From positions 124,001-188,000 of the IMG/VR virus record IMGVR_UViG_3300044625_001067: a stretch of 64,000 nt of DNA; one strand, given 5' to 3'. The notes below the pieces were generated by a model. That model saw only the letters and a list, made by a program, of their open reading frames with translations. It made no database searches and had not been told where the DNA came from. Shown here in pieces: positions 1 through 64,000 of this stretch. The translations under genes were made by a program, and so were the position numbers. Positions within the stretch are counted from its first letter, which is position 1, and each line of letters starts with the position of its first letter.

Positions 1-608
1 CGTTTGTCTCCTCTGCCGTCCTCGTCGTAGGCGTAACAATGAATGACATCACCGGGGCTAAGAGACTGCGTGAGGAGCCCAAACATACGTCTTACGGTGA
101 GTGCCGCTTTGACTTTGTCGCGAGGGTCTTCTATACTACCGTAGTCGTACTCGCCATTTACAAGAAAATCAACTTCCTTCGTGTTCCCCTTGAACTTTAG
201 GGAAACTTCGTCAAAGTCGTTCAGTCTTCTCTTTAAGGATACAAAAGTCTGGTTCGACACGACAACTGTGGACCCATCGTCTAAGTTTCGTATGTTGTTG
301 GCCTTGTCACGATTTAGGTTAAACCTCTTGATAGCAATATCTCGTCTTTCGGGCTCATCAACTAGCTTTTCATTAATCTGTTTGGTCCACCAGCGATCTT
401 CGTACTCTTGTTCCTGTTTCTCCTCGTCGGACCTCTTCACCGCCCTGCGCAGGATTTCCTTCGCCTGCTCTACACCTTTACGGCACTTTCCCGATGTCCC
501 GTACGCAGTACCGTCCTTCCTAACGCAACGTGCGAAGTCGAGCGTGTAACCCTCAGGCAAAAGTTGCGAGAGTTTTTGAAAACTTTCGTGAGAAAAAGAA
601 CTTTGCAC
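1..608 (-). CDS. hypothetical protein (3'-truncated by window) with N-terminal 'FARCVRKDGTAYGTSGKCRKG' Cys motif
   Basis: Manual translation: open frame from GTG at 608 to the window edge (MQSSFSHESF...DFARCVRKDGTAYGTSGKCRKGVEQ...). Absent from the ORF track because incomplete. Motif shared with 43659..44171. Confidence 0.8.
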   Translation of the reverse strand, partial: MQSSFSHESFQKLSQLLPEGYTLDFARCVRKDGTAYGTSGKCRKGVEQAKEILRRAVKRSDEEKQEQEYEDRWWTKQINEKLVDEPERRDIAIKRFNLNRDKANNIRNLDDGSTVVVSNQTFVSLKRRLNDFDEVSLKFKGNTKEVDFLVNGEYDYGSIEDPRDKVKAALTVRRMFGLLTQSLSPGDVIHCYAYDEDGRGDK

Positions 609-660
609 TTGAAGATGGCACTCTTACAAATTTACCCTCTTACCTGGAAATCATCCGTAA

Positions 661-732
661 AAGCTGTAGCAGGAATCGAACCTGCGACCCACTCCGTATG
701 AAAGAGCTGTTCTACCGCTGAACTATACAGCC
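661..732 (-). tRNA. trnM: tRNA-Met or Ile2 (CAT)
   Basis: Cloverleaf GGCTGTA/TACAGCT, loop TT-CAT-AC, T loop TTCGATT; no encoded CCA. Confidence 0.9.
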
Positions 733-779
733 TTGTTCCCGCCGTGTGGCGGGGTTTTGAACCAAGGTTTATTGTACCC

Positions 780-971
780 TCAGCTAAGATTCGTAAACGC
801 ACTGAGCTGCTTCAGGAGCCAAATAGAGTGAACAATTCCGCTCACGAACGCAACGCCAATGAGACCACTTACCCAACCGACTCTGCGTTCGTGCCGCATT
901 ATTTTTTCATCAGCAATCTCGCTGGCGATACGGGTTATTTCTGCCAGGGTGGGCGGGTCGAGGAGTGTCAT
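780..971 (-). CDS. small membrane protein
   Basis: 63 aa ORF with one hydrophobic segment, co-oriented with neighbours. Confidence 0.6.
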   Translation of the reverse strand: MTLLDPPTLAEITRIASEIADEKIMRHERRVGWVSGLIGVAFVSGIVHSIWLLKQLSAFTNLS

Positions 972-978
972 TGTTTGC

Positions 979-1251
979 TCAACATTTCATCCTGGTGGTC
1001 GATGTACGATGTTCTCCGTGCGCCGTAGGGTGTCCCGACTCTGGACACGTGGATTCACTCTGTGGCAACCCTGAGTGAAGCCTATTTAGGGCTTCTTGTT
1101 CTTTCGGGCCACCAAAGGAAGGGTCAATCTCGTGGTGGAAAACCATGCTCAAGTGGTTTCGAATCATTTGAACTCGCGTCGGTGTGAGTGTGACCGGTTC
1201 GGCAAGCTCGAAGAACCCTTGAAGCCAGTAGCAAAAGTCGCGTGATTTCAT
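979..1251 (-). CDS. hypothetical protein, 'F..WLQGF' paralog 1
   Basis: MKSRDFCYWLQGFFEL; motif shared with 1291..1503 and 2752..3162. Confidence 0.8.
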   Translation of the reverse strand: MKSRDFCYWLQGFFELAEPVTLTPTRVQMIRNHLSMVFHHEIDPSFGGPKEQEALNRLHSGLPQSESTCPESGHPTAHGEHRTSTTRMKC

Positions 1252-1290
1252 TTTGGTTTAGTACTGCAATAAGTTGTGTGAAGGTTCAAG

Positions 1291-1503
1291 TCAGCAGCGG
1301 TAAATTTCACCGTTCGGGCCGGTGCCGCCAGGACTCCACGGGGTCGTACCCGTGAGTGTCTCTGTGACGGGGGTATTGGCCGTGTCAGACTTCACCTTGT
1401 TCAGGTTACTCTTAATGAGACTCACTTGGGCCTCGTTCAGTTCTACACCTGTTACCCCAAGGATAAACCCTTGGAGCCATGTTGAAAATTCGTCTTTGTT
1501 CAT
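1291..1503 (-). CDS. hypothetical protein, 'F..WLQGF' paralog 2
   Basis: Start moved to ATG 1503 (MNKDEFSTWLQGFILG) by alignment with the paralogs. Confidence 0.75.
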   Translation of the reverse strand: MNKDEFSTWLQGFILGVTGVELNEAQVSLIKSNLNKVKSDTANTPVTETLTGTTPWSPGGTGPNGEIYRC

Positions 1504-1534
1504 TTTGTATGAAGATGTGAGTGAAGTGAAGAAG

Positions 1535-2704
1535 TTAGATTGAAGTGAGCCACCTCTCCCTCTCGTCGGACCTGAGAATGACTTGTTCGCCATCTTTGAC
1601 AGCTTCCTTTGCAATTTTGTAGAGGCCAATGGCGCGACGAAACACTTCAGCCGCATTCAGTCCAGTAATTTCCTGAATCTCGTGAAACTCTTGTGCGAGT
1701 TCGTCGCTCATTCTTACCTCAAAGTGGTTGCATGGAGTTGTAGGGCTGAGCAAAGATTCTTGGTCATACAGGGGCCACTCCTCCTTTTCTATATTGTCTT
1801 CTTCGGTGCGAACAACATCTTGGACAACTGAGAGAAGAATCTTGTGTCCGTCCAAGTCAGTGTTCTGGCTACCCTCGTGTCCCCCCGGAGTCCACAGCTT
1901 TCGGGTCTTGTCCATGAAAGTATCAAGGATAATCCCCTTTAGGCAGTCTGAGAGAAACTCTTTCAGGTTGCACAGTCTTTCTTCCTGGCTAAGGCTCTCT
2001 GCTGTCGCAATACTAAAGACAATATCATCAACATTTAACGATGAAGCCGTCCTGTTGCCACTAAACAGCCCAGACAGTAATTGCTCTGTAAACAACGAGC
2101 CTGACCAGTCTAAGATATACTTGATTTTGTGCAACTCGGGGAATTTTGCGGAAAATACCCAGGTTGGCCCATACCCGTTATTCCGGTCGTTGAAAGCCCT
2201 TTCAATTTTCTCAGCTATCGCTTCAATCTGTTTCAAACAGTCGTGGTAAGTGTAAGATTTTGAATCTTGGTAGTTGTATAACGAGAAGCGGTTCAGGACC
2301 CCGTCTACAACGTCTTTGCGCATCATCGTAAATTTCACTGGCCTATTGCCCCTGTGGCTGGAAACTTGAAGGCGGTCTTCGTGACAGGACTCGAAGAACT
2401 TATCAATGTCGAACTCGTCGCGCTTCACGGCGATGTCATGGTAGCTATTCGCTCCAACTTCAAGCTCAACGAGGTTCTTTCGTAAGCCATCGAGGAGGTA
2501 GGGAAGGCTAATGCCAGAGGAGTTCTCTCCGCCACCGTAATCGTCGTACACGCTGGTGAACGGCACAAGACACGGTGTGTAAAGGCAGCTGGAATAGCAA
2601 AAGTTGTCCTTGTTTACATTTTCCTCAAGAATAAACACATAGACTGGTTGCCCAGCATGAATGTGAAGATTGGATAGACCACAAGTTTTGTTCCAACTGC
2701 CCAT
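1535..2704 (-). CDS. hypothetical protein with C-terminal ribbon-helix-helix-like segment
   Basis: 389 aa ORF. C-terminal FEVRMSDELAQEF...AAEVFRRAIGLY resembles CopG/RHH and 23282..23617. Confidence 0.8.
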   Translation of the reverse strand: MGSWNKTCGLSNLHIHAGQPVYVFILEENVNKDNFCYSSCLYTPCLVPFTSVYDDYGGGENSSGISLPYLLDGLRKNLVELEVGANSYHDIAVKRDEFDIDKFFESCHEDRLQVSSHRGNRPVKFTMMRKDVVDGVLNRFSLYNYQDSKSYTYHDCLKQIEAIAEKIERAFNDRNNGYGPTWVFSAKFPELHKIKYILDWSGSLFTEQLLSGLFSGNRTASSLNVDDIVFSIATAESLSQEERLCNLKEFLSDCLKGIILDTFMDKTRKLWTPGGHEGSQNTDLDGHKILLSVVQDVVRTEEDNIEKEEWPLYDQESLLSPTTPCNHFEVRMSDELAQEFHEIQEITGLNAAEVFRRAIGLYKIAKEAVKDGEQVILRSDERERWLTSI

Positions 2705-2751
2705 TTTATTGTATTAGCGAGATGTGAAGTTTCGGTGAAGTTGTGCGCCAG

Positions 2752-3162
2752 TCAACAATTTAAGAGAGGAAGGTTCCAAGTTTGTGTTACAGCTGGCCCC
2801 CTATAAACGTACTTGTGGGGGTTCCAGGGTTCGATACCAGGGTGCCTGTAAGGGTTGTACGGAGTGGGGATTTGAACCGGGGCTTGCGGCGACCACGGAG
2901 AGGGTACGAAGGGCGAAAGAGGGACTTTCTTCTCCCGGTCTCTCAAGTACTCGTCGTAGACCCTGCGAAGTTCCTCCGATACTGAGTCGCTGGTGCGGCA
3001 ATCTGAGTCGGGATTAAAATGTGTAAAAACTGCGTGGAGCTTTTCTTTTAGGACAGAAAGCTGGTTGGATGTAAGTTCACTGCCAGCTCCCTCTAAGAAG
3101 CCTTGAAGCCAGATGCAAAATGTTGCCGGTGTTGTCTTCGGTTGTGTGTCTGTCATGGTCAC
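2752..3162 (-). CDS. hypothetical protein, 'F..WLQGF' paralog 3
   Basis: ATFCIWLQGFLEG...LTSNQLSVLKEKL with a Pro-rich tail. Confidence 0.8.
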   Translation of the reverse strand: MTMTDTQPKTTPATFCIWLQGFLEGAGSELTSNQLSVLKEKLHAVFTHFNPDSDCRTSDSVSEELRRVYDEYLRDREKKVPLSPFVPSPWSPQAPVQIPTPYNPYRHPGIEPWNPHKYVYRGPAVTQTWNLPLLNC

Positions 3163-3488
3163 TCGTCTAGGTTTTCACAAGGGTCATAGGGACTAGGCAC
3201 GCCTCGGATTGTATCAAGGTGCCACCACAGGGACTTTCCAGGCTTGTCACTTATTTCCGGGAACAACGCGATAAGGGCACTCCCTTCTTCCTGCGTTATC
3301 ACTTCTGCACGCCGAAAGCCGTTTCCTCGAAAGGGGTTACCATCCGAGTCGACAATGTCGTGTCTAACTTTGGTGTACTGAGTGAGGGGTTTATGGTAAG
3401 ATCCCACACAGAAATGATCACAGGGGTCGCCGTCGTCGTACTTGGTGGCGAGGACGTAGTCCCCTTCCTTTAGTGTTTCTCCCATCAT
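3159..3488 (-). CDS. hypothetical phage protein
   Basis: 3' part of ORF 3159..3704; start moved to ATG 3488 to avoid overlap with the upstream gene. Confidence 0.7.
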   Translation of the reverse strand: MMGETLKEGDYVLATKYDDGDPCDHFCVGSYHKPLTQYTKVRHDIVDSDGNPFRGNGFRRAEVITQEEGSALIALFPEISDKPGKSLWWHLDTIRGVPSPYDPCENLDE

Positions 3489-3489
3489 T

Positions 3490-3729
3490 CTATCTACTCT
3501 CAACAACAACGTAGTCTTTGAGCCGAGACTCTGGGATCGCTTTGGGATCCCCGTTCGCAAACATACGCTGGGCTGCCAGGTAGCCCCCAGTGCGCAAATG
3601 CGGTGTAATAAGATAGACCCTATAAAGGTTTCCATCCCGTTTGTTCCGGAAAACAGTGGTGTCGTCGCTACGTGGAGCTTTGTCAAAGGCAAACCCTCGG
3701 TCAACGAGTTGTTTCAGAGTTGTTTTCAT
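3490..3729 (-). CDS. hypothetical protein
   Basis: MKTTLKQLVDRGF..., ATG at 3729, tightly packed. Confidence 0.65.
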   Translation of the reverse strand: MKTTLKQLVDRGFAFDKAPRSDDTTVFRNKRDGNLYRVYLITPHLRTGGYLAAQRMFANGDPKAIPESRLKDYVVVESR

Positions 3730-3780
3730 GGGGATTTTAGAGGGGTTTATGGGGGCCACCAAGGAGGCAGCCCCGTGAGA

Positions 3781-4002
3781 CTAGGCGGATGGGGCCAACT
3801 CAACCCAGTATGCGGTTGGACATCCCTCTTCTCGGATTTTCGTGCTCACAACGAGTCCCTTTTTGACCAGACTCCCGAGAGTTCCGTTGGTGCTTAGGCT
3901 CTCATCGGCCAGCTCGTGTAGCCAACCTGATCCAGGTGCGTCCATACCTTTGGTAATGGAGTTCAGAAGGGAAGTTTCTTGGGGAGTGAGGGTGGCGGTC
4001 AT
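3781..4002 (-). CDS. hypothetical protein (winged-helix-like, low confidence)
   Basis: 73 aa ORF directly downstream of promoter cassette 4026..4090. Confidence 0.7.
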   Translation of the reverse strand: MTATLTPQETSLLNSITKGMDAPGSGWLHELADESLSTNGTLGSLVKKGLVVSTKIREEGCPTAYWVELAPSA

Positions 4003-4025
4003 GGCTGAGTTGGTTCGCTGTAATT

Positions 4026-4090
4026 ATTATACCGTTTCTGCGCCGCAGAAACAAGGGTGGAAACCGTCGGTTTAGGTTCGGTAAACCGCC
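4026..4090 (-). promoter_or_regulatory. repeated promoter cassette
   Basis: Two dyads 22 bp apart, TTGTTT-17-TATAAT, spacer dyad TTTCTGC-GGC-GCAGAAA. Confidence 0.85.
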
Positions 4091-4119
4091 CACTTTAGTG
4101 TAACCTTGCGACAGGGACC

Positions 4120-4359
4120 TCAGTCGTACTCGGCCAAAGTCACCTCCGGCTCATTTTGTACACCGTAGAAAACATTACCTTTTACAACTTCCCTGTGTGC
4201 TTCAAACTCCCATACGCTTACACTCTTCCCCTCATCGCCATCTATTTTACAGATAAGGGGTACCTCTAACGCTTTGTCCACAGCGTCTTCTTTGTCCACA
4301 GCGTCCACAATCATTATGACGCTCATTGTACAGGGGAGAATGACTTCGAACTTAGGCAT
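4120..4359 (-). CDS. hypothetical protein
   Basis: MPKFEVILPC..., ATG at 4359. Confidence 0.65.
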   Translation of the reverse strand: MPKFEVILPCTMSVIMIVDAVDKEDAVDKALEVPLICKIDGDEGKSVSVWEFEAHREVVKGNVFYGVQNEPEVTLAEYD

Positions 4360-4430
4360 GGTTTGACTTAGGTTGATAAGGGATGTGAGTTTAGGTTGCC
4401 CAGCGACACTATCACAGGTGGGTCCGCAAG

Positions 4431-4727
4431 TCAAGGTAAAACAGTGGCCCGGTACATCCAAGACGCGGAGTAATGCTGCAACTCAGCCAACTTGCTGAAC
4501 ATATCCTCCCGGTCAAGTTGGGCTTGCTTCCAGGCACCCTCTGAGTGAAAGTCCCGGGCGTCGCAAGTGGCGGCTGCCAGAGCCTCGCAGGCCCGGTTAA
4601 GCGCCTGGTGTGCAGCCTGGTACTCGTCGGCTAGCTCTCTAGCTCCAGTGCCGGAGCCTTCTGAGTGGGCCGTGGGCAGTTCATAAGGCTCTACGTATCT
4701 TTCTGCGGGAATAGAGTAGCGTGACAA
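4431..4727 (-). CDS. hypothetical protein
   Basis: 3' part of ORF 4431..4829; TTG start at 4727 is a guess that avoids overlap. Confidence 0.55.
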   Translation of the reverse strand: MSRYSIPAERYVEPYELPTAHSEGSGTGARELADEYQAAHQALNRACEALAAATCDARDFHSEGAWKQAQLDREDMFSKLAELQHYSASWMYRATVLP

Positions 4728-4750
4728 TTCACTTAGCAGGGTGGGGTGGT

Positions 4751-4948
4751 TTAGGGTCCAATACGCCGAGCAGGAACCACACGTAAACACTCTGGAGCGA
4801 CTACTCCGGCGGCAGCAAGCTCGTAGCAAGCTGACTCCGCGTCTCCTTCAGTGTGCCAGCGGTTGTCTCCTTCAGTGGCGCCATGGCCCAGGAAGCTGGG
4901 GTCGTCGGTCCATCCGAGAGTCTTAGACAAAGTTTCGATTTTAAACAT
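4751..4948 (-). CDS. hypothetical protein
   Basis: 65 aa ORF, ATG start, fits the packing. Confidence 0.65.
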   Translation of the reverse strand: MFKIETLSKTLGWTDDPSFLGHGATEGDNRWHTEGDAESACYELAAAGVVAPECLRVVPARRIGP

Positions 4949-4959
4949 GGGTCACGTAG

Positions 4960-5178
4960 TTAGGATTTAAGACACCAGTCGAACCTGCTAAACCTGTCAA
5001 TTTCGGCAGGGAAGTCATGTATTCCCCTCATTCTCGTAGCGTGTTTCCTTATGAAATCAGGGCAAACACGCGGATAGTCGGCTACCACCTTTTCAACTGC
5101 GGCTGTCCCATGATAGTCTAACCAAGACTGACTTTCTTTTAGTAGTCTAGTCCTTGTTTTCTCAGAAATCGGTACCAT
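4960..5178 (-). CDS. hypothetical protein
   Basis: 72 aa ORF, fits the packing. Confidence 0.6.
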   Translation of the reverse strand: MVPISEKTRTRLLKESQSWLDYHGTAAVEKVVADYPRVCPDFIRKHATRMRGIHDFPAEIDRFSRFDWCLKS

Positions 5179-5202
5179 GCGCCAATGCAGTGAGTTGGGG
5201 GC

Positions 5203-5418
5203 TCAGGTAGCTTTGCTACGCTTCAGCTGCTGTAACAAAATGTAGTGATTACCGCTGTTGGGCTTGCAATCTGAGTTGCCCATACAGAAGTCGAAGGCTT
5301 CGCAAAGCCGTCGAACTTCTGCGTCTGTCAGAAGTAGTCGGTGCAGCTTGGCGTCTGGAATCGGAAGAGTACCGTTGGTAAGGGTGCTGGCCAGACTGTT
5401 TCGCTTGTCTTTTGACAT
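5203..5418 (-). CDS. hypothetical protein
   Basis: ATG 5418 (MSKDKRNSL) lies just downstream of promoter cassette 5441..5505. Confidence 0.65.
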   Translation of the reverse strand: MSKDKRNSLASTLTNGTLPIPDAKLHRLLLTDAEVRRLCEAFDFCMGNSDCKPNSGNHYILLQQLKRSKAT

Positions 5419-5440
5419 GGAGGTTCCTTTCAACTCCTTT

Positions 5441-5505
5441 ATTATACCGTTTCTCCCCCGCAGAAACAAGGGGGGAAACCGTCAGTGTAGGTACGGTAAA
5501 CCGCC
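5441..5505 (-). promoter_or_regulatory. repeated promoter cassette
   Basis: Two dyads 22 bp apart, TTGTTT-17-TATAAT. Confidence 0.85.
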
Positions 5506-5524
5506 CCATTGGGCCGATTACAGC

Positions 5525-5944
5525 CTAAAACCCAAACTTCTTGATGGCTTCTCTTTCTTCGACTGTCAATTTGGCTAACGCACTACGGTGGGCGGCACGG
5601 TCTTTTCGTCTGGTCTCGTTAGCTTGCGTCCCCCTTTCAACACGAGAAGTCCATTCCTCGTCTGTTTCAGGACGATCACGAAAGTACCTTGTCTCAGCAC
5701 TACTTCGTGCTTCACCGTACTCGTCGAGATTAGCCGAGACAAAAGTATATATGTTGTCGAACCCCTTTTCTTTCACTCGCGTAAGGTAATCAACCACTTC
5801 TGCTATGCTCCCGGAAAAGATTTGGTCCGGGTAATCAGTGTGTATCCCGCGATAGGATGAATTCCATGTTGAAGAAAGAGGGGATTCTAACATCCACTCC
5901 CGAACGGTGTGGCGGGGATGAAATCTTGGGTTTGGGGTTTCCAC
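5525..5944 (-). CDS. hypothetical protein
   Basis: 139 aa ORF. Confidence 0.7.
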   Translation of the reverse strand: METPNPRFHPRHTVREWMLESPLSSTWNSSYRGIHTDYPDQIFSGSIAEVVDYLTRVKEKGFDNIYTFVSANLDEYGEARSSAETRYFRDRPETDEEWTSRVERGTQANETRRKDRAAHRSALAKLTVEEREAIKKFGF

Positions 5945-6009
5945 GTTGTTAATCGGTTTTAGTTTAAGGGTAGCTTTTACGGGCTACCCCGGAAGCCTTA
6001 AGCGTCGTG

Positions 6010-6462
6010 TCAGATGCAAGTTTGAGAGAGGATGTCAAGATTGGCATCGACCCACTCTTTCCCGTTGCTGTACACCTCGTCTTTAACCCCAATCGCAATA
6101 TAGTCAGGGTGGTACACTTTCGTGTCACCTTCAAGGGTCTCAAGGGTGATCTCGAAGCCGGGGGGCACGGCTACTATTTTGGCCAGAGCCTTGCGGCGAT
6201 ACACTCCCACTCCCGAGTTCGGCACAGTCTCTTCCCAGCTATCTGCAAAGATGTCAATCTTGCAAGGGTAGGGGTGGGACCCGTCTAAAGGTTCGAGTAC
6301 GTAATCGACCCCTTGAACCGCTGTCAAGTCTCCGTAAGACAAAGAGAAGACTTCTTCTCCAACCGCTTCACGTTTTTTCACCAAAGTCTTTCGACGGGCA
6401 AGGATCGGGGCACCGAACTGAGCTTCAACTTGGGCACCGGTTGAGAAAGTTAGTCGTTTCAC
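6010..6462 (-). CDS. hypothetical protein (PGDYG-like family, tentative)
   Basis: 150 aa ORF containing GDLTAVQGVDYVLEP...YPCKIDIF. Confidence 0.7.
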   Translation of the reverse strand: MKRLTFSTGAQVEAQFGAPILARRKTLVKKREAVGEEVFSLSYGDLTAVQGVDYVLEPLDGSHPYPCKIDIFADSWEETVPNSGVGVYRRKALAKIVAVPPGFEITLETLEGDTKVYHPDYIAIGVKDEVYSNGKEWVDANLDILSQTCI

Positions 6463-6509
6463 TGTTGTTTAAGTGTGAGGAGATGAATTGGCGTGCCCCC
6501 GAAGGGGAA

Positions 6510-6582
6510 AGTTCCAGGTCGGATTCGAACCGACGATACGGGCTTTGCAGGCCCGCGCCTTAGGCCGCTTGGCGACTGGAAC
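6510..6582 (-). tRNA. trnC: tRNA-Cys (GCA)
   Basis: GTTCCAG/CTGGAAC, loop CT-GCA-AA, U73 discriminator. Confidence 0.95.
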
Positions 6583-6709
6583 ATTAAACCCTGTTTAAGG
6601 GTGCCCAAGGGGGGAGTAAACTATTTAGAGCCGGACGGTGTTGAAGCATTCTGTACCAATCTAAGACGTGTTCGAGAGATAAGTTTCCAAAGGTGACACA
6701 TCAAAGACC

Positions 6710-7015
6710 TCAGTGGCTGGGGGATGATAACCCACAAACAGTACTTCCCGAAGGTATCGGCCTTGGTTTCTGCTCACGGGTTTGCCATTTCTTTTCGAGG
6801 AACTCAGTATCCCGCTGAATAATTTCGTTAAGCCTTTCGTAAAATCGTTCTAACTTTTGATCGACCTCTTCTCTGTCTAACGTCCGTGGCATACTGTAGC
6901 GACCCTTTTCTAGTGCGACTAATGCGTCACGAACTAAAGTTTTGAGAGATCCCACTTGACTCCCAAGATGATACATCTCGTCTCGCTGCTGGACCAGGGA
7001 ATTAATGTTTGCCAT
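6710..7015 (-). CDS. hypothetical coiled-coil protein
   Basis: 101 aa ORF. Confidence 0.7.
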   Translation of the reverse strand: MANINSLVQQRDEMYHLGSQVGSLKTLVRDALVALEKGRYSMPRTLDREEVDQKLERFYERLNEIIQRDTEFLEKKWQTREQKPRPIPSGSTVCGLSSPSH

Positions 7016-7046
7016 GACTTTGTAAGCGAAGGAACTTGGATTGAGA

Positions 7047-7283
7047 TCAGTTAAGCAATAATTGTTCTATTTGACCAAGGATGGACTCTGTATAACCGGC
7101 AATGAAGCCGTAGGCTTGCCTGGGGTCGGTTTCCCCCCGGACCCCTACACAACCGCATTCTGCGCAGTAGTGCTTTTTACGGGGCTTTTTAGGCCCGTCA
7201 GTTTGACCGGACAGAGCCTTGGACCGGGCTTCCTTCTCCGACTGAATGAGTCGGAGGATTTGTTGCTTGGTGGTGTCTTCCAT
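7047..7283 (-). CDS. hypothetical protein with CxxC
   Basis: 78 aa ORF directly after promoter cassette 7290..7354. Confidence 0.7.
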   Translation of the reverse strand: MEDTTKQQILRLIQSEKEARSKALSGQTDGPKKPRKKHYCAECGCVGVRGETDPRQAYGFIAGYTESILGQIEQLLLN

Positions 7284-7289
7284 GCACTT

Positions 7290-7354
7290 ACTATACCGTT
7301 TCTGCGGGGCAGAACCAAGCCGGGAAACCGGCCAAGGAAAGGCGGTTAACCGCC
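7290..7354 (-). promoter_or_regulatory. repeated promoter cassette
   Basis: Distal dyad is the perfect palindrome GGCGGTTAACCGCC (7341-7354); TTGGTT-17-TATAGT. Confidence 0.85.
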
Positions 7355-7409
7355 TTCAACCGAACGGGAACTTACAAACTCTTTTAGCTTCTGCAGGACT
7401 CCTATGGCG

Positions 7410-7775
7410 TTAAATCTGTGAAAAGACCAGGGCCAAGTAAGTGAGTTGGTGAAGAAGCTGGTCAATGCCGATGAGAACCCAGAACTCCTTGTTGGTGGGT
7501 GAGAGCCTTAGGGTTCGAGCGAGATTTTGCTTTAACCAGTCAATGTGATAGTGTAGCACACCATCAATCAACCCTAAGAGGATGGACTCGGTGGGAAAGA
7601 AGGGTAGGAACACGAGCATTGTTGCAAGTGCATGCTTCGCCGAGTGCTGTATTCCAACAGGATGGAGGTAGGTGCCCTTGTGCTTCACCTCGTCGTCTGT
7701 TTGCAACAACCAGTCCACAACAAAGTGCTTGACAAGGAGCAAAGTCACAAGGAGCAAGACTCGTGAGGAATCCAT
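7410..7775 (-). CDS. DUF3307-like membrane protein
   Basis: KHFVVDWLLQT...HSAKHALAT...LHYHIDWLK...IGIDQLLHQL motifs; ATG at 7775 chosen. Confidence 0.8.
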   Translation of the reverse strand: MDSSRVLLLVTLLLVKHFVVDWLLQTDDEVKHKGTYLHPVGIQHSAKHALATMLVFLPFFPTESILLGLIDGVLHYHIDWLKQNLARTLRLSPTNKEFWVLIGIDQLLHQLTYLALVFSQI

Positions 7776-7798
7776 ACAAATACTCGCACTCAAAGATA

Positions 7799-7869
7799 AG
7801 CCCCCAGCGAGAGTTGAACTCGCGTCTCCTCCTTACCAAAGAGGTACTCTGCCACTGAGCTATGGGGGC
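7799..7869 (-). tRNA. trnT: tRNA-Thr (GGT)
   Basis: GCCCCCA/TGGGGGC, loop TT-GGT-AA. Confidence 0.93.
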
Positions 7870-7984
7870 GTTCACCAGGAAGAACCTGGAAACCGGCACG
7901 GTAGCTACATACCTGAGATGCGAAGGCGCATTGCCAGATTTCCACATTGTGAAAACTTTGCCCTTCCTCCAGATTCAGAGCAAA

Positions 7985-8056
7985 TGGGAGATACTGGGAT
8001 CGAACCAGTGACGGCCTGTTTGTAGGACAGGTGCTCTACCGCTGAGCTAATCTCCC
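7985..8056 (-). tRNA. trnV: tRNA-Val (TAC), atypical C33
   Basis: GGGAGAT/ATCTCCC, loop CC-TAC-AA. Confidence 0.9.
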
Positions 8057-8087
8057 GATAAGGGGCAACTTTAATTGCCCGCGTATT

Positions 8088-8282
8088 TCAGTCCAGGAGG
8101 ACAAAAACGGAGTTTTGTATCACGTCCGACCCAAAGAAGACAGGACCGTCCTCCGTATCAAAATTGAAGTACTCAAGATCCTTCAGCTTAGTAGTTAACA
8201 TCTGGGTGAGTTCTTTCCTTTGGTTTAGGTGAAGATCCACATACACGAAGACCCCCATAGGGGTGATTGCTCTGATTTTCAT
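8088..8282 (-). CDS. hypothetical protein
   Basis: 64 aa ORF. Confidence 0.65.
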   Translation of the reverse strand: MKIRAITPMGVFVYVDLHLNQRKELTQMLTTKLKDLEYFNFDTEDGPVFFGSDVIQNSVFVLLD

Positions 8283-8297
8283 CGTTGGCTCTAGGGT

Positions 8298-8537
8298 TCA
8301 GGGGGCGAGTCGAAGGTAGTTAACTACCAGCTCAATAAAGAAGTCGTCGGTGTGCCCGTTCCCATGAATCTGAACAAACTCACGAAGCCGGTTCCGAATC
8401 TCACTGTGAGTTACAGTACCGTTGTCGAGAAGGTCAATTAGCTGTCCAGAAATGGACACGCAAAGCTCGTTCTCTTCACGAGCACTGAGGCACCGAATGC
8501 TGCCGAAGGAAGTTTCAGGCATTGGAGAGGAGTTCAT
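8298..8537 (-). CDS. hypothetical protein, paralog of 14840..15064
   Basis: Shared LSAR.E.ELCVSI.G.L..LL...TH.EI...HGNGH.DDFF. Confidence 0.8.
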   Translation of the reverse strand: MNSSPMPETSFGSIRCLSAREENELCVSISGQLIDLLDNGTVTHSEIRNRLREFVQIHGNGHTDDFFIELVVNYLRLAP

Positions 8538-8724
8538 GCTCGCGGCCTGCCTCGATCCCTGCGTCTAAGAGAGCCATAACAAGGGATAGAAACCTCGCTT
8601 GAGACACAGGGTCTGGGTCAATGTGGCTTTCGGAAAACCGCTTGACACGGTCAAGCAGACCGGGGGTTTCGTTTAGGGGCTTGACACGGTCAAGCAGACC
8701 GGGGGTTTCGTTTAGGGGGTCCAT
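8515..8724 (-). CDS. hypothetical protein with duplicated 13-aa unit
   Basis: PLNETPGLLDRVK twice; follows promoter cassette 8748. Confidence 0.65.
   Translation of the reverse strand: MDPLNETPGLLDRVKPLNETPGLLDRVKRFSESHIDPDPVSQARFLSLVMALLDAGIEAGREHELLSNA
8641..8718. repeat. perfect 39-bp tandem duplication
   Basis: cttgacacggtcaagcagaccgggggtttcgtttagggg at 8641-8679 and 8680-8718. Confidence 0.95.
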
Positions 8725-8747
8725 GGTGCTTTGGTTTCAGCCTAACT

Positions 8748-8812
8748 ACTATAGCGTGTCTGCGGCGCAGAAACAAGGGTGGAAACCGTCCGGGTTGGGG
8801 CGGTAACCCCTG
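8748..8812 (-). promoter_or_regulatory. repeated promoter cassette
   Basis: Two dyads 22 bp apart, TTGTTT-17-TATAGT. Confidence 0.85.
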
Positions 8813-8831
8813 CTATCCAAAGGTTAGGGCC

Positions 8832-9395
8832 TCAAGTTTGAAAACACCCGTAGTAGGCTCGTCCGTAGCACCCGAACTCGGACAGGTTGGTGGTGCAGCC
8901 TGGCTGGCCTATCCACTCATTGAGAGAAACTTCGGTGAGTTCGTGAGGGTGGCCATCGTGGGCAGGAACGTCAACCCACTCGAAAATTCGAAAAATCGGT
9001 GCGGCTCGCAGGGCGTTCCGAATGATTTTGGCGGGGTCTACGGTGTGCTGGAGGCAATTGTACATCCATACCTCGTCCCACCCTTCCTCTTCAATTTCTT
9101 CACCCAACGAAACTGAGACCGAGATATTTTTACTCGCGTACCGGTCAACGGTCCATTGGGGGTAGACAATTGGGTCTACAACTTTCCCTTCAGATAGGTT
9201 TACAGCTTTTAGGAGAAGACTACTCGGGCCACCCCCAATATCAAGGACTCTCTTTCCGGCCACGTCAAAACCGTAGTGAGTCTGACGCAATCCCATTAAT
9301 CGACCGTAGACAAACTGCTTCGTTTCTTCGTCGTAAGTATTGCAACAGTCGCCCCAATAGGCTTTTTCAAACTCATAGTCTTCGTCGTGACTCAT
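8832..9395 (-). CDS. class I SAM-dependent methyltransferase
   Basis: RVLDIGGGPSSLL motif I; ATG at 9395 (MSHDEDYEF). Confidence 0.8.
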   Translation of the reverse strand: MSHDEDYEFEKAYWGDCCNTYDEETKQFVYGRLMGLRQTHYGFDVAGKRVLDIGGGPSSLLLKAVNLSEGKVVDPIVYPQWTVDRYASKNISVSVSLGEEIEEEGWDEVWMYNCLQHTVDPAKIIRNALRAAPIFRIFEWVDVPAHDGHPHELTEVSLNEWIGQPGCTTNLSEFGCYGRAYYGCFQT

Positions 9396-9439
9396 TTTAG
9401 AGTACCGTGGTTTACGGGGGGTTTGCGCTAGCAAAACAA

Positions 9440-9522
9440 TGGGTGTGGTAAGGATTCGAACCTACGTGTGCATAACAAACCGGGTTACAGCCGGTTCCCT
9501 TCGACCGCTCGGGCACACACCC
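9440..9522 (-). tRNA. trnY: tRNA-Tyr (GTA)
   Basis: GGGTGTG/CACACCC, loop CT-GTA-AC, long variable arm. Confidence 0.93.
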
Positions 9523-9556
9523 TTTTACTTTGAGCTGTGACTCAAAGGTTGTACAA

Positions 9557-9605
9557 GATGATTGTTTTTCTACCAAAAAGAAATTTGTGAATCGCTGAAT
9601 CATCT
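9557..9605 (-). repeat. stem-closed CAGCGA loop element, copy 1
   Basis: AGATGATT...AATCATCT stem; identical to the copy at ~10345-10393. Confidence 0.8.
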
Positions 9606-9627
9606 TAGTTTTGCATTCGCAAAACAG

Positions 9628-9699
9628 TCCGAGAGGGGAATTTCGAAATCCCGACTTCTGGTTCCCAAAACCAGCGCTCTTCCTCTGAGCTACCCCCGG
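9628..9699 (-). tRNA. trnP: tRNA-Pro (TGG)
   Basis: CCGGGGG/CTCTCGG, loop TT-TGG-GA. Confidence 0.9.
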
Positions 9700-9759
9700 T
9701 TAGAGCCGTTTCGTCTTATATAGACCCGGACGGACAGACCGGGTGGGGTATTTCCCGAG

Positions 9760-9832
9760 TGGAACCATGGGGTTACGATCCCCATACCCCCTGCTTGCAA
9801 AACAGGTGCTCTACCAATTGAGCTATGGCCCC
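9760..9832 (-). tRNA. trnA: tRNA-Ala (TGC), atypical T loop ATCGTAA
   Basis: G3:U70, loop TT-TGC-AA. Confidence 0.88.
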
Positions 9833-9878
9833 TTGCGCTAAGCGTGTAACTTAGGTGTTTTACCCTACTAGGGGCAAA

Positions 9879-9950
9879 TTGCTCTACCAGGAGTCGAACC
9901 TGGGTCTCCCCCCTTATAATGGGGGCGTCCTACCGTTAGACTATGGAGCG
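9879..9950 (-). tRNA. atypical tRNA with TAT (Ile) anticodon
   Basis: Cloverleaf with CCCCC-ATTATAA-GGGGG arm; C1:A72 and C6:A67 mismatches; D arm identical to the tRNA-Trp here. Confidence 0.75.
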
Positions 9951-10152
9951 GAGCTCTCTTTATGCTAACGACTGCCAATCGTTTCGCAGAGAGGGTTGTT
10001 TACTTGGCGAGTACTCAACCTGGGACTCTCACCCTTTTGCAAGGTTGTTAGTTTCCCTATGCTAAATCCAACTACTTTCAAGGTCGGTGAACTTAGGCAT
10101 TTTCGTCACTTGCTCGGCGAATCCAACCGCTCAGGGCCCATAGCGGTTGGTA

Positions 10153-10224
10153 TCGGAATGGCCGGGATCGAACCGACGACTTCTCGCCCCCCAGACGAGC
10201 GCTCTCCCTCTGAGCTACATTCCG
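10153..10224 (-). tRNA. trnP: tRNA-Pro (GGG)
   Basis: CGGAATG/CATTCCG, loop CT-GGG-GG. Confidence 0.92.
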
Positions 10225-10242
10225 TTATAGACCGTTTACCCG

Positions 10243-10335
10243 CCACGGTCAAGGGGATTTACTTAACTCTCCAGCTAAAACTGTGAGCAGTGTCGGCACC
10301 ACTTTCTAAGTCAGTTCCGAAGCTTGTAACCGTGG
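10243..10335 (-). ncRNA. candidate multibranch structured RNA
   Basis: CCACGGT/ACCGTGG plus CAAG/CTTG closing helix; inner ACTTA/TAAGT, AGTG/CACT and CTC-CAG/CTG-GAG helices. Confidence 0.45.
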
Positions 10336-10344
10336 GGTTAAACA

Positions 10345-10393
10345 AGATGATTGTTTTTCTACCAAAAAGAAATTTGTGAATCGCTGAATCATC
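10345..10393 (-). repeat. stem-closed CAGCGA loop element, copy 2
   Basis: Identical to copy 1. Confidence 0.8.
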
Positions 10394-10433
10394 TTCGAAA
10401 ATGCTATCGCATTTCTACCCTGTTAAGGGAAGA

Positions 10434-10505
10434 TCGGAAATCTCGGCATCGAACCGAGTACTCACGGGCTTCAACCGTGCGCTTTACCCTTCAAGCTCAT
10501 TTCCG
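10434..10505 (-). tRNA. trnF: tRNA-Phe (GAA), atypical (G8, G37)
   Basis: CGGAAAT/ATTTCCG, loop TT-GAA-GC. Confidence 0.85.
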
Positions 10506-10564
10506 TTGTGTCCCAGGTTTGAACCCCGGAAATTTATCACCTTGGGTGGTACCCCGAAGGCAAA

Positions 10565-10635
10565 CTGGGCGCACGGGACTCGAACCCGCAACCTTCCCCA
10601 TCTCAGAGGACGCTCTGCCATTGAGCTAGCACCCA
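10565..10635 (-). tRNA. tRNA, anticodon undetermined
   Basis: Good acceptor (TGGGTGC/GCGCCCA, G73), D and T arms; anticodon arm TCCTC-TGAGAT-GGGGA has a 6-nt loop. Confidence 0.7.
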
Positions 10636-10737
10636 AAACTCCCTAGCACAGTATCTGCAAATACCATTTTAAGGAGGGTTAAGCAATTGCAGTCGCTTCA
10701 CCTGGGGACTTTCACCCGTTTCCCCGGTGTGGGGTCA

Positions 10738-10808
10738 CGATCCTGAGGGGACTCGAACCCCCCTTCACCGGTAGACAGCCGGTGGCCTTCCCTGACGGCA
10801 ACAGGACC
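10738..10808 (-). tRNA. trnD: tRNA-Asp (GTC)
   Basis: GGTCCTG/CAGGATC, loop CT-GTC-TA, G73. Confidence 0.9.
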
Positions 10809-10859
10809 ATATTCCCGGAGTAAATCCGGGAGGGGCCAGGAAACCACTCCTGGACTTTT

Positions 10860-11050
10860 GCTGGGCTAGAGCACAAACCTCGCCCACAGTGAGTTATCGG
10901 CTCATGTCAGGTATCTCACTAACCTTGCACCCCGCTCTTTTTCGTACACGGGGAGTCCCTTGAGCTGGGCACGCTGTATCTTTCTGGTTAGGGGGCCAAC
11001 AGTGCCCTTGCCCGCTTTACTGTATTCCTGACACCGCAACGTGGCGGTCG
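10860..11050 (-). ncRNA. candidate pseudoknotted structured RNA (~190 nt)
   Basis: TGTCAGG/CCTGACA, GGGCAC/GTGCCC, CCCCG/CGGGG, crossing CTAACC/GGTTAG and AGTGAG/CTCACT, TGGGC/GCCCA; no ORF. Confidence 0.55.
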
Positions 11051-11074
11051 GTTCTTGCTTAAGCGTTGAGGCAA

Positions 11075-11148
11075 CACCCTGGGATGGAGTTGAACCATCG
11101 ATCTTCCGGTTCGTAGCCGGACGCTCTAGTCCACTGAGCTACCAGGGC
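11075..11148 (-). tRNA. trnR: tRNA-Arg (ACG)
   Basis: GCCCTGG/CCAGGGT, loop CT-ACG-AA. Confidence 0.93.
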
Positions 11149-11176
11149 ATTGTTTTAAGTTCCCGTTAAGAGAACA

Positions 11177-11258
11177 TACCGACCGAGAGACTCGAACTCT
11201 CACTCCTTTCGGAACCTGATTTTGAGTCAGGCGCGACTACCAATTCCGCCAGGCCGGC
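11177..11258 (-). tRNA. trnL: tRNA-Leu (CAA)
   Basis: GCCGGCC/GGTCGGT, loop CT-CAA-AA, long variable arm. Confidence 0.95.
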
Positions 11259-11333
11259 AATGTTTAAATTTTCAAGTTGCCCCGGAAAACCGGGTCGGGG
11301 GGTGAGAAACAAAGCTCTCTCAACCACTCCTTT

Positions 11334-11378
11334 AGTATAACCGGTTTCGCCGTGGGGCGAAAGGGCGGTTTACCGTCC
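11334..11378 (-). promoter_or_regulatory. promoter cassette heading a tRNA operon
   Basis: Dyad GGCGGTTTACCGTC, TTTCGC-17-TATACT, followed by conserved leader GGTGGTTG...GGCAACTTGAAAATTT. Confidence 0.85.
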
Positions 11379-11393
11379 CTTTGCTGGGGGTCT

Positions 11394-11564
11394 TCAGGTT
11401 AATACGGTGTCCCACACCACCCCAGTAACTGCATCGACAATGTAAATGTCCTCACCAGTTGAGCGGGAAATGTCGCGAGCTGCGTTTATTGCCTCGCCGT
11501 AGCTTGGGTAGCTTTCACCCCCAACAGAATCCCCGGTCACGGCTTTCTTGAGATAAAAGGTCAT
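11394..11564 (-). CDS. hypothetical protein
   Basis: MTFYLKKAV..., downstream of promoter 11588. Confidence 0.6.
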   Translation of the reverse strand: MTFYLKKAVTGDSVGGESYPSYGEAINAARDISRSTGEDIYIVDAVTGVVWDTVLT

Positions 11565-11587
11565 GAGTTTGTTCCGGCTACAGTGCA

Positions 11588-11636
11588 ATCATAGCGCCTT
11601 TCCACCGAAGAGTAAAGGGCGGGTGACCGAACCGCC
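11588..11636 (-). promoter_or_regulatory. repeated promoter cassette
   Basis: TTTACT-17-TATGAT with an adjacent degenerate dyad. Confidence 0.7.
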
Positions 11637-11715
11637 ACCCGAAATTTCTCTCAAGTAGCGGGGTTACGCACCTACTATAGTGCTACCCTGGCAAAGTAAA
11701 CGTGAAACACGCAGG

Positions 11716-11886
11716 TTAGAGGTAAGCGGAGCCAAGGATCACTTGTTCGCTCAGTTCATTAGTTCTCTTCAAGACTTGAGCAGCTTTTAGGAACTTTAAC
11801 GCCACTATGGGGTTAAGCCCACGAGATTGCTTGTACTTCCCCATTAAAGAAAGGTAAAGTTTTTCCGAGTTAGTTAATGTATTCAT
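11716..11886 (-). CDS. hypothetical protein
   Basis: MNTLTNSEKLYLSL..., ATG at 11886. Confidence 0.6.
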   Translation of the reverse strand: MNTLTNSEKLYLSLMGKYKQSRGLNPIVALKFLKAAQVLKRTNELSEQVILGSAYL

Positions 11887-11905
11887 GAGGGGTTCTTTAG
11901 AAGAC

Positions 11906-13066
11906 TTACACACCCTTGTATAGGAGGCTAACTAGATCTTTAGCGTCCGCTTCCGAAAGTTTGGACCAAGGGCCTTGCTCAAAAGTCTTGAGTGGGGATT
12001 GTGTACCATGCATATATAGGGCAACCACCTCGTCTTCTGACAAACCGAACTTTTCTTTTAGTTGCTTATCAACTTGAAACCTGTTTCTTCTAACAGTTCC
12101 CAGTATAGGAAGGTCTTCTTCCAACTTTTTCACGGAGGGCTTCATACTAGCTTTGTCTACTCTATGCATACCCATGACTTTCCACTCACGGGTTTGCCAA
12201 TTTCCGTAATTACCTAAAATAGCTCCTGTAGCATCCGCAGGAACTAGGGCTTCTGACCCTTTCCCGTGCTCCATGCCGGGGAAGTAGAAGGCACCAAGGG
12301 ACTCGGCCAAGGAAGCTTTAAAGCTTTGTTGGGAAAGCCCGAAGTCCACCCACCTCCCCTTTCCTGTCTTCTCTTCTACAAACAGGTTTCCTGGGTGTGC
12401 GTCGTTGTGAGCTACACCTAGTCGATGGAGGTCTGCCAAAGCTTTCCAATAAATATCGGCTGCAGGTGTGCCGGATACTTTTTGTTCGGGATTAGTAGCG
12501 AGAGACTCTATATCTCGCCCTGGAACTTTAGTCATGGCTATTCTACCGTGCCTCAACCCCAAGTGCTCCATGCCCATTTCGTCTGTTCCTTGAGTCTTCA
12601 ATCTGCCGTTTAAGTCAGCGGCTATTAAGTCCGGGCCGAGATCTTTAGCTCCTACTTTCTTTAAAATACTTGCCTCATTCTCTCCGAGAATTCCTCTCTT
12701 TATATATTGCCCCTTTTCGTTCACGGTTACGAACCCGTAAGCACCGCGTCCGGCCACCTGAGCTACGCTGCCTTTCTTGTCGGACCAGTCTTCAAAATCA
12801 GGGTTACCTGTTCTTTTGAGAATTTTGCTCTCAAGTTTTTTGTCATAACTATGCTCGTTGGACATATCCCAATCTTCTCGTCTTGTTGCGGTATCCTTGA
12901 TTTTATTAGTTTTATCTACGTCTTTCGTTGCATTACCAGAAAGTTTATCCTCAATGGAAATCAAAGACTTTGAAACTTGTGGACTAAGAGTTGCAGAACA
13001 CTTTTTAGAACTTTGAACACAGGATGCCCCACAACTCTTTCCGGCTTTACAATTCTTCTTAGTCAT
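11906..13066 (-). CDS. protein kinase-like protein with N-terminal Cys motif
   Basis: GRGAYG Gly loop, LHRLGVAHNDAHPGN catalytic loop, VDFGL; N-terminal CKAGKSCGASCVQSSKKC. Confidence 0.85.
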   Translation of the reverse strand: MTKKNCKAGKSCGASCVQSSKKCSATLSPQVSKSLISIEDKLSGNATKDVDKTNKIKDTATRREDWDMSNEHSYDKKLESKILKRTGNPDFEDWSDKKGSVAQVAGRGAYGFVTVNEKGQYIKRGILGENEASILKKVGAKDLGPDLIAADLNGRLKTQGTDEMGMEHLGLRHGRIAMTKVPGRDIESLATNPEQKVSGTPAADIYWKALADLHRLGVAHNDAHPGNLFVEEKTGKGRWVDFGLSQQSFKASLAESLGAFYFPGMEHGKGSEALVPADATGAILGNYGNWQTREWKVMGMHRVDKASMKPSVKKLEEDLPILGTVRRNRFQVDKQLKEKFGLSEDEVVALYMHGTQSPLKTFEQGPWSKLSEADAKDLVSLLYKGV

Positions 13067-13121
13067 GTGTGTTTGCGCCGATAGCTTAACTTACCCTTAC
13101 GAGTGATCTTTTAGTTCTGTA

Positions 13122-13192
13122 CACGTGGTAGAGGATTCGAACCCCTACGGGGAGTTTTGGAGACTCCAGTCCTACCGTTAGACGAACCACGT
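13122..13192 (-). tRNA. trnW: tRNA-Trp (CCA)
   Basis: ACGTGGT/ACCACGT, loop CT-CCA-AA. Confidence 0.92.
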
Positions 13193-13216
13193 AGGTTTGA
13201 GTTTCGCGTTAGCGAA

Positions 13217-13298
13217 AGCGGGTAACAGGATTCGAACCTGCGTGAACTATTCGCCTCTTGTTTGGAAAACAAGTGCTCTACCGCTGAGCTATACCCGC
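13217..13298 (-). tRNA. trnG: tRNA-Gly (TCC) with 15-nt variable arm
   Basis: GCGGGTA/TACCCGC, loop TT-TCC-AA, variable region AGGCGAATAGTTCAC. Confidence 0.9.
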
Positions 13299-13329
13299 AT
13301 TTTACTTGAGTTTTTTCGTGAGAGAAAAG

Positions 13330-13402
13330 AGCGGTCGACGTGACTCGAACACGCGACTTTCTACTTGGAAGGAAGACACTCTACCGACTGAGTTACGACC
13401 GC
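13330..13402 (-). tRNA. trnG: tRNA-Gly (TCC)
   Basis: GCGGTCG/CGACCGC, loop CT-TCC-AA. Confidence 0.9.
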
Positions 13403-13438
13403 ATTTTGCTTTAGTGTAATTTTCGCGTAAGCGAAAAG

Positions 13439-13511
13439 GGTGATAGACGGGACTCGAACCCGCTAATTACTGGTTCACAACCAGTTGCCCATCCCTTAGG
13501 CTTCTACCACC
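13439..13511 (-). tRNA. trnH: tRNA-His (GTG)
   Basis: Encoded G-1:C73 pair, loop TT-GTG-AA. Confidence 0.92.
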
Positions 13512-13542
13512 ATTGTAGGGGAGTTTCTGACTAATTTAAGCT

Positions 13543-13589
13543 AGATGATTGTGTTTCCAATAACGAAGGAGTTAATTGCTGAATCATCT
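13543..13589 (-). repeat. stem-closed CAGCAA loop element, copy 3 (diverged interior)
   Basis: Same AGATGATT-CAGC.A...AATCATCT frame with a different inner sequence. Confidence 0.7.
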
Positions 13590-13610
13590 ACTTTTCTGCA
13601 GAGCAGAAAA

Positions 13611-13684
13611 TGGCGGACCGGGGAATTGAACCCCTGTTCCTCTGGGTTATGGGCCCAGCGTGACTACCGTGACACTCGTCCGCG
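13611..13684 (-). tRNA. trnfM: initiator-type tRNA-fMet (CAT), C33
   Basis: Unpaired C1:C72, GGG/CCC anticodon stem, loop CC-CAT-AA. Confidence 0.82.
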
Positions 13685-13735
13685 TTACACCTATACTATA
13701 GCGTTTTTAGCTAGGAGTAAACTTCTCAAGGCAAG

Positions 13736-13806
13736 TTCCTAAGATAGGATTCGAACCTATATAATCTCCTTCAAAGGGAGGTGTCCTTCCGTTAGACGAC
13801 TCAGGA
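13736..13806 (-). tRNA. trnQ: tRNA-Gln (TTG)
   Basis: TCCTGAG/CTTAGGA (U1:A72), loop CT-TTG-AA. Confidence 0.88.
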
Positions 13807-13881
13807 TCGGCTGCCTTAAGTAGGGAGGCTATTATAGCCCCCTAAGATGAAAGTAAACTCTTGGCTAAGGTAGCAAGGAAA

Positions 13882-14000
13882 GGAGCAAGGTTGGACTTGA
13901 ACCAACGGCTTGCTTTGCCCTCCAGCGTTACGGTCCTTTACCGAGGGTCTCTTGCGAGACTCAGAGGAGGTTGCCGCTCTACCAACTGAGCTACTTGCTC
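13882..14000 (-). ncRNA. tRNA-like RNA A (anticodon arm replaced by branched domain)
   Basis: Perfect acceptor GAGCAAG/CTTGCTC, canonical D and T arms, ~65-nt insert with two hairpins. Confidence 0.8.
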
Positions 14001-14050
14001 TTTGCACCCTGAATTAAGTCAAGGAGCTAGAGTTCTCCGTAAAGAGAACA

Positions 14051-14132
14051 TACCCGCCGGGAGACTCGAACTCCCACGCCTTTCGGCACTAGTTCCTAAA
14101 ACTAGCGTATATACCAGTTTCACCAGGCGGGC
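14051..14132 (-). tRNA. trnL: tRNA-Leu (TAG)
   Basis: GCCCGCC/GGCGGGT, loop TT-TAG-GA. Confidence 0.94.
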
Positions 14133-14160
14133 TTGACTGTGATCCCTATGAAAGGGAAAG

Positions 14161-14232
14161 AGCGAACGAAGGGATTTGAACCCTCGACATTCTCGTTGGC
14201 AACGAGGTACTCTACCGCTGAGTTACGTTCGC
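14161..14232 (-). tRNA. trnG: tRNA-Gly (GCC)
   Basis: GCGAACG/CGTTCGC, loop TT-GCC-AA. Confidence 0.95.
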
Positions 14233-14274
14233 ATTGCTCCTTGGAGCAGTTTTCTTCTGCTTTTACAGAAGGTA

Positions 14275-14362
14275 CGGAGAGAACAGGAATCGAACCTGCG
14301 CAGGGGGTCTCCCCCCTGTAACCGTTTTCAAGACGGTCTCCTCGTCCAGCCGGACTCTCTCC
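14275..14362 (-). tRNA. trnS: tRNA-Ser (TGA), atypical D arm
   Basis: GGAGAGA/TCTCTCC, loop CT-TGA-AA, 7-bp variable stem with GAGA loop. Confidence 0.88.
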
Positions 14363-14411
14363 AGTTACCGTAGCACGGTAAGTTTTAGCTAGAAAACCGG
14401 AAGGTTTTCAA

Positions 14412-14570
14412 TGGGAAATGTTGGATTTGAACCAACGCTCTCTCAACTGATCAGGTTGTGAGCGTGCTGTTACAAAGGCGAAGGTCGGGGATCAATCCGC
14501 CATTCGACACTCGTACTGAAGCACTCACCTGGGTAATGTGCCCAGGGCTCTACCGCTGAGCTAATTTCCC
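14412..14570 (-). ncRNA. tRNA-like RNA B (~95-nt variable region)
   Basis: Acceptor GGGAAAT/ATTTCCC, canonical D and T arms, arm CCTGGG-CACATTA-CCCAGG, large structured insert. Confidence 0.8.
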
Positions 14571-14637
14571 GTTAACTCTGTTGACCGGAATTGAATCGGT
14601 CCCTGAACGTGCTGCCGTTTTTCTGCAAAGCAGAAAA

Positions 14638-14709
14638 TGGGGCATCTCGGATTCGAACCGAGGACTGACCGGTTAAAAGCCGGATACTCTACCGCTGAGT
14701 TAATGCCCC
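14638..14709 (-). tRNA. trnK: tRNA-Lys (TTT)
   Basis: GGGGCAT/ATGCCCC, loop CT-TTT-AA. Confidence 0.95.
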
Positions 14710-14792
14710 CCGTATTAAATTTTCAAGTTGCCTTTTGCTTTCGCAAAAGCGGGGAGGAGGTGAAGGCGAAGCCCTCTCTCAACCACCCCTTT

Positions 14793-14836
14793 AGTATAAC
14801 CGGTTTCGCCGAAAGGTGAAAGGGCGGGAAACCGCC
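14793..14836 (-). promoter_or_regulatory. promoter cassette heading a tRNA operon
   Basis: Dyad GGCGGGAAACCGCC, TTTCAC-17-TATACT, conserved leader. Confidence 0.85.
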
Positions 14837-14839
14837 GTA

Positions 14840-15064
14840 TCAAAGGGTGAACTCAAATACAACCTTGCGAACAAAGAAATCGTCAAGGTGCCCGTTGCCG
14901 TACATCCTGACGCAGTCCTGCAGCTTCGCAAGAATCTCGTCGTGGGTGGGAGCGGATGCCCCCTCTTCCAAAAGCTCGGTGAGTTCTCCAGCGATGGAGA
15001 CACAAAGTTCGTGCTCCTTACGAGCACTCAACCCTTTAAGGGTGCCGAAAGTTGCTTGAGCCAT
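14840..15064 (-). CDS. hypothetical protein, paralog of 8298..8537
   Basis: ATG 15064 (MAQATFGTLKGLSARKEHELCVSI). Confidence 0.8.
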   Translation of the reverse strand: MAQATFGTLKGLSARKEHELCVSIAGELTELLEEGASAPTHDEILAKLQDCVRMYGNGHLDDFFVRKVVFEFTL

Positions 15065-15095
15065 TTTGACTTGGAGGACCAACGGTAACAATTTA

Positions 15096-15161
15096 AGTTT
15101 AGCTGGTTTCACCGTGAAGCGAAAGGGTGGGAAACCGCCCCGGTTCGTTCGGTTAACTGAG
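15096..15161 (-). promoter_or_regulatory. repeated promoter cassette
   Basis: TTTCGC-17-TAAACT with dyads upstream. Confidence 0.7.
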
Positions 15162-15176
15162 CGAGTCACGGAGCAA

Positions 15177-15247
15177 AGCCCTGCCAGGGAATCGAACCCT
15201 GCTCTGCAGTTTACAAAACTGCTGCATCACCACAATGCTTGAAGGGC
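15177..15247 (-). tRNA. trnT: tRNA-Thr (TGT)
   Basis: Loop TT-TGT-AA; one acceptor mismatch. Confidence 0.85.
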
Positions 15248-15277
15248 ATTTTCCTTGTAGTTCTTCGGGGAGAACAA

Positions 15278-15366
15278 CGGAAGATGTGAGATTCGAACTC
15301 ACGGAGCTGCTTGCGCAGCTCAACGGTTTAGCAAACCGTCGCCTTCAACCACTCGGCCAATCTTCC
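15278..15366 (-). tRNA. trnS: tRNA-Ser (GCT)
   Basis: GGAAGAT/ATCTTCC, loop TT-GCT-AA, long variable arm. Confidence 0.94.
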
Positions 15367-15386
15367 AAAATTTCTCGTTAGAGAAA

Positions 15387-15459
15387 TTGCCCCAACCGGA
15401 TTCGAACCGGTATTTCCACCTTGAGAGGGTAGCGACCTAAGCCATTAGTCGATGAGGCC
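15387..15459 (-). tRNA. trnE: tRNA-Glu (CTC)
   Basis: Loop CT-CTC-AA, G1:A72 mismatch. Confidence 0.88.
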
Positions 15460-15496
15460 GTTTTCTGCGAAAAACAGAGAGTTTGCTTAAGCAAAG

Positions 15497-15569
15497 TAGG
15501 AATGACAGGATTCGAACCTGTGTATCTCGGTAATCGGCCGAAGGTATTAGGCCACTATACGACATTCTC
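15497..15569 (-). tRNA. trnI: atypical tRNA-Ile (GAT), C33/U37
   Basis: Loop CC-GAT-TA, weak acceptor end. Confidence 0.7.
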
Positions 15570-15630
15570 AGAAAACGAGCAGTTACGTATGATGCTCAGC
15601 ACAGGTTCCCCAGCAAAAGGGCTGAGAGGA

Positions 15631-15702
15631 TGGGAGCACTCGGGAACGACCCGAGGGCCTTTTCCGTGTCAAAGAAACGCTCTACCACTGAGCTATGCTC
15701 CC
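15631..15702 (-). tRNA. trnV: tRNA-Val (GAC), atypical T loop GTCGTTC
   Basis: GGGAGCA/TGCTCCC, loop TT-GAC-AC. Confidence 0.87.
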
Positions 15703-15813
15703 AACCGGAGCAGTCACGCTCCGTACCTAGTTTCCTATAATTGCCTACTCGTGTCATCGCGGAAGTTGACGAAACTTCTAGAACTTTCGGCTCAAGTGGT
15801 GTTAGGCACCTGA

Positions 15814-15968
15814 TTAAAGTGGAGAGACTCGAACTCCCATAGCAGGATTACGTCTAGCTGTCACCTGCACGGTGGTTGCAACCATGAGCTAGGAGGTTGC
15901 TATTTGTTCACAACCCCATCCGTATTGGCTGAATCCACACCGCCGTATACCAATTCCGGCACACTTTG
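15814..15968 (-). ncRNA. tRNA-like RNA C (Leu-type body, expanded anticodon and variable arms)
   Basis: AAAGTG/CACTTT acceptor, Leu-type D arm CCG-GAATTGGTATA-CGG, T arm GGGAG-TTCGAGT-CTCTC, ~65-nt insert closed by GGTG/CACC, GCAGG/CCTGC variable stem. Confidence 0.78.
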
Positions 15969-16027
15969 TTCTTAGCGTTTGAGGAGAACCTGAAGTAGGT
16001 CCCTCTTCTTTCTCTCTGTAAGAGAAA

Positions 16028-16100
16028 CTGGAGTGGGAGGGTTCGAACCTCCAACGAAGCGGTTAACAGCCGCACGATCTGCCAATTGATCTACACCCCA
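16028..16100 (-). tRNA. trnN: tRNA-Asn (GTT)
   Basis: TGGGGTG/CACTCCA, loop CT-GTT-AA. Confidence 0.92.
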
Positions 16101-16252
16101 TTGAGCCCTGCATTACGGCAGAGGGTACTAAGAAGCACTCCGGGGTCGCGAGCGTCCCCATACGAGTAGGAATCGTTACTGAAACCGGTTATTACTGTCC
16201 CTTAAGTTGCAAACCGACAACCTCGCTTAAGGAATTTTCGCGAGTGCGAAAA

Positions 16253-16325
16253 TGGAGACAATCGGAATTGAACCGATCACAAGTCGCTTGCGAAGCGTCC
16301 TCGCCACCCTGGAACATGTGCCCCC
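16253..16325 (-). tRNA. trnA: tRNA-Ala (CGC), atypical D arm
   Basis: G3:U70, loop TT-CGC-AA. Confidence 0.8.
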
Positions 16326-16431
16326 GTTTTCCTATCGGAAAACAAAAGTTAGCCGATAGGGGACAGAGCGTCTCACCTCTGCGAGGAACGTTTCAGTTCG
16401 TTTTCCCCTTAGGGAAGTTGCCCGAAGGCAA

Positions 16432-16504
16432 TGGGTTTGGTGGGATTCGAACCCACAACATACCGGGTAAGAGCCGGTTACTCTGCCAATTGAGCTACAA
16501 ACCC
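16432..16504 (-). tRNA. trnK: tRNA-Lys (CTT)
   Basis: GGGTTTG/CAAACCC, loop CT-CTT-AC. Confidence 0.94.
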
Positions 16505-16567
16505 GAACCCCAAGTTTAGAAAGCACCATCGCAGGTACTTGGGCAACCTTTTTCGCTAACGCGAAAA

Positions 16568-16640
16568 TGGGAACGGCCTGATTTGAACAGGCGGCCTATC
16601 GGTTATCAACCGATTGCTCTTACCGCTGAGCTACGCTCCC
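16568..16640 (-). tRNA. trnI: tRNA-Ile (GAT)
   Basis: GGGAGCG/CGTTCCC, loop TT-GAT-AA. Confidence 0.93.
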
Positions 16641-16715
16641 TTGGTACTAAATTGTCAAGTTGCCCCCCGGAAACCGGGTCAGTAAGGAAAGCGGAAGCTT
16701 TCCAACCACCCCTTT

Positions 16716-16759
16716 AGTATAACCGGTTTTGCCGTAGGGCGAAAGGGCGGTTTACCGCC
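16716..16759 (-). promoter_or_regulatory. promoter cassette heading a tRNA operon
   Basis: Dyad GGCGGTTTACCGCC, TTTCGC-17-TATACT, conserved leader. Confidence 0.85.
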
Positions 16760-16817
16760 CCCTTCACCCCTGGTCAACATTGAAGTATTCACTCAGGAAT
16801 GCTTGCGTAAGCAAACA

Positions 16818-16892
16818 TGGCGAGAGGCAGGATTTGAACCTGCGATCTCCAGCTTATGAGACTGGCGAGATACCGGGCTTCTCCACTCCGCT
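16818..16892 (-). tRNA. trnM: tRNA-Met (CAT)
   Basis: Loop CT-CAT-AA; acceptor needs a 1-nt bulge. Confidence 0.82.
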
Positions 16893-16948
16893 ATAAAGAC
16901 CTAGTATTTCAGTTCGGTTTTCGTTTTACGAAAAATGCCCAAGGGCAA

Positions 16949-17056
16949 TGGGTATGGACAGGATTCGAACCTGCAATGCCAGAGGCGACTGCTGTACTTA
17001 CAGCCCACTATTCCCAAGAACCGTGTACACAATTCCTGCTTCAGTGAGACATACCC
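16949..17056 (-). ncRNA. tRNA-like RNA D (Tyr-derived, expanded D arm, 4-nt anticodon loop)
   Basis: GGGTATG/CATACCC acceptor, T arm GCAGG-TTCGAAT-CCTGT, long hairpin in the D position, GCTGT-AAGT-ACAGC arm, GCC-TCT-GGC variable arm. Confidence 0.72.
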
Positions 17057-17079
17057 GTGAAGTTTCCGATAGGAAACAA

Positions 17080-17162
17080 TGGGAGCGGTAGGATTCGAAC
17101 CTACGAAGCATTGAGCAACCGGGTTACAGCCGGTCTCCTTTGACCACTCGGAGAACACTCCC
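17080..17162 (-). tRNA. trnY: tRNA-Tyr (GTA)
   Basis: GGGAGTG/CGCTCCC, loop CT-GTA-AC. Confidence 0.93.
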
Positions 17163-17169
17163 ATTTTGC

Positions 17170-17358
17170 TCTGCAGACACTGCTTTGGGTTGAGCCACCC
17201 CCTACTTTGTATCTCTAAAGTAGTAAAATAGGTTCTTCTAATTGCGGTTTTAACCGCATAACGAGAGAAGTTTTTGGATTTCGAAGAAACCTTTGCACCC
17301 CTTAAACTACCCAAGCATGGAGCTCAGGGGCTGAGTCGAACAGCCATTTCTCTCTTTT
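17170..17358 (-). ncRNA. possible circularly permuted tRNA-like/tmRNA-like element
   Basis: Orphan T arm GGCTG-TTCGACT-CAGCC followed by ...GAGCTCCA; downstream GGGGTGCAAAGGTTTC and several hairpins. Confidence 0.35.
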
Positions 17359-17377
17359 ATTTTCGCGTGAGCGAAAA

Positions 17378-17458
17378 TGGGTCAGGTGGGACTCGAACCC
17401 ACGGTGTTTGTATATCCGGTTAAAAGCCGGGACCTGTCGCCGCTAAGGTAACTGACCC
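17378..17458 (-). tRNA. trnK: atypical tRNA-Lys (TTT) with 12-nt variable loop
   Basis: GGGTCAG/CTGACCC, loop CT-TTT-AA, variable TATACAAACACC. Confidence 0.8.
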
Positions 17459-17533
17459 ATGGTGTTAAATTGTCAAGTTGCCTCCCGCAAGAGCGGAAGC
17501 GAGGCGGAAGCCGAGCTTCCCAACCACCCCTTT

Positions 17534-17576
17534 ACTATAGCGTTTTTCACCGGGCAAGTAAAGCGGGGAAACCGCC
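17534..17576 (-). promoter_or_regulatory. promoter cassette heading a tRNA operon
   Basis: TTTACT-17-TATAGT, dyad, conserved leader. Confidence 0.85.
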
Positions 17577-17616
17577 CTCTTGAACCCCCAGTCGCAAGCT
17601 AGCTTAGCGCACCCTC

Positions 17617-17850
17617 TCAAAAGTAAACCTTTTTAAGGCTGTCGAATACTTCTGCAATCTCGGTGAATCCTAGATAGCGAACGAAGTCCACAAGGAGACC
17701 GTCGGCTTTCACGTGGTCACTCTTTATGTCCCCGATCGTATTTACTTCTTGACTCTCTCTAATCTGATTCAAGTCTTTCAGTGTCTGTTGGGCTTTGAGA
17801 AAGTTTTCAACTTTCTGCTCAATTAAGTAACGTTCGGTATGGTCTTCCAT
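17617..17850 (-). CDS. hypothetical protein
   Basis: 77 aa ORF. Confidence 0.7.
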   Translation of the reverse strand: MEDHTERYLIEQKVENFLKAQQTLKDLNQIRESQEVNTIGDIKSDHVKADGLLVDFVRYLGFTEIAEVFDSLKKVYF

Positions 17851-17884
17851 AATTCTCGCGTGGTTTGCGTAAAGTGAGTATAGG

Positions 17885-18040
17885 TCAGTAACCAGCTTTC
17901 TCTAGAGCTTCGCGTACCCTGTCGATTTCGTCGTCCCAAGCGTACATTCCATCTAAGCTGACTAGCCTTGCGGTCAAGGCATCAAAAGCCAGCAAAATCT
18001 CTTTGCTGTCACGTTCGTTAGCTTTGGTTTCGTTGGACAT
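17885..18040 (-). CDS. hypothetical protein
   Basis: ATG 18040 (MSNETKANE) downstream of promoter 18066. Confidence 0.6.
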   Translation of the reverse strand: MSNETKANERDSKEILLAFDALTARLVSLDGMYAWDDEIDRVREALEKAGY

Positions 18041-18065
18041 GGCGTTGACGGGTTTGACTGTGGTA

Positions 18066-18109
18066 ACTATAGCGGTTTTCACAGGGGAAGTAAAGCCGGG
18101 AAACCGCCC
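18066..18109 (-). promoter_or_regulatory. repeated promoter cassette
   Basis: TTTACT-17-TATAGT, dyad GCCGGGAAACCGCC. Confidence 0.85.
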
Positions 18110-18116
18110 TGCTAGC

Positions 18117-18518
18117 TCAGTTCCAGGGTGCAAACAATTCGCCGCTCCCGTACCCAGTTAGCGTATTCATTACTCGACCCCACCACGAGGTTCTTCGATT
18201 AAGGACTCTGCGTGCCTGGGCGTAAGAGACGGAGGGCACGGATACCTCCGTGACACCGTTGTTCGAGCGAAAGGAAACCCAGTGTCCCACCCACTTCCAA
18301 GGGCTAACCAGAACTGCGTCCCCGTTGCTGCCAAGGTAAGCACTCTCACAGAAGACTATATAAGAGTATTCTCCTACTTCTTCGCCTGTCTCAGGGTGAT
18401 TGAAGTGTGTGGTCACCGTAACCTGCTTGTCTGAGTGATTGTCAATCGAAAACAATGTAGTTTTCTCGATGAGCGAAGGTTTTGTGGAGAACATTGGTTT
18501 GCTTGTGTGTACTAACAA
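18117..18518 (-). CDS. hypothetical protein
   Basis: 133 aa ORF; alternative ATG at 18494. Confidence 0.7.
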   Translation of the reverse strand: MLVHTSKPMFSTKPSLIEKTTLFSIDNHSDKQVTVTTHFNHPETGEEVGEYSYIVFCESAYLGSNGDAVLVSPWKWVGHWVSFRSNNGVTEVSVPSVSYAQARRVLNRRTSWWGRVMNTLTGYGSGELFAPWN

Positions 18519-18524
18519 TGGAGG

Positions 18525-18713
18525 TTAGACTCCGAACTTAACCTTCTCAACTTCGAACCAGTCCCCGTCGTCTTCTGGAGGTTCATTCGGTAAGCCAAGG
18601 TTGAAGCCAGCTGTCAAAGCAGAGACCTCAGTTGAATGGGCAGAGACGAGTCGGCTTTTCCGAATGTCAAAGTCTCCCCATCTGAAAATTAGGAGGACGA
18701 AAATGTGGTCCAT
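18525..18713 (-). CDS. hypothetical protein
   Basis: ATG 18713 (MDHIFVLLIF) downstream of promoter 18740. Confidence 0.6.
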   Translation of the reverse strand: MDHIFVLLIFRWGDFDIRKSRLVSAHSTEVSALTAGFNLGLPNEPPEDDGDWFEVEKVKFGV

Positions 18714-18739
18714 TGTGAGCTGGTGATACTTGCCTTTAA

Positions 18740-18783
18740 AGTATACCGTGTCTGCCGAGCAGGAACAAGGGCGGGAAACCGCC
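18740..18783 (-). promoter_or_regulatory. repeated promoter cassette
   Basis: TTGTTC-17-TATACT, dyad GGCGGGAAACCGCC. Confidence 0.85.
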
Positions 18784-18819
18784 CTTAACGGGACTGTCAA
18801 CCCTACAACCCGTACAAGC

Positions 18820-19260
18820 TTACGGCATTGTGCGATTGAAAAAGTCGTAGCCAGGGTAGTCTCCTCCCCAACTGAAAAATTCGTAAGTGATGTCCTTAAA
18901 CTTCCGGGTACTCGCCAGCTTCTGGTCAATAGACCAGCCGTATTGAAGAAGATTGTAAAGGCTCCTGGCGAACCCTTGATGGAGTCTCAGGAGAAAAACT
19001 GCCTCGTCCGTTCCTTGAACCTTACGAACTTTCCACAGGGCTTTTAGTAGCTTTTCGCACGCCTCATAGAGAACTTTAAACCGTCTTTTCTTACCTACAG
19101 GAAAAATCTTGTACTTTTCGTAGTTTGCTTCCGCCTCAATTACGTCTGCGTGGGCAGTCTCAAAGTCTAGGTCGTTGTCAGCAACCATGAAGAAATTCCC
19201 TGAGACAATCCCACCAGAGCACTCTGTTGGCAGAGCGATGGTGTCGTAGTTGATTTTCAT
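18820..19260 (-). CDS. hypothetical protein
   Basis: ATG 19260 (MKINYDTIAL). Confidence 0.7.
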   Translation of the reverse strand: MKINYDTIALPTECSGGIVSGNFFMVADNDLDFETAHADVIEAEANYEKYKIFPVGKKRRFKVLYEACEKLLKALWKVRKVQGTDEAVFLLRLHQGFARSLYNLLQYGWSIDQKLASTRKFKDITYEFFSWGGDYPGYDFFNRTMP

Positions 19261-19305
19261 GGTTAAATTCGGAGTTTCCAGGGACAAGGTGTAAACTGAG
19301 TCGAG

Positions 19306-19476
19306 TTAAAGCATTGGGAGGGGTTTCAACAGGACCCCGTCGTACCCCTCATCGGTAAGCTCCTGCCGGTACGCTTCAGCGTCCCTCTTATGCACAAAAA
19401 GACGCAGACGGGAATCTTCGAAACCAAAGGAGTCAACAAACCCGTAAGGTTCGATCATTACCGCAAAAACTTCCAT
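19306..19476 (-). CDS. small hypothetical protein (56 aa)
   Basis: Manual translation MEVFAVMIEPYGF...KPLPML; directly after promoter 19515; below the ORF-track cutoff. Confidence 0.6.
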   Translation of the reverse strand: MEVFAVMIEPYGFVDSFGFEDSRLRLFVHKRDAEAYRQELTDEGYDGVLLKPLPML

Positions 19477-19514
19477 GTCCTTTTCCCTGAGGGGCGGTGT
19501 TGCCCTGTGTGTAT

Positions 19515-19579
19515 ATTATAGCGTTTCTGCCGAGCAAACCAAGCTGGAAAACCGCCTTATGGGGGTAGGGTTTACCGCC
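19515..19579 (-). promoter_or_regulatory. repeated promoter cassette (last minus-strand copy)
   Basis: TATAAT, TTGGTT (16-bp spacing), two dyads. Confidence 0.75.
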
Positions 19580-19592
19580 CTTTACGCAGTAA

Positions 19593-19888
19593 AGACCGCC
19601 CTCTTTACATGGAAACACGGAAGGCACTGTTGAGGCTCCAGTCACGAACGCCGAAGGAGACGATCTTGACGACTTGACGAGCTGGGGGAATACGACGGTG
19701 AGAAGGATGGGGTGTGGTCGGACCAGGACCCTAAGTTTGATGGGGTGAACGTTGAGTCCACACACTCCCTGGCGAAGCTACTCACATCAAGTGTTATGGA
19801 GCCTATCATGGAGATCATGTTCGGTTCTGACAACGTCATAGTTGCGACTCGTGCCGGATTTAGTGTAGACCAAGCGGACCACGACTGA
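19593..19888 (+). pseudogene. 5'-truncated, frameshifted remnant of a phage hypothetical gene
   Basis: Startless frames ...LHGNTEGTVEAPVTNAEGDDLDD and, shifted, LDELGEYDGEKDGVW...MFGSDNVIVATRAGFSVDQADHD*; protein-like acidic composition. Confidence 0.45.
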
Positions 19889-19904
19889 CTTGGTGAAGGG
19901 GTTG

Positions 19905-19969
19905 AACGGTTAACCCCCACCCTAGGGCGGTTTACCCCCCTTTGTTCTGCTCCACAGAAACGGTATAGT
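19905..19969 (+). promoter_or_regulatory. repeated promoter cassette (first plus-strand copy)
   Basis: Two dyads 21 bp apart, TTTGTT-17-TATAGT. Confidence 0.8.
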
Positions 19970-19993
19970 TAAAGGGTCAATCAGACAACGAAA

Positions 19994-20524
19994 ATGCTTA
20001 CCCAAACTGCTCAGCCCCTTAATAAGCAGCACGCTGGACAAATTCTCCTTCGTGCTACGCGATTCCTGACTGCACCCACCCTAAGCCCCCGACCCGACGG
20101 GTCTGTGAGAGATGTGGCACTCGACACCCGCTGGCTGGGGCGAGACCTTGTGCGTGAGGTCTTTCGGGGCCGAACTGCTGACGAAACGGATGGAAAGTAC
20201 GTGGACGTTGTTACGGACAACGGTAAAAGACTGCGAGTGTTCACTCGCGTCATTTCACGTAGAGCCGATAACGCACTGGTCGCTTGTGCGAACTCTGCTG
20301 AGATAAGCCCCATCAACTTCGCAACTGAAGCGGATAAGCCAGACTCAGTCTTGCTCGTTGCTGTAAACCCTCAGCGAAACACTGTTGACGTATTTGACTT
20401 CCCCCTTGAAGACCGAGGCGGGAAGAAAGTGACCAGGGAGACCTTGGCCGTGTCCTGGTCTGTGAAAAAACAGAATTACGGTAAGCACCAAGCAAAGCTC
20501 ACGTACAGCTACAAAGCTAACTGA
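19994..20524 (+). CDS. hypothetical protein
   Basis: 176 aa ORF after promoter. Confidence 0.8.
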   Translation: MLTQTAQPLNKQHAGQILLRATRFLTAPTLSPRPDGSVRDVALDTRWLGRDLVREVFRGRTADETDGKYVDVVTDNGKRLRVFTRVISRRADNALVACANSAEISPINFATEADKPDSVLLVAVNPQRNTVDVFDFPLEDRGGKKVTRETLAVSWSVKKQNYGKHQAKLTYSYKAN

Positions 20525-20560
20525 TCTGCTAGTCTCTAGCAGCACTTTCACCGGGCAAGT

Positions 20561-20626
20561 GACGGTTAACCGAACCTTTCGAGGACGGTTTCCCCGCTTG
20601 CCTTTTCAACCGTAAGACGCTATAGT
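20561..20626 (+). promoter_or_regulatory. repeated promoter cassette
   Basis: Two dyads 23 bp apart, TTGCCT-17-TATAGT. Confidence 0.85.
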
Positions 20627-20632
20627 AGGTGT

Positions 20633-21238
20633 ATGGAACTAAAATCAACCCTTTCTGAGTCGTTCTTTCACCGGTTCTGCCCAGATCCCACGGTGATGTA
20701 CGATCTTGGAGAGATTTACGCAGAATTTAACGCCCGCTACTTCACTGGGAACTTACCACTTCTTCCTTGTAAGATTCGGACAGACGAAAACGGAGAAACT
20801 TGGTCGCGATACGACACCCTAAAGTGGGATGGTCGCATGGGTCGCAGAATTCTTGGCACATACAAAACGTCTGCACGACGTGGGTTCGGAACAATTCGCC
20901 TCTCTCGCGTAATTGCAGGTGACCCTGTAAAAACACGAAGCGTCCTCCTGCACGAGATGCTTCACAAGTATCTTGATCTTGAGCGCCGAGACGACGGTAT
21001 TAAGGGTCACGGTGAAAATTTCGTATCCGAAGCAAAGAGAATCAACGAACTTTGTGAAAGCACCAGAGTTAAGCACCGCATTCAATTCTACGACGAAGAG
21101 ATCACACAAGATCAACCGTTCGTCATACCCGAGCTTTTGGATGACAAAGTTAATTGTAGCAAAGATCTAGACATTGCTCGAAACATGCAGTCTGTGATGA
21201 GGGCCGCGTTCTCACAAAAATTCGAGTACTTTCAGTGA
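20633..21238 (+). CDS. SprT-like zinc metalloprotease domain protein
   Basis: FNARYF...IRLS...VLLHEMLH...GHGENF SprT pattern. Confidence 0.8.
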   Translation: MELKSTLSESFFHRFCPDPTVMYDLGEIYAEFNARYFTGNLPLLPCKIRTDENGETWSRYDTLKWDGRMGRRILGTYKTSARRGFGTIRLSRVIAGDPVKTRSVLLHEMLHKYLDLERRDDGIKGHGENFVSEAKRINELCESTRVKHRIQFYDEEITQDQPFVIPELLDDKVNCSKDLDIARNMQSVMRAAFSQKFEYFQ

Positions 21239-21278
21239 TACCTTCGGGTCTCTTTTTATTTCAACCAAAACATGTACT

Positions 21279-21620
21279 ATGAGACCTAAACAAGAACAAT
21301 TGAACGAATGGGGAGAACGTTACTTCTGTGAAGACCAGTCTAAAACCGAACTTTTTGTGCAAGAGGTGGCAGAGTGGGTAGTCAAGGAAATTGCACAGGA
21401 GTTTGACAGGAAAGAACAAGCAGGTGCAAAAGGTTACGGGCCGAGTCTTCCCGCTAAGCTAGTACGACAGTTTGGTTCGCCATCTGGCCCAACACTCAAG
21501 CAGCTTTCCTTGCTTGCTCTAAACGAACTTGTGCCTGTCGAGGACAGGGAGAAAAGTTCATACAAGCTGCTGTTAACCGTTATTTCAACCTTGCCCGAGA
21601 CACCAACCAATACTCTTTAA
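21279..21620 (+). CDS. hypothetical protein
   Basis: 113 aa ORF. Confidence 0.7.
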   Translation: MRPKQEQLNEWGERYFCEDQSKTELFVQEVAEWVVKEIAQEFDRKEQAGAKGYGPSLPAKLVRQFGSPSGPTLKQLSLLALNELVPVEDREKSSYKLLLTVISTLPETPTNTL

Positions 21621-21738
21621 GAGTGTGTGATTGATGTTAATTAGTGACACCTTTTACTAGGGTCAACTCTTTTGTTCAGTCGCAAGAAAAAGAGCCAGTT
21701 AACATCGTTGGGTAATAATTCCTCCCGATCAACCAAAG

Positions 21739-23226
21739 ATGACATTTGTGACAGAAAACTTAACGAAGAGTTCTAAAGCTGCTTCGAACGGAAATGGAAA
21801 ATGCAACGATAACTGTTCTGTGAGTGAAGCCGTTGTCTGTGATTTACGCTCTCGCCCGGAACCTCGTCGAATTGACCTCGACAAACTATACGAGTGCGAC
21901 CCGAAAGACTATATTGGCTATTTTGCCGACGAAACCTCTTACGACAACCTTATTCAAGAAGACTGCGACGTTTATGTGGGCGGAGTGAAAGTTGTTGCCT
22001 TTCGTAAGGCACTTTTTCCGAAGCTGCGCGATGGTTCGAAAGGTAGCCCGGAAACTTGGAAATACTTCCGCTGGGCAGCAAGAGACTTGTACTCAGACCA
22101 ACGAGGCCTAGTTGCTGGTAGAGAACTAACTACCCAACTCGAGATAAGGGTAACCAACGGTATTCTAAACTTCTTCAAGAAGGCGATGGCCGGTCAAGTC
22201 ACTGACGTGGAAGAGGCACTGAAAATTGCTTCTCTCTCCCCCGACATGTCAAAGCTCACTGTCCGAGTGAATGATGTTAAAAAGGACTTCCCAGAAATTG
22301 AGAAAGCTTTAGAATCTATCGAGAAGGAACTTCGCAAGAAAACGCTGAGCGAAGAAAGAAAGGTAGAGCTGAAGGAAGCGAAGGGTAGAGAACTTGCGAA
22401 GTGGTTCCCGACTTGGCTGTCTGAGACTTGGAGTGCATCTACGGATAAGGTTTCTGAGGCGAAACGTGCCGACGACAGGTATGTGGGAAAACAATACCGT
22501 TCAAACAAGTGCTATTCCAACGTGATTGGTGCTTTTGATAGGGGTGCACGTAACCCTTACGGTCGTTTGACCGCAACAACTGTAAAAGACTATGAGGGGT
22601 TCGTAAGCCACACGGATATTTATCAGACCGCGTGCTCTGCGCTCAAAGAGACCTTGAACACTCCGGAAAACCCTCGGTGGGACCTCCTTCACGAACGGTT
22701 CAGTAACGTGAAAGACCCGCACTATAACCTCTTCGGTACGGTGTTCACTGCCCTTACGTTAAACTGGAACTTCCGCTGTGCGATGCACTATGATGGAAAT
22801 AACTGCGAAGGTGGTATTGCCGTTCTTACTGCAATTACTCAGGGCGAATATGACGGTCACTACCTTGTGTTCCCTGAAATTCGTTGCGCTTTTGACCTTC
22901 GCGACGGAGATTTCATTGCAGGCGACAACCAGGGCTTGATTCACGGCAACACCGCGATGATCCCTAAAACTCCGGACGCTGAACGAGTTTCGTTCGTTTT
23001 CTATTCACGAGAGCGCATGACCGCTCTTGACGATATGGAGTGTGAGGAGTGCCGCCGAGATTTCATGCGATACGCAGCAGACAACCACAAGGAATACGGA
23101 AAGGGTCACAAGACATGGAATGGTGTCTGGAGCGGAATGTGGAAATCACCGGAATGGATGACGTATAAAGCCGAACACGGCATGGAACGTTGCTCAAATA
23201 CTAACTATTGGGGCACCGATAATTGA
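21739..23226 (+). CDS. 2OG-Fe(II) dioxygenase, TET/JBP family (copy 1)
   Basis: FTALTLNWNFRCAMHYD (HxD), IHGNT (distal His), ERVSFVFYSRE (2OG Arg), YLVFPE; matches the JBP/TET pattern. Confidence 0.85.
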   Translation: MTFVTENLTKSSKAASNGNGKCNDNCSVSEAVVCDLRSRPEPRRIDLDKLYECDPKDYIGYFADETSYDNLIQEDCDVYVGGVKVVAFRKALFPKLRDGSKGSPETWKYFRWAARDLYSDQRGLVAGRELTTQLEIRVTNGILNFFKKAMAGQVTDVEEALKIASLSPDMSKLTVRVNDVKKDFPEIEKALESIEKELRKKTLSEERKVELKEAKGRELAKWFPTWLSETWSASTDKVSEAKRADDRYVGKQYRSNKCYSNVIGAFDRGARNPYGRLTATTVKDYEGFVSHTDIYQTACSALKETLNTPENPRWDLLHERFSNVKDPHYNLFGTVFTALTLNWNFRCAMHYDGNNCEGGIAVLTAITQGEYDGHYLVFPEIRCAFDLRDGDFIAGDNQGLIHGNTAMIPKTPDAERVSFVFYSRERMTALDDMECEECRRDFMRYAADNHKEYGKGHKTWNGVWSGMWKSPEWMTYKAEHGMERCSNTNYWGTDN

Positions 23227-23281
23227 GTCCTAAAGACTACCAAAGTGGCATTTAACGAACGAAAACACAGGATTACTAACT

Positions 23282-23617
23282 ATGGACACAAACAAACAGC
23301 TTAACGGTGGCGATGCGGAGCGGCAAGTTGCCTCGGGGAGTATTGAACCCAGTGAAGCAACAACCGCCATTACAGTGGAACTCCCGGTAAACTTCGCTGA
23401 GGCTTTTCGAGCACTTGCTGAACGAGAGGAGTTGTCGGAGAGTAACCTTATTGTACGATCGCTCGGGCTCTACTCCGTTGCATCTCAAGCCGAGAGTGAA
23501 GGGTACGGACTGACGTTTACTCGTATTGAGGGAACCAACGACCTGACCGCCAAGGAAGCAATTCGCGTCGAAGATGAGCCCGCGTCTAACTTGATCCTTC
23601 CTGGAAATAGGCAATGA
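23282..23617 (+). CDS. ribbon-helix-helix-like protein
   Basis: ITVELPVNFAEAFRALAERE..SESNLIVRSLGLY; similar to the C-terminus of 1535..2704. Confidence 0.6.
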   Translation: MDTNKQLNGGDAERQVASGSIEPSEATTAITVELPVNFAEAFRALAEREELSESNLIVRSLGLYSVASQAESEGYGLTFTRIEGTNDLTAKEAIRVEDEPASNLILPGNRQ

Positions 23618-25101
23618 TCCGAGAGGTAATATCAAAAGAGTTACAGTCAAGGGTCGAACCCTTACAGATTGATAGGGGTGCTCTTGAAAACTGCCCTCGC
23701 AGTGAATATATTGGACAATTCCCTAAGGCGACAGACTATGACCGCGTAATCGATGAAGACTGTGATGTTTACGTCTCAGGTGTAAAAGTCTTGTCCTTCA
23801 GGAAAGCTCTTTTCCCACTTCTTTCCGAGGGTTCTTCCAAACAGAAGGAGACTTGGGACTTTTTCCGAGCAGCTTCAAAAGAAGTTTACGGCACCCAAAG
23901 AGGTGTCGTTGCGGGCACAGAGTTTACAACTCGCCCCGAATCACGCTTAACCAAAGGACAGGTTGCCTTTTTCGCTAGTGCTTCAGTGGGCTTGATCACA
24001 ACGCTCGCTCAAGCGCGAGAAACCCTAGAAAGTTCGGATGAGCTCACCAGCAAGACTCTGAAAATCAAATACGTGAAGAAAGACTACCCCGAACTTGCGG
24101 AGAAAATGAAACCGTTAGAGGCGGAAATTCGCACACTGAACTCCGGAGACCCGAAACCAGAAAGTCTGAGAAACCAGAGAAGAGAACAGCTTTGGGGTTG
24201 GTTCGAACCTTGGTTACTAGAAGTTTGGCTGCCCTCAGAAAACAAAGTAGAAGAAGTTAAAAAAGTTCTAAACACTTACATAAGTTCCCAGTTGAACTTT
24301 AACCACTGCTACAGTAACGTCCTTGGGGCGATTGACCGTGGGGCTAGATTTCCCTACGGTCGTTTAAGCGGAACCACTCAGAGATACTATGAGCAGTTCT
24401 CAAAATACAGAGACATTTATTACACAGCCTGCGAAGGTTTCAGGTACAATTTTCCGGAGACTTGGGTCAAAGTCAAGGAAGTGATTTCGAGGGCTAAAGA
24501 CCCTAACTACAACTTGTTCGGCACTGCCTTTACGAGTGTAACCGTAAATTTCAATTTCAAGACTGCCTACCACGTTGACAAGAACAATTTGAAAGGGGGT
24601 ATGTCCGTCTTAACTGCTTTTACAAAAGGTGTTTATGAAGGTCACTACTTAGTGTTTCCCGAAGTGAGATTGGCCTTCAATTTAAGAGACGGGGACTTCA
24701 TCGTAGGGGATACTCAAACTTTGCTCCATGGTAACAGCCCCATGACAAAACTTACTGAAGATGCTGAGCGGGTTTCTCTGGTTTTCTACTCACGAGAGAA
24801 CATGAACCGATTGGACGATCTTGAGTGCGAAGAATGCCGAAAACAGTTCATGAAGTTTTCACTTCAGTCTCTGAAAGAACGGGGCAAAGATCATAAAGAT
24901 TGGAGAGGTGTTTGGCAAGGTATGTGGACTTCTCAAGAATGGCTAGACTTTAGAAAAGAAAGAAACTTGGAACACTGTTCAAACTCTAATTGGCAGCTTT
25001 CCTCGCCGTACGAGAACGAAGTTACGAAAGAGGTGAAGTTGTTCAAGGATGATCCAGGCGAAGGGTGGAAACTCGTACAAGTGTTTACACAAGATCGGTA
25101 A
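23614..25101 (+). CDS. 2OG-Fe(II) dioxygenase, TET/JBP family (copy 2)
   Basis: [33 protein letters not shown]; collinear with copy 1 along its length. Confidence 0.85.
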
Positions 25102-25157
25102 ACCGCCCTGAAGCCTTCGGCTTCCCCCTTGTTTCTGCTTCGCATAAATGCTATGAT
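25094..25157 (+). promoter_or_regulatory. repeated promoter cassette
   Basis: TTGTTT-17-TATGAT; distal dyad ATCGGTAAACCGCC. Confidence 0.75.
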
Positions 25158-25162
25158 TGTTT

Positions 25163-25760
25163 TATGGAAATCTACTTCAGCACAGACGTTGAGACCGACG
25201 GACCGATCCCCGGACCTAACAGCATGCTTTCGCTCGGGTCGGCTGCGTTTTCCCCTGAAGGAAAACTCCTAAGCACCTTCTCGGTGAACCTAGAGACCCT
25301 CCCCGGAGCCGAACCGGACCCCACTACCCAAGCGTGGTGGGAGTCTCACCCGGAGGCCTACAGAGCCTCTCGGGAGCATACCCGGAGTCCGGACCAAGCC
25401 ATGTTGCTCTTCTCGGGTTGGGTTGGCCAGACCGTGAAAGCTAACAGTAACCAAGATTCAGGTGGCCGGAAAGCCTTGCCCGTATTCGTGGGTTTTCCTG
25501 CAGGGTTTGACTTTCTTTTCGTGTATTGGTACCTTATTCGGTTCACTGGACAGTCCCCATTTAGCTTCTCGGCGATTGACGGTAAGACCTATGCTATGGC
25601 CTTGCTCAAAAGAGGATACCGGGAGTCCACAAAACGAAACTACCCAAAGGAGTGGTTTCCCATCGAAAACAAGCATACTCACATCGCTGTAGAGGATGCC
25701 ATTGAACAAGGTCGTATTTTCTGCAATATGCTTCGATCCAATCTTAACATCCTACCTTAG
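25163..25760 (+). CDS. DEDDh-type 3'-5' exonuclease
   Basis: [22 protein letters not shown] motifs; ATG 25163 after promoter. Confidence 0.85.
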
Positions 25761-25939
25761 TGACTAACAAAGTTAAAGATTACTGCGAAAAACTTAGCTT
25801 GTCCCTGAAGTTAAGGGGAGAGGGAAACGAGGACGCGGAGGAGGCCTTGCTCGACGAGCTTGACCTTCTGTGGCTGAAGTTGTCAAGAGAAGAGGCCCAG
25901 TGGGTTAATGCCAATATACTGTCGTTGTTACCTAACTAA
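25760..25939 (+). CDS. small hypothetical protein (59 aa)
   Basis: Manual translation; GTG overlaps the upstream stop. Confidence 0.55.
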   Translation: MTNKVKDYCEKLSLSLKLRGEGNEDAEEALLDELDLLWLKLSREEAQWVNANILSLLPN

Positions 25940-25948
25940 TTACCCACC

Positions 25949-26713
25949 GTGACGAAAAATCCTACTTTCCTACTCCAGTCCGGAGGACCACTACAAATCG
26001 AAAAGGTTGCGTGTAGTTTCTCCTGTTACCCTGTCCAATATTGCTCGTTTTATGATCTGTCGAAGTTAGACCCTAAAGGTTTCATGGCTACATTGATTCC
26101 TGTGGGATCGGTGGAATTTGTTCAAGCTTACAGTGAACACGCAGGTGTTGTGCTACCTGAAGACTTTTCTTACGGACACGGTGGGGAACTGGAAAAGTAC
26201 CTTATGAGGTCCGTTCGACAAGGAGTGTACGGTGAAGCAACCTTGGAAGACTTTGTGAAGCCAACCGCAATAAAGTTGTTTACCGGGGACATCAAGAGAG
26301 AGCTCGAACTGAAGATACCTGGACTAATTTCTGATAACACTTCAGTGTGGATCTCTCAGGCTGTGCTTTTTGAGTCGGAATTTAGGTTCTACATTCACGA
26401 CTTCATTGGGGGCGGTAAAATTCAGGGGTGGTCGCGGTATGACGACAAGCCCGTAAGAAACCCAGAACCCGACTTCGGCCTGATTGAAGAGATTATGGGT
26501 GTGCTAGAGGCAAATATTGCGCCCGGTGCTTACACGATTGACATCGGCTGGAGGCCTGACCTGAATCGGTACTGCCTAGTTGAACTTAACGATGCGTGGT
26601 CACTGGGATTTTACGAAAATAGTGACCCGCAATCAAACCCTCCAACTCGACAGCAGTACGCTGACATGCTGGTGTCTCGCTGGAGACAAATTACCTTTTG
26701 CAACCTAGTGTAA
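25949..26713 (+). CDS. ATP-grasp domain protein (DUF4343/R2K-like)
   Basis: FVKPTAIKLFTG, ESEFRFYI, YTIDIG, LVELNDAWSLGFY. Confidence 0.75.
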   Translation: MTKNPTFLLQSGGPLQIEKVACSFSCYPVQYCSFYDLSKLDPKGFMATLIPVGSVEFVQAYSEHAGVVLPEDFSYGHGGELEKYLMRSVRQGVYGEATLEDFVKPTAIKLFTGDIKRELELKIPGLISDNTSVWISQAVLFESEFRFYIHDFIGGGKIQGWSRYDDKPVRNPEPDFGLIEEIMGVLEANIAPGAYTIDIGWRPDLNRYCLVELNDAWSLGFYENSDPQSNPPTRQQYADMLVSRWRQITFCNLV

Positions 26714-26801
26714 CCACTGGATAACACAGTCGGAGATAAGAGGACGCGGCAAACGTCTACTCTTGACGCTCCGACAACAGTCACATCAACTGCACTCAAA
26801 T

Positions 26802-27629
26802 ATGGACTATCAGATTGCCATCCCAACTTACGGAAGGCCCGATGGAGTGAAGAAACTCACTCTAAATTACCTTGAAAAAACAGACATTAATTGTTCCCAC
26901 GTGACTTTGTTCGTGGCAAACGATGAAGAGAAGGAAATTTACCAGAGTTCAAACCCTACATACAATATCGTTGTTGGTGAAAAGGGTTTGACAAAACAAC
27001 GTCACTTCATCTCTAACTTTTACGACAAAGGGACTCCTGTTTTTTCGTTCGACGACGACGTTAGCGCCGTTGAGGAACTTGAGCTCTTAAAAGACCTTGA
27101 GGGGACTCAGAAGCCACTTGACCACCCGTGTCGCCTGAAAACCGTGGTGGAACTCTCGGATCTTATCGATCGCGGCTTCCGAATGTCCAAGCGGCGCAAT
27201 ATTGGCCTGTTCGGTTTCTATGCCGTTCGCAACAAGGGTTTTCTTCACCCAAAGGTGACTGTGGGACTCAAGTTCATTATGGGCCACGCATTCGGTTTCT
27301 ACGCAGGCGACCCAGCCTTTGATCTAATCGCTGAGTACAGTATGAAGGACGATTACTTCTTGTCTCTGTACCACACTGTTAATGGAAACGGAACACTGCG
27401 ATTCGACAACATCTGTGTGAAAGCTAAACAGCACACAGGCGGTGGCGGAACCTGCGAAGACCTGGAGCGAAAGCTTCAGATTAATAACCAAACCGTAGAG
27501 AAACTTTGTGCTGAGTTTCCGGACCTCGCGAGTCCAAAGAGCCGTCGAACAAAGGATGAGTGGCTTTCCCGGTACTCTGAAATCCGCCTCAAAACAATCA
27601 CAAACGAGACAATCTCAGTGCTTAACTGA
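26802..27629 (+). CDS. TET-associated (GREB1-like) GT-A glycosyltransferase
   Basis: IAIPTYGR, GLTKQR, FSFDDD (DxD), KDDYFLSL, GGGG motifs; ATG 26802. Confidence 0.82.
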   Translation: MDYQIAIPTYGRPDGVKKLTLNYLEKTDINCSHVTLFVANDEEKEIYQSSNPTYNIVVGEKGLTKQRHFISNFYDKGTPVFSFDDDVSAVEELELLKDLEGTQKPLDHPCRLKTVVELSDLIDRGFRMSKRRNIGLFGFYAVRNKGFLHPKVTVGLKFIMGHAFGFYAGDPAFDLIAEYSMKDDYFLSLYHTVNGNGTLRFDNICVKAKQHTGGGGTCEDLERKLQINNQTVEKLCAEFPDLASPKSRRTKDEWLSRYSEIRLKTITNETISVLN

Positions 27630-27636
27630 GCACCAA

Positions 27637-27679
27637 GGCGGTTTTCCGCCCTTTACTGTAAGCTCCTCTCCCCTATGTT
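27637..27679 (+). promoter_or_regulatory. repeated promoter cassette
   Basis: Dyad GGCGGTTTTCCGCC, TTTACT-16-TATGTT. Confidence 0.65.
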
Positions 27680-27700
27680 TAGAACAGCTTCCGGCTACCA

Positions 27701-28057
27701 ATGATTCCCGACCCAAAGAAAACCATAGTTTTCGATGTTGACGACACCATCCTCACAACAGAAAACCGCGATTACGAAAACTCTCTACCGAAGATGGAAG
27801 TAATTGTGGGTATGCGAGCAATGAAGGACGCAGGGTGGACGATCATCTTGAATACAGCGAGGGGAATGGGTCGTTCAGACGGTGACATCGAAAGTGTTAG
27901 ACAAGAAGTTATCGAGGAAATCGAAAAGTTCTGCACTAAATTCGATGTACCCTACGATACCATCTTGGTTGGAAAACCTTGGGCGGCATACTACGTAGAC
28001 GACAAAGCAATGACTCCCGCTCAGTTCTCCGCAAAATATAAGGAAATCGCACAATGA
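27701..28057 (+). CDS. HAD phosphatase (capsule-biosynthesis phosphatase-like)
   Basis: VFDVDDTI, TARGM, GKP, YYVDDKA. Confidence 0.85.
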   Translation: MIPDPKKTIVFDVDDTILTTENRDYENSLPKMEVIVGMRAMKDAGWTIILNTARGMGRSDGDIESVRQEVIEEIEKFCTKFDVPYDTILVGKPWAAYYVDDKAMTPAQFSAKYKEIAQ

Positions 28058-28767
28058 AGAACGCACTCATTCTTGCTGCCGGTCGTAGTACTCGGTTTGG
28101 CCGAAACAAACTTGAGGAAAAGTTTGACGGGGTGTCACTTCCTTACCTGGCTGCCAAGTTCGCTCTTGAAAACGGTGCGGAAAACATCTATCTGACGCTC
28201 TCGCGCTCGGCGATTAAGACCGACGGGACTCGCATTTACCACCCTGTTCTAGATGAAGTTTCCAAGATTTGCGACCCGATTGTTCGTTTCCAGAGTGAGG
28301 AAACTTACGGACCAGGCGCTGCGATCACTACGTGGGCAGGCGTGATCAACGGCCCACTCACTGTGCTGTTTGGGGATAATTACTACCACGGAACGATCCC
28401 CCCTGCCGAACGAGTTTTACTTGGCTCTGACCTTGAGAACTCAGTGTGGTTTTCATACCTTCATAAGTCACTAAATCCACGAAATCTTCAACTCGCCACA
28501 GTAATCGACAACTATGTGATTGAAAAACCACACGGACAACTCGAAGGCCGTTACTTCTGTGGTTTTGTCCGTTTCCCTGCGGGATACCTTGACACCATTG
28601 GTGACCTTCGCAAGAGCGACCGTGGCGAGGTTGAAATTACGGATATGATAAACATGGCGGAGCATCGTCAAGCAGTATCACTTTCTTCCATGGGTGTGAT
28701 ATGGGGAGACTTAACTTACGAGGCGGATTGCGCTCGCATTCGGGAGCTTGTTAGTGAAGGGAAGTAG
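28054..28767 (+). CDS. sugar-1-phosphate nucleotidyltransferase (RmlA-like)
   Basis: ILAAGRSTRF, GDN, IEKP, SDRGEVEITD. Confidence 0.87.
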   Translation: MKNALILAAGRSTRFGRNKLEEKFDGVSLPYLAAKFALENGAENIYLTLSRSAIKTDGTRIYHPVLDEVSKICDPIVRFQSEETYGPGAAITTWAGVINGPLTVLFGDNYYHGTIPPAERVLLGSDLENSVWFSYLHKSLNPRNLQLATVIDNYVIEKPHGQLEGRYFCGFVRFPAGYLDTIGDLRKSDRGEVEITDMINMAEHRQAVSLSSMGVIWGDLTYEADCARIRELVSEGK

Positions 28768-29500
28768 TGGGGCCACCCTGGATTTCTCTGGGGATTTCAT
28801 ACGGAAAAAGTGTAAGGATGCCGGTGAGCAGTGCGAGTGGTTTCGCATTGCTTCTCGGTATACCTTGGCACCAAGTGTTCGCCTCCCGCAAACAATCTGT
28901 GTGTCGGACTCAGACTACGACATTGAGTTTATTGAAGGTGTTTGTGGAACACAAATTGAATCTACACGTTTGATTGACACTTTGGTAGACCAGGTCTTCC
29001 TTTGGTCTAAGCTCCCTGCGTCAAGACACACGGACTGGGGGTCTTACAAAGAGCGTCTTCACTTAGAGCACGTTTCTCTGACAGACAGCGAGATAGTTCG
29101 TCGAACTTTCGATTTCCTCGACGAAATAGTTCCACTACCTTCCTCCTTCTCGCATGGTGACCTAACGCTTGAAAACATCATTGTAGAAAATAACGGGGGA
29201 ATAGTTCTGATCGACCCTAATTTCAAGACTAATTTGTTTCAGTCTTACGTTCTCGACTTAGGTAAATTGCTACAGTCTGTCCACAGCGATTATCACCGGT
29301 TGTTCAAATCACACCCAGGATGTGACCCTGCGCCTCTGTGCGCCCACTTGAGACAACGGCTAGGCAAACCCTTATGGACTCAGGCGCTGGCCGCTGAGAT
29401 ATCGCACGTGATCCGCCTGCGCAAGTACCGCCCTTCCGCCCAGTGGCCGACGGTCGACCGGCTGTTGGGGCAGCTGCTGGCTGAAGCCCATGGATGTTAA
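28748..29500 (+). CDS. APH/choline-kinase-fold phosphotransferase (putative sugar kinase)
   Basis: SHGDLTLENII and LIDP motifs; coupled to the nucleotidyltransferase. Confidence 0.82.
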   Translation: MLVKGSSGATLDFSGDFIRKKCKDAGEQCEWFRIASRYTLAPSVRLPQTICVSDSDYDIEFIEGVCGTQIESTRLIDTLVDQVFLWSKLPASRHTDWGSYKERLHLEHVSLTDSEIVRRTFDFLDEIVPLPSSFSHGDLTLENIIVENNGGIVLIDPNFKTNLFQSYVLDLGKLLQSVHSDYHRLFKSHPGCDPAPLCAHLRQRLGKPLWTQALAAEISHVIRLRKYRPSAQWPTVDRLLGQLLAEAHGC

Positions 29501-29602
29501 CCTTACCCTCGCGGTGCGGTCCACCCACTTTCGACAACTTAATAGCATTATTATTACGACCCCAAGCTTGAATACCGTACTCCGCAACGACGAAACTAAG
29601 CA

Positions 29603-30121
29603 ATGTCAAACTCCCAAGACCTAATTGAGAAGCTTAAAGACCAGATAGCGTTCCTAACCGCTGAGCTCGAACGGGCCCAACGAAAGTCAAATTCCCTTTG
29701 GAGCCAAATTCAAGGTGCATTTCTCCAGGAAGGCAACGACGAAGAGAACGCAGACTTTTGGGCCGACAAAATTTCGCAGATTTTATCTGAGTGGGTTCAC
29801 ACTCAGCGAACGAGCCTGTCCCAGAAGATAGTAGAAACAGGAACAATGCCCCCCTATACCGACTGTCTCAACCACCTTGTGGTCAGTCTTTCGCCCCCTG
29901 GGTCAGCTCCCCCGAGCCTTCCCCCTGAGTTCACAGAGCTTACCAACACTCCCTCACCTGGACCAACTTTCAGTCCAACAGGCTTGGAAGCACCGGCTTA
30001 CGGGGGCCTGTCCGCAGACGCGCAAGTGGGACCGCCGAAAGAGCGCAAGATCGGGGTGCCCAAGGCTATTCCCGGTGCGGTACCATTGCCGTTGCCTCCA
30101 CTTTCAGAGGGTTCCCCTTAA
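29603..30121 (+). CDS. hypothetical protein with Pro-rich C-terminus
   Basis: 172 aa ORF. Confidence 0.7.
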   Translation: MSNSQDLIEKLKDQIAFLTAELERAQRKSNSLWSQIQGAFLQEGNDEENADFWADKISQILSEWVHTQRTSLSQKIVETGTMPPYTDCLNHLVVSLSPPGSAPPSLPPEFTELTNTPSPGPTFSPTGLEAPAYGGLSADAQVGPPKERKIGVPKAIPGAVPLPLPPLSEGSP

Positions 30122-30137
30122 GCGGATCTTTTGCTAA

Positions 30138-30205
30138 GGCGGTTTCCCGGTTGCTCTGGGGGCGGTTTACCCTCCTTTGTTTCTGCAGCGCAGAAACGGT
30201 ATACT
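30138..30205 (+). promoter_or_regulatory. repeated promoter cassette
   Basis: Two dyads, TTGTTT-17-TATACT, spacer dyad TTTCTGC-AGC-GCAGAAA. Confidence 0.88.
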
Positions 30206-30229
30206 AAGTACGTTGAAAGCAAATTTCCA

Positions 30230-30514
30230 ATGGAAACTCATCAAGTCACGATCACTTTGTCCCTTAAGCTAGAGGGAGACCCGAGCACTCAAGACATTGC
30301 TAACGCCGCTGCTGCCAGCATGCGAGAACTGCCCCCTTTCCTTGAGGAAGGGTGGCTAAATAGCGTCCAACCCCCATTAAAGAAATTAACTCTTACTCCT
30401 AACCCCAACGCAAAGTGGTTCTTCAGTGTCACAAAGCTTCCACTCACCCCTGTGACTTCCTCTCGTGATTCTACACACGACTGCTACAAGGGTCGCTCAC
30501 CGATGGGTTTTTAA
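30230..30514 (+). CDS. hypothetical protein
   Basis: ATG 30230 (METHQVTITL) after promoter. Confidence 0.6.
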   Translation: METHQVTITLSLKLEGDPSTQDIANAAAASMRELPPFLEEGWLNSVQPPLKKLTLTPNPNAKWFFSVTKLPLTPVTSSRDSTHDCYKGRSPMGF

Positions 30515-30614
30515 AGTTCAGTCCAAGGGCGATAGATAATCGTACGAACGTTAGTTTATTCCCCGCATTCACCAATGGTTTCCGGGGATTCTCTCTAAGC
30601 GAGTCATTTGCTTA

Positions 30615-30679
30615 GGCGGTTTCCCGTTCACCCTGGGGCGGTTTCCCGGCTTGTCTCTGCGGAGCAGAAACGGTATACT
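30615..30679 (+). promoter_or_regulatory. repeated promoter cassette
   Basis: Two dyads 22 bp apart, TTGTCT-17-TATACT. Confidence 0.88.
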
Positions 30680-30712
30680 TAGTGTAACTCCCGAGTCAAG
30701 TACCCAACAACA

Positions 30713-31003
30713 ATGCTAAACCTTAAAGTTTCAAACCGAATCACAGCTGCTGAAGCTTCACAGAGGTTTGTAACTCCCCCGGACCCACAAGCTAACCCTG
30801 AAACCGTGAGGAGATTTTTGGAGCACTGCTACAAAGCCATACGTGAGGATATTAGTAGGGGTTACGGTGTCAAGTATACGAACGTTTACCTTGGAGACTG
30901 CGATTACTCCACTAAAGGGGAAGTTGCTAGAGTTCTAGAAGAAGAAGAAGACGGGTACAAGGTTAGACTAGTTGGGACCCTTCACATTTTAATTTCCTGG
31001 TAA
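30713..31003 (+). CDS. hypothetical protein
   Basis: 96 aa ORF after promoter. Confidence 0.7.
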   Translation: MLNLKVSNRITAAEASQRFVTPPDPQANPETVRRFLEHCYKAIREDISRGYGVKYTNVYLGDCDYSTKGEVARVLEEEEDGYKVRLVGTLHILISW

Positions 31004-31032
31004 TTTAATCACAACTACTTAACCTTGAAACC

Positions 31033-31575
31033 ATGGCAACTATTTACAAACCACCGGCACAGCTACCCCCTTTCTCATCGAGGCTCAGTGTATTTCTTGC
31101 AGGTTCAATAGAAATGGGCTCTGCACCCGACTGGCAAGCTGACCTCGAACGTAGTCTTGCTGACATTGACATTGACATTTACAATCCGCGACGCGACGAT
31201 TGGGACCCAACTTGGGTTCAAAGCGCCGATAACCCGGTGTTTCGAGAGCAGGTTGAGTGGGAGCTTGATGCCCTAGAGATGGCTGGCATGGTTGTCATGT
31301 ATCTGGCACCGGGTACCATTAGTCCTGTTTCTTTGCTCGAACTTGGCTTCGTCGCCGGATTCGGTTTCTACGCTGTCAGAAAAACGGTTGTGTGTTGCCC
31401 AGAGGGGTTCCACCGCAAGGGTAACGTTGACATTTTCTGTGGCCAATACGGAATTCCCCAGGTTTCAAGTCTTGACGGGCTTGAACTGGCTATACGACGA
31501 GAAAATGCAAGGGTACAGAAACTCAAGTCTCATGGGAATCGTGGGAGCATTGAGACGAGAAACCCTGGAGAGTAA
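31033..31575 (+). CDS. nucleoside 2-deoxyribosyltransferase-like protein
   Basis: VFLAGSIEMG, NPRRDDWD, QVEWELDAL, SPVSLLELG. Confidence 0.85.
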   Translation: MATIYKPPAQLPPFSSRLSVFLAGSIEMGSAPDWQADLERSLADIDIDIYNPRRDDWDPTWVQSADNPVFREQVEWELDALEMAGMVVMYLAPGTISPVSLLELGFVAGFGFYAVRKTVVCCPEGFHRKGNVDIFCGQYGIPQVSSLDGLELAIRRENARVQKLKSHGNRGSIETRNPGE

Positions 31576-31577
31576 GC

Positions 31578-31937
31578 ATGACCGGCACCACCTTTAACTA
31601 TCCACCCCATTTACCCGACTTCGATGACATGGACCCGGACGGTGCCATTGAAGTTTTGTTAGGGGAAGACGAGGACGGGTACCAACATACTCGTTTCGAG
31701 AGCGTGGCCTACTACCGGAACACAGGAAAGACCCACCCTTGGCGTCACACCAAAGACTGGGCTCCTCGCTCAAACTACACCGAGGAGGACTTTACCTGGG
31801 CTTTGTCGAGAATTTTGAACACAGTTACCTGTTCTCGTGACCTTCGTAGCAAGGGCCTTGGGCTCACCGACGACGAATGCCGACGCATATACTCAATGCG
31901 GGACCGGGCTAGGGAGGTAGCGAAGCACGATGGGTGA
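31578..31937 (+). CDS. hypothetical protein
   Basis: 119 aa ORF. Confidence 0.7.
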   Translation: MTGTTFNYPPHLPDFDDMDPDGAIEVLLGEDEDGYQHTRFESVAYYRNTGKTHPWRHTKDWAPRSNYTEEDFTWALSRILNTVTCSRDLRSKGLGLTDDECRRIYSMRDRAREVAKHDG

Positions 31938-31993
31938 CCGGTTGCTCCGGGGCGGTTTCCCGCCTTGTTTTCTCGAAGAGAAAACGCTATAGT
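31929..31993 (+). promoter_or_regulatory. repeated promoter cassette
   Basis: Dyad GGCGGTTTCCCGCC, TTGTTT-17-TATAGT, spacer dyad TTTTCTC-GAA-GAGAAAA. Confidence 0.88.
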
Positions 31994-32023
31994 AGTTACA
32001 AGACAAACGCTCCCGAGAAAGAC

Positions 32024-32485
32024 ATGAAAGGACAACTCCTCAATAAAATGCTGGTACTGGCGACCAACTCCCACGCCGATCAGTACGACAAGGGTGGCAA
32101 CCCTTACATTTTGCACCCGCTCAAGGTGATGCATTACCTGAAGACCGACGATGTTGAGCTTCAGTGCATTGCGCTCGGTCACGACATTATTGAAGACACC
32201 AAGGTCACTTACGCAGATTTACGTGATCAGGGGTTCACTGCCCGAATTATCGAAGGCATTCGATGCCTAACGAAAGCACCGGGGGAAACCTACGAAGAGT
32301 ACAAGTTCCGTGTTTTCTCAAACGAAGACGCCATGAGAGTGAAGCTCTGTGACTTGAGGCACAATACTGACGTTCGGCGTCTGAAAGGTGTCACCGATGG
32401 GGACATTGCTCGAACTGTAAAGTACCATGTTTTCTACCTGGAGATTATGGCCCGGCTACCGAAAATTGACGAAGGTGATTCTTGA
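32024..32485 (+). CDS. HD-domain protein, RelA/SpoT hydrolase (Mesh1/SAH)-like
   Basis: HADQYDKGGNPYILHP, ALGHDIIEDT, VKLCDLRHN; ATG 32024. Confidence 0.85.
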   Translation: MKGQLLNKMLVLATNSHADQYDKGGNPYILHPLKVMHYLKTDDVELQCIALGHDIIEDTKVTYADLRDQGFTARIIEGIRCLTKAPGETYEEYKFRVFSNEDAMRVKLCDLRHNTDVRRLKGVTDGDIARTVKYHVFYLEIMARLPKIDEGDS

Positions 32486-32832
32486 GGAGAATTAATCGAG
32501 TTCGCAAAAAGCCAGAATGCTACAGCCCCGGCAGGGCCAAGTCCTACACCGAAATTGCAGAGAACGACTGCTTTACGTGCCCTGAAAGAGTAACTTGCCT
32601 TGAATTTGTTGCTGAAGTTAAGGAAATGGTTGCTGCCGGTGTGTCAACCAGTCACCGTCCCCCACCACTCCCTACCCCTGAGCAAATCATTGCACTGGCT
32701 GAGTCTACGGACCTAGTCTACGTGAATAACTACGGATGCGTCTATTCACCCTACGTTGAAGATACAGATATTCGCGACATCGTGGTGAATTTTGCCATCA
32801 AGCTCCTATACACTTACGGTAACTTGCCATGA
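32482..32832 (+). CDS. hypothetical protein
   Basis: 116 aa ORF overlapping the upstream stop. Confidence 0.6.
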   Translation: MRRINRVRKKPECYSPGRAKSYTEIAENDCFTCPERVTCLEFVAEVKEMVAAGVSTSHRPPPLPTPEQIIALAESTDLVYVNNYGCVYSPYVEDTDIRDIVVNFAIKLLYTYGNLP

Positions 32833-33263
32833 CTGACCCCTCAAAGCCCAAACTAACTTACCTCAAGCCTGTCAAGGAGTACAAGAAACTCGATTGCGTA
32901 CTCCCTTTTCGTTATTTGTATTGGAATACTCTAGAGGAACTGAATACACAGCTTGAAGAGTTCAAAGAAAAACTTAACCAGTTTAAGGAAGAGGGTTGGG
33001 AGGGCATTATGGATAACTACGATGAAGGCCACCCTGTGGTCAATCTCTATAAAACTCACTTCGTAGAAGACGAGGAGTACGACAGGGCAATTACTGTTGC
33101 CTTGCAAAATAAGCCTAGTTGGGATGATTTAGAAGAAGAGGTGATGGCCATCGGACTTCCCCTTTGGGAGTGTGACTATCAATATGAATGGACGTTTTTC
33201 TACCACACTGACCCCTCTAATTGCAGTTTTGTCGAAAACAGACCCAAAACTAATGACAACTGA
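32829..33263 (+). CDS. hypothetical protein
   Basis: 144 aa ORF, ATGA coupling. Confidence 0.7.
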   Translation: MTDPSKPKLTYLKPVKEYKKLDCVLPFRYLYWNTLEELNTQLEEFKEKLNQFKEEGWEGIMDNYDEGHPVVNLYKTHFVEDEEYDRAITVALQNKPSWDDLEEEVMAIGLPLWECDYQYEWTFFYHTDPSNCSFVENRPKTNDN

Positions 33264-33543
33264 ACAAAACCTAAAGGAACCCATAGAAATCCTACTCAGA
33301 GTCTTGCTGGCGGGACACACCGTTACTGACGTAACGGGGCAGGAATATGGTATGGACGACGATGGGCGCCTTTGCATAAAAGCAAACCGGTTCCCCCCTG
33401 AATCCACCCCCAGTAAAGACCCCGAGAAAACATGGCTACAAATACCTTGTGATGTATCTGAGCTGAAGACGATCGCCGACAGGATTGGCCGTGATACCCT
33501 TTGGTTGAAGGCTTGCGAAGTTTCAATGAGATCTCTATTATGA
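33253..33543 (+). CDS. hypothetical protein
   Basis: ATG 33253 (MTTEQNLKEP). Confidence 0.7.
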   Translation: MTTEQNLKEPIEILLRVLLAGHTVTDVTGQEYGMDDDGRLCIKANRFPPESTPSKDPEKTWLQIPCDVSELKTIADRIGRDTLWLKACEVSMRSLL

Positions 33544-33794
33544 CCCACTCCGAAGAGGAGCGAGCTAGACGCGTAAAGCTATCTAAGCTGGCTACAGATA
33601 GTGCCAAAACCACTCTGAAAAGGGGAGATAGGCTACGAGTAACCAGGTGTCCCGGCACAAAGCGATGGGTTACATTCGACCATTGGGATGGATACTGGAT
33701 CGTGACCAAGTCTGGAATCGACGATATTCATGCAATTAACGTTGACAGGGTTAACACTGAGAGTGTTGACTTTACTACGAAAGGGGAGCAATGA
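33540..33794 (+). CDS. hypothetical protein
   Basis: ATGA coupling at 33540. Confidence 0.7.
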   Translation: MTHSEEERARRVKLSKLATDSAKTTLKRGDRLRVTRCPGTKRWVTFDHWDGYWIVTKSGIDDIHAINVDRVNTESVDFTTKGEQ

Positions 33795-34372
33795 GTAACT
33801 GCCCGGACTGGCTGAAGCCCTTTCAACGAGAAACAGAAGCTCTGGCTGCCCAAAATGCTGCGTTCAGAGAAGAAACTGAGAGAATTAGACGAGAAAATGA
33901 CGCGTACCGTCTCAAACAAGACACTCAACTCCGGGCACTCCGGGATCTTAATCGAAATCCGGAAAAAGTCAAACAAGTCTTCGAGTCCTCTAGATTTAAG
34001 ATTAAATCAACGACAACGACAGCACCTTGCGACCCGAACAAACATACAGGTCGCACTACTCGACTGCTCAAGGAAGCCTATAGCCTCGCCTCAGAGGGGA
34101 GGGCAGTTTATGTCCTGGGTCATCAAGAGAGCCACGCAAGTTCCCTGGAATTTATGTTCAACCAACTGTTCGGGTTGGGGGAATCAAGGAGGTTGGGGGT
34201 GAAGTTCGAGACTCCATGTGGGCTACCAAACTTTGACTTCAGAACAATGACACTCGGGAGAGGGGCTCACCCGAACTGCTGCGTTTTAGTCGATCATTAC
34301 ACGATTGAGTCTCACTATGCTAGAATGCTTCAGGAACTTCACCGGTTTGACGCACCTTCGGACACCAATTAG
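33791..34372 (+). CDS. hypothetical protein with degenerate P-loop-like segment
   Basis: 193 aa; HTGRTTRLL and VLVDH. Confidence 0.7.
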   Translation: MSNCPDWLKPFQRETEALAAQNAAFREETERIRRENDAYRLKQDTQLRALRDLNRNPEKVKQVFESSRFKIKSTTTTAPCDPNKHTGRTTRLLKEAYSLASEGRAVYVLGHQESHASSLEFMFNQLFGLGESRRLGVKFETPCGLPNFDFRTMTLGRGAHPNCCVLVDHYTIESHYARMLQELHRFDAPSDTN

Positions 34373-34424
34373 TAGTGCCCCGAAAGAATCCGCAGGGTAA
34401 ACCTTATAGCCCTGACATAACACG

Positions 34425-34829
34425 ATGGATCACTCAGCACCTTTTGACCCGAGAACTGTTGCGGAAAGAATCCGAGACAACAATGCTGTTCTGCAATCGG
34501 TAGCTGAAAGCTATACTCTCGTGTCAAAAGCAGACTTGTACGACACAGAGCAAGCTACAGCTTTCCTTGAGATTGACTCCGACGAAAGTGTAAGTAACTG
34601 GCTTGAAGGCGGGTACTTTCCCGGTGCTTTTCAGTCTGATGGGAGGTGGTTGTTCCCACTCGCGTCACTCATCAAGGTGAGGGAGCGGTTAGATGAACTT
34701 CAGTACAATAACAAACATCGGCTTCTAACCCTTGAAACTGAACCCGAGGACTACTGCAAAGTTTGCGGTGGAATCCCTGTCTTCCTGCCGAATAAGTTGG
34801 GGGTCCTAGCTAGAAACACAACAATTTAA
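34425..34829 (+). CDS. HTH_17/excisionase-like DNA-binding protein
   Basis: YDTEQATAFLEI...VSNWLEGGYFPGA...GRWLFP. Confidence 0.65.
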   Translation: MDHSAPFDPRTVAERIRDNNAVLQSVAESYTLVSKADLYDTEQATAFLEIDSDESVSNWLEGGYFPGAFQSDGRWLFPLASLIKVRERLDELQYNNKHRLLTLETEPEDYCKVCGGIPVFLPNKLGVLARNTTI

Positions 34830-34854
34830 CTCAGGCCACACGCGCCAAGACACC

Positions 34855-35124
34855 ATGCAATCCGTTAAACCTCTCGCAAACGAAACCGAGTACGACCTTG
34901 CCCTTAAGGACATCGACCGCTACTGGGACGCTTCGAAGGGTAGCCCCGAGTACAACCGGTTAGAGACCTTGATAATTTTGGTAGAGGAATACGAGGCTAA
35001 GCACTGGCCCGTTGCGCCTCCAGACTCAACGAGTCTTGGGGAGTTGGCCGAACGACTCCAGTCGCTGGTGGCGGGTGTCCAAGTCGACCTCGACGAGAAC
35101 CTATCGCCGGACGAGACCGACTAG
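34855..35124 (+). CDS. protein resembling the N-terminal part of HigA-type antitoxins (no HTH)
   Basis: KPLANETEYDLAL...GSPEYNRLETLIILVEEYEAKHWPVAPPD. Confidence 0.6.
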   Translation: MQSVKPLANETEYDLALKDIDRYWDASKGSPEYNRLETLIILVEEYEAKHWPVAPPDSTSLGELAERLQSLVAGVQVDLDENLSPDETD

Positions 35125-35196
35125 AAGACCACGCCAGGGAACCTTTACCTCGACTCCGGTCCAGCATACTAATTCACACCCCTAAACCACTGAAAA

Positions 35197-35790
35197 ATGA
35201 GAAACGCCACAATATACACTCTAACTAAAACGGTCGTACCCGTTTATGACAATGACAAATACGTCAGGTACGCTCCACTCTTAGACCCTGACGAGCTATT
35301 CCGCATACCTACAGATGACCCGGATAACGAGGTTTTACTCACGAGGAAGAATCACGTAGAAAGTCTCCCACTACACGAGGTTGGTTTCTGCTCAAGTTTA
35401 CCTCTTCATGATCTTCCTGAGGTTGAACGTTTATACTTAGAGAGTTACGATGAGGGTCGGAAGTCCGGGATCTACGACCCCTCCTACCTTCACTTATTTG
35501 CGATTGAGCCTCAGACCGAGAAGATTTTATCCACCTACATTAACTCCAAACTCCGTAATAAGGTGGTTAAGCTTGAAGACACAATATACGACCAAGGGCA
35601 GAAACTTTGGACGCTAGGGCGAAACCTTGAGAAGTCCCAGAATGATGCTCGTGCCTTAGCAAACTCCCTTAAGGTTACTGAAGGGAGGTTAGAACGGTAC
35701 AGAAAAGAACCGCTGCTCAAGAGACTATGGATTGCCCTTCGACTCCGGCAAGACGGTTCTAACTGTGCGACCTTGATGCCACACTTTTAA
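35197..35790 (+). CDS. hypothetical protein
   Basis: 197 aa ORF. Confidence 0.75.
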   Translation: MRNATIYTLTKTVVPVYDNDKYVRYAPLLDPDELFRIPTDDPDNEVLLTRKNHVESLPLHEVGFCSSLPLHDLPEVERLYLESYDEGRKSGIYDPSYLHLFAIEPQTEKILSTYINSKLRNKVVKLEDTIYDQGQKLWTLGRNLEKSQNDARALANSLKVTEGRLERYRKEPLLKRLWIALRLRQDGSNCATLMPHF

Positions 35791-35820
35791 CTCATTTGAG
35801 CAAACACCGAAGGTTCTAGT

Positions 35821-36012
35821 ATGGAAGAAACTGACTACAAGACAGAGTATATGAGAATTTCAACCCTTGTCGGGTCGCAATTCCCAGAATGCGAAGTTAC
35901 TACGCCAGATATGGTAATACTTTTGATACACGAAAACGACACGTTGCGTATGGCACTAAATTTACCCACGAGACGTGAGGTTCTTTCCAAACTTGACAAG
36001 TTTTACGAATGA
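35821..36012 (+). CDS. hypothetical protein
   Basis: 63 aa ORF. Confidence 0.65.
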   Translation: MEETDYKTEYMRISTLVGSQFPECEVTTPDMVILLIHENDTLRMALNLPTRREVLSKLDKFYE

Positions 36013-36728
36013 CAAACCGAGAAGAAAGAATTAAACTCCAAACAACCGTTACAGCAGTGATTCATCAGGAAGGCCCATGGTGGGTGGGCCGGACTGAAGA
36101 GATTCCAAGGGTGGTTGCCCGGTGGCGTACTAGTGCGGGGTGTTTACACTACCTTGAGAAGGCGCTACGTGGTGAATCAGCGAGTACACTTGACAGCTGG
36201 TCACCACAACCACAAACCCTTGAGCAAGTTGACGAAGGACTGCGCACAGCGTTTCGAGAGTCCCTAAAAGAGTGGGCTTTGACTAAAGATGATGTCCCCC
36301 TTATTGGACCGAGAGTGTCTAATCCACTTGAACAAAATTCCGACGCAATGACTCAGCACAATCCGATTGAAGTCCCCGACGAACTAGTTCATAGTTGGTG
36401 GCCTAGCGAGGGGTATTATGAGCGAGATGGTGATCTAAACATCCTCGCCGACAAAGCCGCACAATGGGGCGCCGACCAGGAGCTTGCTGCTTGCTGCGAC
36501 TGGTTGCGCCTCCAAGAAGATCCTCAGTTTAGTTCCGACGACGGGTGGGTGGGTAAAGACCAGGAACTTCGTGAAGCACGCAGGCCCAACGTACCTACAC
36601 TTAATGAAATCGCCCTGCAATTCATGGGGACTATTGTGAAAGACGGACGGTACCTACCCGAGATTACAAGCACTATTGTGAAAGCTTTGATAGAAGGTGG
36701 CAAAGCTCTAAAAGAGCTCAATGGCTGA
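36009..36728 (+). CDS. hypothetical protein
   Basis: 239 aa ORF, ATGA coupling. Confidence 0.75.
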   Translation: MTNREERIKLQTTVTAVIHQEGPWWVGRTEEIPRVVARWRTSAGCLHYLEKALRGESASTLDSWSPQPQTLEQVDEGLRTAFRESLKEWALTKDDVPLIGPRVSNPLEQNSDAMTQHNPIEVPDELVHSWWPSEGYYERDGDLNILADKAAQWGADQELAACCDWLRLQEDPQFSSDDGWVGKDQELREARRPNVPTLNEIALQFMGTIVKDGRYLPEITSTIVKALIEGGKALKELNG

Positions 36729-36957
36729 TAGATTGTACAAACAGGGGTGCCCGTGCTTTTATTGTGTCAAGGAAAGGGCAAACGCCACAGCGCAACCTTT
36801 GGTTCACCCTATGGCCGTTTGTCCAACTTGCGGCAACAAAAGGTGTCCAAAAGGAACTCACCACTCGTTCAACTGCAGCGGAAGCAACGAAGCAGGGCAG
36901 TTGGGAAGCCGCTACACCTTACCTAGCATTACACACACTAACCTTTCTCCAGCATGA
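36721..36957 (+). CDS. Cys-rich hypothetical protein
   Basis: CPCFYC...CPTCGNKRCPKGTHH. Confidence 0.7.
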   Translation: MADRLYKQGCPCFYCVKERANATAQPLVHPMAVCPTCGNKRCPKGTHHSFNCSGSNEAGQLGSRYTLPSITHTNLSPA

Positions 36958-37163
36958 CGACGCAAGTACCCGTACCCTTTACCGAGCGGTACCCTGGACC
37001 GGAAGACTGTAGTACAAACGGGGAGTTTTGGGTGTTTTGCCCAGGAATCGGTTGTAGAGATTGTTGGACACTCATGCGGTACGACAGCCAGAACTTAGAA
37101 TCTCGAGAGAAATACGGTCTCACTCATTGGTTGCCATACAACTCAATACCCTGCCCTGTTTAA
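36954..37163 (+). CDS. hypothetical protein
   Basis: 69 aa; THWLPY motif shared with the next gene. Confidence 0.7.
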   Translation: MTTQVPVPFTERYPGPEDCSTNGEFWVFCPGIGCRDCWTLMRYDSQNLESREKYGLTHWLPYNSIPCPV

Positions 37164-37164
37164 G

Positions 37165-37530
37165 ATGAACTTGCGTGACGCACGAGAGAAAGCCTTGCAG
37201 ATTTCTGCTGAAACTGAGCATGGCTTATTGAAGGATAGAGAAGCTGAGAGTAAGCTCTACAGAGCTGCTCCCGGTGAAACCTTTGACCCTGTAAGTGTTT
37301 CTGACCGTCTACCTAAACTTTCCGATTCTGACGCCGAAGAACTATGTTGGTGGTGGAGAACCGACGCCGACGGGTCAGCAGTTGAGGGTATGTGGGAAAT
37401 GCTACAATTTGACTGGCCAGTTAGAAAATATAACCTCTCAGGGAGCGGTTACAACTACACACACTGGCTGCCACACTGGGCCATTGTAAATCCTAATGCC
37501 TCCTTAGTTAAAGAACATGGCAAACAATAG
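37165..37530 (+). CDS. hypothetical protein
   Basis: 121 aa; PVSVSDRLP...THWLPH. Confidence 0.7.
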   Translation: MNLRDAREKALQISAETEHGLLKDREAESKLYRAAPGETFDPVSVSDRLPKLSDSDAEELCWWWRTDADGSAVEGMWEMLQFDWPVRKYNLSGSGYNYTHWLPHWAIVNPNASLVKEHGKQ

Positions 37531-37717
37531 ACAATGCTCAACTTGTTTTTACTCAGTTTCTACCCTAGTTATAAACCCTGTACTAGCCTCGATTCCTAAC
37601 ACACACGGCCTGGTAGCGGAACGAATTTCCACAAAGTGCCACATACAAGGTCCACCGAAGGAAGTCAATGCCGATAAAGATTGGTTCTACCAGTGGCGAT
37701 CCAGAGACCGCATATGA
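37517..37717 (+). CDS. hypothetical protein
   Basis: 66 aa ORF with CxxC. Confidence 0.55.
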   Translation: MANNRQCSTCFYSVSTLVINPVLASIPNTHGLVAERISTKCHIQGPPKEVNADKDWFYQWRSRDRI

Positions 37718-37784
37718 AAAAGGCGACGAACTTTACCGGAAAAATCCCAAGCTATACTACCGGCATAGTTAACCGTAGACCCCC

Positions 37785-37964
37785 ATGCTCGCCCTACTTG
37801 CCGTAACTTACCTGCTTGTGGGCTTTGCAAGGCTCCTTTCCGCACTCCCAGACTACGATCTACCGGTTATCGGGCACAGAGTAAGAATTTTGGACGTCTG
37901 TGGTCACGTTTTACTCTGGCCCTGCCCAGCAACCGCAAAGTTTCTAAGGAAGCTACGCCGTTGA
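37785..37964 (+). CDS. small membrane protein (59 aa)
   Basis: Manual translation MLALLAVTYLLVGF... Confidence 0.5.
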   Translation: MLALLAVTYLLVGFARLLSALPDYDLPVIGHRVRILDVCGHVLLWPCPATAKFLRKLRR

Positions 37965-38022
37965 CCCGCTGATCCGGAACCTGGCTCCGCTCATTTAAAC
38001 TTGAACACCACTAGACCCCAAG

Positions 38023-38406
38023 ATGAACGAAAAAACACCTCTACAGCAACTCCAAGAATGGCAAGAGCTTTGTGACCACTTTCGAACCTTGCACACGAAA
38101 GGTGTCGCTGCCCCCGAAAACTCACTGAGTGTTGGAGTTGAGGGGTACATAGATCCTCTTTCCAGGGAAACCACACTAGAAGCAGGGTGGACCCTAAATG
38201 GAAAGAAATTCACACGATCTACAACTTTCTCAACCATTTTATCGGAGTACAAAAACGGGCGGTGTGAGGAGAGTGCAGAAGCCGTTTCAAGACTCGCCGG
38301 ACTAATTGCTAAAGATGTCACAAGGGGGCTCGAAGAAGAAATGTACCGTCTTTTGCTGTCGTCTCCCAATTCAGTCCTACCTCGAAACTTTGCGCCACCG
38401 GAATAG
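38023..38406 (+). CDS. hypothetical protein
   Basis: 127 aa ORF. Confidence 0.65.
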   Translation: MNEKTPLQQLQEWQELCDHFRTLHTKGVAAPENSLSVGVEGYIDPLSRETTLEAGWTLNGKKFTRSTTFSTILSEYKNGRCEESAEAVSRLAGLIAKDVTRGLEEEMYRLLLSSPNSVLPRNFAPPE

Positions 38407-38430
38407 TCCTGTGTCCTTCCCTGTGTAAAG

Positions 38431-38495
38431 TACGGTTGACCGTTTACTTCGAGACGGTTTCCCGCCTTTACTTCCCTGGTGAAAACCGGCATACT
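38431..38495 (+). promoter_or_regulatory. repeated promoter cassette
   Basis: Two dyads 22 bp apart, TTTACT-17-CATACT. Confidence 0.8.
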
Positions 38496-38531
38496 TAGTG
38501 AAAGATGGCCTAACACGTGGGGGGCGAAGCA

Positions 38532-38759
38532 ATGAGCAAAAGCTGCGGGTCTTGTGTCTACTACACCAAGTGGAAAAAAGATTCCCTTGTGCAATCAAAC
38601 GGCGGTGAAGGAGGTGAGTTAGCATCGGGACTGTGTGAGTTTCTCGACACACGCACAAAGCCCGACTGGGGTCACAGCTGCCCACACTGGGTTGGTAAGC
38701 GATACGACCGGACCTCCTTGAAAAGGCAAACACTGAGCGAAATCAACGAGAATGATTAA
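38532..38759 (+). CDS. Cys-rich hypothetical protein
   Basis: MSKSCGSCVYY...GLCEF...CPHW. Confidence 0.7.
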   Translation: MSKSCGSCVYYTKWKKDSLVQSNGGEGGELASGLCEFLDTRTKPDWGHSCPHWVGKRYDRTSLKRQTLSEINEND

Positions 38760-39267
38760 CCGAACTTTGATAGCGAGAATCCAGAGCTACTACCCGAACT
38801 GGTTCCAGGACACGAATTGGAGTGACGAGGACGTTCTCGATGCCATTGCCATAGCAAAGCGTGTTGAGTCCGGAGAAGAAAAAACATATTCCTTTGAGGA
38901 AGCAATGGAAGATCTCGAACTCACCGGGGAACTTGGGTTGGTGACCCGCACCGAGAGGGGATTTGAGGTCATTGACTTTCAAGATCTATACAACAAGGAG
39001 TGCAGCCTGCAACAAAGCTCCCTTGCCGTTTATTGGGAGCCAGGGACGTCTGCGGTTTGGTTGGGCCAAGGGGAAGATAGAATGCACCTTGGGGAAGAAC
39101 AGGTTCAGTCCCTGGTTACTGTTTTGCAAAGGTGGCTGGACACAGGTTCTTTCATTCCCTACCCTACTACAGAAGTATCACCCCTCTCAAAACTTGCTGG
39201 GCGCCTTAAGAACATTTTTGGGCTTGCCTTAAGACCACTCAAATCACTTACAAACCGAAACCAATGA
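38752..39267 (+). CDS. hypothetical protein
   Basis: 171 aa ORF. Confidence 0.7.
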   Translation: MINRTLIARIQSYYPNWFQDTNWSDEDVLDAIAIAKRVESGEEKTYSFEEAMEDLELTGELGLVTRTERGFEVIDFQDLYNKECSLQQSSLAVYWEPGTSAVWLGQGEDRMHLGEEQVQSLVTVLQRWLDTGSFIPYPTTEVSPLSKLAGRLKNIFGLALRPLKSLTNRNQ

Positions 39268-39557
39268 CTTACGATGAAAAGACCCTTCAGTGTATTAAAG
39301 AGATTGGGGAGAAGGTTGATCTTAGGTTGGTTCAGGAATTCACCCTTGAGCAAGAGAGCTTTTTAAGGGCCATCCTGAAACAGGAAACCTTAGCAGCTTT
39401 GGACGAGGGATTAGCCCTTGCGGTTCAAATGATAAGGGAATCCCCACCTGGCTTAACTCGTGACCAACTGGCTAATTTAATTGAGAACTGTATTGGCGAC
39501 AAAAGAGCCTTAGAAGTTGTTTTACCCTCACTGGATCTTTTAACGACCCTAGACTAG
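39264..39557 (+). CDS. hypothetical protein
   Basis: 97 aa ORF, ATGA coupling. Confidence 0.7.
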   Translation: MTYDEKTLQCIKEIGEKVDLRLVQEFTLEQESFLRAILKQETLAALDEGLALAVQMIRESPPGLTRDQLANLIENCIGDKRALEVVLPSLDLLTTLD

Positions 39558-39579
39558 TTTAAAACCAAATGGAAGCTTA

Positions 39580-39780
39580 ATGACACTACACCCTTACAGC
39601 TATTACACAAAGCCCGAAGAGTGGCAAACGTGTTACACCAAGCATTCAGAAGACAGAGAGTCTCCGACTCTGTGTTACGAAGACCTAATTGACACCATTG
39701 TAGACCTTTACGAAAAGATCGCTAAGCTAGAGGCGAGGCTGGACCAAGAAGACACCTATAGGCACGAACAAAATGACTGA
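39580..39780 (+). CDS. hypothetical protein
   Basis: 66 aa ORF. Confidence 0.65.
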   Translation: MTLHPYSYYTKPEEWQTCYTKHSEDRESPTLCYEDLIDTIVDLYEKIAKLEARLDQEDTYRHEQND

Positions 39781-40060
39781 CGGGGACAAACTACTTGCTG
39801 ACTACGACTCCGAAATTTACGGAGAATATACACCCCTGGAACCACTTACTGTTGCATCTCTAATTGAGAGTCACAGACACTTAAGACAAAAAAACTTAGA
39901 GTGGCACGGGGCGTATAACGAAGCAGGAAGAGAAGGTTATGAGCAAGGTTACTCCTTTGGACTGAAGAAGGCAACAGAAGCCATGATCATGATCGAAGAC
40001 CTTCGCAAAATGACTATTCAGGAACTTGCAAATCTAATCGGAGACGAGAATGCCTACTGA
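39773..40060 (+). CDS. hypothetical protein
   Basis: 95 aa ORF. Confidence 0.7.
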   Translation: MTDGDKLLADYDSEIYGEYTPLEPLTVASLIESHRHLRQKNLEWHGAYNEAGREGYEQGYSFGLKKATEAMIMIEDLRKMTIQELANLIGDENAY

Positions 40061-40292
40061 GTCATCTGAGAGCCTAAGTCCTGATGCACAGTCAATAGAC
40101 GATGCTTTTAACGGGTACCATGAGCTGGTGAATCGTCGTGTAAAGATTGCCGCCGTACTCCGCGCAATTGCTGAGCTGTGCGAGCCCGACCTTGTGTTCG
40201 GGTTAAAGACAATTCGCCAGGGGAAACTAATATCTCTTGCCATCGAACTTGAGGGGTCAACGTCTCTCATTACACCTTCAAACAATGATTAA
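40050..40292 (+). CDS. hypothetical protein (AA.LRA motif, similar to 41349..41582)
   Basis: LSPDAQ..DDAF...IAAVLRAIA...IAIELEG. Confidence 0.7.
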   Translation: MPTESSESLSPDAQSIDDAFNGYHELVNRRVKIAAVLRAIAELCEPDLVFGLKTIRQGKLISLAIELEGSTSLITPSNND

Positions 40293-40524
40293 AACTCAAA
40301 TCTCTAGGTTTTCTCTGGTTCAAGAAACTGAACAAACAGGAGTACCTGAGGTCTGGCTTAACGAACTAGAAGAGACTTTACAGTCTTTATTTTTGACTAC
40401 GGTCGAAGAGTTACAACGGTACCACGAAAGTGATGCCGACACCACGGCAAGCGACGAGCTTGCTCGGGTAATCGTCACCAACAAAGTGATTGACTACCTT
40501 AATTCATTTAGTTCAGCTGAATGA
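40285..40524 (+). CDS. hypothetical protein
   Basis: ATG 40285. Confidence 0.6.
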   Translation: MIKTQISRFSLVQETEQTGVPEVWLNELEETLQSLFLTTVEELQRYHESDADTTASDELARVIVTNKVIDYLNSFSSAE

Positions 40525-40535
40525 GCTAAAACACT

Positions 40536-40558
40536 AGCCCCTTAACGGGGGCTTTTTT
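40536..40558 (+). terminator. intrinsic terminator
   Basis: AGCCCC-TTAACG-GGGGCT followed by a T run. Confidence 0.8.
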
Positions 40559-40675
40559 GTCCAGCAATTCCGCTGACACAGACTCCTCCTATGACTCAAA
40601 CACACTAACATAAGATAATGGTAACCGCAGAAGTTTACGCAGCAGCACAAAAGAAAGCTAGCATTCGGGGGCACA

Positions 40676-40906
40676 ATGGCTGAGAAAACTTTTCCGCTAC
40701 AAGTAGTTGGGGTTGAGTATGAATGCGACGAGTGTGAAAGTGGAACAATGCAGCCTTACGGCACCGTTGCCTGGCTAACTGAACCCCTACAATACCCGCA
40801 CAGGTGCTCAACCTGCGGAGCAACTAGGGGGCTTCCCGAGAAGTACCCCACCGTGCGTCACTTACGCATACTACCCGTCGATGACATTCCTGTTGATGAA
40901 TGGTGA
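40676..40906 (+). CDS. zinc-ribbon protein
   Basis: CDEC...HRCSTC. Confidence 0.75.
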   Translation: MAEKTFPLQVVGVEYECDECESGTMQPYGTVAWLTEPLQYPHRCSTCGATRGLPEKYPTVRHLRILPVDDIPVDEW

Positions 40907-40911
40907 AGTAA

Positions 40912-41271
40912 ATGAGTAGCATCCCTGGTCTCACCCTTGAGTCCTACGTAATGTGGAACCATAATCTTGTCGTTATTGGGTATCTCAGTGCAAACACATC
41001 TCTTCAGATTGCTGAAGCACTCGGAGTAAACACCCGCAGGGTAAGCCTATCCAAGGCGCAATTTGACACGATCCTCGCGATTTACGAACCGTACCGAACA
41101 ACCGTGGAGACCCGGTTGGAAGACTTTGACGAAGAGACTCAGTCGTGGCGAACCTACGCTGGTTCCTGCTTCAATGACATAGAGGACGCCATTGGAGACG
41201 AGGTGTCACTGACTTTACACAATTTTTCTACTGAGAGGGCCATGAAACAACTGCCAGGCGACAATGTTTGA
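40912..41271 (+). CDS. hypothetical protein
   Basis: 119 aa ORF. Confidence 0.65.
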   Translation: MSSIPGLTLESYVMWNHNLVVIGYLSANTSLQIAEALGVNTRRVSLSKAQFDTILAIYEPYRTTVETRLEDFDEETQSWRTYAGSCFNDIEDAIGDEVSLTLHNFSTERAMKQLPGDNV

Positions 41272-41348
41272 AATTTTGTACCCAACTCTGGGCACGATTG
41301 CCAGTTGTTTCTTGCTGTCCATTCTAATTATCAACTTTCTGGGAATAA

Positions 41349-41582
41349 ATGACTAAGCACAAACTCAGCCCTGAAGCCGAAGCCGCATGGAACGCCTACT
41401 GCGATGTTGCAGACCGAATCGGAGTTTTTGAAGACACCGGGGAAGCACTAGCTGCTTTTCTTCGAGAACTGATAACGCAGATTGAATTTCGAGGTGAACT
41501 CGGACTTACACCGCTTGGCGCACACGGGCACTACCAAGAGAAGTTGTACGCGATTGCAACTGAGTTGGATGGGTACGGTTAA
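41349..41582 (+). CDS. hypothetical protein
   Basis: LSPEAEAAWNAY...LAAFLRE...IATELDG; similar to 40050..40292. Confidence 0.7.
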   Translation: MTKHKLSPEAEAAWNAYCDVADRIGVFEDTGEALAAFLRELITQIEFRGELGLTPLGAHGHYQEKLYAIATELDGYG

Positions 41583-41638
41583 CCGCTTGCTCTGGGGCGG
41601 TTTCCCGGCTAGGTTTCTCGAAGGGAAACCGGTATAGT
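41574..41638 (+). promoter_or_regulatory. repeated promoter cassette
   Basis: Two dyads 22 bp apart, TAGGTT-17-TATAGT. Confidence 0.8.
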
Positions 41639-41674
41639 TGCCTTATACGTACTCGCGCAGACTCAACTTTTAAC

Positions 41675-42451
41675 ATGCAACCGGCAGACTTTTACGTTCG
41701 ACTTTCGAAGTCCATTGAGTGGCTCGGGTCTATTTCCTCCAACGGTGGTGTTCTTGAAACTATTTGTCCGGAAATCACGTTCGTCACATCCGCGCACGAG
41801 TTCCGGTCCGAAATCAGGCGCATAGCCAAACGGGACGACTTTCACTCTCCTGAAGAGGGTTGGCCCTGGAAATGGAAAACCAGCGCATCTACCGACTTTT
41901 GCTATGTCTTTACGAAGGACCAAGTGGAGGTCTACAAGTTTGGCCGAAAGAGGTCTTTCACCGAAGACGACACCGCCGTATACTCTAGCCGAAAAGACAC
42001 TTGGTTCCCGGACATGTCGAGTGCTAAGAGCACGGTTAGCCTCTCCGGCACTAGTACTCCAAAACTAGAGTATCTTGAGCTATCCGCAGAAGTGCGGTAC
42101 TGGGGAGACGCGACAGTCAATGAGACGATTGATAAAGAGGGGACACTCATCCCTTTAAGGACCGGTAAATGTTGGACTCCAACAATTCGCCTGAAAGACG
42201 GCCAGGTAATGGAGTGGCCCTACGGAGTCACCGCCGAAATTTACTACAAAGTGTGCGACCAAGGTGAGTACTGGCTCAGAGACTCGGAGCACCGCTTATT
42301 TAAGTACCGTGGGGAGTACGTTCCTGACGAGTATTTGTGCAAAGGTGACGCGGGGTTCGGCGACTACATTATCTTGTCTATCGACAAAGCCGGTAAAGTT
42401 CGAAACTGGTGGCGACCGAAATTCAAGGCGAACGAGTGGGAGGCTGTATGA
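41675..42451 (+). CDS. two-domain hypothetical protein
   Basis: 258 aa; WPWKWKTS in the first half, YVPD...GFGDYIILSID..G in the second. Confidence 0.8.
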   Translation: MQPADFYVRLSKSIEWLGSISSNGGVLETICPEITFVTSAHEFRSEIRRIAKRDDFHSPEEGWPWKWKTSASTDFCYVFTKDQVEVYKFGRKRSFTEDDTAVYSSRKDTWFPDMSSAKSTVSLSGTSTPKLEYLELSAEVRYWGDATVNETIDKEGTLIPLRTGKCWTPTIRLKDGQVMEWPYGVTAEIYYKVCDQGEYWLRDSEHRLFKYRGEYVPDEYLCKGDAGFGDYIILSIDKAGKVRNWWRPKFKANEWEAV

Positions 42452-42528
42452 GCTATCCCACAGGTATTAAGGAAGATTGTCCCATAACATTTCGCCTAGC
42501 ATTTTCTAGGTAACACTACTGCAACACA

Positions 42529-43635
42529 ATGAAAACAAAAACCGCAAAAACCGCAGCAACTGTCTTGGCTTTGACTTTCGCCTTAGCAACCCTGCTCTCG
42601 GCAACACCGGCACTCGCAGCGTCAGCCGGACGAATAAGCGGACGGAGCTTTCGCAGTTCGTCTAGCTATAACCGACCATCTCGGTCCCCAAGTTATAAGA
42701 GTAGCCGCTCCAGCTCTCCAAGCTATAGGGCCTCTCCCTCACCGGTGCTAAGAAGCATCCCTGCACCGGGGCTGAGTAGAAGTTCAAGCTACTACGGTGG
42801 CGGCCCTTCGAGAGCGTACCGAAAAACACTACCCTATAGCAACCCCGGAAACAACAGAACGAACATTATTGTCATGCCGGACATGACACCGAACGTTTAT
42901 CCGATTGCTCCTCCACTTTATTCGTCGCAAGTGGCACCAGTGCCGCAAACACCTGTGAGCCCTGCGTTCTTTTTCGTACTCCTTGCTGTGTTGGGGGCTG
43001 GGGGCTTGGCTATCTTTCTGCTGGCTGGGGGTTGGGACGACTTTGTGAGCCCATGGGTGAGTACTCAGCGGGACAAGCTTAGAAAGACGACCGTGGTGAG
43101 GCAGCGAGTGGCCTTGCTCGCCTCTGCAAAGGACCTACAAACAGACCTAATACGACTCGCTCGGCGAGGGGACACGGACAGTGCTGAGGGTCTCTCGAAG
43201 ATCCTGCAAGAAACTTCCCTCGCCCTTCTTCGCCACCCCGACAAAGTTGTTTACGCGTGGAGCAGTACTGAGCAGGTGGCGTCAGGAGAGGCAGAAAGCC
43301 GATTCGACCAACTTTCCATGGAAGAACGCTCGAAGGCATCAGAGGAAGTTCTCACGAATGTGGGCGGGAGCATCTCAGAGCGTAAGGTCAAACCACAAAG
43401 AGACGTCACGGAAAACGAGTATATCCTTGTGAGCGTGCTTGTGGCATCGGACCGAAAGCTGGGTCTCAAACTGTCGGACTCGCATGAGAGCCTAAACGCC
43501 AATCTTGTAACCCTTGGTTCAGTCTCTCCTGAGGATCTGGTGGCACTGGAAGTTATTTGGCAGCCCGAAGACGAGTTTGATGTTCTGTCAAAGGATGAAC
43601 TTTTGAGCCTGTACCCTGACTTGAACGTGCTTTAA
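42529..43635 (+). CDS. DUF1517 family protein (cyanobacterial / plant FLAP1-like)
   Basis: Signal peptide, ASAGRISGRSF, one TM segment, then RGDTDSAEGL..ILQETSLALLRHP...FDQLSMEERSK..EYILV..ALEVIWQP. Confidence 0.85.
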   Translation: MKTKTAKTAATVLALTFALATLLSATPALAASAGRISGRSFRSSSSYNRPSRSPSYKSSRSSSPSYRASPSPVLRSIPAPGLSRSSSYYGGGPSRAYRKTLPYSNPGNNRTNIIVMPDMTPNVYPIAPPLYSSQVAPVPQTPVSPAFFFVLLAVLGAGGLAIFLLAGGWDDFVSPWVSTQRDKLRKTTVVRQRVALLASAKDLQTDLIRLARRGDTDSAEGLSKILQETSLALLRHPDKVVYAWSSTEQVASGEAESRFDQLSMEERSKASEEVLTNVGGSISERKVKPQRDVTENEYILVSVLVASDRKLGLKLSDSHESLNANLVTLGSVSPEDLVALEVIWQPEDEFDVLSKDELLSLYPDLNVL

Positions 43636-43658
43636 GGAGGGGTAAAATAAAAACATAG

Positions 43659-44171
43659 GTGAACCCCCTCGTAACTTTCACACTTCCACCCATGAACAAA
43701 CTCGACCACTGTTACCTCGAAGCCCTTTCAGAAGCACTGAAAGGTAACTTAGGCGAAGCTTTAGAACTCCGCAATGAAGCGGATGCGTTAGCATCCGAAG
43801 GCTTCGCCTTCTCCGAAAATTACGGGAATAAATACCCATTCATTGAAGAAGCGGTGAATACACTCCTTGGCTCTTTTGACTTTACAAGATGTGTCCGAGC
43901 CGACGGCTCGGCCTATGGTACACGAGGAAAGTGTAAGAAGGGTACCGAACAGAGCTCAGCCAAGGGTCCGAATAGTATTTACGGGGACATTCACGAGACC
44001 ATTCTTAGAGGGCTTGAAAAACAGAGCTCAGTCAAGGTTCCGACTAGTGTTCTAAAGGCCCGTATTAGAAGGCTTGAAAAAGCTATGGACGACACCTATT
44101 CAACTACAGAACAAGAGAGAATTTCCACAGCCATTCGGAAACTCAAGAAGACAATAGATGAAGCAGGTTAG
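43659..44171 (+). CDS. hypothetical protein with 'FTRCVRADGSAYGTRGKCKKG' motif
   Basis: Motif shared with 1..608; alternative ATG at 43692. Confidence 0.8.
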   Translation: MNPLVTFTLPPMNKLDHCYLEALSEALKGNLGEALELRNEADALASEGFAFSENYGNKYPFIEEAVNTLLGSFDFTRCVRADGSAYGTRGKCKKGTEQSSAKGPNSIYGDIHETILRGLEKQSSVKVPTSVLKARIRRLEKAMDDTYSTTEQERISTAIRKLKKTIDEAG

Positions 44172-44183
44172 GGCAAAAGAAAG

Positions 44184-44199
44184 AAAAAAAAAAAAAAAA
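44184..44199. repeat. 16-nt poly(A) tract
   Basis: Direct reading; intergenic. Confidence 0.9.
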
Positions 44200-44269
44200 G
44201 TCTAACTAAACCCCTTCTGAAGAAAAACTCCCCAAAGCTACAAACAATGAAAGAAACATAAGACTAGCA

Positions 44270-44461
44270 ATGGATCGTCGTAGTTTGGCGTTGATGAAGC
44301 AAATCTCGAAAGAACTAAACAAAGACGAGGGAAGTTTAGAGGTTTTAAAAGAACTAAGCAAACGACAAAAAACTGATGAAAAGTTTACAGCTTTGCGTTC
44401 CAGAGCTGTAGAAATTGTTAAAGGACTAAGGGCACAACAAAAGAAAAAGACAGACCTTTGA
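44270..44461 (+). CDS. basic hypothetical protein
   Basis: 63 aa ORF. Confidence 0.55.
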   Translation: MDRRSLALMKQISKELNKDEGSLEVLKELSKRQKTDEKFTALRSRAVEIVKGLRAQQKKKTDL

Positions 44462-44471
44462 CTGGGGTTAA

Positions 44472-44669
44472 ATGAAAGGGGAAAGTGCCACTTGGCAGTG
44501 GGGTGACGAGCTACAAGAACGAAAGCTACCGTCTCCTGAGGAACAAGCCTTAGCTGACGCCGAGCACTCACTGCGAATGGTAGCGGCAGGCCTACAGCTA
44601 GAAAAAGCGGATAACCGCCCTGAGCGGGGCGGTTTAGGCCCTTGCTTTAACGCGACAAACACGCTATAA
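44472..44669 (+). CDS. hypothetical protein
   Basis: 65 aa ORF; the 3' end runs through a promoter cassette. Confidence 0.45.
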   Translation: MKGESATWQWGDELQERKLPSPEEQALADAEHSLRMVAAGLQLEKADNRPERGGLGPCFNATNTL

Positions 44670-44670
44670 T
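44606..44670 (+). promoter_or_regulatory. repeated promoter cassette
   Basis: Two dyads 22 bp apart, TTGCTT-17-TATAAT. Confidence 0.8.
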
Positions 44671-44692
44671 AGTTTTTGTTTGGGGAACCACT

Positions 44693-45328
44693 GTGAAAAT
44701 CAGATTCATCGGTGATGTTCATTGCAAATGGTCGAAGTATGAGAAGCTAATTAGAGAATGCAACCGCTCTCTTCAAGTCGGGGACTTCGGTGTGGGTTTC
44801 ATCGACCCGAAGACCGAGAAGCCATACAGCAGCCCACCCTACGACGCGATGTCAAAAGGCGAGCACTTTTTCGTACGAGGAAACCACGACAGTCCCGGTG
44901 CCTGCAAAAGACACCCTTACTGGGTGAAAGACGGGGGCTCGATGTTCGGGCGCGACGACATTTTTTGTGTGGGTGGAGCTTACTCCATCGATAGGGACCG
45001 ACGCACAGAGCGCTACGACTGGTGGCCTGACGAAGAGCTTTCTTACGGCGAGCTTTGCAACATTACGGACGCGTATGAGCTTGTGAAGCCGAAGGTTGTC
45101 GTCACGCATGAGTGCCCGGACTCTGTAATTTCTCTGGTTTGTCACAAAGTGGGGATGCACAAATTTGACATCCCTTCGGTAACACGAAGGTGTTTTGACA
45201 ACATGCTCGAGATTCATAAACCGGACCTTTGGATTCATGGCCACTGGCATCTAAATCACCATACGGTGTACAAAGGTGTGGAATTTATTGGTCTTGGTGA
45301 GCTATCCTTCCTCGACATGGACGTTTAA
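44693..45328 (+). CDS. calcineurin-like metallophosphoesterase
   Basis: IGDVH, VGDFG, RGNHD, VTHECP, HGHWH. Confidence 0.9.
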   Translation: MKIRFIGDVHCKWSKYEKLIRECNRSLQVGDFGVGFIDPKTEKPYSSPPYDAMSKGEHFFVRGNHDSPGACKRHPYWVKDGGSMFGRDDIFCVGGAYSIDRDRRTERYDWWPDEELSYGELCNITDAYELVKPKVVVTHECPDSVISLVCHKVGMHKFDIPSVTRRCFDNMLEIHKPDLWIHGHWHLNHHTVYKGVEFIGLGELSFLDMDV

Positions 45329-45456
45329 TCAAGCCCCCACTCATAGGGAACGTCGTACGAAGGTCAATTACAAGGAATCTACACCGCTATACTAAGTTTG
45401 TGGCCCCCCCTTCTTTCTACCTATAAGCCTTAAATCAAAACCACCATTAAAGCAAA

Positions 45457-46026
45457 ATGACAACAGTAATTAACCTCTTCGGCGGGTCCGGTTGCGGAAA
45501 ATCAACCACAGCTGCGCTCCTCTTCGCCAGAATGAAGCTGGCCGGCATTCACGTTGAACTTGTAAGAGAGTATGTGAAGTACTGGGCGTGGAACGACCGC
45601 AAAGTGCGTGAGTGGGACCAACTCTACCTCCTCGGTAAGCAAAGCGCCTACGAGAGCATGCTGTACGGCAAAGTTGACTACATTGTTACCGACAGCCCTA
45701 TACTTCTGGCAGGAATCTACCAAGACTACCGGTCTCAAGGCAAAGACACGTACGTAAGTTCCGCCGCTCAATCCTTCATGGCTCACGCAGAGGAAAGGGG
45801 TGTAACGTACAAGAATTTCTTCCTAAATCGCATCAAGCCCTTCGACCCTCGCGGACGTTACGAAACCGAAGACCAAGCCAAAAGAGTTGACGAGTTTGTC
45901 TACGACTATCTGTGCAAGTACAGTGGGTTCCGTCCAATCTCAATATCTGGACCGGACGAACGCAGGGACACAGAGATTTTGAGCTATCTTGGTGAGCTAC
46001 ATTTTAAGGAGGCTCCCTCGCTGTGA
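45457..46026 (+). CDS. P-loop nucleotide kinase (NadR/AAA_28-like)
   Basis: NLFGGSGCGKST, VTDSPILL, GRYETE. Confidence 0.85.
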   Translation: MTTVINLFGGSGCGKSTTAALLFARMKLAGIHVELVREYVKYWAWNDRKVREWDQLYLLGKQSAYESMLYGKVDYIVTDSPILLAGIYQDYRSQGKDTYVSSAAQSFMAHAEERGVTYKNFFLNRIKPFDPRGRYETEDQAKRVDEFVYDYLCKYSGFRPISISGPDERRDTEILSYLGELHFKEAPSL

Positions 46027-46208
46027 CACTAACTTTCCGAGAACTTTTAGAAAGTTTGCAGACTTTTGCTAACGATGACCTGGACAAGGACGCTACTGTG
46101 GAGGTAGACGGGGAATTTTTTGGAGTGTCGCACTTTGGAGTGTCCACCTGTTTGGATGACACACCGCTTGATGAAGGGCACCCCTTTCTTTCAACTGCAA
46201 CAAGGTAA
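46023..46208 (+). CDS. hypothetical protein
   Basis: 61 aa ORF, GTGA coupling. Confidence 0.6.
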   Translation: MTLTFRELLESLQTFANDDLDKDATVEVDGEFFGVSHFGVSTCLDDTPLDEGHPFLSTATR

Positions 46209-46221
46209 AGTGTTGCCTTAG

Positions 46222-46264
46222 GATGGTTCCCCGGCTTGCTTTGCTGGGGCAAAACAGCTATAAT
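46222..46264 (+). promoter_or_regulatory. repeated promoter cassette
   Basis: TTGCTT-17-TATAAT with a degenerate dyad. Confidence 0.75.
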
Positions 46265-46287
46265 ACGCTCATAAATCCTGAAAACCA

Positions 46288-46464
46288 ATGTCATACAACC
46301 CGGACTCAGATACCTACCCCTTCAACGACAGCGAGACTCTGTTAAACTTCCTGGACCGTCTTCTACTGGAGTCCGTGTCGTGCGAAGGAGGCCTTGTGCC
46401 CCTCACTTCTTCTCGGTTTCAACGCCTTTCCAGGCTTGTTGAAGGTGTCTCAATTGACGATTGA
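46288..46464 (+). CDS. small hypothetical protein (58 aa)
   Basis: Manual translation MSYNPDSDTYPF...; after promoter. Confidence 0.55.
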   Translation: MSYNPDSDTYPFNDSETLLNFLDRLLLESVSCEGGLVPLTSSRFQRLSRLVEGVSIDD

Positions 46465-46486
46465 CCTTGACCCCCGTTGGGCGGTG

Positions 46487-46550
46487 AGCGGTTAGCCCCC
46501 TTGCCTTGGGCGGTTTCCCCGTTTGTTTTCCAGAAGGAAAACGCTATAGT
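46487..46550 (+). promoter_or_regulatory. repeated promoter cassette (last copy in window)
   Basis: Two dyads 22 bp apart, TTGTTT-16-TATAGT. Confidence 0.82.
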
Positions 46551-46574
46551 ATTTACGTGACCTTCGAAGAACCA

Positions 46575-46841
46575 ATGTCATTCAACCCAGACTGGGCTTC
46601 ACCTCCAGGGTCTATCGTAAGGGAGTTACGTCTGGAGCGTAGAATTTCTCTTCACGACTTTGCGGGAGAAACAGGGTTAACCGTACCCGAAGTTCTTGAA
46701 CTTGAGGAAGGGAACCTTCGCATCGACCCTCATCTAGCGGAGCGCCTTGAGTACGTGTTCGGACAACCAACTGAAAAGTTTTGGCTCACCCTTCAACTAA
46801 ACTACGACAATGACCTTAAAAGAGGAAGAAAGCATGATTGA
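46575..46841 (+). CDS. HigA/VapI-like XRE-family HTH protein
   Basis: PPG..VRE....SLHDFA...GL...LEEGNLRID..LAERLE.VFG...FWLTLQ.NYD; ATG 46575. Confidence 0.8.
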   Translation: MSFNPDWASPPGSIVRELRLERRISLHDFAGETGLTVPEVLELEEGNLRIDPHLAERLEYVFGQPTEKFWLTLQLNYDNDLKRGRKHD

Positions 46842-47109
46842 GCTACTTGTAACGGAGAACAAAAGTATTGATCCCGCACGATTTTACCGAAACCGAGTTC
46901 GTGTCTTTCTCGATAGAAACTACAACTATGGTATGTGGGTAGACGAAGACAAATTGTTTGACCTTTTGTCGCTGGAGCAGAAAAAACAGTACCTTGTTGA
47001 CAGATCCTCTAGTGGATGCAAGTACAATGTTACACGAGAGGTAGCACAGAGGGTTCTTGCAGTGGGACACACTCACCTCAGTAAGCAGAAACTTCGCCCA
47101 TGCTTGTGA
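46834..47109 (+). CDS. hypothetical protein
   Basis: ATG 46834. Confidence 0.65.
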   Translation: MIELLVTENKSIDPARFYRNRVRVFLDRNYNYGMWVDEDKLFDLLSLEQKKQYLVDRSSSGCKYNVTREVAQRVLAVGHTHLSKQKLRPCL

Positions 47110-47315
47110 CTCCTCGCAGGGTCGGTGACGCTGCTAGAAAAGTTATTGAGACACTTCGCGAGCTTGGTCTATCCCACTTGTACAAAGAGGACCAAGTTCT
47201 GAGAGAGATGCTGGAAAAGTTTAACAGCAAGGACTCGTGGGGTTGGACCTCCCAGACTCTTGCCGATCACTGGCTGCAGAGCAATGGCTTGTGGGATTTG
47301 AACGACAATAATTAA
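47100..47315 (+). CDS. hypothetical protein
   Basis: 71 aa ORF. Confidence 0.6.
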   Translation: MLVTPRRVGDAARKVIETLRELGLSHLYKEDQVLREMLEKFNSKDSWGWTSQTLADHWLQSNGLWDLNDNN

Positions 47316-47361
47316 TACACCCTTCTTTAACAACCAAATTAGCTCAGCAATTACCCTTGAA

Positions 47362-49383
47362 ATGACAAACACTGTCAATGTAAACCTAGTCCAGCAAATT
47401 CAGGACGATTACCTTGCCTACTCGCTCAGTGTAATCGTGGGGCGAGCATTCCCCCGGTACACGGACGGGTGTAAGAGTATCTCTCGACGCATTGTAACAG
47501 CCATGAAGTGGCTCAACTTGAAGCCGGACGGTCGCTACATGAAGAGCGCTAGGGTAGAGGGGGAGGTTATGGGTAAATTGAGCCCCCACGGCGGAAGCTA
47601 CAGCTCTATTGTCACTTTGGCTGCCCCATGGAATAATATGGCCCCGCTCGTAGACGGGCACGGGAATTGGGGGTCTTCGACAGACTCTGCGGCGTCGTCA
47701 AGGTACACTGAGTGCAAGCTCTCCCCTTTCGCCTGGGACTGCCTCCTCGACGACTCAGAAACCTGGGAGACGATGTCAAACTACGACGGTACGCTGCAGG
47801 AGCCAATCGAGTTGAACGCAAAGATCCCTTACGTTTTGCTCAATGGTCAAGAGGGCATTGGCGTGGGATACGCCTGTAAAATCGCCTCTCACAGTCTCCG
47901 TTCGATTGTTGAAGCAACCAAGCTGGTTTGCAAGGAAGCAACAACGTTTGAGGCACGCGCAGAGAACCTACGAAAAGCACGGGAGGTTCTCTCCCCTGAC
48001 TTTCCAACTGGGACCCAGATTGTAAAAGACGATCAGTTGGAACAGTACTCACTAACAGGTATTGGCAGCATTCGCTGCATGGCGAAGGTTGAGATTGGTA
48101 CCCAGACCCGTAGTGGAAAGGCAAAGGACCGTCCTTCCTTATCCTTTACGAACTTACCGCCAGGAACCAATCCTGAGAAAATCGGTGAGCAAGTGAAAAA
48201 TGAGGTTGAGAAGGGAAGGATTGATGGTGTCGCTGAAGTCAATGACCTGTCCGATCTTACGGGGGACTGCGTTCAAATTGTGGCCAAGCCCGGTGTGAGC
48301 CCGGAAAAGCTAAGAGATCAACTTTACGCCTACACAGACCTTGATTCCAAGTTTTCAGCGAGAACCTTAGTTATCGACGGCACGAAGCCCGTAGAGCTCT
48401 CCCCGGTGGAAATTGTAGAGAAATGGGTGACATGGAGGTTGGGTAGATTACAAGTTAAATTCGAGAATGAGCTCACTCATCGAGAGGCTCGCCTGGAAAT
48501 TGTTCAGGGACTGCTCAAGGCCATTGACACGATGGACTTGATTATTAAGCGTATTCGTGCGGCAAAAGACAAGTCTGAGGCGAAAGTCGCTCTAACGACT
48601 GCACCTCTGAAGTTCTCGGATAAGCAAGCTGAGGCCATTCTAGACATGCGCTTGCGCCAGCTTACGAACCTTGATCAAAACGATCTTATTGTCGAAGATA
48701 ACTACCTTCAAGGCCGGATTCAAGAGCTGGTAGAGCTGTCCAGCGACGAAACCAGAGGGACTACCGCGAGACAAGTGTATATGCTCAATGAGCTGACCGA
48801 GATAGGAAAACGCCACGGAGAGGCTCGCCGAAGCCCCCTCATAGACCCCCCAACTGGCGGTGTGACCCGTGCTCCTGGGGAAAGCGTGAAGCGCCCTGCA
48901 GCCGCACCAAAGCCACGATTCCTGAAGATTGACTCGAAGAAGGGCACTGTTGAGCAGGTGAAAGGGCCACGTGGAGCTCTTGTCGTAGACCCCAAAGACA
49001 AGGTTATTCTTATGACTGAGGACGGGACACTGAAAAAGGTGTCAGCAACCTTCAAGGGAGTTATCTCAACAGCGTACTCCGCTGTTTGCTTGGCGAAGAA
49101 GGAGTCCGACGTTTCCTCGAAAAAGTACCTAGTTGTGCTCGAACTCGACGGGCAGCTCAAGGCACTGACCCTGAGCGGAGAAGACCTTTGCAAGGTGACG
49201 AGTAAAGGCAAGAGATGGCTACCCGAAGGTTCCACACTGAGGCACTTTGGAGAGGGGGGTTTCACCCTGGACTGGGTTTCAACTCGAAAGAAGGCAATGA
49301 AACTCGACCTGTCAGTAAAGCTCGGGAAGCCGGGGGGCAAAGGAATTAAAGTCGCAAATATAGATGAGGTGAAACTACCTTAG
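47362..49383 (+). CDS. gyrA: type IIA topoisomerase subunit A (GyrA/ParC-like)
   Basis: DYLAYSLSVIVGRA, DGCK, KSAR, SPHG, LVDGHGNWGS, ASSRYTE (catalytic Tyr), LLNGQEGIGVG; short C-terminal domain. Confidence 0.92.
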   Translation: MTNTVNVNLVQQIQDDYLAYSLSVIVGRAFPRYTDGCKSISRRIVTAMKWLNLKPDGRYMKSARVEGEVMGKLSPHGGSYSSIVTLAAPWNNMAPLVDGHGNWGSSTDSAASSRYTECKLSPFAWDCLLDDSETWETMSNYDGTLQEPIELNAKIPYVLLNGQEGIGVGYACKIASHSLRSIVEATKLVCKEATTFEARAENLRKAREVLSPDFPTGTQIVKDDQLEQYSLTGIGSIRCMAKVEIGTQTRSGKAKDRPSLSFTNLPPGTNPEKIGEQVKNEVEKGRIDGVAEVNDLSDLTGDCVQIVAKPGVSPEKLRDQLYAYTDLDSKFSARTLVIDGTKPVELSPVEIVEKWVTWRLGRLQVKFENELTHREARLEIVQGLLKAIDTMDLIIKRIRAAKDKSEAKVALTTAPLKFSDKQAEAILDMRLRQLTNLDQNDLIVEDNYLQGRIQELVELSSDETRGTTARQVYMLNELTEIGKRHGEARRSPLIDPPTGGVTRAPGESVKRPAAAPKPRFLKIDSKKGTVEQVKGPRGALVVDPKDKVILMTEDGTLKKVSATFKGVISTAYSAVCLAKKESDVSSKKYLVVLELDGQLKALTLSGEDLCKVTSKGKRWLPEGSTLRHFGEGGFTLDWVSTRKKAMKLDLSVKLGKPGGKGIKVANIDEVKLP

Positions 49384-49473
49384 GACGAAAAACGGAGTGA
49401 AACCGGGTAAAATTGGGTACGGGACTTTACGTAGGATCTTGCCCGGCTAAACTCTTAATAGTTGAACAGAACC

Positions 49474-50019
49474 ATGACTGTAGTCTATCCGGTTTCCAGG
49501 TTACTTTCAAACCCCCGAATTTTCCTAGCTATCTCAAATCATTTGGGAGGAGTTCTAGATGCAGAGGTACTGAGAGACGTTTTTTACGAACTCCTGGAAG
49601 TAGAAATTAACGGGTCTCCTGACGAAGAATGTGAGTTTTCCGCAGAAGAGGCGTGCTTTGAAGTTGAGGAGGACGGGCTTGTTTACCATATCTACTTTGA
49701 CACGGGTGCGTCGTTCAAACTCGAAGTTACAGAAGACGGTTTCCACCCTCAAATTTCCACCGAGTTTGAGTTGGCGACAGCATCTGCAGTGAACAACCGG
49801 CTCATCTCAGCAATCGAAGACTCCCACCCGGAGCTCAAAGACGATATTTCGTTCGAGCACCCCCCAACACCGGGAAACAGCTTCTTAAGTTCAAAAGACG
49901 GGGAAGGATTCTCCGGTAGTTTTCACCTTCGATCGGACCCCGACAAAAAGTTTTCCTTTACAATAACCTCAGTAGACCCTGAGTCTGACCACTTAGAAGC
50001 CAAAATCAAACCCCTTTAA
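49474..50019 (+). CDS. acidic hypothetical protein
   Basis: ATG 49474 within ORF 49462..50019. Confidence 0.75.
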   Translation: MTVVYPVSRLLSNPRIFLAISNHLGGVLDAEVLRDVFYELLEVEINGSPDEECEFSAEEACFEVEEDGLVYHIYFDTGASFKLEVTEDGFHPQISTEFELATASAVNNRLISAIEDSHPELKDDISFEHPPTPGNSFLSSKDGEGFSGSFHLRSDPDKKFSFTITSVDPESDHLEAKIKPL

Positions 50020-50031
50020 AGCGAAACACCC

Positions 50032-50898
50032 ATGATGGATAACATAGTGTTTGCAACCGATAGCATGAGGTCTTCGGTTTCTTCACTCAAGAAAAAAATA
50101 TCAAATTTCAAGATCAGCATCGAACAACTCAGTTCGGAAGTAGAAAAAATTGATACAAAGTTTGACAAGCTTTTAACACAAACTGAGATATACAAGGCTA
50201 AGCTAGAACGAGAAATGGGTCGCGAGGTGAGGCGTCTTGAGCTTGAACTTACCAAGCTTCGAAAACAAGTGAAAGAGTCACTCCCCCCTGAATCTCCTTT
50301 GGAGGACGAGACAGAGCTCGGAATAGCGTCAACACTTGCCATTATCGAGTGCCTTCTGAGGCATATCTGCGAAGGAGCAGACGACTTTAGGCTAATGAGC
50401 TACTCCTTCCTCTTCCCGGCTGTGATAGAAAGAGTTGCATCGTCTGACGACCCCGCGTACTTCATGGAAACTCTCCCAGAGTCTGCACAAGTTGTGATTG
50501 ACCGGGGGAGGCAGTACGTTGCATACCTAAGAGGAGACTGCAAAACTCACGTCACAGATCCCGACGCATGGGAGCAATACATAGACCAAGTTACAGACTG
50601 GTGGAGGAACGACGCTCTTCCTTTGCTTTACGGGCAACGAGACGAACAATGGGACACAGACGTCCCGCTCTCTCTTGTTGAGATTCTAATGTGGCGTGAC
50701 GAACCGGGTGAGCGACCCCTACACTTCTCACCGATTTTCGACGCCTACGAAACCTACAAGCTTCACAAAGACGCTGTTTACACAAGCAGCGGTGTTCGAG
50801 CTTTCGACCTAAAAATGCACAAATTCGACTCCGGAGCCCCCGAGGAAGAAGTGAAGCCCCCAGTCATTCTGACACGACCTGTTTACAGGAAGCCTTAA
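50032..50898 (+). CDS. hypothetical protein with N-terminal coiled coil
   Basis: 288 aa ORF. Confidence 0.8.
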   Translation: MMDNIVFATDSMRSSVSSLKKKISNFKISIEQLSSEVEKIDTKFDKLLTQTEIYKAKLEREMGREVRRLELELTKLRKQVKESLPPESPLEDETELGIASTLAIIECLLRHICEGADDFRLMSYSFLFPAVIERVASSDDPAYFMETLPESAQVVIDRGRQYVAYLRGDCKTHVTDPDAWEQYIDQVTDWWRNDALPLLYGQRDEQWDTDVPLSLVEILMWRDEPGERPLHFSPIFDAYETYKLHKDAVYTSSGVRAFDLKMHKFDSGAPEEEVKPPVILTRPVYRKP

Positions 50899-50954
50899 AG
50901 CTTCCGATACGACAACCCCCCCTACGATAAACTAAATCATAACAATTCAACGAC

Positions 50955-53885
50955 ATGAGAACCAGCGAACTCGGCTACCCTGTCCTGTCTACCCCACTGC
51001 ACACTAAGGTTTTCGGCAAACAAAAGGCAGCTTCAATGGGAGTTAAGGCACGTCAAAAGGCCGAGCGACTCTTAAAGCAATTTGGTATATCTGTCCCTGT
51101 TGATCACCCGGACAACCTGTACGATGGTCCCTTGCCCCTTCCAAGCTTAAGGGGTAGCAATTTACAGGAGCACTTTGAAAACATAGCAACAGAGCAGGTA
51201 GGGGTGTACAAAACCCTTGCGAATTCTCTAGCGGGGTGCAAACTCCCAAAACTCCCTGCAGTTTCCGACTTCGTCTATCAGGCGGGATGGACACGCTATG
51301 AGTTTGTAGACGGAAAGTTTCTTGTAGAGTCCGTACCATGCCCACTCGAAGAAGCTTTCACGTACGACACTGAAACCTTCGTAAAAGCGGGTGCGTTTCC
51401 GATTATTGGGACGGCGCTAAGTGAAAAAGCAACCTACATTTGGCTCGCGGCAGAGCTTATTGACCCAACCATACCGGAGGAAGAGTGGGACCAACACGAT
51501 CTCATTCCCATTGGTGAGAACAGGTTTGTAGCGGGACACAATATTAGCTACGACCGAGTGAGAACACGGGAAGGATACTCACTTAGCCGTAACAAGCCTG
51601 AAAACTTCTACTTTGACACACTCTCCGCGCATATTGGAGTGTCGGGTTTGGCCTCAGGTCAACGGTGGTTGTACCTTCTTGCGGCGAAAGACCCCGAAAA
51701 CCTGACTGAAGAGGAAAAGAGAAAACTCAGGTATGCTCCAAAGTGGCTAGACGAGGGATCAACAAACAGTTTGGTGCAATGCTACAACTTTCACGTTTAC
51801 GAGGTTCGTAAGTACTTCGGCGATGACACTGTCCGCCCACTCAACCAAGGGGACAAAAAGGTACGGGACATTTTTGTAGACGCTACGCATATCTCGCAAA
51901 TCACCGCAGTTCTTGAGAAGGCCGTAGAATACGCGGTAAGGGATGCTTTTTACACGGCGGAGCTTTTTCAGGCTTTGTGGCCGAAGTATCTCGATAGCAC
52001 TCCCTCAATGGTGGGCCTTTGCGGCCACTACCACTTAAACGGCTCGGTCGTACCCCTGGTAGAAAACTGGGCTGAGTGGATTCAGAACACAGAAAGAGTG
52101 TTCCATGAGCACAGCCAGGAAATGACTGAGTTGTGCAGGGAGCTCGTATGGAAGACGTACAACGAGTGGAAGGCTGTCCTCAACAGCGTGGAGGACCCGG
52201 AGCGGGGCCTCGCGAAAGCACAGGAGTGGGCAGAGCAAGACCCTTGGGTGTCTCAGCTTAATTGGGAGCTTTGGAGTAGAAAAGGTAAGTACGCGTGGGT
52301 CCCTACTTGGGTGCAACCCTTTGTGAAAGATCCGCAACAACACATCGGAGTGAAGTCTCAATTGGCTCACTTGCTGTTGAAGCTCAAATACGAGGGATCA
52401 CACATTGTTCAAACCAAAACAGAGGGCTGGTGCTACTACGATGAAACAGGTAGCCTTGTAAAAGTTCCCCACCCCAAAGGAACCGGGGATAATACCGGAG
52501 TGTTACTCAGCAAGGACTTTGTCCAAGATATGGAAACCGGGAGGCTAAGTAGCGATCTCCCTGAAGCTAAGAGAGCTCTGGAGATTTCAAACGCTATTTC
52601 TTACTGGACTTCTGTTCGTAAGCGGGTGATGGACCGGATCTTCCTCCGCGCTGAAAACCCGCATGGTTCATCCGCCCTGGTGACTCTTCCTGAGATTCTC
52701 TGCCACGGAACGGTAACTCGCAGAACAGTTGAAAGCTTGATGGCAACCATGTGCTCCACGAAAAACTGGAGAATTGGCACGGAGTTGAAAACACGAGTGC
52801 AGGCCCCCGAAGGCTGGAAAATTGTAAGCGCCGACTACGATGGTCAAGAGCTTCAGATCGCATCCATATACAGCGATACTTGGGAAGGTGGCTTTGTCGG
52901 GTGCTCGCCGATGGGGTACAACGTCCTGTCTGGGTCCAAGGAAAACGGCACTGATCCTCACACCGCTCTTGCTCGTGCTATTCTCCCTGAGATGTATAAG
53001 GGGCTTGTGTGGGACAGGAAGCTAGGAATTTGTTACAGTCATGAGAGTGAACCGTTGAATGTACCAAATTGTGTAAAGGCTGGAGAAAAATGGTTAAGCC
53101 CAATTGAACCCCAGTTGTACAAACTCCTGGCGAAAGCCAGAGACCTGAGTAAGATTGTCGGTTTTGCAACCTTGTACGGGGGGAGCGTAAGAGCCCTGAG
53201 CACTCCAATTCGACGAACTTTTCCTGAGAAAGGAGAGAGAGAAGTTAAGGATTTCGCACTGAAAGCACTGTCCTCGAAAAAAGGTGTTCTTGTGAATGGA
53301 GTGTATGAAGGTGGTTCTGACTCCGGCGCATTCAACTTGATGGAGCAAATATCCATGAAGACAAAGGTCCCTCAGCTACCCTGCCTTGGTACCAAAATTT
53401 CGACTGCAATGCGACCTGCGGCAGTTGGGACCGACTTTAGGACAGGACGCACAAACTGGGCCATCCAGGCATCGGGTGCCGAAATTCTATCCATAACGCT
53501 CACGGCTGTCGCGTGGCTAGCGGAAGAGTACAAAATTCCCTACCGCTTCATTATCAGCATTCATGATGAACTCCACTTCATGACCCCTGAGAGGTACGCC
53601 ACTCAGTTTGCCGTGCTGTTTCAAATTGCCCATCTTTATACCTGGGCGAATTTCCATAGCGCAATGGACATACCGGAGCTTCCACTGAGTCGTGCTTTCT
53701 TCTCCTCAGTAGCAATTGACTCTCGGATTCGTAAGTCCCCAAAAGAGTGCACGGTAACACCTTCAAACCCCCACGGTGCGAAAGAACCTAACGGAGTTGA
53801 GTACTCGATGACCGAACTCGGTGAGATTGGGGCTGTAGACAAGCTAAAGACACGATACGAAGCTATTCAAAAAGGATTGATTTGA
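50955..53885 (+). CDS. family A DNA polymerase, mitochondrial Pol gamma-like
   Basis: Exo motifs YDTET, GHNISYDR; HGTVTRR, IGTELK..VQAPEGWKIVSADYDGQEL, GTDPH, GFATLYGG, RTNWAIQASGAEIL, ISIHDEL. Confidence 0.92.
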   Translation: MRTSELGYPVLSTPLHTKVFGKQKAASMGVKARQKAERLLKQFGISVPVDHPDNLYDGPLPLPSLRGSNLQEHFENIATEQVGVYKTLANSLAGCKLPKLPAVSDFVYQAGWTRYEFVDGKFLVESVPCPLEEAFTYDTETFVKAGAFPIIGTALSEKATYIWLAAELIDPTIPEEEWDQHDLIPIGENRFVAGHNISYDRVRTREGYSLSRNKPENFYFDTLSAHIGVSGLASGQRWLYLLAAKDPENLTEEEKRKLRYAPKWLDEGSTNSLVQCYNFHVYEVRKYFGDDTVRPLNQGDKKVRDIFVDATHISQITAVLEKAVEYAVRDAFYTAELFQALWPKYLDSTPSMVGLCGHYHLNGSVVPLVENWAEWIQNTERVFHEHSQEMTELCRELVWKTYNEWKAVLNSVEDPERGLAKAQEWAEQDPWVSQLNWELWSRKGKYAWVPTWVQPFVKDPQQHIGVKSQLAHLLLKLKYEGSHIVQTKTEGWCYYDETGSLVKVPHPKGTGDNTGVLLSKDFVQDMETGRLSSDLPEAKRALEISNAISYWTSVRKRVMDRIFLRAENPHGSSALVTLPEILCHGTVTRRTVESLMATMCSTKNWRIGTELKTRVQAPEGWKIVSADYDGQELQIASIYSDTWEGGFVGCSPMGYNVLSGSKENGTDPHTALARAILPEMYKGLVWDRKLGICYSHESEPLNVPNCVKAGEKWLSPIEPQLYKLLAKARDLSKIVGFATLYGGSVRALSTPIRRTFPEKGEREVKDFALKALSSKKGVLVNGVYEGGSDSGAFNLMEQISMKTKVPQLPCLGTKISTAMRPAAVGTDFRTGRTNWAIQASGAEILSITLTAVAWLAEEYKIPYRFIISIHDELHFMTPERYATQFAVLFQIAHLYTWANFHSAMDIPELPLSRAFFSSVAIDSRIRKSPKECTVTPSNPHGAKEPNGVEYSMTELGEIGAVDKLKTRYEAIQKGLI

Positions 53886-53893
53886 GACTAACT

Positions 53894-54091
53894 ATGAAAA
53901 CACCCATCAAGATCAAAAAGCCACGAGTTCAATCCGCAGACATATACCCATGCAGAACAAAAGTAGGCATGTACTGGTGGCCGATCCCGTTTGACAAGAA
54001 CGGAAGATTCATCCCGTCGTCTGTGGACTGTTTGTACTCACAAGAGTACTTCTCCCAAGGTGATGCAATTCGCATGCTTCGTTCTCTATAA
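53894..54091 (+). CDS. hypothetical protein
   Basis: ATG 53894. Confidence 0.65.
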   Translation: MKTPIKIKKPRVQSADIYPCRTKVGMYWWPIPFDKNGRFIPSSVDCLYSQEYFSQGDAIRMLRSL

Positions 54092-54108
54092 CTAACAAGA
54101 GCTTAATT

Positions 54109-55128
54109 GTGGGACACTACTTAGAAAAGCTACTAAAGTGGTTGGGGTTTGGTTCCTATGAGAGGGACTCAGTTTGCGCAGATTCGGGTAGCTCTATCGA
54201 GTTTTTAGAAAGCTGTGACGACTTTCTTGAGTGGGTGAATAACCCGACCACGTCTATCGCCGATCTTGAAAATTACGGAAAAGACAATCCCATAACATTT
54301 TTTGATAAAACCCTAACTTTCCCACCAAACCCATCGAAAGGGCAAATATACCACTGTCCAGCCGAGGGTAGGAGGTATATTTGGATGGAGACCGCGAGTA
54401 GCTCAAACTGGGTGCCCCTGCTCGACCAAGCTTGTGTCTCACCTTTGGGGAGTCTTGTGCAGGGGTCCGGTGGTGCAGGTGGTGCTGGCGTAGTTAGTCT
54501 TATGCAGGGGTCCGGTGGCGCGGCGGGTGCGACGGGGATAGAGCTCGCGTACACTCCGTGGAACTACCTACCACCCACAAAAGCTGTTACAATTCTGGCG
54601 CACGAGAGCGGCGACAGCAACCACCCACCTTCGGGATCCTACATAGATGGTTCCACATGGGTTCACCCGTTGTCAGAAGAATCCCACCTACTTGTACTTG
54701 TGGTGAAAGAGGGTAAATGGCGGCTCACTCATGAGTCAGCCGAAGAGTTAGAGACCTACTTGCGTTTGTATCCCAACACAAGATTCAACACTTACTTGAC
54801 CGATGCGCAAATTAGAGATGCTGTGAAGTTACTCCTGCTCAACACCCTTGGGAGTTCAGGTATATCGGACTACAACAGTTTAACTAAGCAGTTTGCAATT
54901 AGGGATGGAAAAGAGTCCTGGAGTTTATTTTGGGAGTTTTTACACGACCTAACCCCTTCTGCTTTTGTTGGGGATATAGAAAAGACTCGTATAGAGAAGG
55001 GGTTAAAGGGAAGGGAGTACGACCACTGGCTGGAGCGACAACCACTGACAAAACTCAATTCTCAAGAAGTAAAACAGCAGAAAATGCTCCATAAGCTGAA
55101 GAGAAGAGGTGCATTTATCAACCTTTAG
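54109..55128 (+). CDS. hypothetical protein with FP.NP..GQ.Y...W module and Gly-rich linker
   Basis: 339 aa ORF. Confidence 0.75.
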   Translation: MGHYLEKLLKWLGFGSYERDSVCADSGSSIEFLESCDDFLEWVNNPTTSIADLENYGKDNPITFFDKTLTFPPNPSKGQIYHCPAEGRRYIWMETASSSNWVPLLDQACVSPLGSLVQGSGGAGGAGVVSLMQGSGGAAGATGIELAYTPWNYLPPTKAVTILAHESGDSNHPPSGSYIDGSTWVHPLSEESHLLVLVVKEGKWRLTHESAEELETYLRLYPNTRFNTYLTDAQIRDAVKLLLLNTLGSSGISDYNSLTKQFAIRDGKESWSLFWEFLHDLTPSAFVGDIEKTRIEKGLKGREYDHWLERQPLTKLNSQEVKQQKMLHKLKRRGAFINL

Positions 55129-55150
55129 CCAACTTTCACACTTCCTTAAC

Positions 55151-55366
55151 ATGCCGTTCCCTATCCCCCTAGACCCTGACTTTCGGAAAGAAGTCATACA
55201 GAGTTGGATCGAAGACATTTACGATCGCCTAGGTGGTGGTGACGTAGAAAGTGCGAAGAAAAGTTGGGAAATAGCAAATAATCTTTATCTCTCCCTCCCA
55301 GTTGGGCAGGGGGATTTTTTCATTGAGGAAAGGCTCTTAGAAGCTAGGGTAAAACTAGAGCGGTAA
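55151..55366 (+). CDS. hypothetical protein
   Basis: ATG 55151. Confidence 0.65.
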   Translation: MPFPIPLDPDFRKEVIQSWIEDIYDRLGGGDVESAKKSWEIANNLYLSLPVGQGDFFIEERLLEARVKLER

Positions 55367-55381
55367 AGATACAACATCACC

Positions 55382-55705
55382 ATGCGAACTGTAACTACAG
55401 AACCAAACCCACCCGCAGAACCAAACACCCGTCACGATCTTCTAACCTTTAGCGGAGCCTTGTCGGACGGAAGGCAGATCACAGTTCGTGAAATGACTGG
55501 ACGAGACCTGCTCTATATCGAGGACGAATTGTCGGCACTCGGGGAGACACGGCAGAGCTTTCACCTTGTTGAACGACTAAACGTGGGGCCTGAAAAAGTG
55601 TCCTTTGACGAAGTTGCAGACATGGGTGCTCGAGACCTGAAGGTTGTAGTCGGGTTGATTAAACAGGCTAACGGGTCCGACGAAGAAAAGAAAGACCCAA
55701 AATAA
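55382..55705 (+). CDS. tail assembly chaperone (gpG/Mu gp41-like)
   Basis: LSDGRQITVREMTGRDL...VSFDEV.DM..RDL; ends at a slippery site. Confidence 0.75.
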   Translation: MRTVTTEPNPPAEPNTRHDLLTFSGALSDGRQITVREMTGRDLLYIEDELSALGETRQSFHLVERLNVGPEKVSFDEVADMGARDLKVVVGLIKQANGSDEEKKDPK

Positions 55706-56127
55706 CCGTTGAAGAACTCGAAGACTTTTCCTTTTTAGTCTCAGTAGGGCGAAACAAGGCAGTTCATGTTCGGGACATTGTTCCGAAAGACTTTATCTTC
55801 GCCAGAGTTCTACAAGACAAGGGTTTAAGTGCTATGGGGCTACTTGTCAGGTTAATAAAGAACCCTGAAAGTCTTGAGACTTTATCTTCCACCAACTTTC
55901 GAGCCCTCTACAAGTGGGTCACGGATAATATTCTCAACGAGAGTATTCTCACTCCGGAAAGTTGGATGGAGATTTCGTTTCACTTGAACAAGCAACGCTG
56001 GGACGGCGGAATAGACTGGTTGGACTCTCAACCAATGGCACGAATAAAGCGCATGATTGAAATAAACCAGAAAGTCGCTGAGCAGCAGCAAGACGAGATC
56101 AAAAAGTCAAGGAGAGCAGGCCGCTAA
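55696..56127 (+). CDS. -1 frameshift extension of tail chaperone (G-T-type fusion 55382..56127)
   Basis: Slippery C CCA AAA at 55696-55702 just before TAA; the -1 frame is open from 55696 through ORF 55834..56127. Confidence 0.7.
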   Translation, partial: PKITVEELEDFSFLVSVGRNKAVHVRDIVPKDFIFARVLQDKGLSAMGLLVRLIKNPESLETLSSTNFRALYKWVTDNILNESILTPESWMEISFHLNKQRWDGGIDWLDSQPMARIKRMIEINQKVAEQQQDEIKKSRRAGR

Positions 56128-56537
56128 TGTTCAAGTTTAACCTAAGAACACCTTTCAGAGGTGAGCCATTCAACCCGAATTGGTGGGAACCAACGAAGTT
56201 AGAGTGGGCTCCTGTACTCCTAAACGAAAACAAACCGTACTGGAAGAACCAAACTGACACGAACGGTCGAGCCTGGCGCCCACTTACAACACAGTACCGT
56301 GCTTGGAAGAGAAAGCAGTACGGCGATCTCCCAATTCTCAGGGTAACAGGAAAGATGCAGGATACTGCAAAAGTCTTATCTTACCTTAAAAACGATCGCT
56401 TTGCGGTCCTTACAACTAGTGTAGGACCCTACCACCAGTTTGGTACAAAAAACATGGCTGCAAGGCCGTGGATGGGGGTGCCTAAGTCATCTCTCGAAAA
56501 ACTTTCAGGAATCGCCTGGAAACACATTCTCAATTAA
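56127..56537 (+). CDS. phage virion morphogenesis protein (Mu gpG-like)
   Basis: W.PL...Y..WK....PIL..TGKM...YHQFGTKNM.ARPWMG. Confidence 0.82.
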   Translation: MFKFNLRTPFRGEPFNPNWWEPTKLEWAPVLLNENKPYWKNQTDTNGRAWRPLTTQYRAWKRKQYGDLPILRVTGKMQDTAKVLSYLKNDRFAVLTTSVGPYHQFGTKNMAARPWMGVPKSSLEKLSGIAWKHILN

Positions 56538-56546
56538 CTCATCACC

Positions 56547-56960
56547 ATGACAAAGACAAGAGCGAAGGACGACAAGGGACAATTTCTTGGAGACAACCCC
56601 GCAACGCCGGACGTAGACGAGGCGTGGGTCGAAGACAAGAGCGAAGTTGCACCTGCCGAGGGGAACAACGCCGATTCAACCGTTGAGGACAAGGTTGAGA
56701 AACTGTCGCAAGAGCCCGCCACGGTGGAGATTAAGACATCTGAAACGACCGCAGTGAAAGAAAAGCAGAGCAAGGAGTCCATTGAAGCTTCCGTACAAGA
56801 AAAGCTCTCAAAAAGACTAGACGGTGAAGTAGACCCCTTCATCCCGTCGGCACAGCTTCAAAAGGAAGTTAAAGAGATTGCAAGTCAGGAGGGTTTCCAA
56901 CTCACACGTGGAACCGAAGCTGGTGCGGCTCTCATGGCCCGCGCACGTAGGTCTGCTTAA
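56547..56960 (+). CDS. hypothetical virion-region protein
   Basis: RAKDDKGQFLGDNPATPDVDEAW motif. Confidence 0.75.
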   Translation: MTKTRAKDDKGQFLGDNPATPDVDEAWVEDKSEVAPAEGNNADSTVEDKVEKLSQEPATVEIKTSETTAVKEKQSKESIEASVQEKLSKRLDGEVDPFIPSAQLQKEVKEIASQEGFQLTRGTEAGAALMARARRSA

Positions 56961-56962
56961 TC

Positions 56963-57325
56963 GTGAAATCATTTGTCTTCCAACCTGGAATGACCTGGAG
57001 AAAGCTAGGGTACGGGTTTCACTCGGACTCCTTGGCTTACCGGGAAGTTCTAAACTACAACCCCAAGTGGTCTGTCGTTGAGCTCCCCCCTCCAGGAACA
57101 GTTCTTCAAGAGGGGGCAAACACAGCAGGGTCAGGGGCATCACAGCAGTCCCCAATATTCGGTAGAAGTTCAGGGCAGACATCCTTGGACTTCTACCCCT
57201 TTTCAAGCGAAGCAGAATACTTTTTGTCCTTGTCATCCTACAATCGGTCCGCCCTTCGTGAAGTGAGCAGGTTGAACGGGTGGTCACTCGATAGCTCCGA
57301 AGTTGTTACCGGACAGGTAGGGTAA
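56963..57325 (+). CDS. tail X/LysM-like protein
   Basis: PGMTWRKLGY....AYREVLNYNP......LPPPG. Confidence 0.6.
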   Translation: MKSFVFQPGMTWRKLGYGFHSDSLAYREVLNYNPKWSVVELPPPGTVLQEGANTAGSGASQQSPIFGRSSGQTSLDFYPFSSEAEYFLSLSSYNRSALREVSRLNGWSLDSSEVVTGQVG

Positions 57326-57423
57326 AACCTCCAGGTATACACCCTAAACCTTTGGCCTACGGGCACCACCGCCGGACTTATCCTCGCCGGCACAAAGGTA
57401 AGGAAAAGGAGGAATCTACCCAA

Positions 57424-60400
57424 ATGGCAACTTTTTCTTTCGGCACCGGTATAGTCCCCGGAGCACCAGGTACATATATCAACGAGCGTGTTGGAAATGT
57501 AGCTTCCGCAGGTATTGCCTCGTTCAACACAACTTACATGTTGGTTGAAACTGAGGAAGACGTCACTGTCGCACGTTTCCCATTCAACACACCAGTTCCA
57601 GTATCTTCACTAACTGACTACAAAGCCTTGGTAGGGAAAGTTCCCGAAGCCCGAATCCCACTTCTTAGCTACAACTGTGTGAATGCATTCTTTTTGAATG
57701 CGCAAGTTGGCGATCTTCGAGTAGTTCGTGTTGGAACTCCAAACCAGATCGTAGAAATTGAGATTCTTCCGTCGGGCTCCAAGATTAGTAGCACCGGCCT
57801 TCCATCTACCCTTAAAGCTGGCGACGTAGTTTATGCACAGCTCATCTTAAACGGATTGAAGCTTGTTGCTGGAGACGGCTCAAACGGATACACATCCGAA
57901 GGGGAATGGCTCGGCGTGCCAACAGTAATTCCTGTTGATTACATTTCCGGTGACAAGGTCAATAACCGCAAAATTTCTGCCGCAATTTCAAGCTCAATCG
58001 CCGCAGCTATTCAAAGTAATCCAAGTGTAAGCAGTGCCATATTCGTTCGTGACTCGGGCCTCGCAAACGATTTGCTCCCTTCCTCAAACTCGGAAAGCGG
58101 CTACGTAACAATTGCAGCAGCCACCTACGACGGGAGTGTTTCCGTAGTAACCGAGCAGCTGCCAGTTGGAGCGCAAAAGGTCTTAATGCAGACCGCGTAC
58201 AGTATTCAAAATGTCGTTGGCCTTCAAAACAATCTTGAGCGAGTTCCTCAGGATTACGTTCAGTGTATTAACACTGCCTTTGACGGACAAGCAAACCAAG
58301 GGTACCTTGTAACTCCCACCGCGTACGCTCAGTTCGACGCCGAAGGCCGGTCCCTAGTTGGAGCAGCAGCTGCCGCACACTGCCAGGACAACAACTTTAT
58401 GTGGATGGCCGCAGCAGACCCAGGCTCCTTTCTTGTTACCGACGTAAACAAGTACAAAGAGTACACTCCGCATCAGCCCGCAGAAGACCTTGTAACCGAC
58501 AACCTGTACCTGGTTGATAACGCCATCTATCAGTGGAAGGGTGAAGAAGTAACATACGACCGTCTAAAACACCAGACCCTAGTTCCCGGCTACGACCCTA
58601 AGGTTGCTGTTCAGTCGTCAGTGGAGGGAGTAGCGGAGGGCGAAACTGTTGGCCTCCTAGACTTAGCCAAGTTCACAGTCACATCCTCTGCCTCTCTAGC
58701 AAACCGGGGAGTCTTCGCCCTGGGGTCAAGCACAGTTTGGCCGGTAGACTACCAGATTCAACGAGTAACATTGAGTGGCCTTGGCGCGGATTTTCTGCCC
58801 CTACTTCCACTTGGAGAAACCTCAACTGAGGTGTACTTCGTAGCACCCCCACTTTCCAGTGCCCAATACGGAACGTACCCATCAGACGGACAAGTACAAT
58901 ACGTGTATATCGCACAAACTTCTACTCAAGCTGTGTCAATTCTGGCTGAAGTTACAGCCTTGGGAGGTACCAGTGCTGCATTAAACGCACCTTTAACTCC
59001 CTCCGGAGCATTCAGTGTTGCATCCCCAACTTCAAGTACAGCTCAAGCGACTTACACCACACCCCAGTGGGATTTACCTGCAACTATTGAGGGTCAGACC
59101 TCAAACTTGATTCACAATCTGACTGGTGCTCCTGCTTTTGTGAACACTCTCCACTTACCTGGAAGCTTACAGAACACCACCGATGACTACCGCCTATCCT
59201 TTGTAAGCCGCTCACTATTCAACCCCTCAACTGTGCTTTCCTCAAGCACTGTCCCAGGATACACCGGTGCCGCTTCCTTCGGAGTAACATCTCACAAATT
59301 AGTTAACGGACAGAAACTTTTCTTTACTAAGCCCATTCTGGCAGGCGCTGCAACCCTCTTTAAGGCAACAGTTAGAAACAATCTACAAGCTTATTATGTT
59401 AAGGTAATTGACCCCGATAAGTTTGTACTTGCAACTTCTAGCTCCAACTACCTTGCAGGTTCTTACGTTCCCTATCCTGTTGGGATGGTAAGCATTTCCA
59501 CGAGTCCCACCATCTTATACACTTCGGTCCTGGGCGGTGGGTTAACTACTGTAAACCTCTCGGAGTTGAGCGTTGTTCCGTTGGTTCGAGGGAGAAAGTA
59601 CGGACTGGCTTCGGGTACAATCGCAGACCGTGCGTACGATCACAACTTGCTCACGGCGAACGACGATCCAACTGTATCCCTGTACCTGAACTCAAGTCCT
59701 TTAGTTATTGGGTCGGAGCACGTCTACCCGTACGGTGAAACTGCTAACGCGGGGTGGTTACCCTCTTTAGAACTTGTGGGGCCTGGGGAAACCTCAACGA
59801 GTGTTGAGAACTTTCTTTGCACCCCCACTGTGGACCAAAACTTCTCCTCGGAAGCACACATCGTCCCGGTGATTGATCCGATTTTCGGAGGAAACTTCAG
59901 CGCAAGTACCACTGTTGTCCTCGGAACGCTTGCTTCTGTAACGCCATACGTCACCGCTTGTGGTCTCCTCGTTGACAGCACTGGAGTTGAAATTCAAGCA
60001 GCTCTCTCAAAATTGAGCGGAGTTTATTTTAACGTTACGGTTGCACCGGCGAACTCCGTTGCCCCTGACGGAGTTACACGAGTCGTTGTCGGGGACAGGT
60101 TGGCGGTTACATTTGACGGCTCATCCTACAGTTGGGTTGTTGTGCCGGCGAACACCCTTGGCGGTGACTTGAGCACAGTTTCCACTGTTTGTTACGGTTC
60201 ACAAGTTGAATTTGCCCTCACTCCTGAACAAACACCAAGCGCAAATCTGTGGAGATTCGAGACCATCACGTCTACCGAAATTATCGACGAAGCACTTCGT
60301 GGTGTTGGATTTGCAGGCGAACCCCAAGCTGTGTTTATCGAAGCAGGTGTTGACAATGTCAATAGACTATTCGAGGACAGCCAGCGCTACTTCAATGCCT

Positions 60401-61077
60401 TTGGCTTCATCGCTTTCTACGGCCCATACGTGGAGAACTCGGCAGGACAATTTGTCTCCCCCTCACCGTATGTGACCGGTATCGCAGCTCGCCGTTACCG
60501 CTCTGAAGGATTCCAGTTCCCACCTGCAGGTACCAAGTACCAACTCGCAGACGCTGCTGGCGTTCAAATTTCTGTGAACTCGGCTCAGCAAAACTTGCTC
60601 AACCCTGACGGCTGCAATGTTCTTCGTTCCTTGCCAGGGTACCCCAACACTGCGGTGTTTGTCTGGGGTGGCCGCACTCGAATCAAAAAGGCAGTTGCGG
60701 ATCAGCGTAAGTTCCAATTTGTGAACACTCGTGTGATTCAGAATGTTGTTTACGGTTCTCTTCGCAATGCTTTCGACAACCAGATCTTCTCGGTTGTTGA
60801 CGGGTTTGGTATTGTGTTCAACCAAATTGTTTCTATTGGGAACAGCGTTCTGAGCCAGCTTTACCTCTCCGGTGCACTCTTCGGTGCGAGACCCTCAGAC
60901 GCATTCCAAGTGATTTGTGACGAGCGCATTAACAGCGGAGACAACCTCGAGAACGGTGTTGTGTTTGTGAAGGTGTTTGACACCCCCGTACCAACACTGG
61001 AAAGAATCGAGGTTGATCTTATTCGCGTCTCTGTTGGCCAAATGAACAGAGAACTTGATTCTCAGGGCCTAGGTTGA
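57424..61077 (+). CDS. contractile tail sheath protein (unusually large)
   Basis: APGTYINE N-terminus; C-terminal PS..V.GI...GFQFPPAG, N.L..G.NV, VWGGRT, FVNTRVI, FQVICDERIN. Start moved to ATG 57424. Confidence 0.9.
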   Translation: MATFSFGTGIVPGAPGTYINERVGNVASAGIASFNTTYMLVETEEDVTVARFPFNTPVPVSSLTDYKALVGKVPEARIPLLSYNCVNAFFLNAQVGDLRVVRVGTPNQIVEIEILPSGSKISSTGLPSTLKAGDVVYAQLILNGLKLVAGDGSNGYTSEGEWLGVPTVIPVDYISGDKVNNRKISAAISSSIAAAIQSNPSVSSAIFVRDSGLANDLLPSSNSESGYVTIAAATYDGSVSVVTEQLPVGAQKVLMQTAYSIQNVVGLQNNLERVPQDYVQCINTAFDGQANQGYLVTPTAYAQFDAEGRSLVGAAAAAHCQDNNFMWMAAADPGSFLVTDVNKYKEYTPHQPAEDLVTDNLYLVDNAIYQWKGEEVTYDRLKHQTLVPGYDPKVAVQSSVEGVAEGETVGLLDLAKFTVTSSASLANRGVFALGSSTVWPVDYQIQRVTLSGLGADFLPLLPLGETSTEVYFVAPPLSSAQYGTYPSDGQVQYVYIAQTSTQAVSILAEVTALGGTSAALNAPLTPSGAFSVASPTSSTAQATYTTPQWDLPATIEGQTSNLIHNLTGAPAFVNTLHLPGSLQNTTDDYRLSFVSRSLFNPSTVLSSSTVPGYTGAASFGVTSHKLVNGQKLFFTKPILAGAATLFKATVRNNLQAYYVKVIDPDKFVLATSSSNYLAGSYVPYPVGMVSISTSPTILYTSVLGGGLTTVNLSELSVVPLVRGRKYGLASGTIADRAYDHNLLTANDDPTVSLYLNSSPLVIGSEHVYPYGETANAGWLPSLELVGPGETSTSVENFLCTPTVDQNFSSEAHIVPVIDPIFGGNFSASTTVVLGTLASVTPYVTACGLLVDSTGVEIQAALSKLSGVYFNVTVAPANSVAPDGVTRVVVGDRLAVTFDGSSYSWVVVPANTLGGDLSTVSTVCYGSQVEFALTPEQTPSANLWRFETITSTEIIDEALRGVGFAGEPQAVFIEAGVDNVNRLFEDSQRYFNAFGFIAFYGPYVENSAGQFVSPSPYVTGIAARRYRSEGFQFPPAGTKYQLADAAGVQISVNSAQQNLLNPDGCNVLRSLPGYPNTAVFVWGGRTRIKKAVADQRKFQFVNTRVIQNVVYGSLRNAFDNQIFSVVDGFGIVFNQIVSIGNSVLSQLYLSGALFGARPSDAFQVICDERINSGDNLENGVVFVKVFDTPVPTLERIEVDLIRVSVGQMNRELDSQGLG

Positions 61078-61079
61078 AA

Positions 61080-61361
61080 ATGAGTGAGTTAACAGACAAG
61101 GAAGTAAATCTACAGATTCCTGACTCACTCTTCCTTTCACTTACAAGAAAAGCAAAACAGCAGGGTGTCTCAATTGAGGCACTCTGTGTTTCTCTACTTG
61201 AAGGAGAGCAAGTTTTCGTAGAGCCGTCCCTATACCCCTCAATGGGTAATGGGGACTTACGAGCGGAAATTCAAAAGCTTATGCAAAGCTCTCTACCGAA
61301 AGACGAGGTAAATAAGCGAGTGCGGAAGTTAGAAGCACAACTCTTAAGGCTAATACGATGA
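61080..61361 (+). CDS. CopG/RHH-like protein
   Basis: VNLQIPDSLFLSLTRKAKQQGVSIEALC. Confidence 0.65.
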   Translation: MSELTDKEVNLQIPDSLFLSLTRKAKQQGVSIEALCVSLLEGEQVFVEPSLYPSMGNGDLRAEIQKLMQSSLPKDEVNKRVRKLEAQLLRLIR

Positions 61362-61735
61362 CGGTACCACAAACTTTATCGCCGTCAGTGCGAGGCTTGT
61401 CTTACCCGTTGAGGGTGTTGAACGGAAACTTAGCCACAAGTACGGACTATGACTTGAAGACGCAGGAAATTCGAAGTGTCGTTGAAACGAGGTTCTTTGA
61501 GCGAGTAATGAGGGCGGACTACGGCGTCGGAGACCACACCCTCGACATAATCGACCCCGGACAAATTAACTCAGAGTTTCAAAATTCGATACAAACCCAT
61601 GTGTCCGGGTTGTCGTCCCTCGTCGTGAAAGGGGACTGGATCACCTCGGGAGAGGACGGAATATACAAAGTGTACATAATTTACCAAGTCAACGGAATTC
61701 CTCAACCGCCGCTCGAATTCTCCCTCGGAAACTAA
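61358..61735 (+). CDS. baseplate wedge protein gp25/gpW-like
   Basis: GLSYPLRV..G...QEIRSVVET...ERVMRADYG. Confidence 0.82.
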   Translation: MTVPQTLSPSVRGLSYPLRVLNGNLATSTDYDLKTQEIRSVVETRFFERVMRADYGVGDHTLDIIDPGQINSEFQNSIQTHVSGLSSLVVKGDWITSGEDGIYKVYIIYQVNGIPQPPLEFSLGN

Positions 61736-61795
61736 GCGGGTAAAACCTACACAGGAAATAAATGCCGAAACCAAAACGTGTGAAAAGAGGTAACT

Positions 61796-63307
61796 TTGGC
61801 AAATAGGTTTAAGACTGCCCCGGTACCAAAGGGAGAGATTTCAAGTTATACGAGCGACCCCTATAACTTATCCAGTATTTACATGTTTGGGAGCTCTTCT
61901 CCCTTTACTGGATCCGGAAATAGCATCGTTCGACCAAGTGACGACCTTCTCATCCAGAAGGGAGGGAACCGTGCGCTTTCCGTCTATCAGCGGCTTTTCT
62001 TTGACGAGCACGTACAAAGTTCGTTCTCAAAGTTAGTTCAAGAGGTTGTATCGAGACCGTGGTACGTTGAGGAATACAGCTCAAAGCCTGGCGATACTGC
62101 AGTAAGGGACTTCGTAGCAGAAATCCTCGAAGAACTACCCTTAGATGAGATATATAAGGGACTTGCTGAAGCTCTTATCGTGGGGTTTAGTGTTGGCGAA
62201 ATAATGTGGAAGAAATCAAAACGCGGGGTAATACCCTTTGACATTAGAATTAGAGACCAGCGCCGATTTGTTTTCCAAGAAGCGGAAGACTCACAAACAG
62301 GCTTCACAATGAGGTGCTTAACCTTCAATCGTATGTTTGAGGGGGTTGAGCTCCCTGCTCGAAAATTCGTCGTAAATCGCTACTGGACTCAGCACAACGG
62401 GGACCCATACGGAACTTCGCTAGGGCGAGTTCTTTACCCCCTGGTGAAATTCCGGAGAAGAGCCCTTGAGTCCTACGTTCTCTATGGGGACCGGTATGCG
62501 ACACCCACAGCTGTTGCGACCGCACCCCTAAGCGCGTCTTCTGCTGAAATTGACACGATCTATGATCATATCTCAAACTTATCTCAGGAAACTGCGCTTA
62601 TTTTGCCGGAAGGGTACAAGCTTGAGTTTGTTAACCCGAGCGGAACTCCGGATGTGTTTAAGGGACTGATTGACTATATCGACAAGGAAATTAGCCTCAT
62701 ACTTTGCGGGGAAAACGAGGCTGGGCAAGCTGAGTCTGGATCCAGAGCTTCTTCGCAGGTTGCAAACGTTGTTCGAGTTGTGAAGGCAGCGGAAATTTCC
62801 GAAGCGATCTCTCACACTCTGACTCGCACTCTGGTACGATGGATTGTAGACCTTAACTTCGGTGTAGACGTTGCAGCGCCAACCCTCACAAGGGAGTTTC
62901 GAATTGAGGAGTCTTCCCTCACTGCCACCGACCTGGGTTCCCTTATCGACAAGGGGTACAAACCGCGTAGGGAGTGGGTTGAGAGGCATTTTCGTATTGA
63001 GCTTGAAGACGAAGCTCCTGAGTTCATGACGAAAGAGGAAGAAGGGAATACCACCTATAGCCCTGACGAGGACGAGGACCTTTACGGATCTATTTTTGGT
63101 GCTGACGGGGAGTACCCCGAAGGAAGTCTGGAGGACGAGCCGGAGGGTGGCGACGAGCCAAAGCCGGAGGAAGAACCATCTGGTGAGCAAACCACGTACA
63201 ACCCTGAAGAAGACGGAAACCTTTACGACTCAGTGTTCGGGAATGACTTAGAACCCGCTGAAGAAGGCGAAAAGAAGGGTAAAAACGTGTATGAGTACAA
63301 CGAGTAG
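61796..63307 (+). CDS. portal protein, DUF935 (Mu gp29-like)
   Basis: D.HV.S...V.SRPW, ALIVGFSVGEIMW, NPYG.SLGR..Y, YGDRYATP, ISLILCG; acidic C-terminal tail. Confidence 0.88.
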   Translation: MANRFKTAPVPKGEISSYTSDPYNLSSIYMFGSSSPFTGSGNSIVRPSDDLLIQKGGNRALSVYQRLFFDEHVQSSFSKLVQEVVSRPWYVEEYSSKPGDTAVRDFVAEILEELPLDEIYKGLAEALIVGFSVGEIMWKKSKRGVIPFDIRIRDQRRFVFQEAEDSQTGFTMRCLTFNRMFEGVELPARKFVVNRYWTQHNGDPYGTSLGRVLYPLVKFRRRALESYVLYGDRYATPTAVATAPLSASSAEIDTIYDHISNLSQETALILPEGYKLEFVNPSGTPDVFKGLIDYIDKEISLILCGENEAGQAESGSRASSQVANVVRVVKAAEISEAISHTLTRTLVRWIVDLNFGVDVAAPTLTREFRIEESSLTATDLGSLIDKGYKPRREWVERHFRIELEDEAPEFMTKEEEGNTTYSPDEDEDLYGSIFGADGEYPEGSLEDEPEGGDEPKPEEEPSGEQTTYNPEEDGNLYDSVFGNDLEPAEEGEKKGKNVYEYNE

Positions 63308-63311
63308 CAAA

Positions 63312-64000
63312 GTGTTTTCAAAACGTGTTCATGTTTTTACGGCGGGACCCCAGGTTTCTGCCCAGGGCGTAGAAAGGGACTTCACACCCCAAGACCTTCA
63401 GCAAGTTGTTGATTCCTACGACCCCCAAACACATGAGGCACCCCTTGTTATTGGTCATACTGGGGACAACGACAGTGTTCCTTCTTTTGGGTGGGTCAAA
63501 AAGTTGGTCAGAAGCGGAGAGAAGCTATACGCAGACGTTGACTTCACTGACACTGCTAAAGATTTAGTGAAAAAAGGGCATTACCGCAAAGTCTCCATAT
63601 CCTTCTACTCTCCAAACTCTCCAATTAACCCGCATGAGGGACAGTGGAGCGTTCGGCACTTGGCACTTTTGGGAGCGTCGCCCCCTGCGGTTAAGGGCCT
63701 GGAGCCTTTCTCGTTCTCTGAGGAAGGTGACGGAGTGTTCAACTTCGCTTCAGCCCTCTCTCCCGAAGACATCTTTGACGATGAGCTCGGCCCCACACTT
63801 CTTGTTGAGCGAGGCCCGTTGGAAATCCTAAAGGAAAAGCTTGAGGAAATTCGTGGAGACATGAGTTCTTCTCTTCAAGAGCTACAAGAAAACCAAGACG
63901 ATCAGACTGAAACAGACGTCGATTCGACACAAACTACAAATTCGGCGGATGAAAGTACCGCCCCCGAAAACCCTAACCAGCAATTTTCCGAAATGAAAAA
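63312..64000 (+). CDS. Mu-like prohead protease (3'-truncated by window)
   Basis: Manual translation from GTG 63312: VHVFTAG...EAPLVIGH...SFGWV...YRKVSISFY...LALLGASPPAVKGL. Confidence 0.88.
   Translation, partial: MFSKRVHVFTAGPQVSAQGVERDFTPQDLQQVVDSYDPQTHEAPLVIGHTGDNDSVPSFGWVKKLVRSGEKLYADVDFTDTAKDLVKKGHYRKVSISFYSPNSPINPHEGQWSVRHLALLGASPPAVKGLEPFSFSEEGDGVFNFASALSPEDIFDDELGPTLLVERGPLEILKEKLEEIRGDMSSSLQELQENQDDQTETDVDSTQTTNSADESTAPENPNQQFSEMK

What the first reader, a model, noticed from the sequence alone, without database searches (positions are those of the whole stretch)
21739..29500. Predicted DNA base hypermodification pathway: TET/JBP dioxygenases, glycosyltransferase and its own nucleotide-sugar supply
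Seen: two TET/JBP-type dioxygenases, a GREB1-like GT-A glycosyltransferase, and a coupled HAD phosphatase, nucleotidyltransferase and kinase trio within 8 kb. Established: phage TET/JBP enzymes hydroxylate 5mC or T in DNA, and neighbouring glycosyltransferases add sugars (the base J logic). Inference: the phage makes its own activated sugar and attaches it to 5hmC or 5hmU, possibly giving a new base that blocks the many cyanobacterial restriction enzymes. No C5 DNA methyltransferase is visible in the window, so thymine (base J-like) is a possible substrate.
Basis: partly seen in the sequence, partly recalled or inferred. Interest (0 to 1): 0.8.

Follow-up and report, generated by a model that had tools for sequence, protein, structure and literature searches.

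The report
Cyanophage thymine-sugar DNA hypermodification cassette
A lake cyanophage carries a compact gene set that most likely oxidises thymine in its own DNA and attaches a sugar it activates itself, much like base J; this kind of system is already recognised in phage metagenomes, but its product here has never been measured.

Summary
On the + strand, 20.6-29.5 kb, lie a SprT-like gene, two intact TET/JBP dioxygenase paralogues (49% identical), a DEDD exonuclease-like gene, an R2K ATP-grasp ligase, a TET-associated GT-A glycosyltransferase (TAGT), and a translationally coupled mini-HAD phosphatase, sugar-1-phosphate nucleotidyltransferase and APH-fold kinase.

Thymine is the more likely substrate.
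- No DNA methyltransferase domain occurs in the 64-kb window, in 10 kb beyond each end, or near any of about ten related dioxygenase loci.
- None is annotated in the complete genome of the closest isolate, Synechococcus phage S-CBWM1.
- In sister phages with 82-93% identical dioxygenases, the glycosyltransferase-plus-sugar module is replaced at the same position by the classical thymidine-hypermodification set (AADT, P-loop kinase, GATase).

The sugar trio resembles the phage AfhF/AfhE pathway (UDP-arabinofuranose) and the HAD/APH/nucleotidyltransferase set that puts heptose on 5hmC. Which sugar is used here is unresolved.

The predicted product is a base J-like 5-(glycosyloxymethyl)uracil.

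The kind of system is known (Burke 2021, Pyle 2024, O'Toole 2026). This is an uncharacterised variant in an abundant lake phage, and it has a cultured relative in which it can be tested.

The parts
20633..21238 (+). SprT-like zinc-metalloprotease-type gene. It sits upstream of the dioxygenases in this phage, in S-CBWM1 and in L023. Its role is unknown.
   Evidence: PF10263 E 1.4e-09; synteny.
21279..21620 (+). Small ORF (113 aa) of unknown function preceding TET-A. Conserved in S-CBWM1-like loci, absent from L023.
   Evidence: No Pfam or PHROG hit; tblastn synteny; not related to the 111-aa ORF.
21739..23226 (+). TET-A: long-form (495 aa) TET/JBP Fe(II)/2OG dioxygenase. Predicted thymine (5-methylpyrimidine) hydroxylase acting on DNA. 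Orthologue of the single S-CBWM1 enzyme.
   Evidence: PF12851 E 1.6e-13; H350-x-D352, H402 and R416 present; 58% identical to S-CBWM1 gp009; tree.
23282..23617 (+). Small ORF (111 aa) between the two dioxygenases, with a segment that looks by eye like a ribbon-helix-helix; possibly a regulator. A 124-aa ORF overlaps it on the - strand, so which strand codes is not settled.
   Evidence: conserved at 68-82% aa identity in sister loci; no family hit.
23614..25101 (+). TET-B: second long-form TET/JBP dioxygenase, 49% identical to TET-A. Member of a separate accessory paralogue clade that occurs together with a TET-A-type gene.
   Evidence: PF12851 E 7.7e-19; H320/D322/H372 invariant in 43 homologues, R386 aligned to the 2OG-binding Arg of TET2; AF2 pLDDT 94.1, best PDB folds CcTet, CMD1, TET2, NgTET1; clade support 100/100; absent from L011/L012.
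25164..25760 (+). DEDD(h) 3'-5' exonuclease-like gene. The listed ORF starts at 25065; the probable start is ATG 25164. Role in the pathway unknown.
   Evidence: PF16473 E 1.1e-05, below cutoff; phrog_255 exonuclease E 8.6e-07; DVETD, GFDF and HIAVEDA motifs.
25949..26713 (+). R2K-clade ATP-grasp ligase. It travels with the dioxygenases in both sugar-type and amino-acid-type loci but is absent from S-CBWM1. Substrate unknown.
   Evidence: PF14243 E 2.7e-19, PF18299 E 2.5e-18; synteny; family predicted to be peptide ligases (PMC4431377).
26802..27629 (+). TAGT: TET-associated GT-A glycosyltransferase (JGT/GREB1-like). Predicted to transfer the sugar onto the hydroxymethyl group of the oxidised base in DNA.
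   Evidence: PF20691 E 4.9e-10, above cutoff; phrog_842 'beta-glucosyl-HMC-alpha-glucosyltransferase' E 1.5e-11; PTYGR...FDDDV...KDDYF matches the R...DDD...EDY/F motif of JGT-like phage GT-A enzymes; 62% identical to S-CBWM1 gp010.
27701..28057 (+). Mini-HAD phosphatase (118 aa) of the AfhF / RB69 gp51 / 1xpj family. Predicted to remove the non-anomeric phosphate from a sugar bisphosphate.
   Evidence: TIGR01689 E 3.3e-25; HAD-IIIA E 1.2e-06; PDB 1xpj E 6e-21 and 9iqw E 8e-14; DVDDT, TARG, GKPW and VDDK motifs; 397 phage records hold homologues; role of the homologues from PMC13326640.
28054..28767 (+). Sugar-1-phosphate nucleotidyltransferase (237 aa). Makes the NDP-sugar donor; which nucleotide it uses is unknown.
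   Evidence: N-terminal LAAGRSTRF motif; NTP_transf_3 E 1.5e-05; Arch_glmU / rmlA_long hits; profile against PDB: ST0452 8.5e-11, RmlA 3.4e-08.
28754..29500 (+). APH/fructosamine-kinase-fold small-molecule kinase (248 aa). Predicted anomeric kinase for a sugar phosphate.
   Evidence: PF01636 E 1.5e-05; HGDLTLEN and IDPN motifs; AF2 pLDDT 94.7, Foldseek top hits APH(3')-Ia, FN3K, APH(2''); profile aligns to the kinase domain of the RB69-like NT-kinase fusion.

Best explanation
This is a post-replicative DNA hypermodification cassette of a lake cyanophage. Four steps are proposed.

1. TET-A, helped or complemented by its paralogue TET-B, uses Fe(II) and 2-oxoglutarate to hydroxylate the C5-methyl of thymine in phage DNA, giving 5-hydroxymethyluracil.
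2. The APH-fold kinase phosphorylates the anomeric position of a host sugar phosphate. The mini-HAD then removes the other phosphate to leave sugar-1-phosphate. The nucleotidyltransferase converts that to an NDP-sugar.
3. The JGT-like GT-A enzyme TAGT transfers the sugar to the 5hmU hydroxyl. The result is a base J-like 5-(glycosyloxymethyl)uracil.
4. The bulky base presumably shields the genome from host nucleases.

Shown here: family and fold assignments, intact catalytic motifs, gene coupling, conserved synteny, and exchange of the decoration module. Inferred: thymine as substrate, the order of the kinase and phosphatase steps, the sugar (a pentofuranose or a heptose are the precedents), and the protective role. 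The ATP-grasp ligase, the exonuclease and the SprT-like protein belong to the conserved core, but their steps are unknown.
For: Dioxygenases:
- Both pass the Pfam cutoff and keep HxD...H...R.
- The model has pLDDT 94 and its best PDB matches are DNA-bound TET enzymes.

Glycosyltransferase:
- TAGT passes its cutoff and carries the JGT-type motif.

Sugar trio:
- The mini-HAD belongs to the 1xpj/AfhF family. Homologues of that family dephosphorylate Ara-1,5-P2 in the phage UDP-Araf pathway, next to an NT-kinase fusion (PMC13326640).
- An HAD/APH/nucleotidyltransferase set was required for heptosylation of 5hmC (Pyle et al.).
- The NT profile hits sugar-1-P nucleotidyltransferases. The kinase has a small-molecule kinase fold.
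- The same trio (40-60% identity) sits beside other DNA-modification genes: ParB + TET + a TAGT-like GT in L027, and a ThyS-like gene + C5-MTase in L026.

Thymine as substrate:
- No methyltransferase domain in the window or 10 kb beyond each end.
- None annotated in the complete S-CBWM1 genome, which encodes ThyX, dCMP deaminase, dUTPase and dTMP kinase.
- L008, L010 and L013 keep 82-93% identical TET-A/TET-B but carry GATase, an amidoligase-like gene, AADT and P-loop kinase 3 in place of TAGT and the trio.
- The same link is seen in L023/L024 and in four more distant loci, with no DNA_methylase hit.
- O'Toole et al. use exactly these criteria to predict phage T-dioxygenases.

Transcription:
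- Contigs from lake metatranscriptome libraries are 100% identical to the cassette.
Against: - No chemistry has been measured.
- The window is 64 kb of a 277-kb contig. With flanks, only about 84 kb was scanned, so a distant phage C5-methyltransferase cannot be excluded. Host cytosine methylases could also supply 5mC.
- Burke et al. noted that P-loop kinases also occur in C5-MT/TET clusters, so the AADT link is supportive, not proof.
- The dioxygenases are about 200 aa longer than the characterised phage T-dioxygenases. They could not be placed against those reference sequences.
- The NT and kinase are only remotely similar to AfhE (NT not significant).
- No sugar isomerase is present, so the sugar is unknown.
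- In the T4-like cyanophage S-CAM3, a similar trio sits beside tail-fibre and heptose-epimerase genes. The trio is therefore not by itself diagnostic of DNA modification.
- RNA-library contigs may reflect carried-over DNA.
Confidence: 0.65

Rival explanations
1. Cytosine route. 5-methylcytosine is supplied by a phage C5-methyltransferase encoded outside the scanned 84 kb, or by host methylases. The TET enzymes make 5hmC, and TAGT glycosylates 5hmC, as in the Burke/Pyle phage clusters.
For: - The phage TETs first characterised act on 5mC and pair with GT-A enzymes.
- The same sugar trio lies next to a C5-MTase in L026.
- Only about 30% of the 277-kb contig was examined.
Against: - In the characterised systems the methyltransferase is an immediate neighbour. 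None lies within 20-40 kb here or near about ten related loci.
- None is annotated in the complete S-CBWM1 genome.
- Sister loci carry the AADT / P-loop kinase set known from 5hmU chemistry.
Confidence: 0.17
2. Decoupled functions. The dioxygenases modify DNA (5hmU only, or feed another pathway). TAGT and the sugar trio glycosylate a non-DNA target such as virion proteins or a host envelope component.
For: - GREB1, a TAGT-family member, glycosylates a protein (title and abstract of PMC7968844).
- S-CAM3 carries a kinase / mini-HAD / NT set beside tail-fibre and heptose-epimerase genes.
Against: - TAGT and the trio occupy the very slot that holds DNA-acting AADT and kinase genes in sister phages.
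- TET-TAGT-trio is a conserved contiguous unit in S-CBWM1.
- The trio recurs beside ParB-TET-GT and ThyS/MTase DNA-modification genes.
- TAGT carries the JGT-type motif.
Confidence: 0.07
3. Two-track modification. TET-B drives oxidation beyond 5hmU to 5-formyl- or 5-carboxyuracil. The R2K ATP-grasp ligase then amidates the carboxyl group, giving a second, non-sugar modification alongside the glycosylated base.
For: - Phage T-dioxygenases can oxidise iteratively (abstract of PMC13229309).
- TET-B forms a distinct paralogue clade that co-occurs with TET-A.
- R2K co-travels with the dioxygenases whatever the downstream module.
- ATP-grasp enzymes activate carboxylates (general knowledge of the family).
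Against: - L011/L012 keep R2K without TET-B.
- S-CBWM1 lacks both yet keeps the sugar pathway.
- R2K enzymes were predicted to modify proteins.
- There is no direct evidence for any DNA substrate.
Confidence: 0.08

Closest known systems
Base J pathway of kinetoplastids (JBP1/2 thymidine hydroxylases + JGT glucosyltransferase)
   Same: A TET/JBP-family oxidase followed by a GT-A glycosyltransferase of the JGT/TAGT type. The predicted product is a 5-(glycosyloxymethyl)uracil in DNA.
   Different: - Here the system is in a phage, with two long-form paralogues that lack the JBP DNA-binding and SNF2 parts.
- The phage has its own NDP-sugar supply, so the sugar is probably not UDP-glucose.
- There are extra ATP-grasp, exonuclease and SprT-like genes.
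Phage 5mYOX (TET) + glycosyltransferase gene clusters from metaviromes (Burke 2021 PMC8256090; Pyle 2024, bioRxiv 10.1101/2023.12.21.572611), especially 'contig 53'
   Same: Post-replicative oxidation plus a DNA glycosyltransferase. Contig 53 needs HAD/APH and nucleotidyltransferase genes to attach heptose. Judging from their annotation-term table, the HAD part may be the same TIGR01689 type.
   Different: - Those tested clusters carry a neighbouring C5-methyltransferase and modify 5hmC.
- Contig 53 uses a GT-B enzyme, an HAD-APH fusion and a CTP_transf-type transferase.
- Here there is no methyltransferase, the glycosyltransferase is a GT-A TAGT, the three sugar genes are separate, and the transferase is RmlA/ST0452-like.
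Phage T-dioxygenases, ParB-independent and ParB-dependent subclasses (O'Toole 2026, PMC13229309)
   Same: A Tet_JBP catalytic core, no adjacent C5-methyltransferase, and neighbours that are glycosyltransferases or AADT / P-loop kinase / GATase genes.
   Different: - No ParB gene is present.
- The proteins are 495 aa, whereas the one ParB-linked homologue seen here is 278 aa (L027), with a conserved extension of about 230 aa at the N terminus.
- They occur as a conserved paralogue pair.
- Their placement in clades C1/C2 was not tested.
AfhE/AfhF-type UDP-arabinofuranose supply of RB69, DLP3 and HY126 (PMC13326640)
   Same: A mini-HAD of the 1xpj family next to a nucleotidyltransferase and an ELK-fold kinase, encoded in the order NT then kinase. 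The logic is: sugar phosphate, then bisphosphate, then sugar-1-P, then NDP-sugar for a DNA glycosyltransferase.
   Different: - There the NT and kinase are fused, an arabinose-5-P isomerase is encoded, the glycosyltransferases are GT-B, and the acceptor is 5-hydroxycytosine made before replication.
- Here the genes are split, there is no isomerase, and only the kinase catalytic loop aligns.
Thymidine hypermodification by 5-HMUDK P-loop kinase + AADT (aGPT-Pplase), as in the phage systems cited
   Same: It occupies the same genomic slot, downstream of near-identical dioxygenases, in sister phages L008, L010, L013 and L023. This implies the same 5hmU intermediate.
   Different: This machinery is not present in the window. 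It attaches amino acids or polyamines through a pyrophosphate intermediate, not a sugar.
Synechococcus phage S-CBWM1 gp007-gp013 (NC_048106)
   Same: The closest isolate, with SprT-like, small ORF, TET, TAGT, mini-HAD, NT and kinase in the same order (41-62% aa identity).
   Different: It has a single dioxygenase and no exonuclease or R2K gene. Its genes are annotated as 'SNF2 DNA repair protein', 'phosphoheptose isomerase' and so on. None of the abstracts listed for S-CBWM1 concerns DNA modification; the papers were not read.

Membership tests
TET/JBP (5mYOX) DNA dioxygenases | Match to PF12851 above the gathering score | tested here: met
   50.6 and 67.9 bits against a cutoff of 34.9.
TET/JBP (5mYOX) DNA dioxygenases | HxD...H iron triad and 2OG-binding Arg on a double-stranded beta-helix | tested here: met
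   H350/D352/H402/R416 in TET-A and H320/D322/H372/R386 in TET-B. The triad is invariant in 43 homologues. The motifs align to TET2. Foldseek top hits are CcTet, CMD1, TET2 and NgTET1.
TET/JBP (5mYOX) DNA dioxygenases | Oxidation of a 5-methylpyrimidine in DNA | not testable with these tools
   Needs an enzyme assay or nucleoside LC-MS.
Phage T-dioxygenases (O'Toole 2026) | No neighbouring C5-methyltransferase; neighbours are GT or AADT / P-loop kinase / GATase genes | tested here: met
Phage T-dioxygenases, ParB-dependent subclass | Adjacent ParB-like activator gene | tested here: not met
   No ParB_N hit in the window. The two small neighbouring ORFs are unrelated to each other and hit no family. 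A ParB-TET pair was seen only in the distant locus L027.
Phage T-dioxygenases, clades C1/C2 | Phylogenetic grouping with 5mYOX89, 97 or 176 | not tested
TAGT / JGT-like GT-A DNA glycosyltransferases | PF20691 above cutoff and the R...DDD...EDY/F active-site motif | tested here: met
   40.1 bits against 27.5; PTYGR, FDDDV and KDDYF, with Asp in place of Glu in the last motif.
TAGT / JGT-like GT-A DNA glycosyltransferases | Genomic linkage to a TET/JBP gene | tested here: met
   1.7 kb downstream of TET-B, and directly downstream of the TET gene in S-CBWM1.
AfhF-type mini-HAD sugar-bisphosphate phosphatase | Membership of the 1xpj/TIGR01689 family with the HAD motifs | tested here: met
   1xpj E 6e-21 and 9iqw E 8e-14; DVDDT, TARG, GKPW and VDDK. 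The TIGR01689 score of 88.5 is below the subfamily cutoff of 162, so it is a relative, not an equivalent.
AfhE-type bifunctional NT-kinase | Nucleotidyltransferase and kinase fused in one protein | tested here: not met
   Two separate ORFs that overlap by 14-20 nt. The RB69-like phage HX01 has a 561-aa fusion.
AfhE-type bifunctional NT-kinase | Detectable sequence homology to AfhE | tested here: inconclusive
   The kinase profile aligns to the HGD...IDP region of HX01 gp141, E 9e-06 in a database of ten sequences. The NT profile is not significant.
Phage UDP-arabinofuranose pathway | Phage-encoded arabinose-5-phosphate isomerase (SIS domain) | tested here: not met
   No SIS or isomerase hit in any window ORF of 90 aa or more.
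AADT / 5-HMUDK thymidine hypermodification | AADT (PF18724) and P-loop nucleotide kinase 3 (PF18751) genes | tested here: not met
   Absent from the window. Present in sister loci L008, L010 and L023.

The most novel reading that the evidence does not exclude
The locus is a plug-and-play thymine-hypermodification platform. It has a conserved oxidation core: a SprT-like protein, a pair of long-form dioxygenase paralogues, a DEDD exonuclease and an R2K ATP-grasp ligase. It also has an exchangeable decoration module, either a sugar module or an amino-acid module. In this phage it would yield a nucleobase not yet described: 5hmU carrying a non-glucose sugar such as a pentofuranose or a heptose. 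The ATP-grasp ligase may elaborate that base further, and the two dioxygenases may divide sequence contexts or oxidation states between them.
Probability: 0.3. Interest if true: 0.7.

Novelty: new variant of a known kind. Interest (0 to 1): 0.5.

Why it matters
If confirmed, this would be a natural base J-like thymine glycosylation in an abundant freshwater cyanophage lineage. No glycosylated 5hmU from a cultured phage came up in the papers read here.

The case is easy to test. The cultured relative S-CBWM1 carries the minimal version, so nucleoside mass spectrometry could settle it.

The module swap between near-identical phages, sugar versus amino acid, shows how phages change their DNA chemistry by cassette exchange. 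Presumably this happens under pressure from host nucleases.

The split AfhE/AfhF-like trio extends a newly recognised route to nucleotide sugars: anomeric kinase, then bisphosphate phosphatase, then nucleotidyltransferase. That route could be useful for enzymatic DNA glyco-labelling.

Tried and rejected
- Megablast of the cassette against GenBank phages found nothing. Only protein-level relatives exist.
- A literature search for bcbF/ecbF/TIGR01689 returned only unrelated papers.
- I tested whether the two small ORFs before each dioxygenase are paralogues or ParB-like activators. They are unrelated to each other and hit no family.
- tblastn of the nucleotidyltransferase against phages found only S-CBWM1. 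phmmer of the kinase against the PDB found nothing, and its profile gave only a weak choline-kinase hit.
- The NT profile against the RB69-like AfhE fusion was not significant.
- I asked whether the 277-kb contig is a head-to-tail dimer of a 139-kb genome. A 38-nt probe occurs only once in it, so the genome is probably large and the window covers less than a third.
- Walking the whole contig for a methyltransferase was given up after one step on each side. Each look-up adds only about 10 kb.
- The sugar could not be named from sequence. Pentose (AfhE/F precedent) and heptose (contig 53 and S-CAM3 context) both remain open.
- The promoter/terminator consensus scan gave no clear operon boundaries. 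It did show stem-loops after TAGT (27637-27650) and after TET-B (25110-25124).

Full report
**What is there**

Genes 19.9-33.3 kb all lie on the + strand, with short gaps or 4-nt overlaps. In order they are:

| Gene | Coordinates | Evidence |
|---|---|---|
| SprT-like | 20633-21238 | PF10263, E 1.4e-09 |
| 113-aa ORF | 21279-21620 | no family hit |
| TET-A | 21739-23226 | Tet_JBP |
| 111-aa ORF | 23282-23617 | no family hit |
| TET-B | 23614-25101 | Tet_JBP |
| DEDD exonuclease-like | probable start 25164, to 25760 | weak Pfam and PHROG hits |
| 59-aa ORF | 25760-25939 | no family hit |
| R2K ATP-grasp ligase | 25949-26713 | PF14243, PF18299 |
| TAGT GT-A glycosyltransferase | 26802-27629 | PF20691 |
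| mini-HAD phosphatase | 27701-28057 | TIGR01689, 1xpj |
| nucleotidyltransferase | 28054-28767 | RmlA/ST0452-like |
| APH-fold kinase | 28754-29500 | PF01636, fold |

- Both dioxygenases and TAGT exceed their Pfam gathering scores.
- The two dioxygenases are 49% identical over 463 residues. Both keep the HxD...H iron triad and the Arg that aligns with the 2OG-binding Arg of TET2.
- An AlphaFold model of TET-B, built on 43 homologues, has pLDDT 94.1. Its best PDB matches are CcTet, CMD1, human TET2 and NgTET1, most of them DNA complexes.

It omitted the ATP-grasp, exonuclease and SprT-like genes.

**Which genome**

The window also encodes:
- 34 tRNAs;
- topoisomerase II, a pol-gamma-like DNA polymerase, a sheath-like protein and a Mu-type portal.

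The closest isolate is Synechococcus phage S-CBWM1: polymerase 57% and TET 44-58% aa identity.

The window equals positions 124,001-188,000 of a 277,244-bp contig, JBFDQS010003190.1 = IMGVR_UViG_3300044625_001067. A 38-nt probe occurs once in that contig, so it is not a dimer.

The sequence is present in many lake-water metagenomes from 2016 to 2024. Contigs from lake metatranscriptome libraries are 100% identical to it, including a 1,211-nt contig across the HAD, NT and kinase genes. That fits transcription, although carried-over DNA is not excluded.

**Conserved synteny and module exchange**

- S-CBWM1 carries the minimal version in the same order: SprT-like, small ORF, one TET, TAGT, mini-HAD, NT, kinase.
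- Contigs L011/L012 are like the window but lack TET-B.
- Contigs L008, L010 and L013 keep SprT, both small ORFs, TET-A (82%), TET-B (92-93%), the exonuclease and R2K. They then replace TAGT and the trio with a GATase, an amidoligase-like protein, two unknown proteins, an amino acid:DNA transferase (AADT, PF18724, E 3e-18) and a P-loop nucleotide kinase 3 (PF18751).
- L023/L024 (TETs 47% identical) show SprT, TET, TET, R2K, GATase, AADT, a GT4 and a P-loop kinase.
- Four more distant loci each carry an AADT.

No DNA_methylase hit was seen in any of these neighbourhoods.

A maximum-likelihood tree shows TET-B as a monophyletic clade (100/100). It co-occurs with a TET-A-type gene on the contigs where both can be seen. 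The single S-CBWM1 enzyme is of the A type.

**Substrate: thymine or 5mC**

- No methyltransferase domain was found in any window ORF of 90 aa or more, nor in 10 kb beyond either end.
- None is annotated in the complete S-CBWM1 genome, which encodes ThyX, dCMP deaminase, dUTPase and thymidylate kinase and therefore makes dTTP.
- In the characterised 5mC-type phage systems the C5-methyltransferase is a direct neighbour.
- O'Toole et al. predict, and for representatives prove, T-dioxygenase activity for phage enzymes that lack such a neighbour and sit with GTs or with GATase / P-loop kinase / AADT genes.

The replacement of the sugar module by that machinery, behind near-identical dioxygenases, is the strongest indirect argument that the shared intermediate is 5hmU.

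Caveats:
- About 190 kb of the contig is unscanned.
- Host methylases exist.
- P-loop kinases also occur in some C5-MT/TET clusters.

I put thymine at roughly 0.7-0.75.

**The sugar supply**

Mini-HAD:
- It has all four HAD motifs and belongs to the 1xpj/TIGR01689 family.
- tblastn finds homologues in 397 phage records, mostly T4-like phages of enterobacteria and Acinetobacter.
- In those phages the homologue (RB69 gp51, DLP3 gp81, HY126 AfhF) dephosphorylates arabinofuranose-1,5-bisphosphate. It acts next to AfhE, a fusion of nucleotidyltransferase and kinase, to give UDP-arabinofuranose for DNA glycosylation (PMC13326640).

Nucleotidyltransferase and kinase:
- They are separate genes in the same order.
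- The NT profile hits sugar-1-phosphate nucleotidyltransferases: ST0452 at 8.5e-11 and RmlA.
- The kinase model (pLDDT 94.7) matches aminoglycoside and fructosamine kinases.
- The kinase profile aligns to the catalytic loop of the RB69-like fusion.

Other precedents and contexts:
- Pyle et al. showed that an HAD/APH fusion, a nucleotidyltransferase and a GT are all required to put heptose on 5hmC.
- The same trio, at 40-60% identity, lies beside a ParB-TET-GT set (L027) and beside a ThyS-like gene with a C5-MTase (L026).

'Its own nucleotide-sugar supply' is therefore well supported. The sugar itself is not identified:
- there is no isomerase in the window (against the arabinose route unless the host supplies Ara5P);
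- the transferase type differs from contig 53;
- in cyanophage S-CAM3 a related trio sits by a heptose epimerase.

**Glycosyltransferase**

TAGT carries PTYGR...FDDDV...KDDYF. This matches the R...DDD...EDY/F motif shared by phage GT-A DNA glycosyltransferases and the base J glucosyltransferase.

**Unassigned parts**

- R2K ATP-grasp enzymes are predicted peptide ligases of conflict systems. Here the gene travels with the dioxygenases whatever the decoration module, but S-CBWM1 lacks it.
- The exonuclease has DEDDh motifs.
- None of the papers read here describes an SprT-like gene beside a TET gene.

These genes are the least understood part and the main source of possible novelty.

**Comparison and verdict**

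The system works like base J synthesis. It belongs to the phage 5mYOX-glycosyltransferase kind already described from metaviromes. It differs in five ways:
- it combines a likely T-dioxygenase, in a long form and as a paralogue pair, with no ParB;
- it uses a GT-A TAGT;
- it has a split AfhE/AfhF-like sugar supply;
- it carries ATP-grasp, exonuclease and SprT-like companions;
- its decoration module is visibly exchanged between close relatives.

I rate it a new variant of a known kind, of moderate interest. A simple decisive experiment is available in the cultured relative S-CBWM1.

Noticed in passing
window 660-17459 (- strand): An array of 34 tRNA genes covering nearly all amino acids, interspersed with small ORFs. 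S-CBWM1 has a comparable array.
   Followed up: partly
window 31033-31575 and 31934-32485: A nucleoside 2-deoxyribosyltransferase-like gene (PF15891, E 2e-32) and an HD phosphohydrolase (phrog_990, E 8e-58) lie just downstream of the cassette. Both are also conserved in the AADT-type sister locus L008. They may act on the nucleotide pool in connection with the modification.
   Followed up: partly
L008:13213-17599, L010:13307-18419, L013; L023:14027-18980: In sister phages the sugar module is replaced by GATase, an amidoligase-like gene, AADT and P-loop kinase 3 (plus a GT4 in L023). L010 also has a PAP2/VCPO-like 447-aa gene at 19004-20347.
   Followed up: yes
L014, L015, L017 (near the long-form TET genes): Myo-inositol-1-phosphate synthase domains (PF01658, best E 9e-23) matched 3 of the 58 ORFs pooled from L014, L015, L017 and L021. 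These loci also carry AADT next to TET, which hints at yet another decoration chemistry. The hits were not mapped to individual loci.
   Followed up: no
L026:4618-11439: A different context for the same mini-HAD/NT/kinase trio: a short thymidylate-synthase-like gene, a 430-aa C5-methyltransferase, the trio, a 398-aa unknown protein, a GNAT and a dCMP deaminase. Probably a cytosine-directed glycosylation pathway.
   Followed up: partly
L027:6546-10547: ParB_N + a 278-aa Tet_JBP (the ParB-dependent type) + the same trio + a 270-aa protein whose sequence by eye shows TAGT-like DD and EDF motifs, with amidoligase and GATase upstream.
   Followed up: partly
window 23276-23650 (-) versus 23282-23617 (+): Two overlapping ORFs on opposite strands lie between the dioxygenases. 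The + strand product has a ribbon-helix-helix-like segment. Which strand codes was not resolved.
   Followed up: no
window 42529-43635: A DUF1517 protein (E 1.3e-54), a family I recall as typical of cyanobacteria and plastids (from memory, not checked), so a host-derived gene in the phage.
   Followed up: no
window 50955-53885: A DNA polymerase with a mitochondrial pol-gamma-type exonuclease domain, shared with S-CBWM1, S-TIM5, A-HIS1/2 and Mic1 cyanophages.
   Followed up: partly
L013:11512-13830 and L008:11193-11450: The exonuclease gene of sister contigs is interrupted by insertions (about 2.3 kb in L013), possibly a mobile element.
   Followed up: no
L029 (S-CAM3) 5361-7415: A T4-like cyanophage carries kinase, mini-HAD and a short NT-related gene beside an ADP-heptose 6-epimerase and tail-fibre genes. 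PHROG and GenBank label these mini-HADs 'phosphoheptose isomerase', which is a misnomer for a phosphatase.
   Followed up: partly
window 11906-13066 (- strand): A 386-aa ORF within the tRNA region with weak protein-kinase / ABC1 / APH-like hits. S-CBWM1 also encodes several eukaryotic-like kinases.
   Followed up: no

What the first reader, a model, noticed from the sequence alone, without database searches (positions are those of the whole stretch)
30177..30205. Promoter -35/spacer regions are self-complementary with covarying sequence (hairpin or cruciform promoters?)
Across copies the stretch from inside the -35 through the spacer changes sequence but keeps its dyad. Examples: TTTCTGC-N3-GCAGAAA (4035, 30180), TTTTCTC-GAA-GAGAAAA (31968), TTTTCC-AGAA-GGAAAA (46525), GGTTTCTC-GAA-GGGAAACC (41612), TTTCGCC-N4-GGCGAAA (11345, minus) and TTTGC-TGGG-GCAAA (46240). 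Covariation upstream of the predicted TSS argues for a DNA secondary structure or a symmetric binding site. Hairpin promoters with 5-7 bp stems and 3-nt loops are established for N4 virion RNA polymerase, but not in a sigma70-like layout.
Basis: partly seen in the sequence, partly recalled or inferred. Interest (0 to 1): 0.62.

Follow-up and report, generated by a model that had tools for sequence, protein, structure and literature searches.

The report
Palindrome built into repeated phage promoters
A 277-kb phage, probably a cyanophage, carries about 90 near-identical host-type promoters, and roughly half hold a short inverted repeat between the -35 and -10 boxes that behaves as a DNA-level control element, not as an RNA hairpin or an N4-style polymerase promoter.

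Summary
The window lies in a 277,244-bp IMG/VR phage whose nearest isolate is Synechococcus phage S-CBWM1. The phage has 88 copies (23 in the window) of one cassette: a GC-rich upstream element, TTG, a 17-bp spacer, TATAGT, and an ATG about 26 nt further on.

About half the copies carry an inverted repeat spanning -33 to -15: 46/88, against 17±3.6 in column shuffles. The commonest form is GTTTCTGC-N3-GCAGAAAC. Pooling relatives gives 33 arm types, nearly all with a C·G closing pair.

The repeat is optional. Orthologous promoters gain and lose it, and copies without it carry little information in those columns.

An internal control helps. Similar hairpins directly after the phage's tRNA genes show the RNA wobble signature (G·T 12, A·C 1). 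The promoter repeats do not (7 vs 10; Fisher p=0.007). So the constraint is strand-symmetric, which points to DNA.

There is no N4-like giant RNA polymerase and no MerR gene, and the spacer is 17 bp.

I slightly favour a supercoil-extrudable hairpin that switches the promoter off (0.3) over a dimeric repressor operator (0.25). A functionless by-product of cassette spread (0.2) and an RNA role (0.1) remain possible. It is a new variant of PeSL-like promoter cassettes.

The parts
30177..30205 (+). The finding: -35 TTGTTT (30177-30182), dyad GTTTCTGC/AGC/GCAGAAAC (30179-30197), -10 TATACT (30200-30205)
   Evidence: As single-stranded DNA the hairpin folds at -7.3 kcal/mol, z = -3.8.
30138..30171 (+). 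Upstream elements of the same cassette: distal GGCGGTTTCCCG (30138-30149) and proximal GGGCGGTTTACC (30160-30171)
   Evidence: GGCGGTTTMCC occurs 55 times in the genome and 0 times in the control pattern. The terminator scan flags 30158-30175.
30230..30514 (+). Small ORF served by this promoter, starting at ATG 30230
4026..4054 (-). Cassette with a perfect 8-bp dyad, GTTTCTGC-GGC-GCAGAAAC, and -10 TATAAT
5441..5469 (-). Cassette with the dominant-class dyad and one G.G mismatch
7290..7318 (-). Cassette with a 6-bp dyad, TTCTGC-CCC-GCAGAA
8748..8776 (-). Cassette with the dominant-class dyad and one T.C mismatch
11334..11362 (-). Promoter of the tRNA array, with dyad TTTCGCC-CCAC-GGCGAAA and -10 TATACT
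14793..14821 (-). tRNA-array promoter with dyad TTTCACC-TTTC-GGCGAAA, 6 of 7 paired (A.C)
15096..15124 (-). Cassette with only a 4-bp dyad
16716..16744 (-). tRNA-array promoter with dyad TTTCGCC-CTAC-GGCAAAA, 6 of 7 paired (C.A)
17534..17562 (-). Cassette without a usable dyad
18066..18094 (-). Cassette without a usable dyad
18740..18768 (-). Cassette with a decayed dominant-class dyad (4 bp)
19515..19543 (-). Cassette with a decayed dominant-class dyad; first of the leftward array
19941..19969 (+). Cassette with a 5-bp dyad, TTCTG-CTCCA-CAGAA; first of the rightward array
20598..20626 (+). Cassette without a dyad
25129..25157 (+). Cassette with the dominant-class dyad and one mismatch
30651..30679 (+). 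Cassette with dyad GTCTCTGC-GGA-GCAGAAAC, 7 of 8 paired (C.A)
31965..31993 (+). Cassette with a perfect 8-bp dyad, GTTTTCTC-GAA-GAGAAAAC
   Evidence: Its upstream element is the top terminator-like site in the scan.
38467..38495 (+). Cassette without a usable dyad. A near relative shows two changes that create a fourth pair.
41610..41638 (+). Cassette with dyad GGTTTCTC-GAA-GGGAAACC (one T.G). A 92-94% identical relative has CTTTCC-GCAA-GGAAAG at the same site.
44642..44670 (+). Cassette without a dyad
46236..46264 (+). Cassette with dyad TTTGC-TGGG-GCAAA. A relative has a perfect 7-bp version.
46522..46550 (+). Cassette with dyad GTTTTCC-AGAA-GGAAAAC, driving an 88-aa XRE-type HTH gene at 46575-46841

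Best explanation
The stretch is the core of a repeated early-promoter cassette of a jumbo phage, probably a cyanophage. It is read by the host RNA polymerase with its primary sigma factor (TTG, 17 bp, TATAGT).

In about half the copies, the DNA from -33 to -15 is a short inverted repeat with 5-8 bp arms, a 3-5 nt centre and a C.G closing pair. I take this to be a strand-symmetric DNA-level control element, not an RNA hairpin.

The mode of action I favour slightly is small-hairpin (cruciform) extrusion under negative supercoiling, possibly helped by a protein. Extrusion would remove about 19 bp from the spacer, so the -35 and -10 boxes could no longer be bound together and the promoter would switch off. 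The dyad-bearing early promoters would thus be sensitive to supercoiling or timing.

Shown: the promoter architecture, the excess and diversity of dyads, their optional nature, and their strand symmetry compared with RNA hairpins in the same genomes.

Inferred: the host, the early timing, extrusion in vivo, and the direction of the effect.
For: 1. Pairing rather than one sequence is kept. There are 33 arm/loop types among 313 distinct cassettes, and 16 types in this genome found with a PWM blind to the dyad. Non-dominant perfect arms number 18 against 4.4 expected.
2. The features look like hairpins across all arm classes. The closing pair is C.G in 98 cases and G.C in 8.
3. Rare one-off arms are perfectly complementary. 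Examples are GTCTTTGC/GCAAAGAC and CTAC/GTAG, and strain pairs exist in which one member has the mismatches and the other the compensated stem. Among orthologous variants there are 6 double changes that keep a Watson-Crick pair, against about 1 expected.
4. The constraint is strand-symmetric. Promoter dyads show G.T 7 against A.C 10. The tRNA-trailer hairpins of the same phages show 12 against 1 (Fisher p = 0.007). A cruciform folds both strands, so it has no wobble bias.
5. The arms are not needed for the promoter to be recognisable as a family member. The 158 dyad-less cassettes carry 0.1-0.9 bits in those columns.
6. There is experimental precedent. The N4 P1 hairpin placed between the -35 and -10 of E. 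coli rrnB P1 abolished promoter activity, and novobiocin restored it (PMC4496689, citing Dai et al. 1997).
7. The single-strand DNA hairpins fold at -5 to -7.3 kcal/mol, mostly with z of -2.4 to -4.5; the 46236 copy is weaker at -3.9 kcal/mol, z -0.7.
Against: - Arms of 8 bp are short for extrusion at in-vivo superhelicity. N4 manages this only with special GNA loops, whereas these loops are random at 0.1-0.2 bits.
- Fifty distinct cassettes from at least three diverged phage lineages share exactly the same arms while their loops are randomised. That looks like sequence-specific recognition.
- Single-sided changes that break a pair far outnumber compensated ones, 54 to 6.
- Spacers without a dyad are as conserved between strains as the stems are, 1.7% against 3.4%. 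So the conservation is not specific to pairing.
- I obtained no transcript or structure-probing data.
Confidence: 0.3

Rival explanations
1. The repeat is a palindromic operator. A dimeric repressor, phage-encoded or possibly host-encoded, binds the double-stranded repeat (7-8 bp half-sites, free 3-bp centre) across the -35 box and spacer, and shuts off one set of early promoters. Other arm classes would be sites for other regulators, or decayed sites kept palindromic by templated mutation.
For: - Identical arms with random centres occur in 50 distinct cassettes from diverged phage lineages, while the upstream element has diverged.
- The mismatch distribution is L-shaped: 50 copies with 0 mismatches, 22 with 1 and 14 with 2.
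- The position is the classical one for repressor operators.
- The mismatch spectrum is strand-symmetric.
- The phage encodes three XRE-type HTH proteins, two of them directly behind dyad promoters.
Against: - The distance between the shared TTTC and GAAA blocks ranges from 5 to 10 bp across classes, and the centre of symmetry moves by up to 3 bp.
- Unique arms that are perfectly palindromic would each need their own regulator.
- The C.G closing pair is shared by all classes.
- None of the HTH genes is conserved across all dyad-bearing relatives, and one is present in a relative with almost no dyads.
- There is no sign of a host regulon: exact matches in 120 listed prokaryote contigs are scattered across many taxa (one contig holds two), and none is from a cyanobacterium.
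Confidence: 0.25
2. The repeat has no function of its own. An ancestral cassette happened to contain a quasi-palindrome. Cassettes spread and exchange by recombination, as in the PeSL model, and replication template-switching keeps the arms complementary.
For: - The dyad is optional, and it is gained, lost or swapped wholesale at orthologous promoters.
- The cassettes of each genome share their own version of the upstream element, which points to concerted evolution.
- In one strain pair the loop is replaced by its reverse complement and an arm mismatch is corrected at the same time. That fits a strand-switch event.
- The mismatch types look like undirected decay.
- Conservation between strains is not specific to dyad-bearing spacers.
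Against: - The enrichment is about 30-fold and locked in position, and it persists in lineages whose DNA polymerases are only 68-87% identical.
- The excess of perfect stems over one-mismatch stems is strong.
- The C.G closing-pair bias is 98 to 8.
Confidence: 0.2
3. The repeat acts as an RNA hairpin on read-through transcripts from the upstream gene. It would mark the boundary between modules, for example by protecting a 3' end, guiding RNase E, or helping termination after the GC-rich upstream hairpin.
For: - Hairpins of the same style, with a T-rich 5' arm, an A-rich 3' arm and a C.G closing pair, follow tRNA genes directly. This holds for 19 of 49 tRNAs here, 16 of 38 and 13 of 36 in relatives, and 2.3% of random positions.
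- The upstream element followed by the T-rich 5' arm scores as the best terminator-like site in the region.
- A cassette tends to have either a perfect upstream hairpin or the spacer dyad, not both (odds ratio 0.26, p = 0.01).
Against: - The promoter dyads lack the wobble signature that the tRNA-trailer hairpins have: 7 G.T and 10 A.C against 12 and 1 (p = 0.007).
- No U-tract follows the hairpin.
- The first promoters of divergent arrays still carry dyads, though decayed ones.
- RNAalifold found no consensus structure for the 23 window copies.
Confidence: 0.1
4. These are N4-type hairpin promoters, recognised in extruded form by a phage single-subunit RNA polymerase.
For: The stem length (5-8 bp) and the 3-nt loops resemble N4 P1-P3, and the top of the stem is GC-rich (PMC4496689).
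Against: - There is no giant virion polymerase; the largest ORF is 1,591 aa.
- PF00940 gave no match, although its control genomes did not respond either.
- The loops are not conserved.
- There are 88 sites spread over about 170 kb rather than a few at one genome end.
- Each hairpin sits inside a complete TTG-17-TATAGT promoter, with an ATG 26 nt after it.
- The phage's own transcription genes are two sigma70-family proteins.
Confidence: 0.02

Closest known systems
PeSL (promoter-early stem-loop) cassettes of T4-like phages (PMC2839356, PMC4122927)
   Same: - Dozens of near-identical sigma70-like early promoters in front of small ORFs.
- Each promoter is joined to a stem-loop.
- The stem sequences differ between phages.
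- The cassettes sit at points where related genomes differ.
   Different: - In PeSLs the stem-loop lies just upstream of the -35 box and is read as a terminator. Here a second inverted repeat lies inside the promoter, between -35 and -10.
- The phage belongs to a different lineage, with a gamma-type DNA polymerase and S-CBWM1 as its nearest isolate.
N4 virion-RNAP early promoters, and the engineered rrnB P1 promoter carrying the N4 P1 hairpin in its spacer (PMC4496689)
   Same: - Small inverted repeats with a 3-nt loop and a GC-rich top, in phage early promoters.
- The engineered construct has exactly this layout, a hairpin between the -35 and -10 of a sigma70 promoter, and it was switched off in a gyrase-dependent way.
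   Different: - This phage has no N4-type polymerase.
- The loops are not conserved and the GNA motif is not general.
- There are 88 dispersed copies rather than 3.
- The natural N4 hairpin spans -17 to -5 relative to its own start site.
MerR-family promoters (PMC8169799)
   Same: A dyad-symmetric site lies within the spacer of a sigma70 promoter.
   Different: - MerR promoters have over-long spacers of 19-20 bp with a centred dyad.
- Here the spacer is 17 bp in 53 copies and 16 bp in 8, and the dyad is offset towards the -35 box.
- No MerR gene was found.
Repressor operators of temperate phages, such as the 17-bp operators of lambda and the conserved inverted repeats at phiC31 early promoters (from my own knowledge, not checked here)
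   Same: Palindromes of 17-19 bp with a free centre overlap many early promoters of one phage.
   Different: - The arm sequences, arm spacing and centre of symmetry vary far more than one repressor would allow.
- No conserved repressor gene was identified.
- No integrase was looked for, so the lifestyle of this phage is unknown.
The natural cruciform in the Vibrio parahaemolyticus exsBA region that is attenuated by HlyU (PMC10325908; title and abstract only)
   Same: A DNA cruciform acts as a transcriptional control point that a protein can relieve.
   Different: It is a single chromosomal locus in an intergenic region, not a repeated element inside the promoter spacer.

Membership tests
PeSL-like promoter/stem-loop cassette | Many near-identical sigma70-like promoters in front of small ORFs | tested here: met
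   There are 88 copies and none in a shuffled genome. In 83 of 88 an ATG ORF follows within 300 nt, at a median of 26 nt.
PeSL-like promoter/stem-loop cassette | A stem-loop immediately upstream of the -35 box that acts as a terminator | tested here: inconclusive
   The upstream element forms a perfect stem of 5 bp or more in 26 of 88 copies, against 14.8±3.6 expected. The terminator scan flags it in 3 window cassettes. Termination itself was not tested.
PeSL-like promoter/stem-loop cassette | Cassettes mark points of exchange between related genomes | tested here: inconclusive
   Orthologous genes carry different cassette versions, and each genome has its own version of the upstream element. 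Breakpoints of insertions and deletions were not mapped.
PeSL-like promoter/stem-loop cassette | The host phage is T4-like | tested here: not met
   The DNA polymerase is gamma-type and 57% identical to that of S-CBWM1, genus Aokuangvirus.
N4 virion-RNAP hairpin promoter | A giant virion single-subunit RNA polymerase gene | tested here: not met
   The largest ORF is 1,591 aa. PF00940 found nothing, but its control genomes were also silent.
N4 virion-RNAP hairpin promoter | A 5-7 bp stem with a 3-nt loop | tested here: met
   Stems are 5-8 bp and loops mostly 3-4 nt.
N4 virion-RNAP hairpin promoter | A conserved loop with a sheared G:A pair and conserved stem bases | tested here: not met
   The loop columns carry 0.1-0.2 bits. 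GAA loops occur only with the TCTC and TTCC arms.
N4 virion-RNAP hairpin promoter | The hairpin spans -17 to -5 of the transcript it drives | not testable with these tools
By sigma70 geometry the hairpin spans about -33 to -15.
MerR-type spacer-dyad promoter | A 19-20 bp spacer | tested here: not met
   The spacer is 17 bp in 53 copies and 16 bp in 8. The other 27 have no TTG at the expected place.
MerR-type spacer-dyad promoter | A MerR-family regulator gene | tested here: not met
   PF13411 gave no match, while 12 of 14 control genomes responded.
Dimeric-repressor operator | Conserved half-sites with an unconstrained centre, overlapping the promoter | tested here: met
   In the dominant class of 115 cassettes the arms carry 1.1-1.9 bits and the centre 0.1-0.2 bits.
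Dimeric-repressor operator | Fixed half-site spacing and one recognisable half-site across all sites | tested here: not met
   There are 33 arm types. The TTTC-to-GAAA spacing ranges from 5 to 10 bp, and the centre of symmetry moves by up to 3 bp.
Dimeric-repressor operator | A cognate DNA-binding protein that co-occurs with the sites | tested here: inconclusive
   Three XRE-type HTH genes were found. None co-occurs with the dyads across relatives. Most ORFs were not annotated.
Cruciform-gated promoter | An inverted repeat between the -35 and -10 boxes | tested here: met
Cruciform-gated promoter | Extrusion at physiological superhelical density, with loss of activity | not testable with these tools
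   Only single-strand folding energies could be computed, -5 to -7.3 kcal/mol.
Functional RNA hairpin | G.U pairs tolerated much better than A.C on the transcribed strand | tested here: not met
   Promoter dyads show 7 G.T against 10 A.C. The positive control, tRNA-trailer hairpins, shows 12 against 1.

The most novel reading that the evidence does not exclude
A whole clade of jumbo phages, probably freshwater cyanophages, has built extrudable mini-hairpins into the spacers of about 40% of its host-type early promoters. DNA supercoiling would then gate early transcription directly. Supercoiling could change with DNA injection, with the phage's own topoisomerase II, or with the day-night cycle of a cyanobacterial host. 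This would be the first natural counterpart of the engineered hairpin-in-spacer promoter.
Probability: 0.2. Interest if true: 0.8.

Novelty: new variant of a known kind. Interest (0 to 1): 0.5.

Why it matters
Repeated promoter cassettes in large phages are known. An inverted repeat placed inside the -35/-10 spacer, with its pairing kept across dozens of copies and several phage species, has not, to my knowledge, been described.

If the repeat extrudes, it would be a natural promoter switch that senses DNA topology, used on a genomic scale. If it is an operator, it defines a large early regulon and a missing regulator in an uncultivated group of jumbo phages.

Either way, the roughly 90 mapped promoters give a ready transcription map for a 277-kb genome made up mostly of unknown genes. 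The comparison of wobble pairs between promoter dyads and tRNA-trailer hairpins is also a reusable way to tell DNA-level from RNA-level constraint.

Tried and rejected
I did not try another route, so there are no start sites or RNA ends.
- RNAalifold on the 23 window copies gave no consensus structure. The set mixes several registers with copies that have no dyad.
- My first pattern search in relatives had the wrong spacing and found nothing. I replaced it by fetching the records and scanning with a PWM.
- S-CBWM1, first 50 kb only: 4 weak cassettes and none with a dyad. The dyad is therefore specific to the jumbo clade, although the tRNA-trailer hairpins are shared.
- Candidate regulators: no MerR and no HU/IHF-like gene. 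The XRE-type HTH genes do not co-occur with the dyads.
- Host regulon: exact palindrome matches in prokaryote genomes are scattered, nearly all one per contig, with no cyanobacteria among the 120 listed.
- Loop hypermutation as evidence of single-strandedness: not supported. Loops change at 15% against a neutral rate of 9.9%, which is not significant.
- Stem conservation as proof of selection on pairing: weakened, because dyad-less spacers are equally conserved.
- A split of hairpins into pyrimidine-first and purine-first types was uninformative, because the dominant arm falls just below my threshold.

Full report
**What the window is**

The window is bases 124,001-188,000 of a 277,244-bp IMG/VR virus record with 49.8% GC and a CheckV completeness of 98%. 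It encodes a tail sheath, a portal, topoisomerase II and a gamma-type DNA polymerase.

The polymerase is 57% identical to that of Synechococcus phage S-CBWM1, and the two phages share gene order around it. A cyanobacterial host is therefore an inference. IMG/VR holds relatives whose polymerases are 68-100% identical. I fetched the records of seven of them.

**The observation**

At the finding itself:
- -35 TTGTTT is at 30177-30182.
- The arms GTTTCTGC and GCAGAAAC are at 30179-30186 and 30190-30197, around the loop AGC.
- -10 TATACT is at 30200-30205.
- The ATG is at 30230.

The stretch belongs to a cassette family. A PWM scan finds 88 copies and none in a shuffled genome. Of these, 23 lie in the window. 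The copies run as 31 on the plus strand, then 44 on the minus strand, then 13 on the plus strand. All but two lie between 4 and 171 kb; the other two are at about 252 and 268 kb.

The cassette layout is as follows:
- One or two GC-rich upstream elements, GGGCGGTTTMCC. This motif occurs 55 times, against 0 for the control pattern.
- TTG.
- A 17-bp spacer in 53 copies and a 16-bp spacer in 8.
- A -10 box: TATAGT in 41 copies, TATACT in 19 and TATAAT in 12.
- An ATG ORF of at least 40 aa within 300 nt in 83 of 88 copies. The ATG lies a median of 26 nt after the -10 box.

This is a host-type promoter for the primary sigma factor. The phage's own transcription genes are two small sigma70-family proteins at about 252 and 259 kb. 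The first of them is served by a cassette, which fits an early-to-late cascade. That timing is an inference.

**Is the dyad more than chance?**

Yes.
- Perfect stems of 6 bp or more occur in 32 of 88 spacers, against 4.7 (maximum 11) in column shuffles.
- A mismatch-tolerant score of 5 or more is reached by 46 of 88, against 17.3±3.6.
- A PWM that ignores the dyad columns recovers the same promoters, with 16 arm types.
- Outside the dominant class, 18 promoters have perfect 5-bp arms, against 4.4 expected (maximum 13 in 2000 permutations).
- The spacers are 0.76% of the genome and hold 39 of the 171 perfect hairpins with stems of 7 bp or more. Shuffled genomes give about 47 such hairpins in all.

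In the window's 23 copies alone the signal is modest: 64.8% of cells are paired, against 60.0% in shuffles. Slid registers also pair well, because the 5' arm is pyrimidine-rich and the 3' arm purine-rich.

About half the copies have no usable dyad.

**Comparison with relatives**

The relatives have the same cassette. Each lineage has its own version of the upstream element, yet they share the same dominant dyad.

Pooling everything fetched gives 313 distinct cassettes, of which 127 have stems of 5 bp or more and fall into 33 arm/loop types. Some of these loci were fetched by matching the dominant dyad, so that class is over-represented.

Fifty cassettes carry exactly GTTTCTGC-N3-GCAGAAAC. Their loop columns carry 0.1-0.2 bits. 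The mismatch distribution is L-shaped, with 50, 22, 14, 13 and 16 cassettes having 0 to 4 mismatches.

The 158 cassettes without a dyad carry little information in the arm columns. The arms are therefore not needed for a copy to be recognisable as a family member.

The closing pair is C.G in 98 cases and G.C in 8, across all classes.

Promoters of orthologous genes often differ. Some carry different perfect dyads, for example GTTTTCTC/GAGAAAAC against GTTTCTGC/GCAGAAAC in front of proteins that are 85% identical. Others have a dyad in one genome and none in the other.

**Change between close strains**

Between this genome and a close strain, four-fold degenerate sites differ by 9.9%. In cassettes that align without gaps, the rates are as follows:

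| Part of the cassette | Differences |
|---|---|
| Stems | 3.4% |
| Loops | 15% (not different from neutral) |
| -10 box | 3.2% |
| TTG | 1.6% |
| CGGTT core of the upstream element | 0% |
| Spacers without a dyad | 1.7% |

The arms are therefore conserved and the centre is free. But the conservation is not specific to pairing.

Among orthologous variant pairs, 54 changes are one-sided and break a pair. Six are double changes that keep a Watson-Crick pair, against about 1 expected.

Three individual cases stand out:
- One promoter has two arm mismatches here and a perfect, novel 8-bp stem in the close strain.
- A G-C pair has become an A-T pair in another.
- In one strain pair the loop is replaced by its reverse complement while an arm mismatch is corrected. 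That fits a template-switch event.

**RNA or DNA?**

A control turned up in passing. Hairpins of the same style start within 0-3 nt of the 3' end of the phage's tRNA genes. They have a T-rich 5' arm, an A-rich 3' arm and a C.G closing pair.
- This holds for 19 of 49 tRNAs here, 16 of 38 and 5 of 21 in two relatives, and 13 of 36 in S-CBWM1.
- The rate at random positions is 2.3%.
- Orthologous tRNAs keep the hairpin with different sequences.

These transcribed hairpins show the RNA wobble signature, with G.T 12 and A.C 1. The promoter dyads do not, with G.T 7, A.C 10 and other mismatches 23. Fisher's exact test gives p = 0.007.

The promoter dyads are therefore under a strand-symmetric constraint. 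That points to double-stranded DNA, or to a cruciform in which both strands fold. It argues against a sense-strand RNA hairpin.

Some points still favour an RNA role:
- The upstream element followed by the T-rich 5' arm is the best terminator-like site in the region.
- Cassettes tend to have either a perfect upstream hairpin or the spacer dyad, not both (odds ratio 0.26, p = 0.01).

**Choosing a mechanism**

N4-type promoters are excluded for practical purposes:
- There is no giant polymerase; the largest ORF is 1,591 aa.
- The loops are not conserved.
- There are 88 dispersed sites.
- Each hairpin sits inside a complete sigma70-type promoter.

MerR-type control is excluded by the 17-bp spacer and the lack of a MerR gene.

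Two DNA-level readings remain.

*The repressor-operator reading.* It is favoured by the identical arms with a free centre across species, and by the classical position. Against it:
- There are 33 arm types.
- The half-site spacing varies from 5 to 10 bp, and the centre of symmetry moves.
- Unique arms are perfectly palindromic.
- The C.G closing pair is shared by all classes.
- No regulator co-occurs with the dyads.
- No host regulon was found.

*The extrudable-hairpin reading.* It explains the pairing, the closing pair and the strand symmetry. It also has a direct experimental precedent: the N4 P1 hairpin placed in the rrnB P1 spacer switched that promoter off in a gyrase-dependent way (PMC4496689). 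Against it:
- The arms are short.
- The loops are random.
- The dominant arm sequence is conserved.

A third possibility is a functionless by-product of cassette spread combined with quasi-palindrome correction. This stays plausible because the dyad is optional and turns over.

My estimates are:

| Explanation | Probability |
|---|---|
| Extrudable hairpin | 0.30 |
| Repressor operator | 0.25 |
| By-product | 0.20 |
| RNA role | 0.10 |
| N4-type promoter | 0.02 |
| Something else | remainder |

**Comparison with known systems, and novelty**

The cassette as a whole resembles the PeSL promoter/stem-loop cassettes of T4-like phages (PMC2839356, PMC4122927). There, however, the stem-loop sits upstream of the -35 box, and the phages belong to another lineage.

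A pairing-preserving inverted repeat inside the spacer of many sigma70-type promoters is, as far as I can find, undescribed. I therefore file it as a new variant of a known kind.

**Limits**

- There are no transcript or probing data.
- The host is inferred.
- Several counts are small.
- The pooled set is enriched for the dominant class by the way it was fetched.

Noticed in passing
window 660-17459, minus strand; for example hairpins at 13592-13610 and 14619-14637: The window holds an array of at least 34 tRNA genes. Many are followed within 0-3 nt by a short hairpin with a T-rich 5' arm, an A-rich 3' arm and a C.G closing pair. These hairpins are kept, with different sequences, at orthologous tRNAs as far away as S-CBWM1, and they show an RNA-type wobble bias (G.T 12, A.C 1). 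Their role is unknown; a 3' processing or protection signal is one possibility.
   Followed up: partly
window 30138-30171 and upstream of every cassette: The GC-rich upstream element has an invariant CGGTT core and is centred near -42.5, often with a second copy 22-23 bp further upstream. Its sequence is specific to each phage lineage: GGGCGGTTTCCC here and GTTCGGTTCNC in an 87%-polymerase relative. That suggests either a phage-encoded factor evolving together with its site, or a terminator stem.
   Followed up: partly
window 11334-11362, 14793-14821, 16716-16744 and 17534-17562, minus strand: The promoters of the tRNA array form their own subclass. They have a -35 box of TTTCGC, TTTCAC or TTTACT, a -10 box of TATACT or TATAGT, and a conserved leader that begins AAAGGRGTGGTTG.
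   Followed up: no
G000:C1 252206-252820 and 258675-259442 (outside the window; loci L067 and L068): There are two small sigma70-family genes, in open frames of 204 and 255 aa. The first sits behind a cassette promoter. They are probable drivers of middle or late transcription.
   Followed up: partly
window 46575-46841 (+); also G000:C1 95668-96036 and 97212-97478 (-): There are three XRE-type HTH proteins. Two of them lie directly downstream of dyad-bearing cassettes. Their distribution in relatives does not follow that of the dyads.
   Followed up: partly
window 21739-23226 and 23614-25101 (+): Two tandem paralogous ORFs of 495 aa each match phrog_24024. One also shows a weak match to queuine tRNA-ribosyltransferase.
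   Followed up: no
G000:C1 about 191980-194720 (outside the window): A motif of a different kind is repeated in the late region: TCTTTGC-loop-GCAAAGA, then GATATAGTCTGAA, then CTTTCTG-GAAA-CAGAAAG. It may be a late promoter or terminator unit.
   Followed up: no
G000:C1 96241-96263 (outside the window): A G9-TTCA-C9 hairpin lies next to a cassette promoter.
   Followed up: no
L085-L088 (record G008) compared with L052 (record G002), promoter at G002 79652: Between two close strains the 3-nt loop is replaced by its reverse complement (TCC to GGA), and an arm mismatch is corrected at the same time. This fits a strand-switch mutation at a quasi-palindrome.
   Followed up: partly
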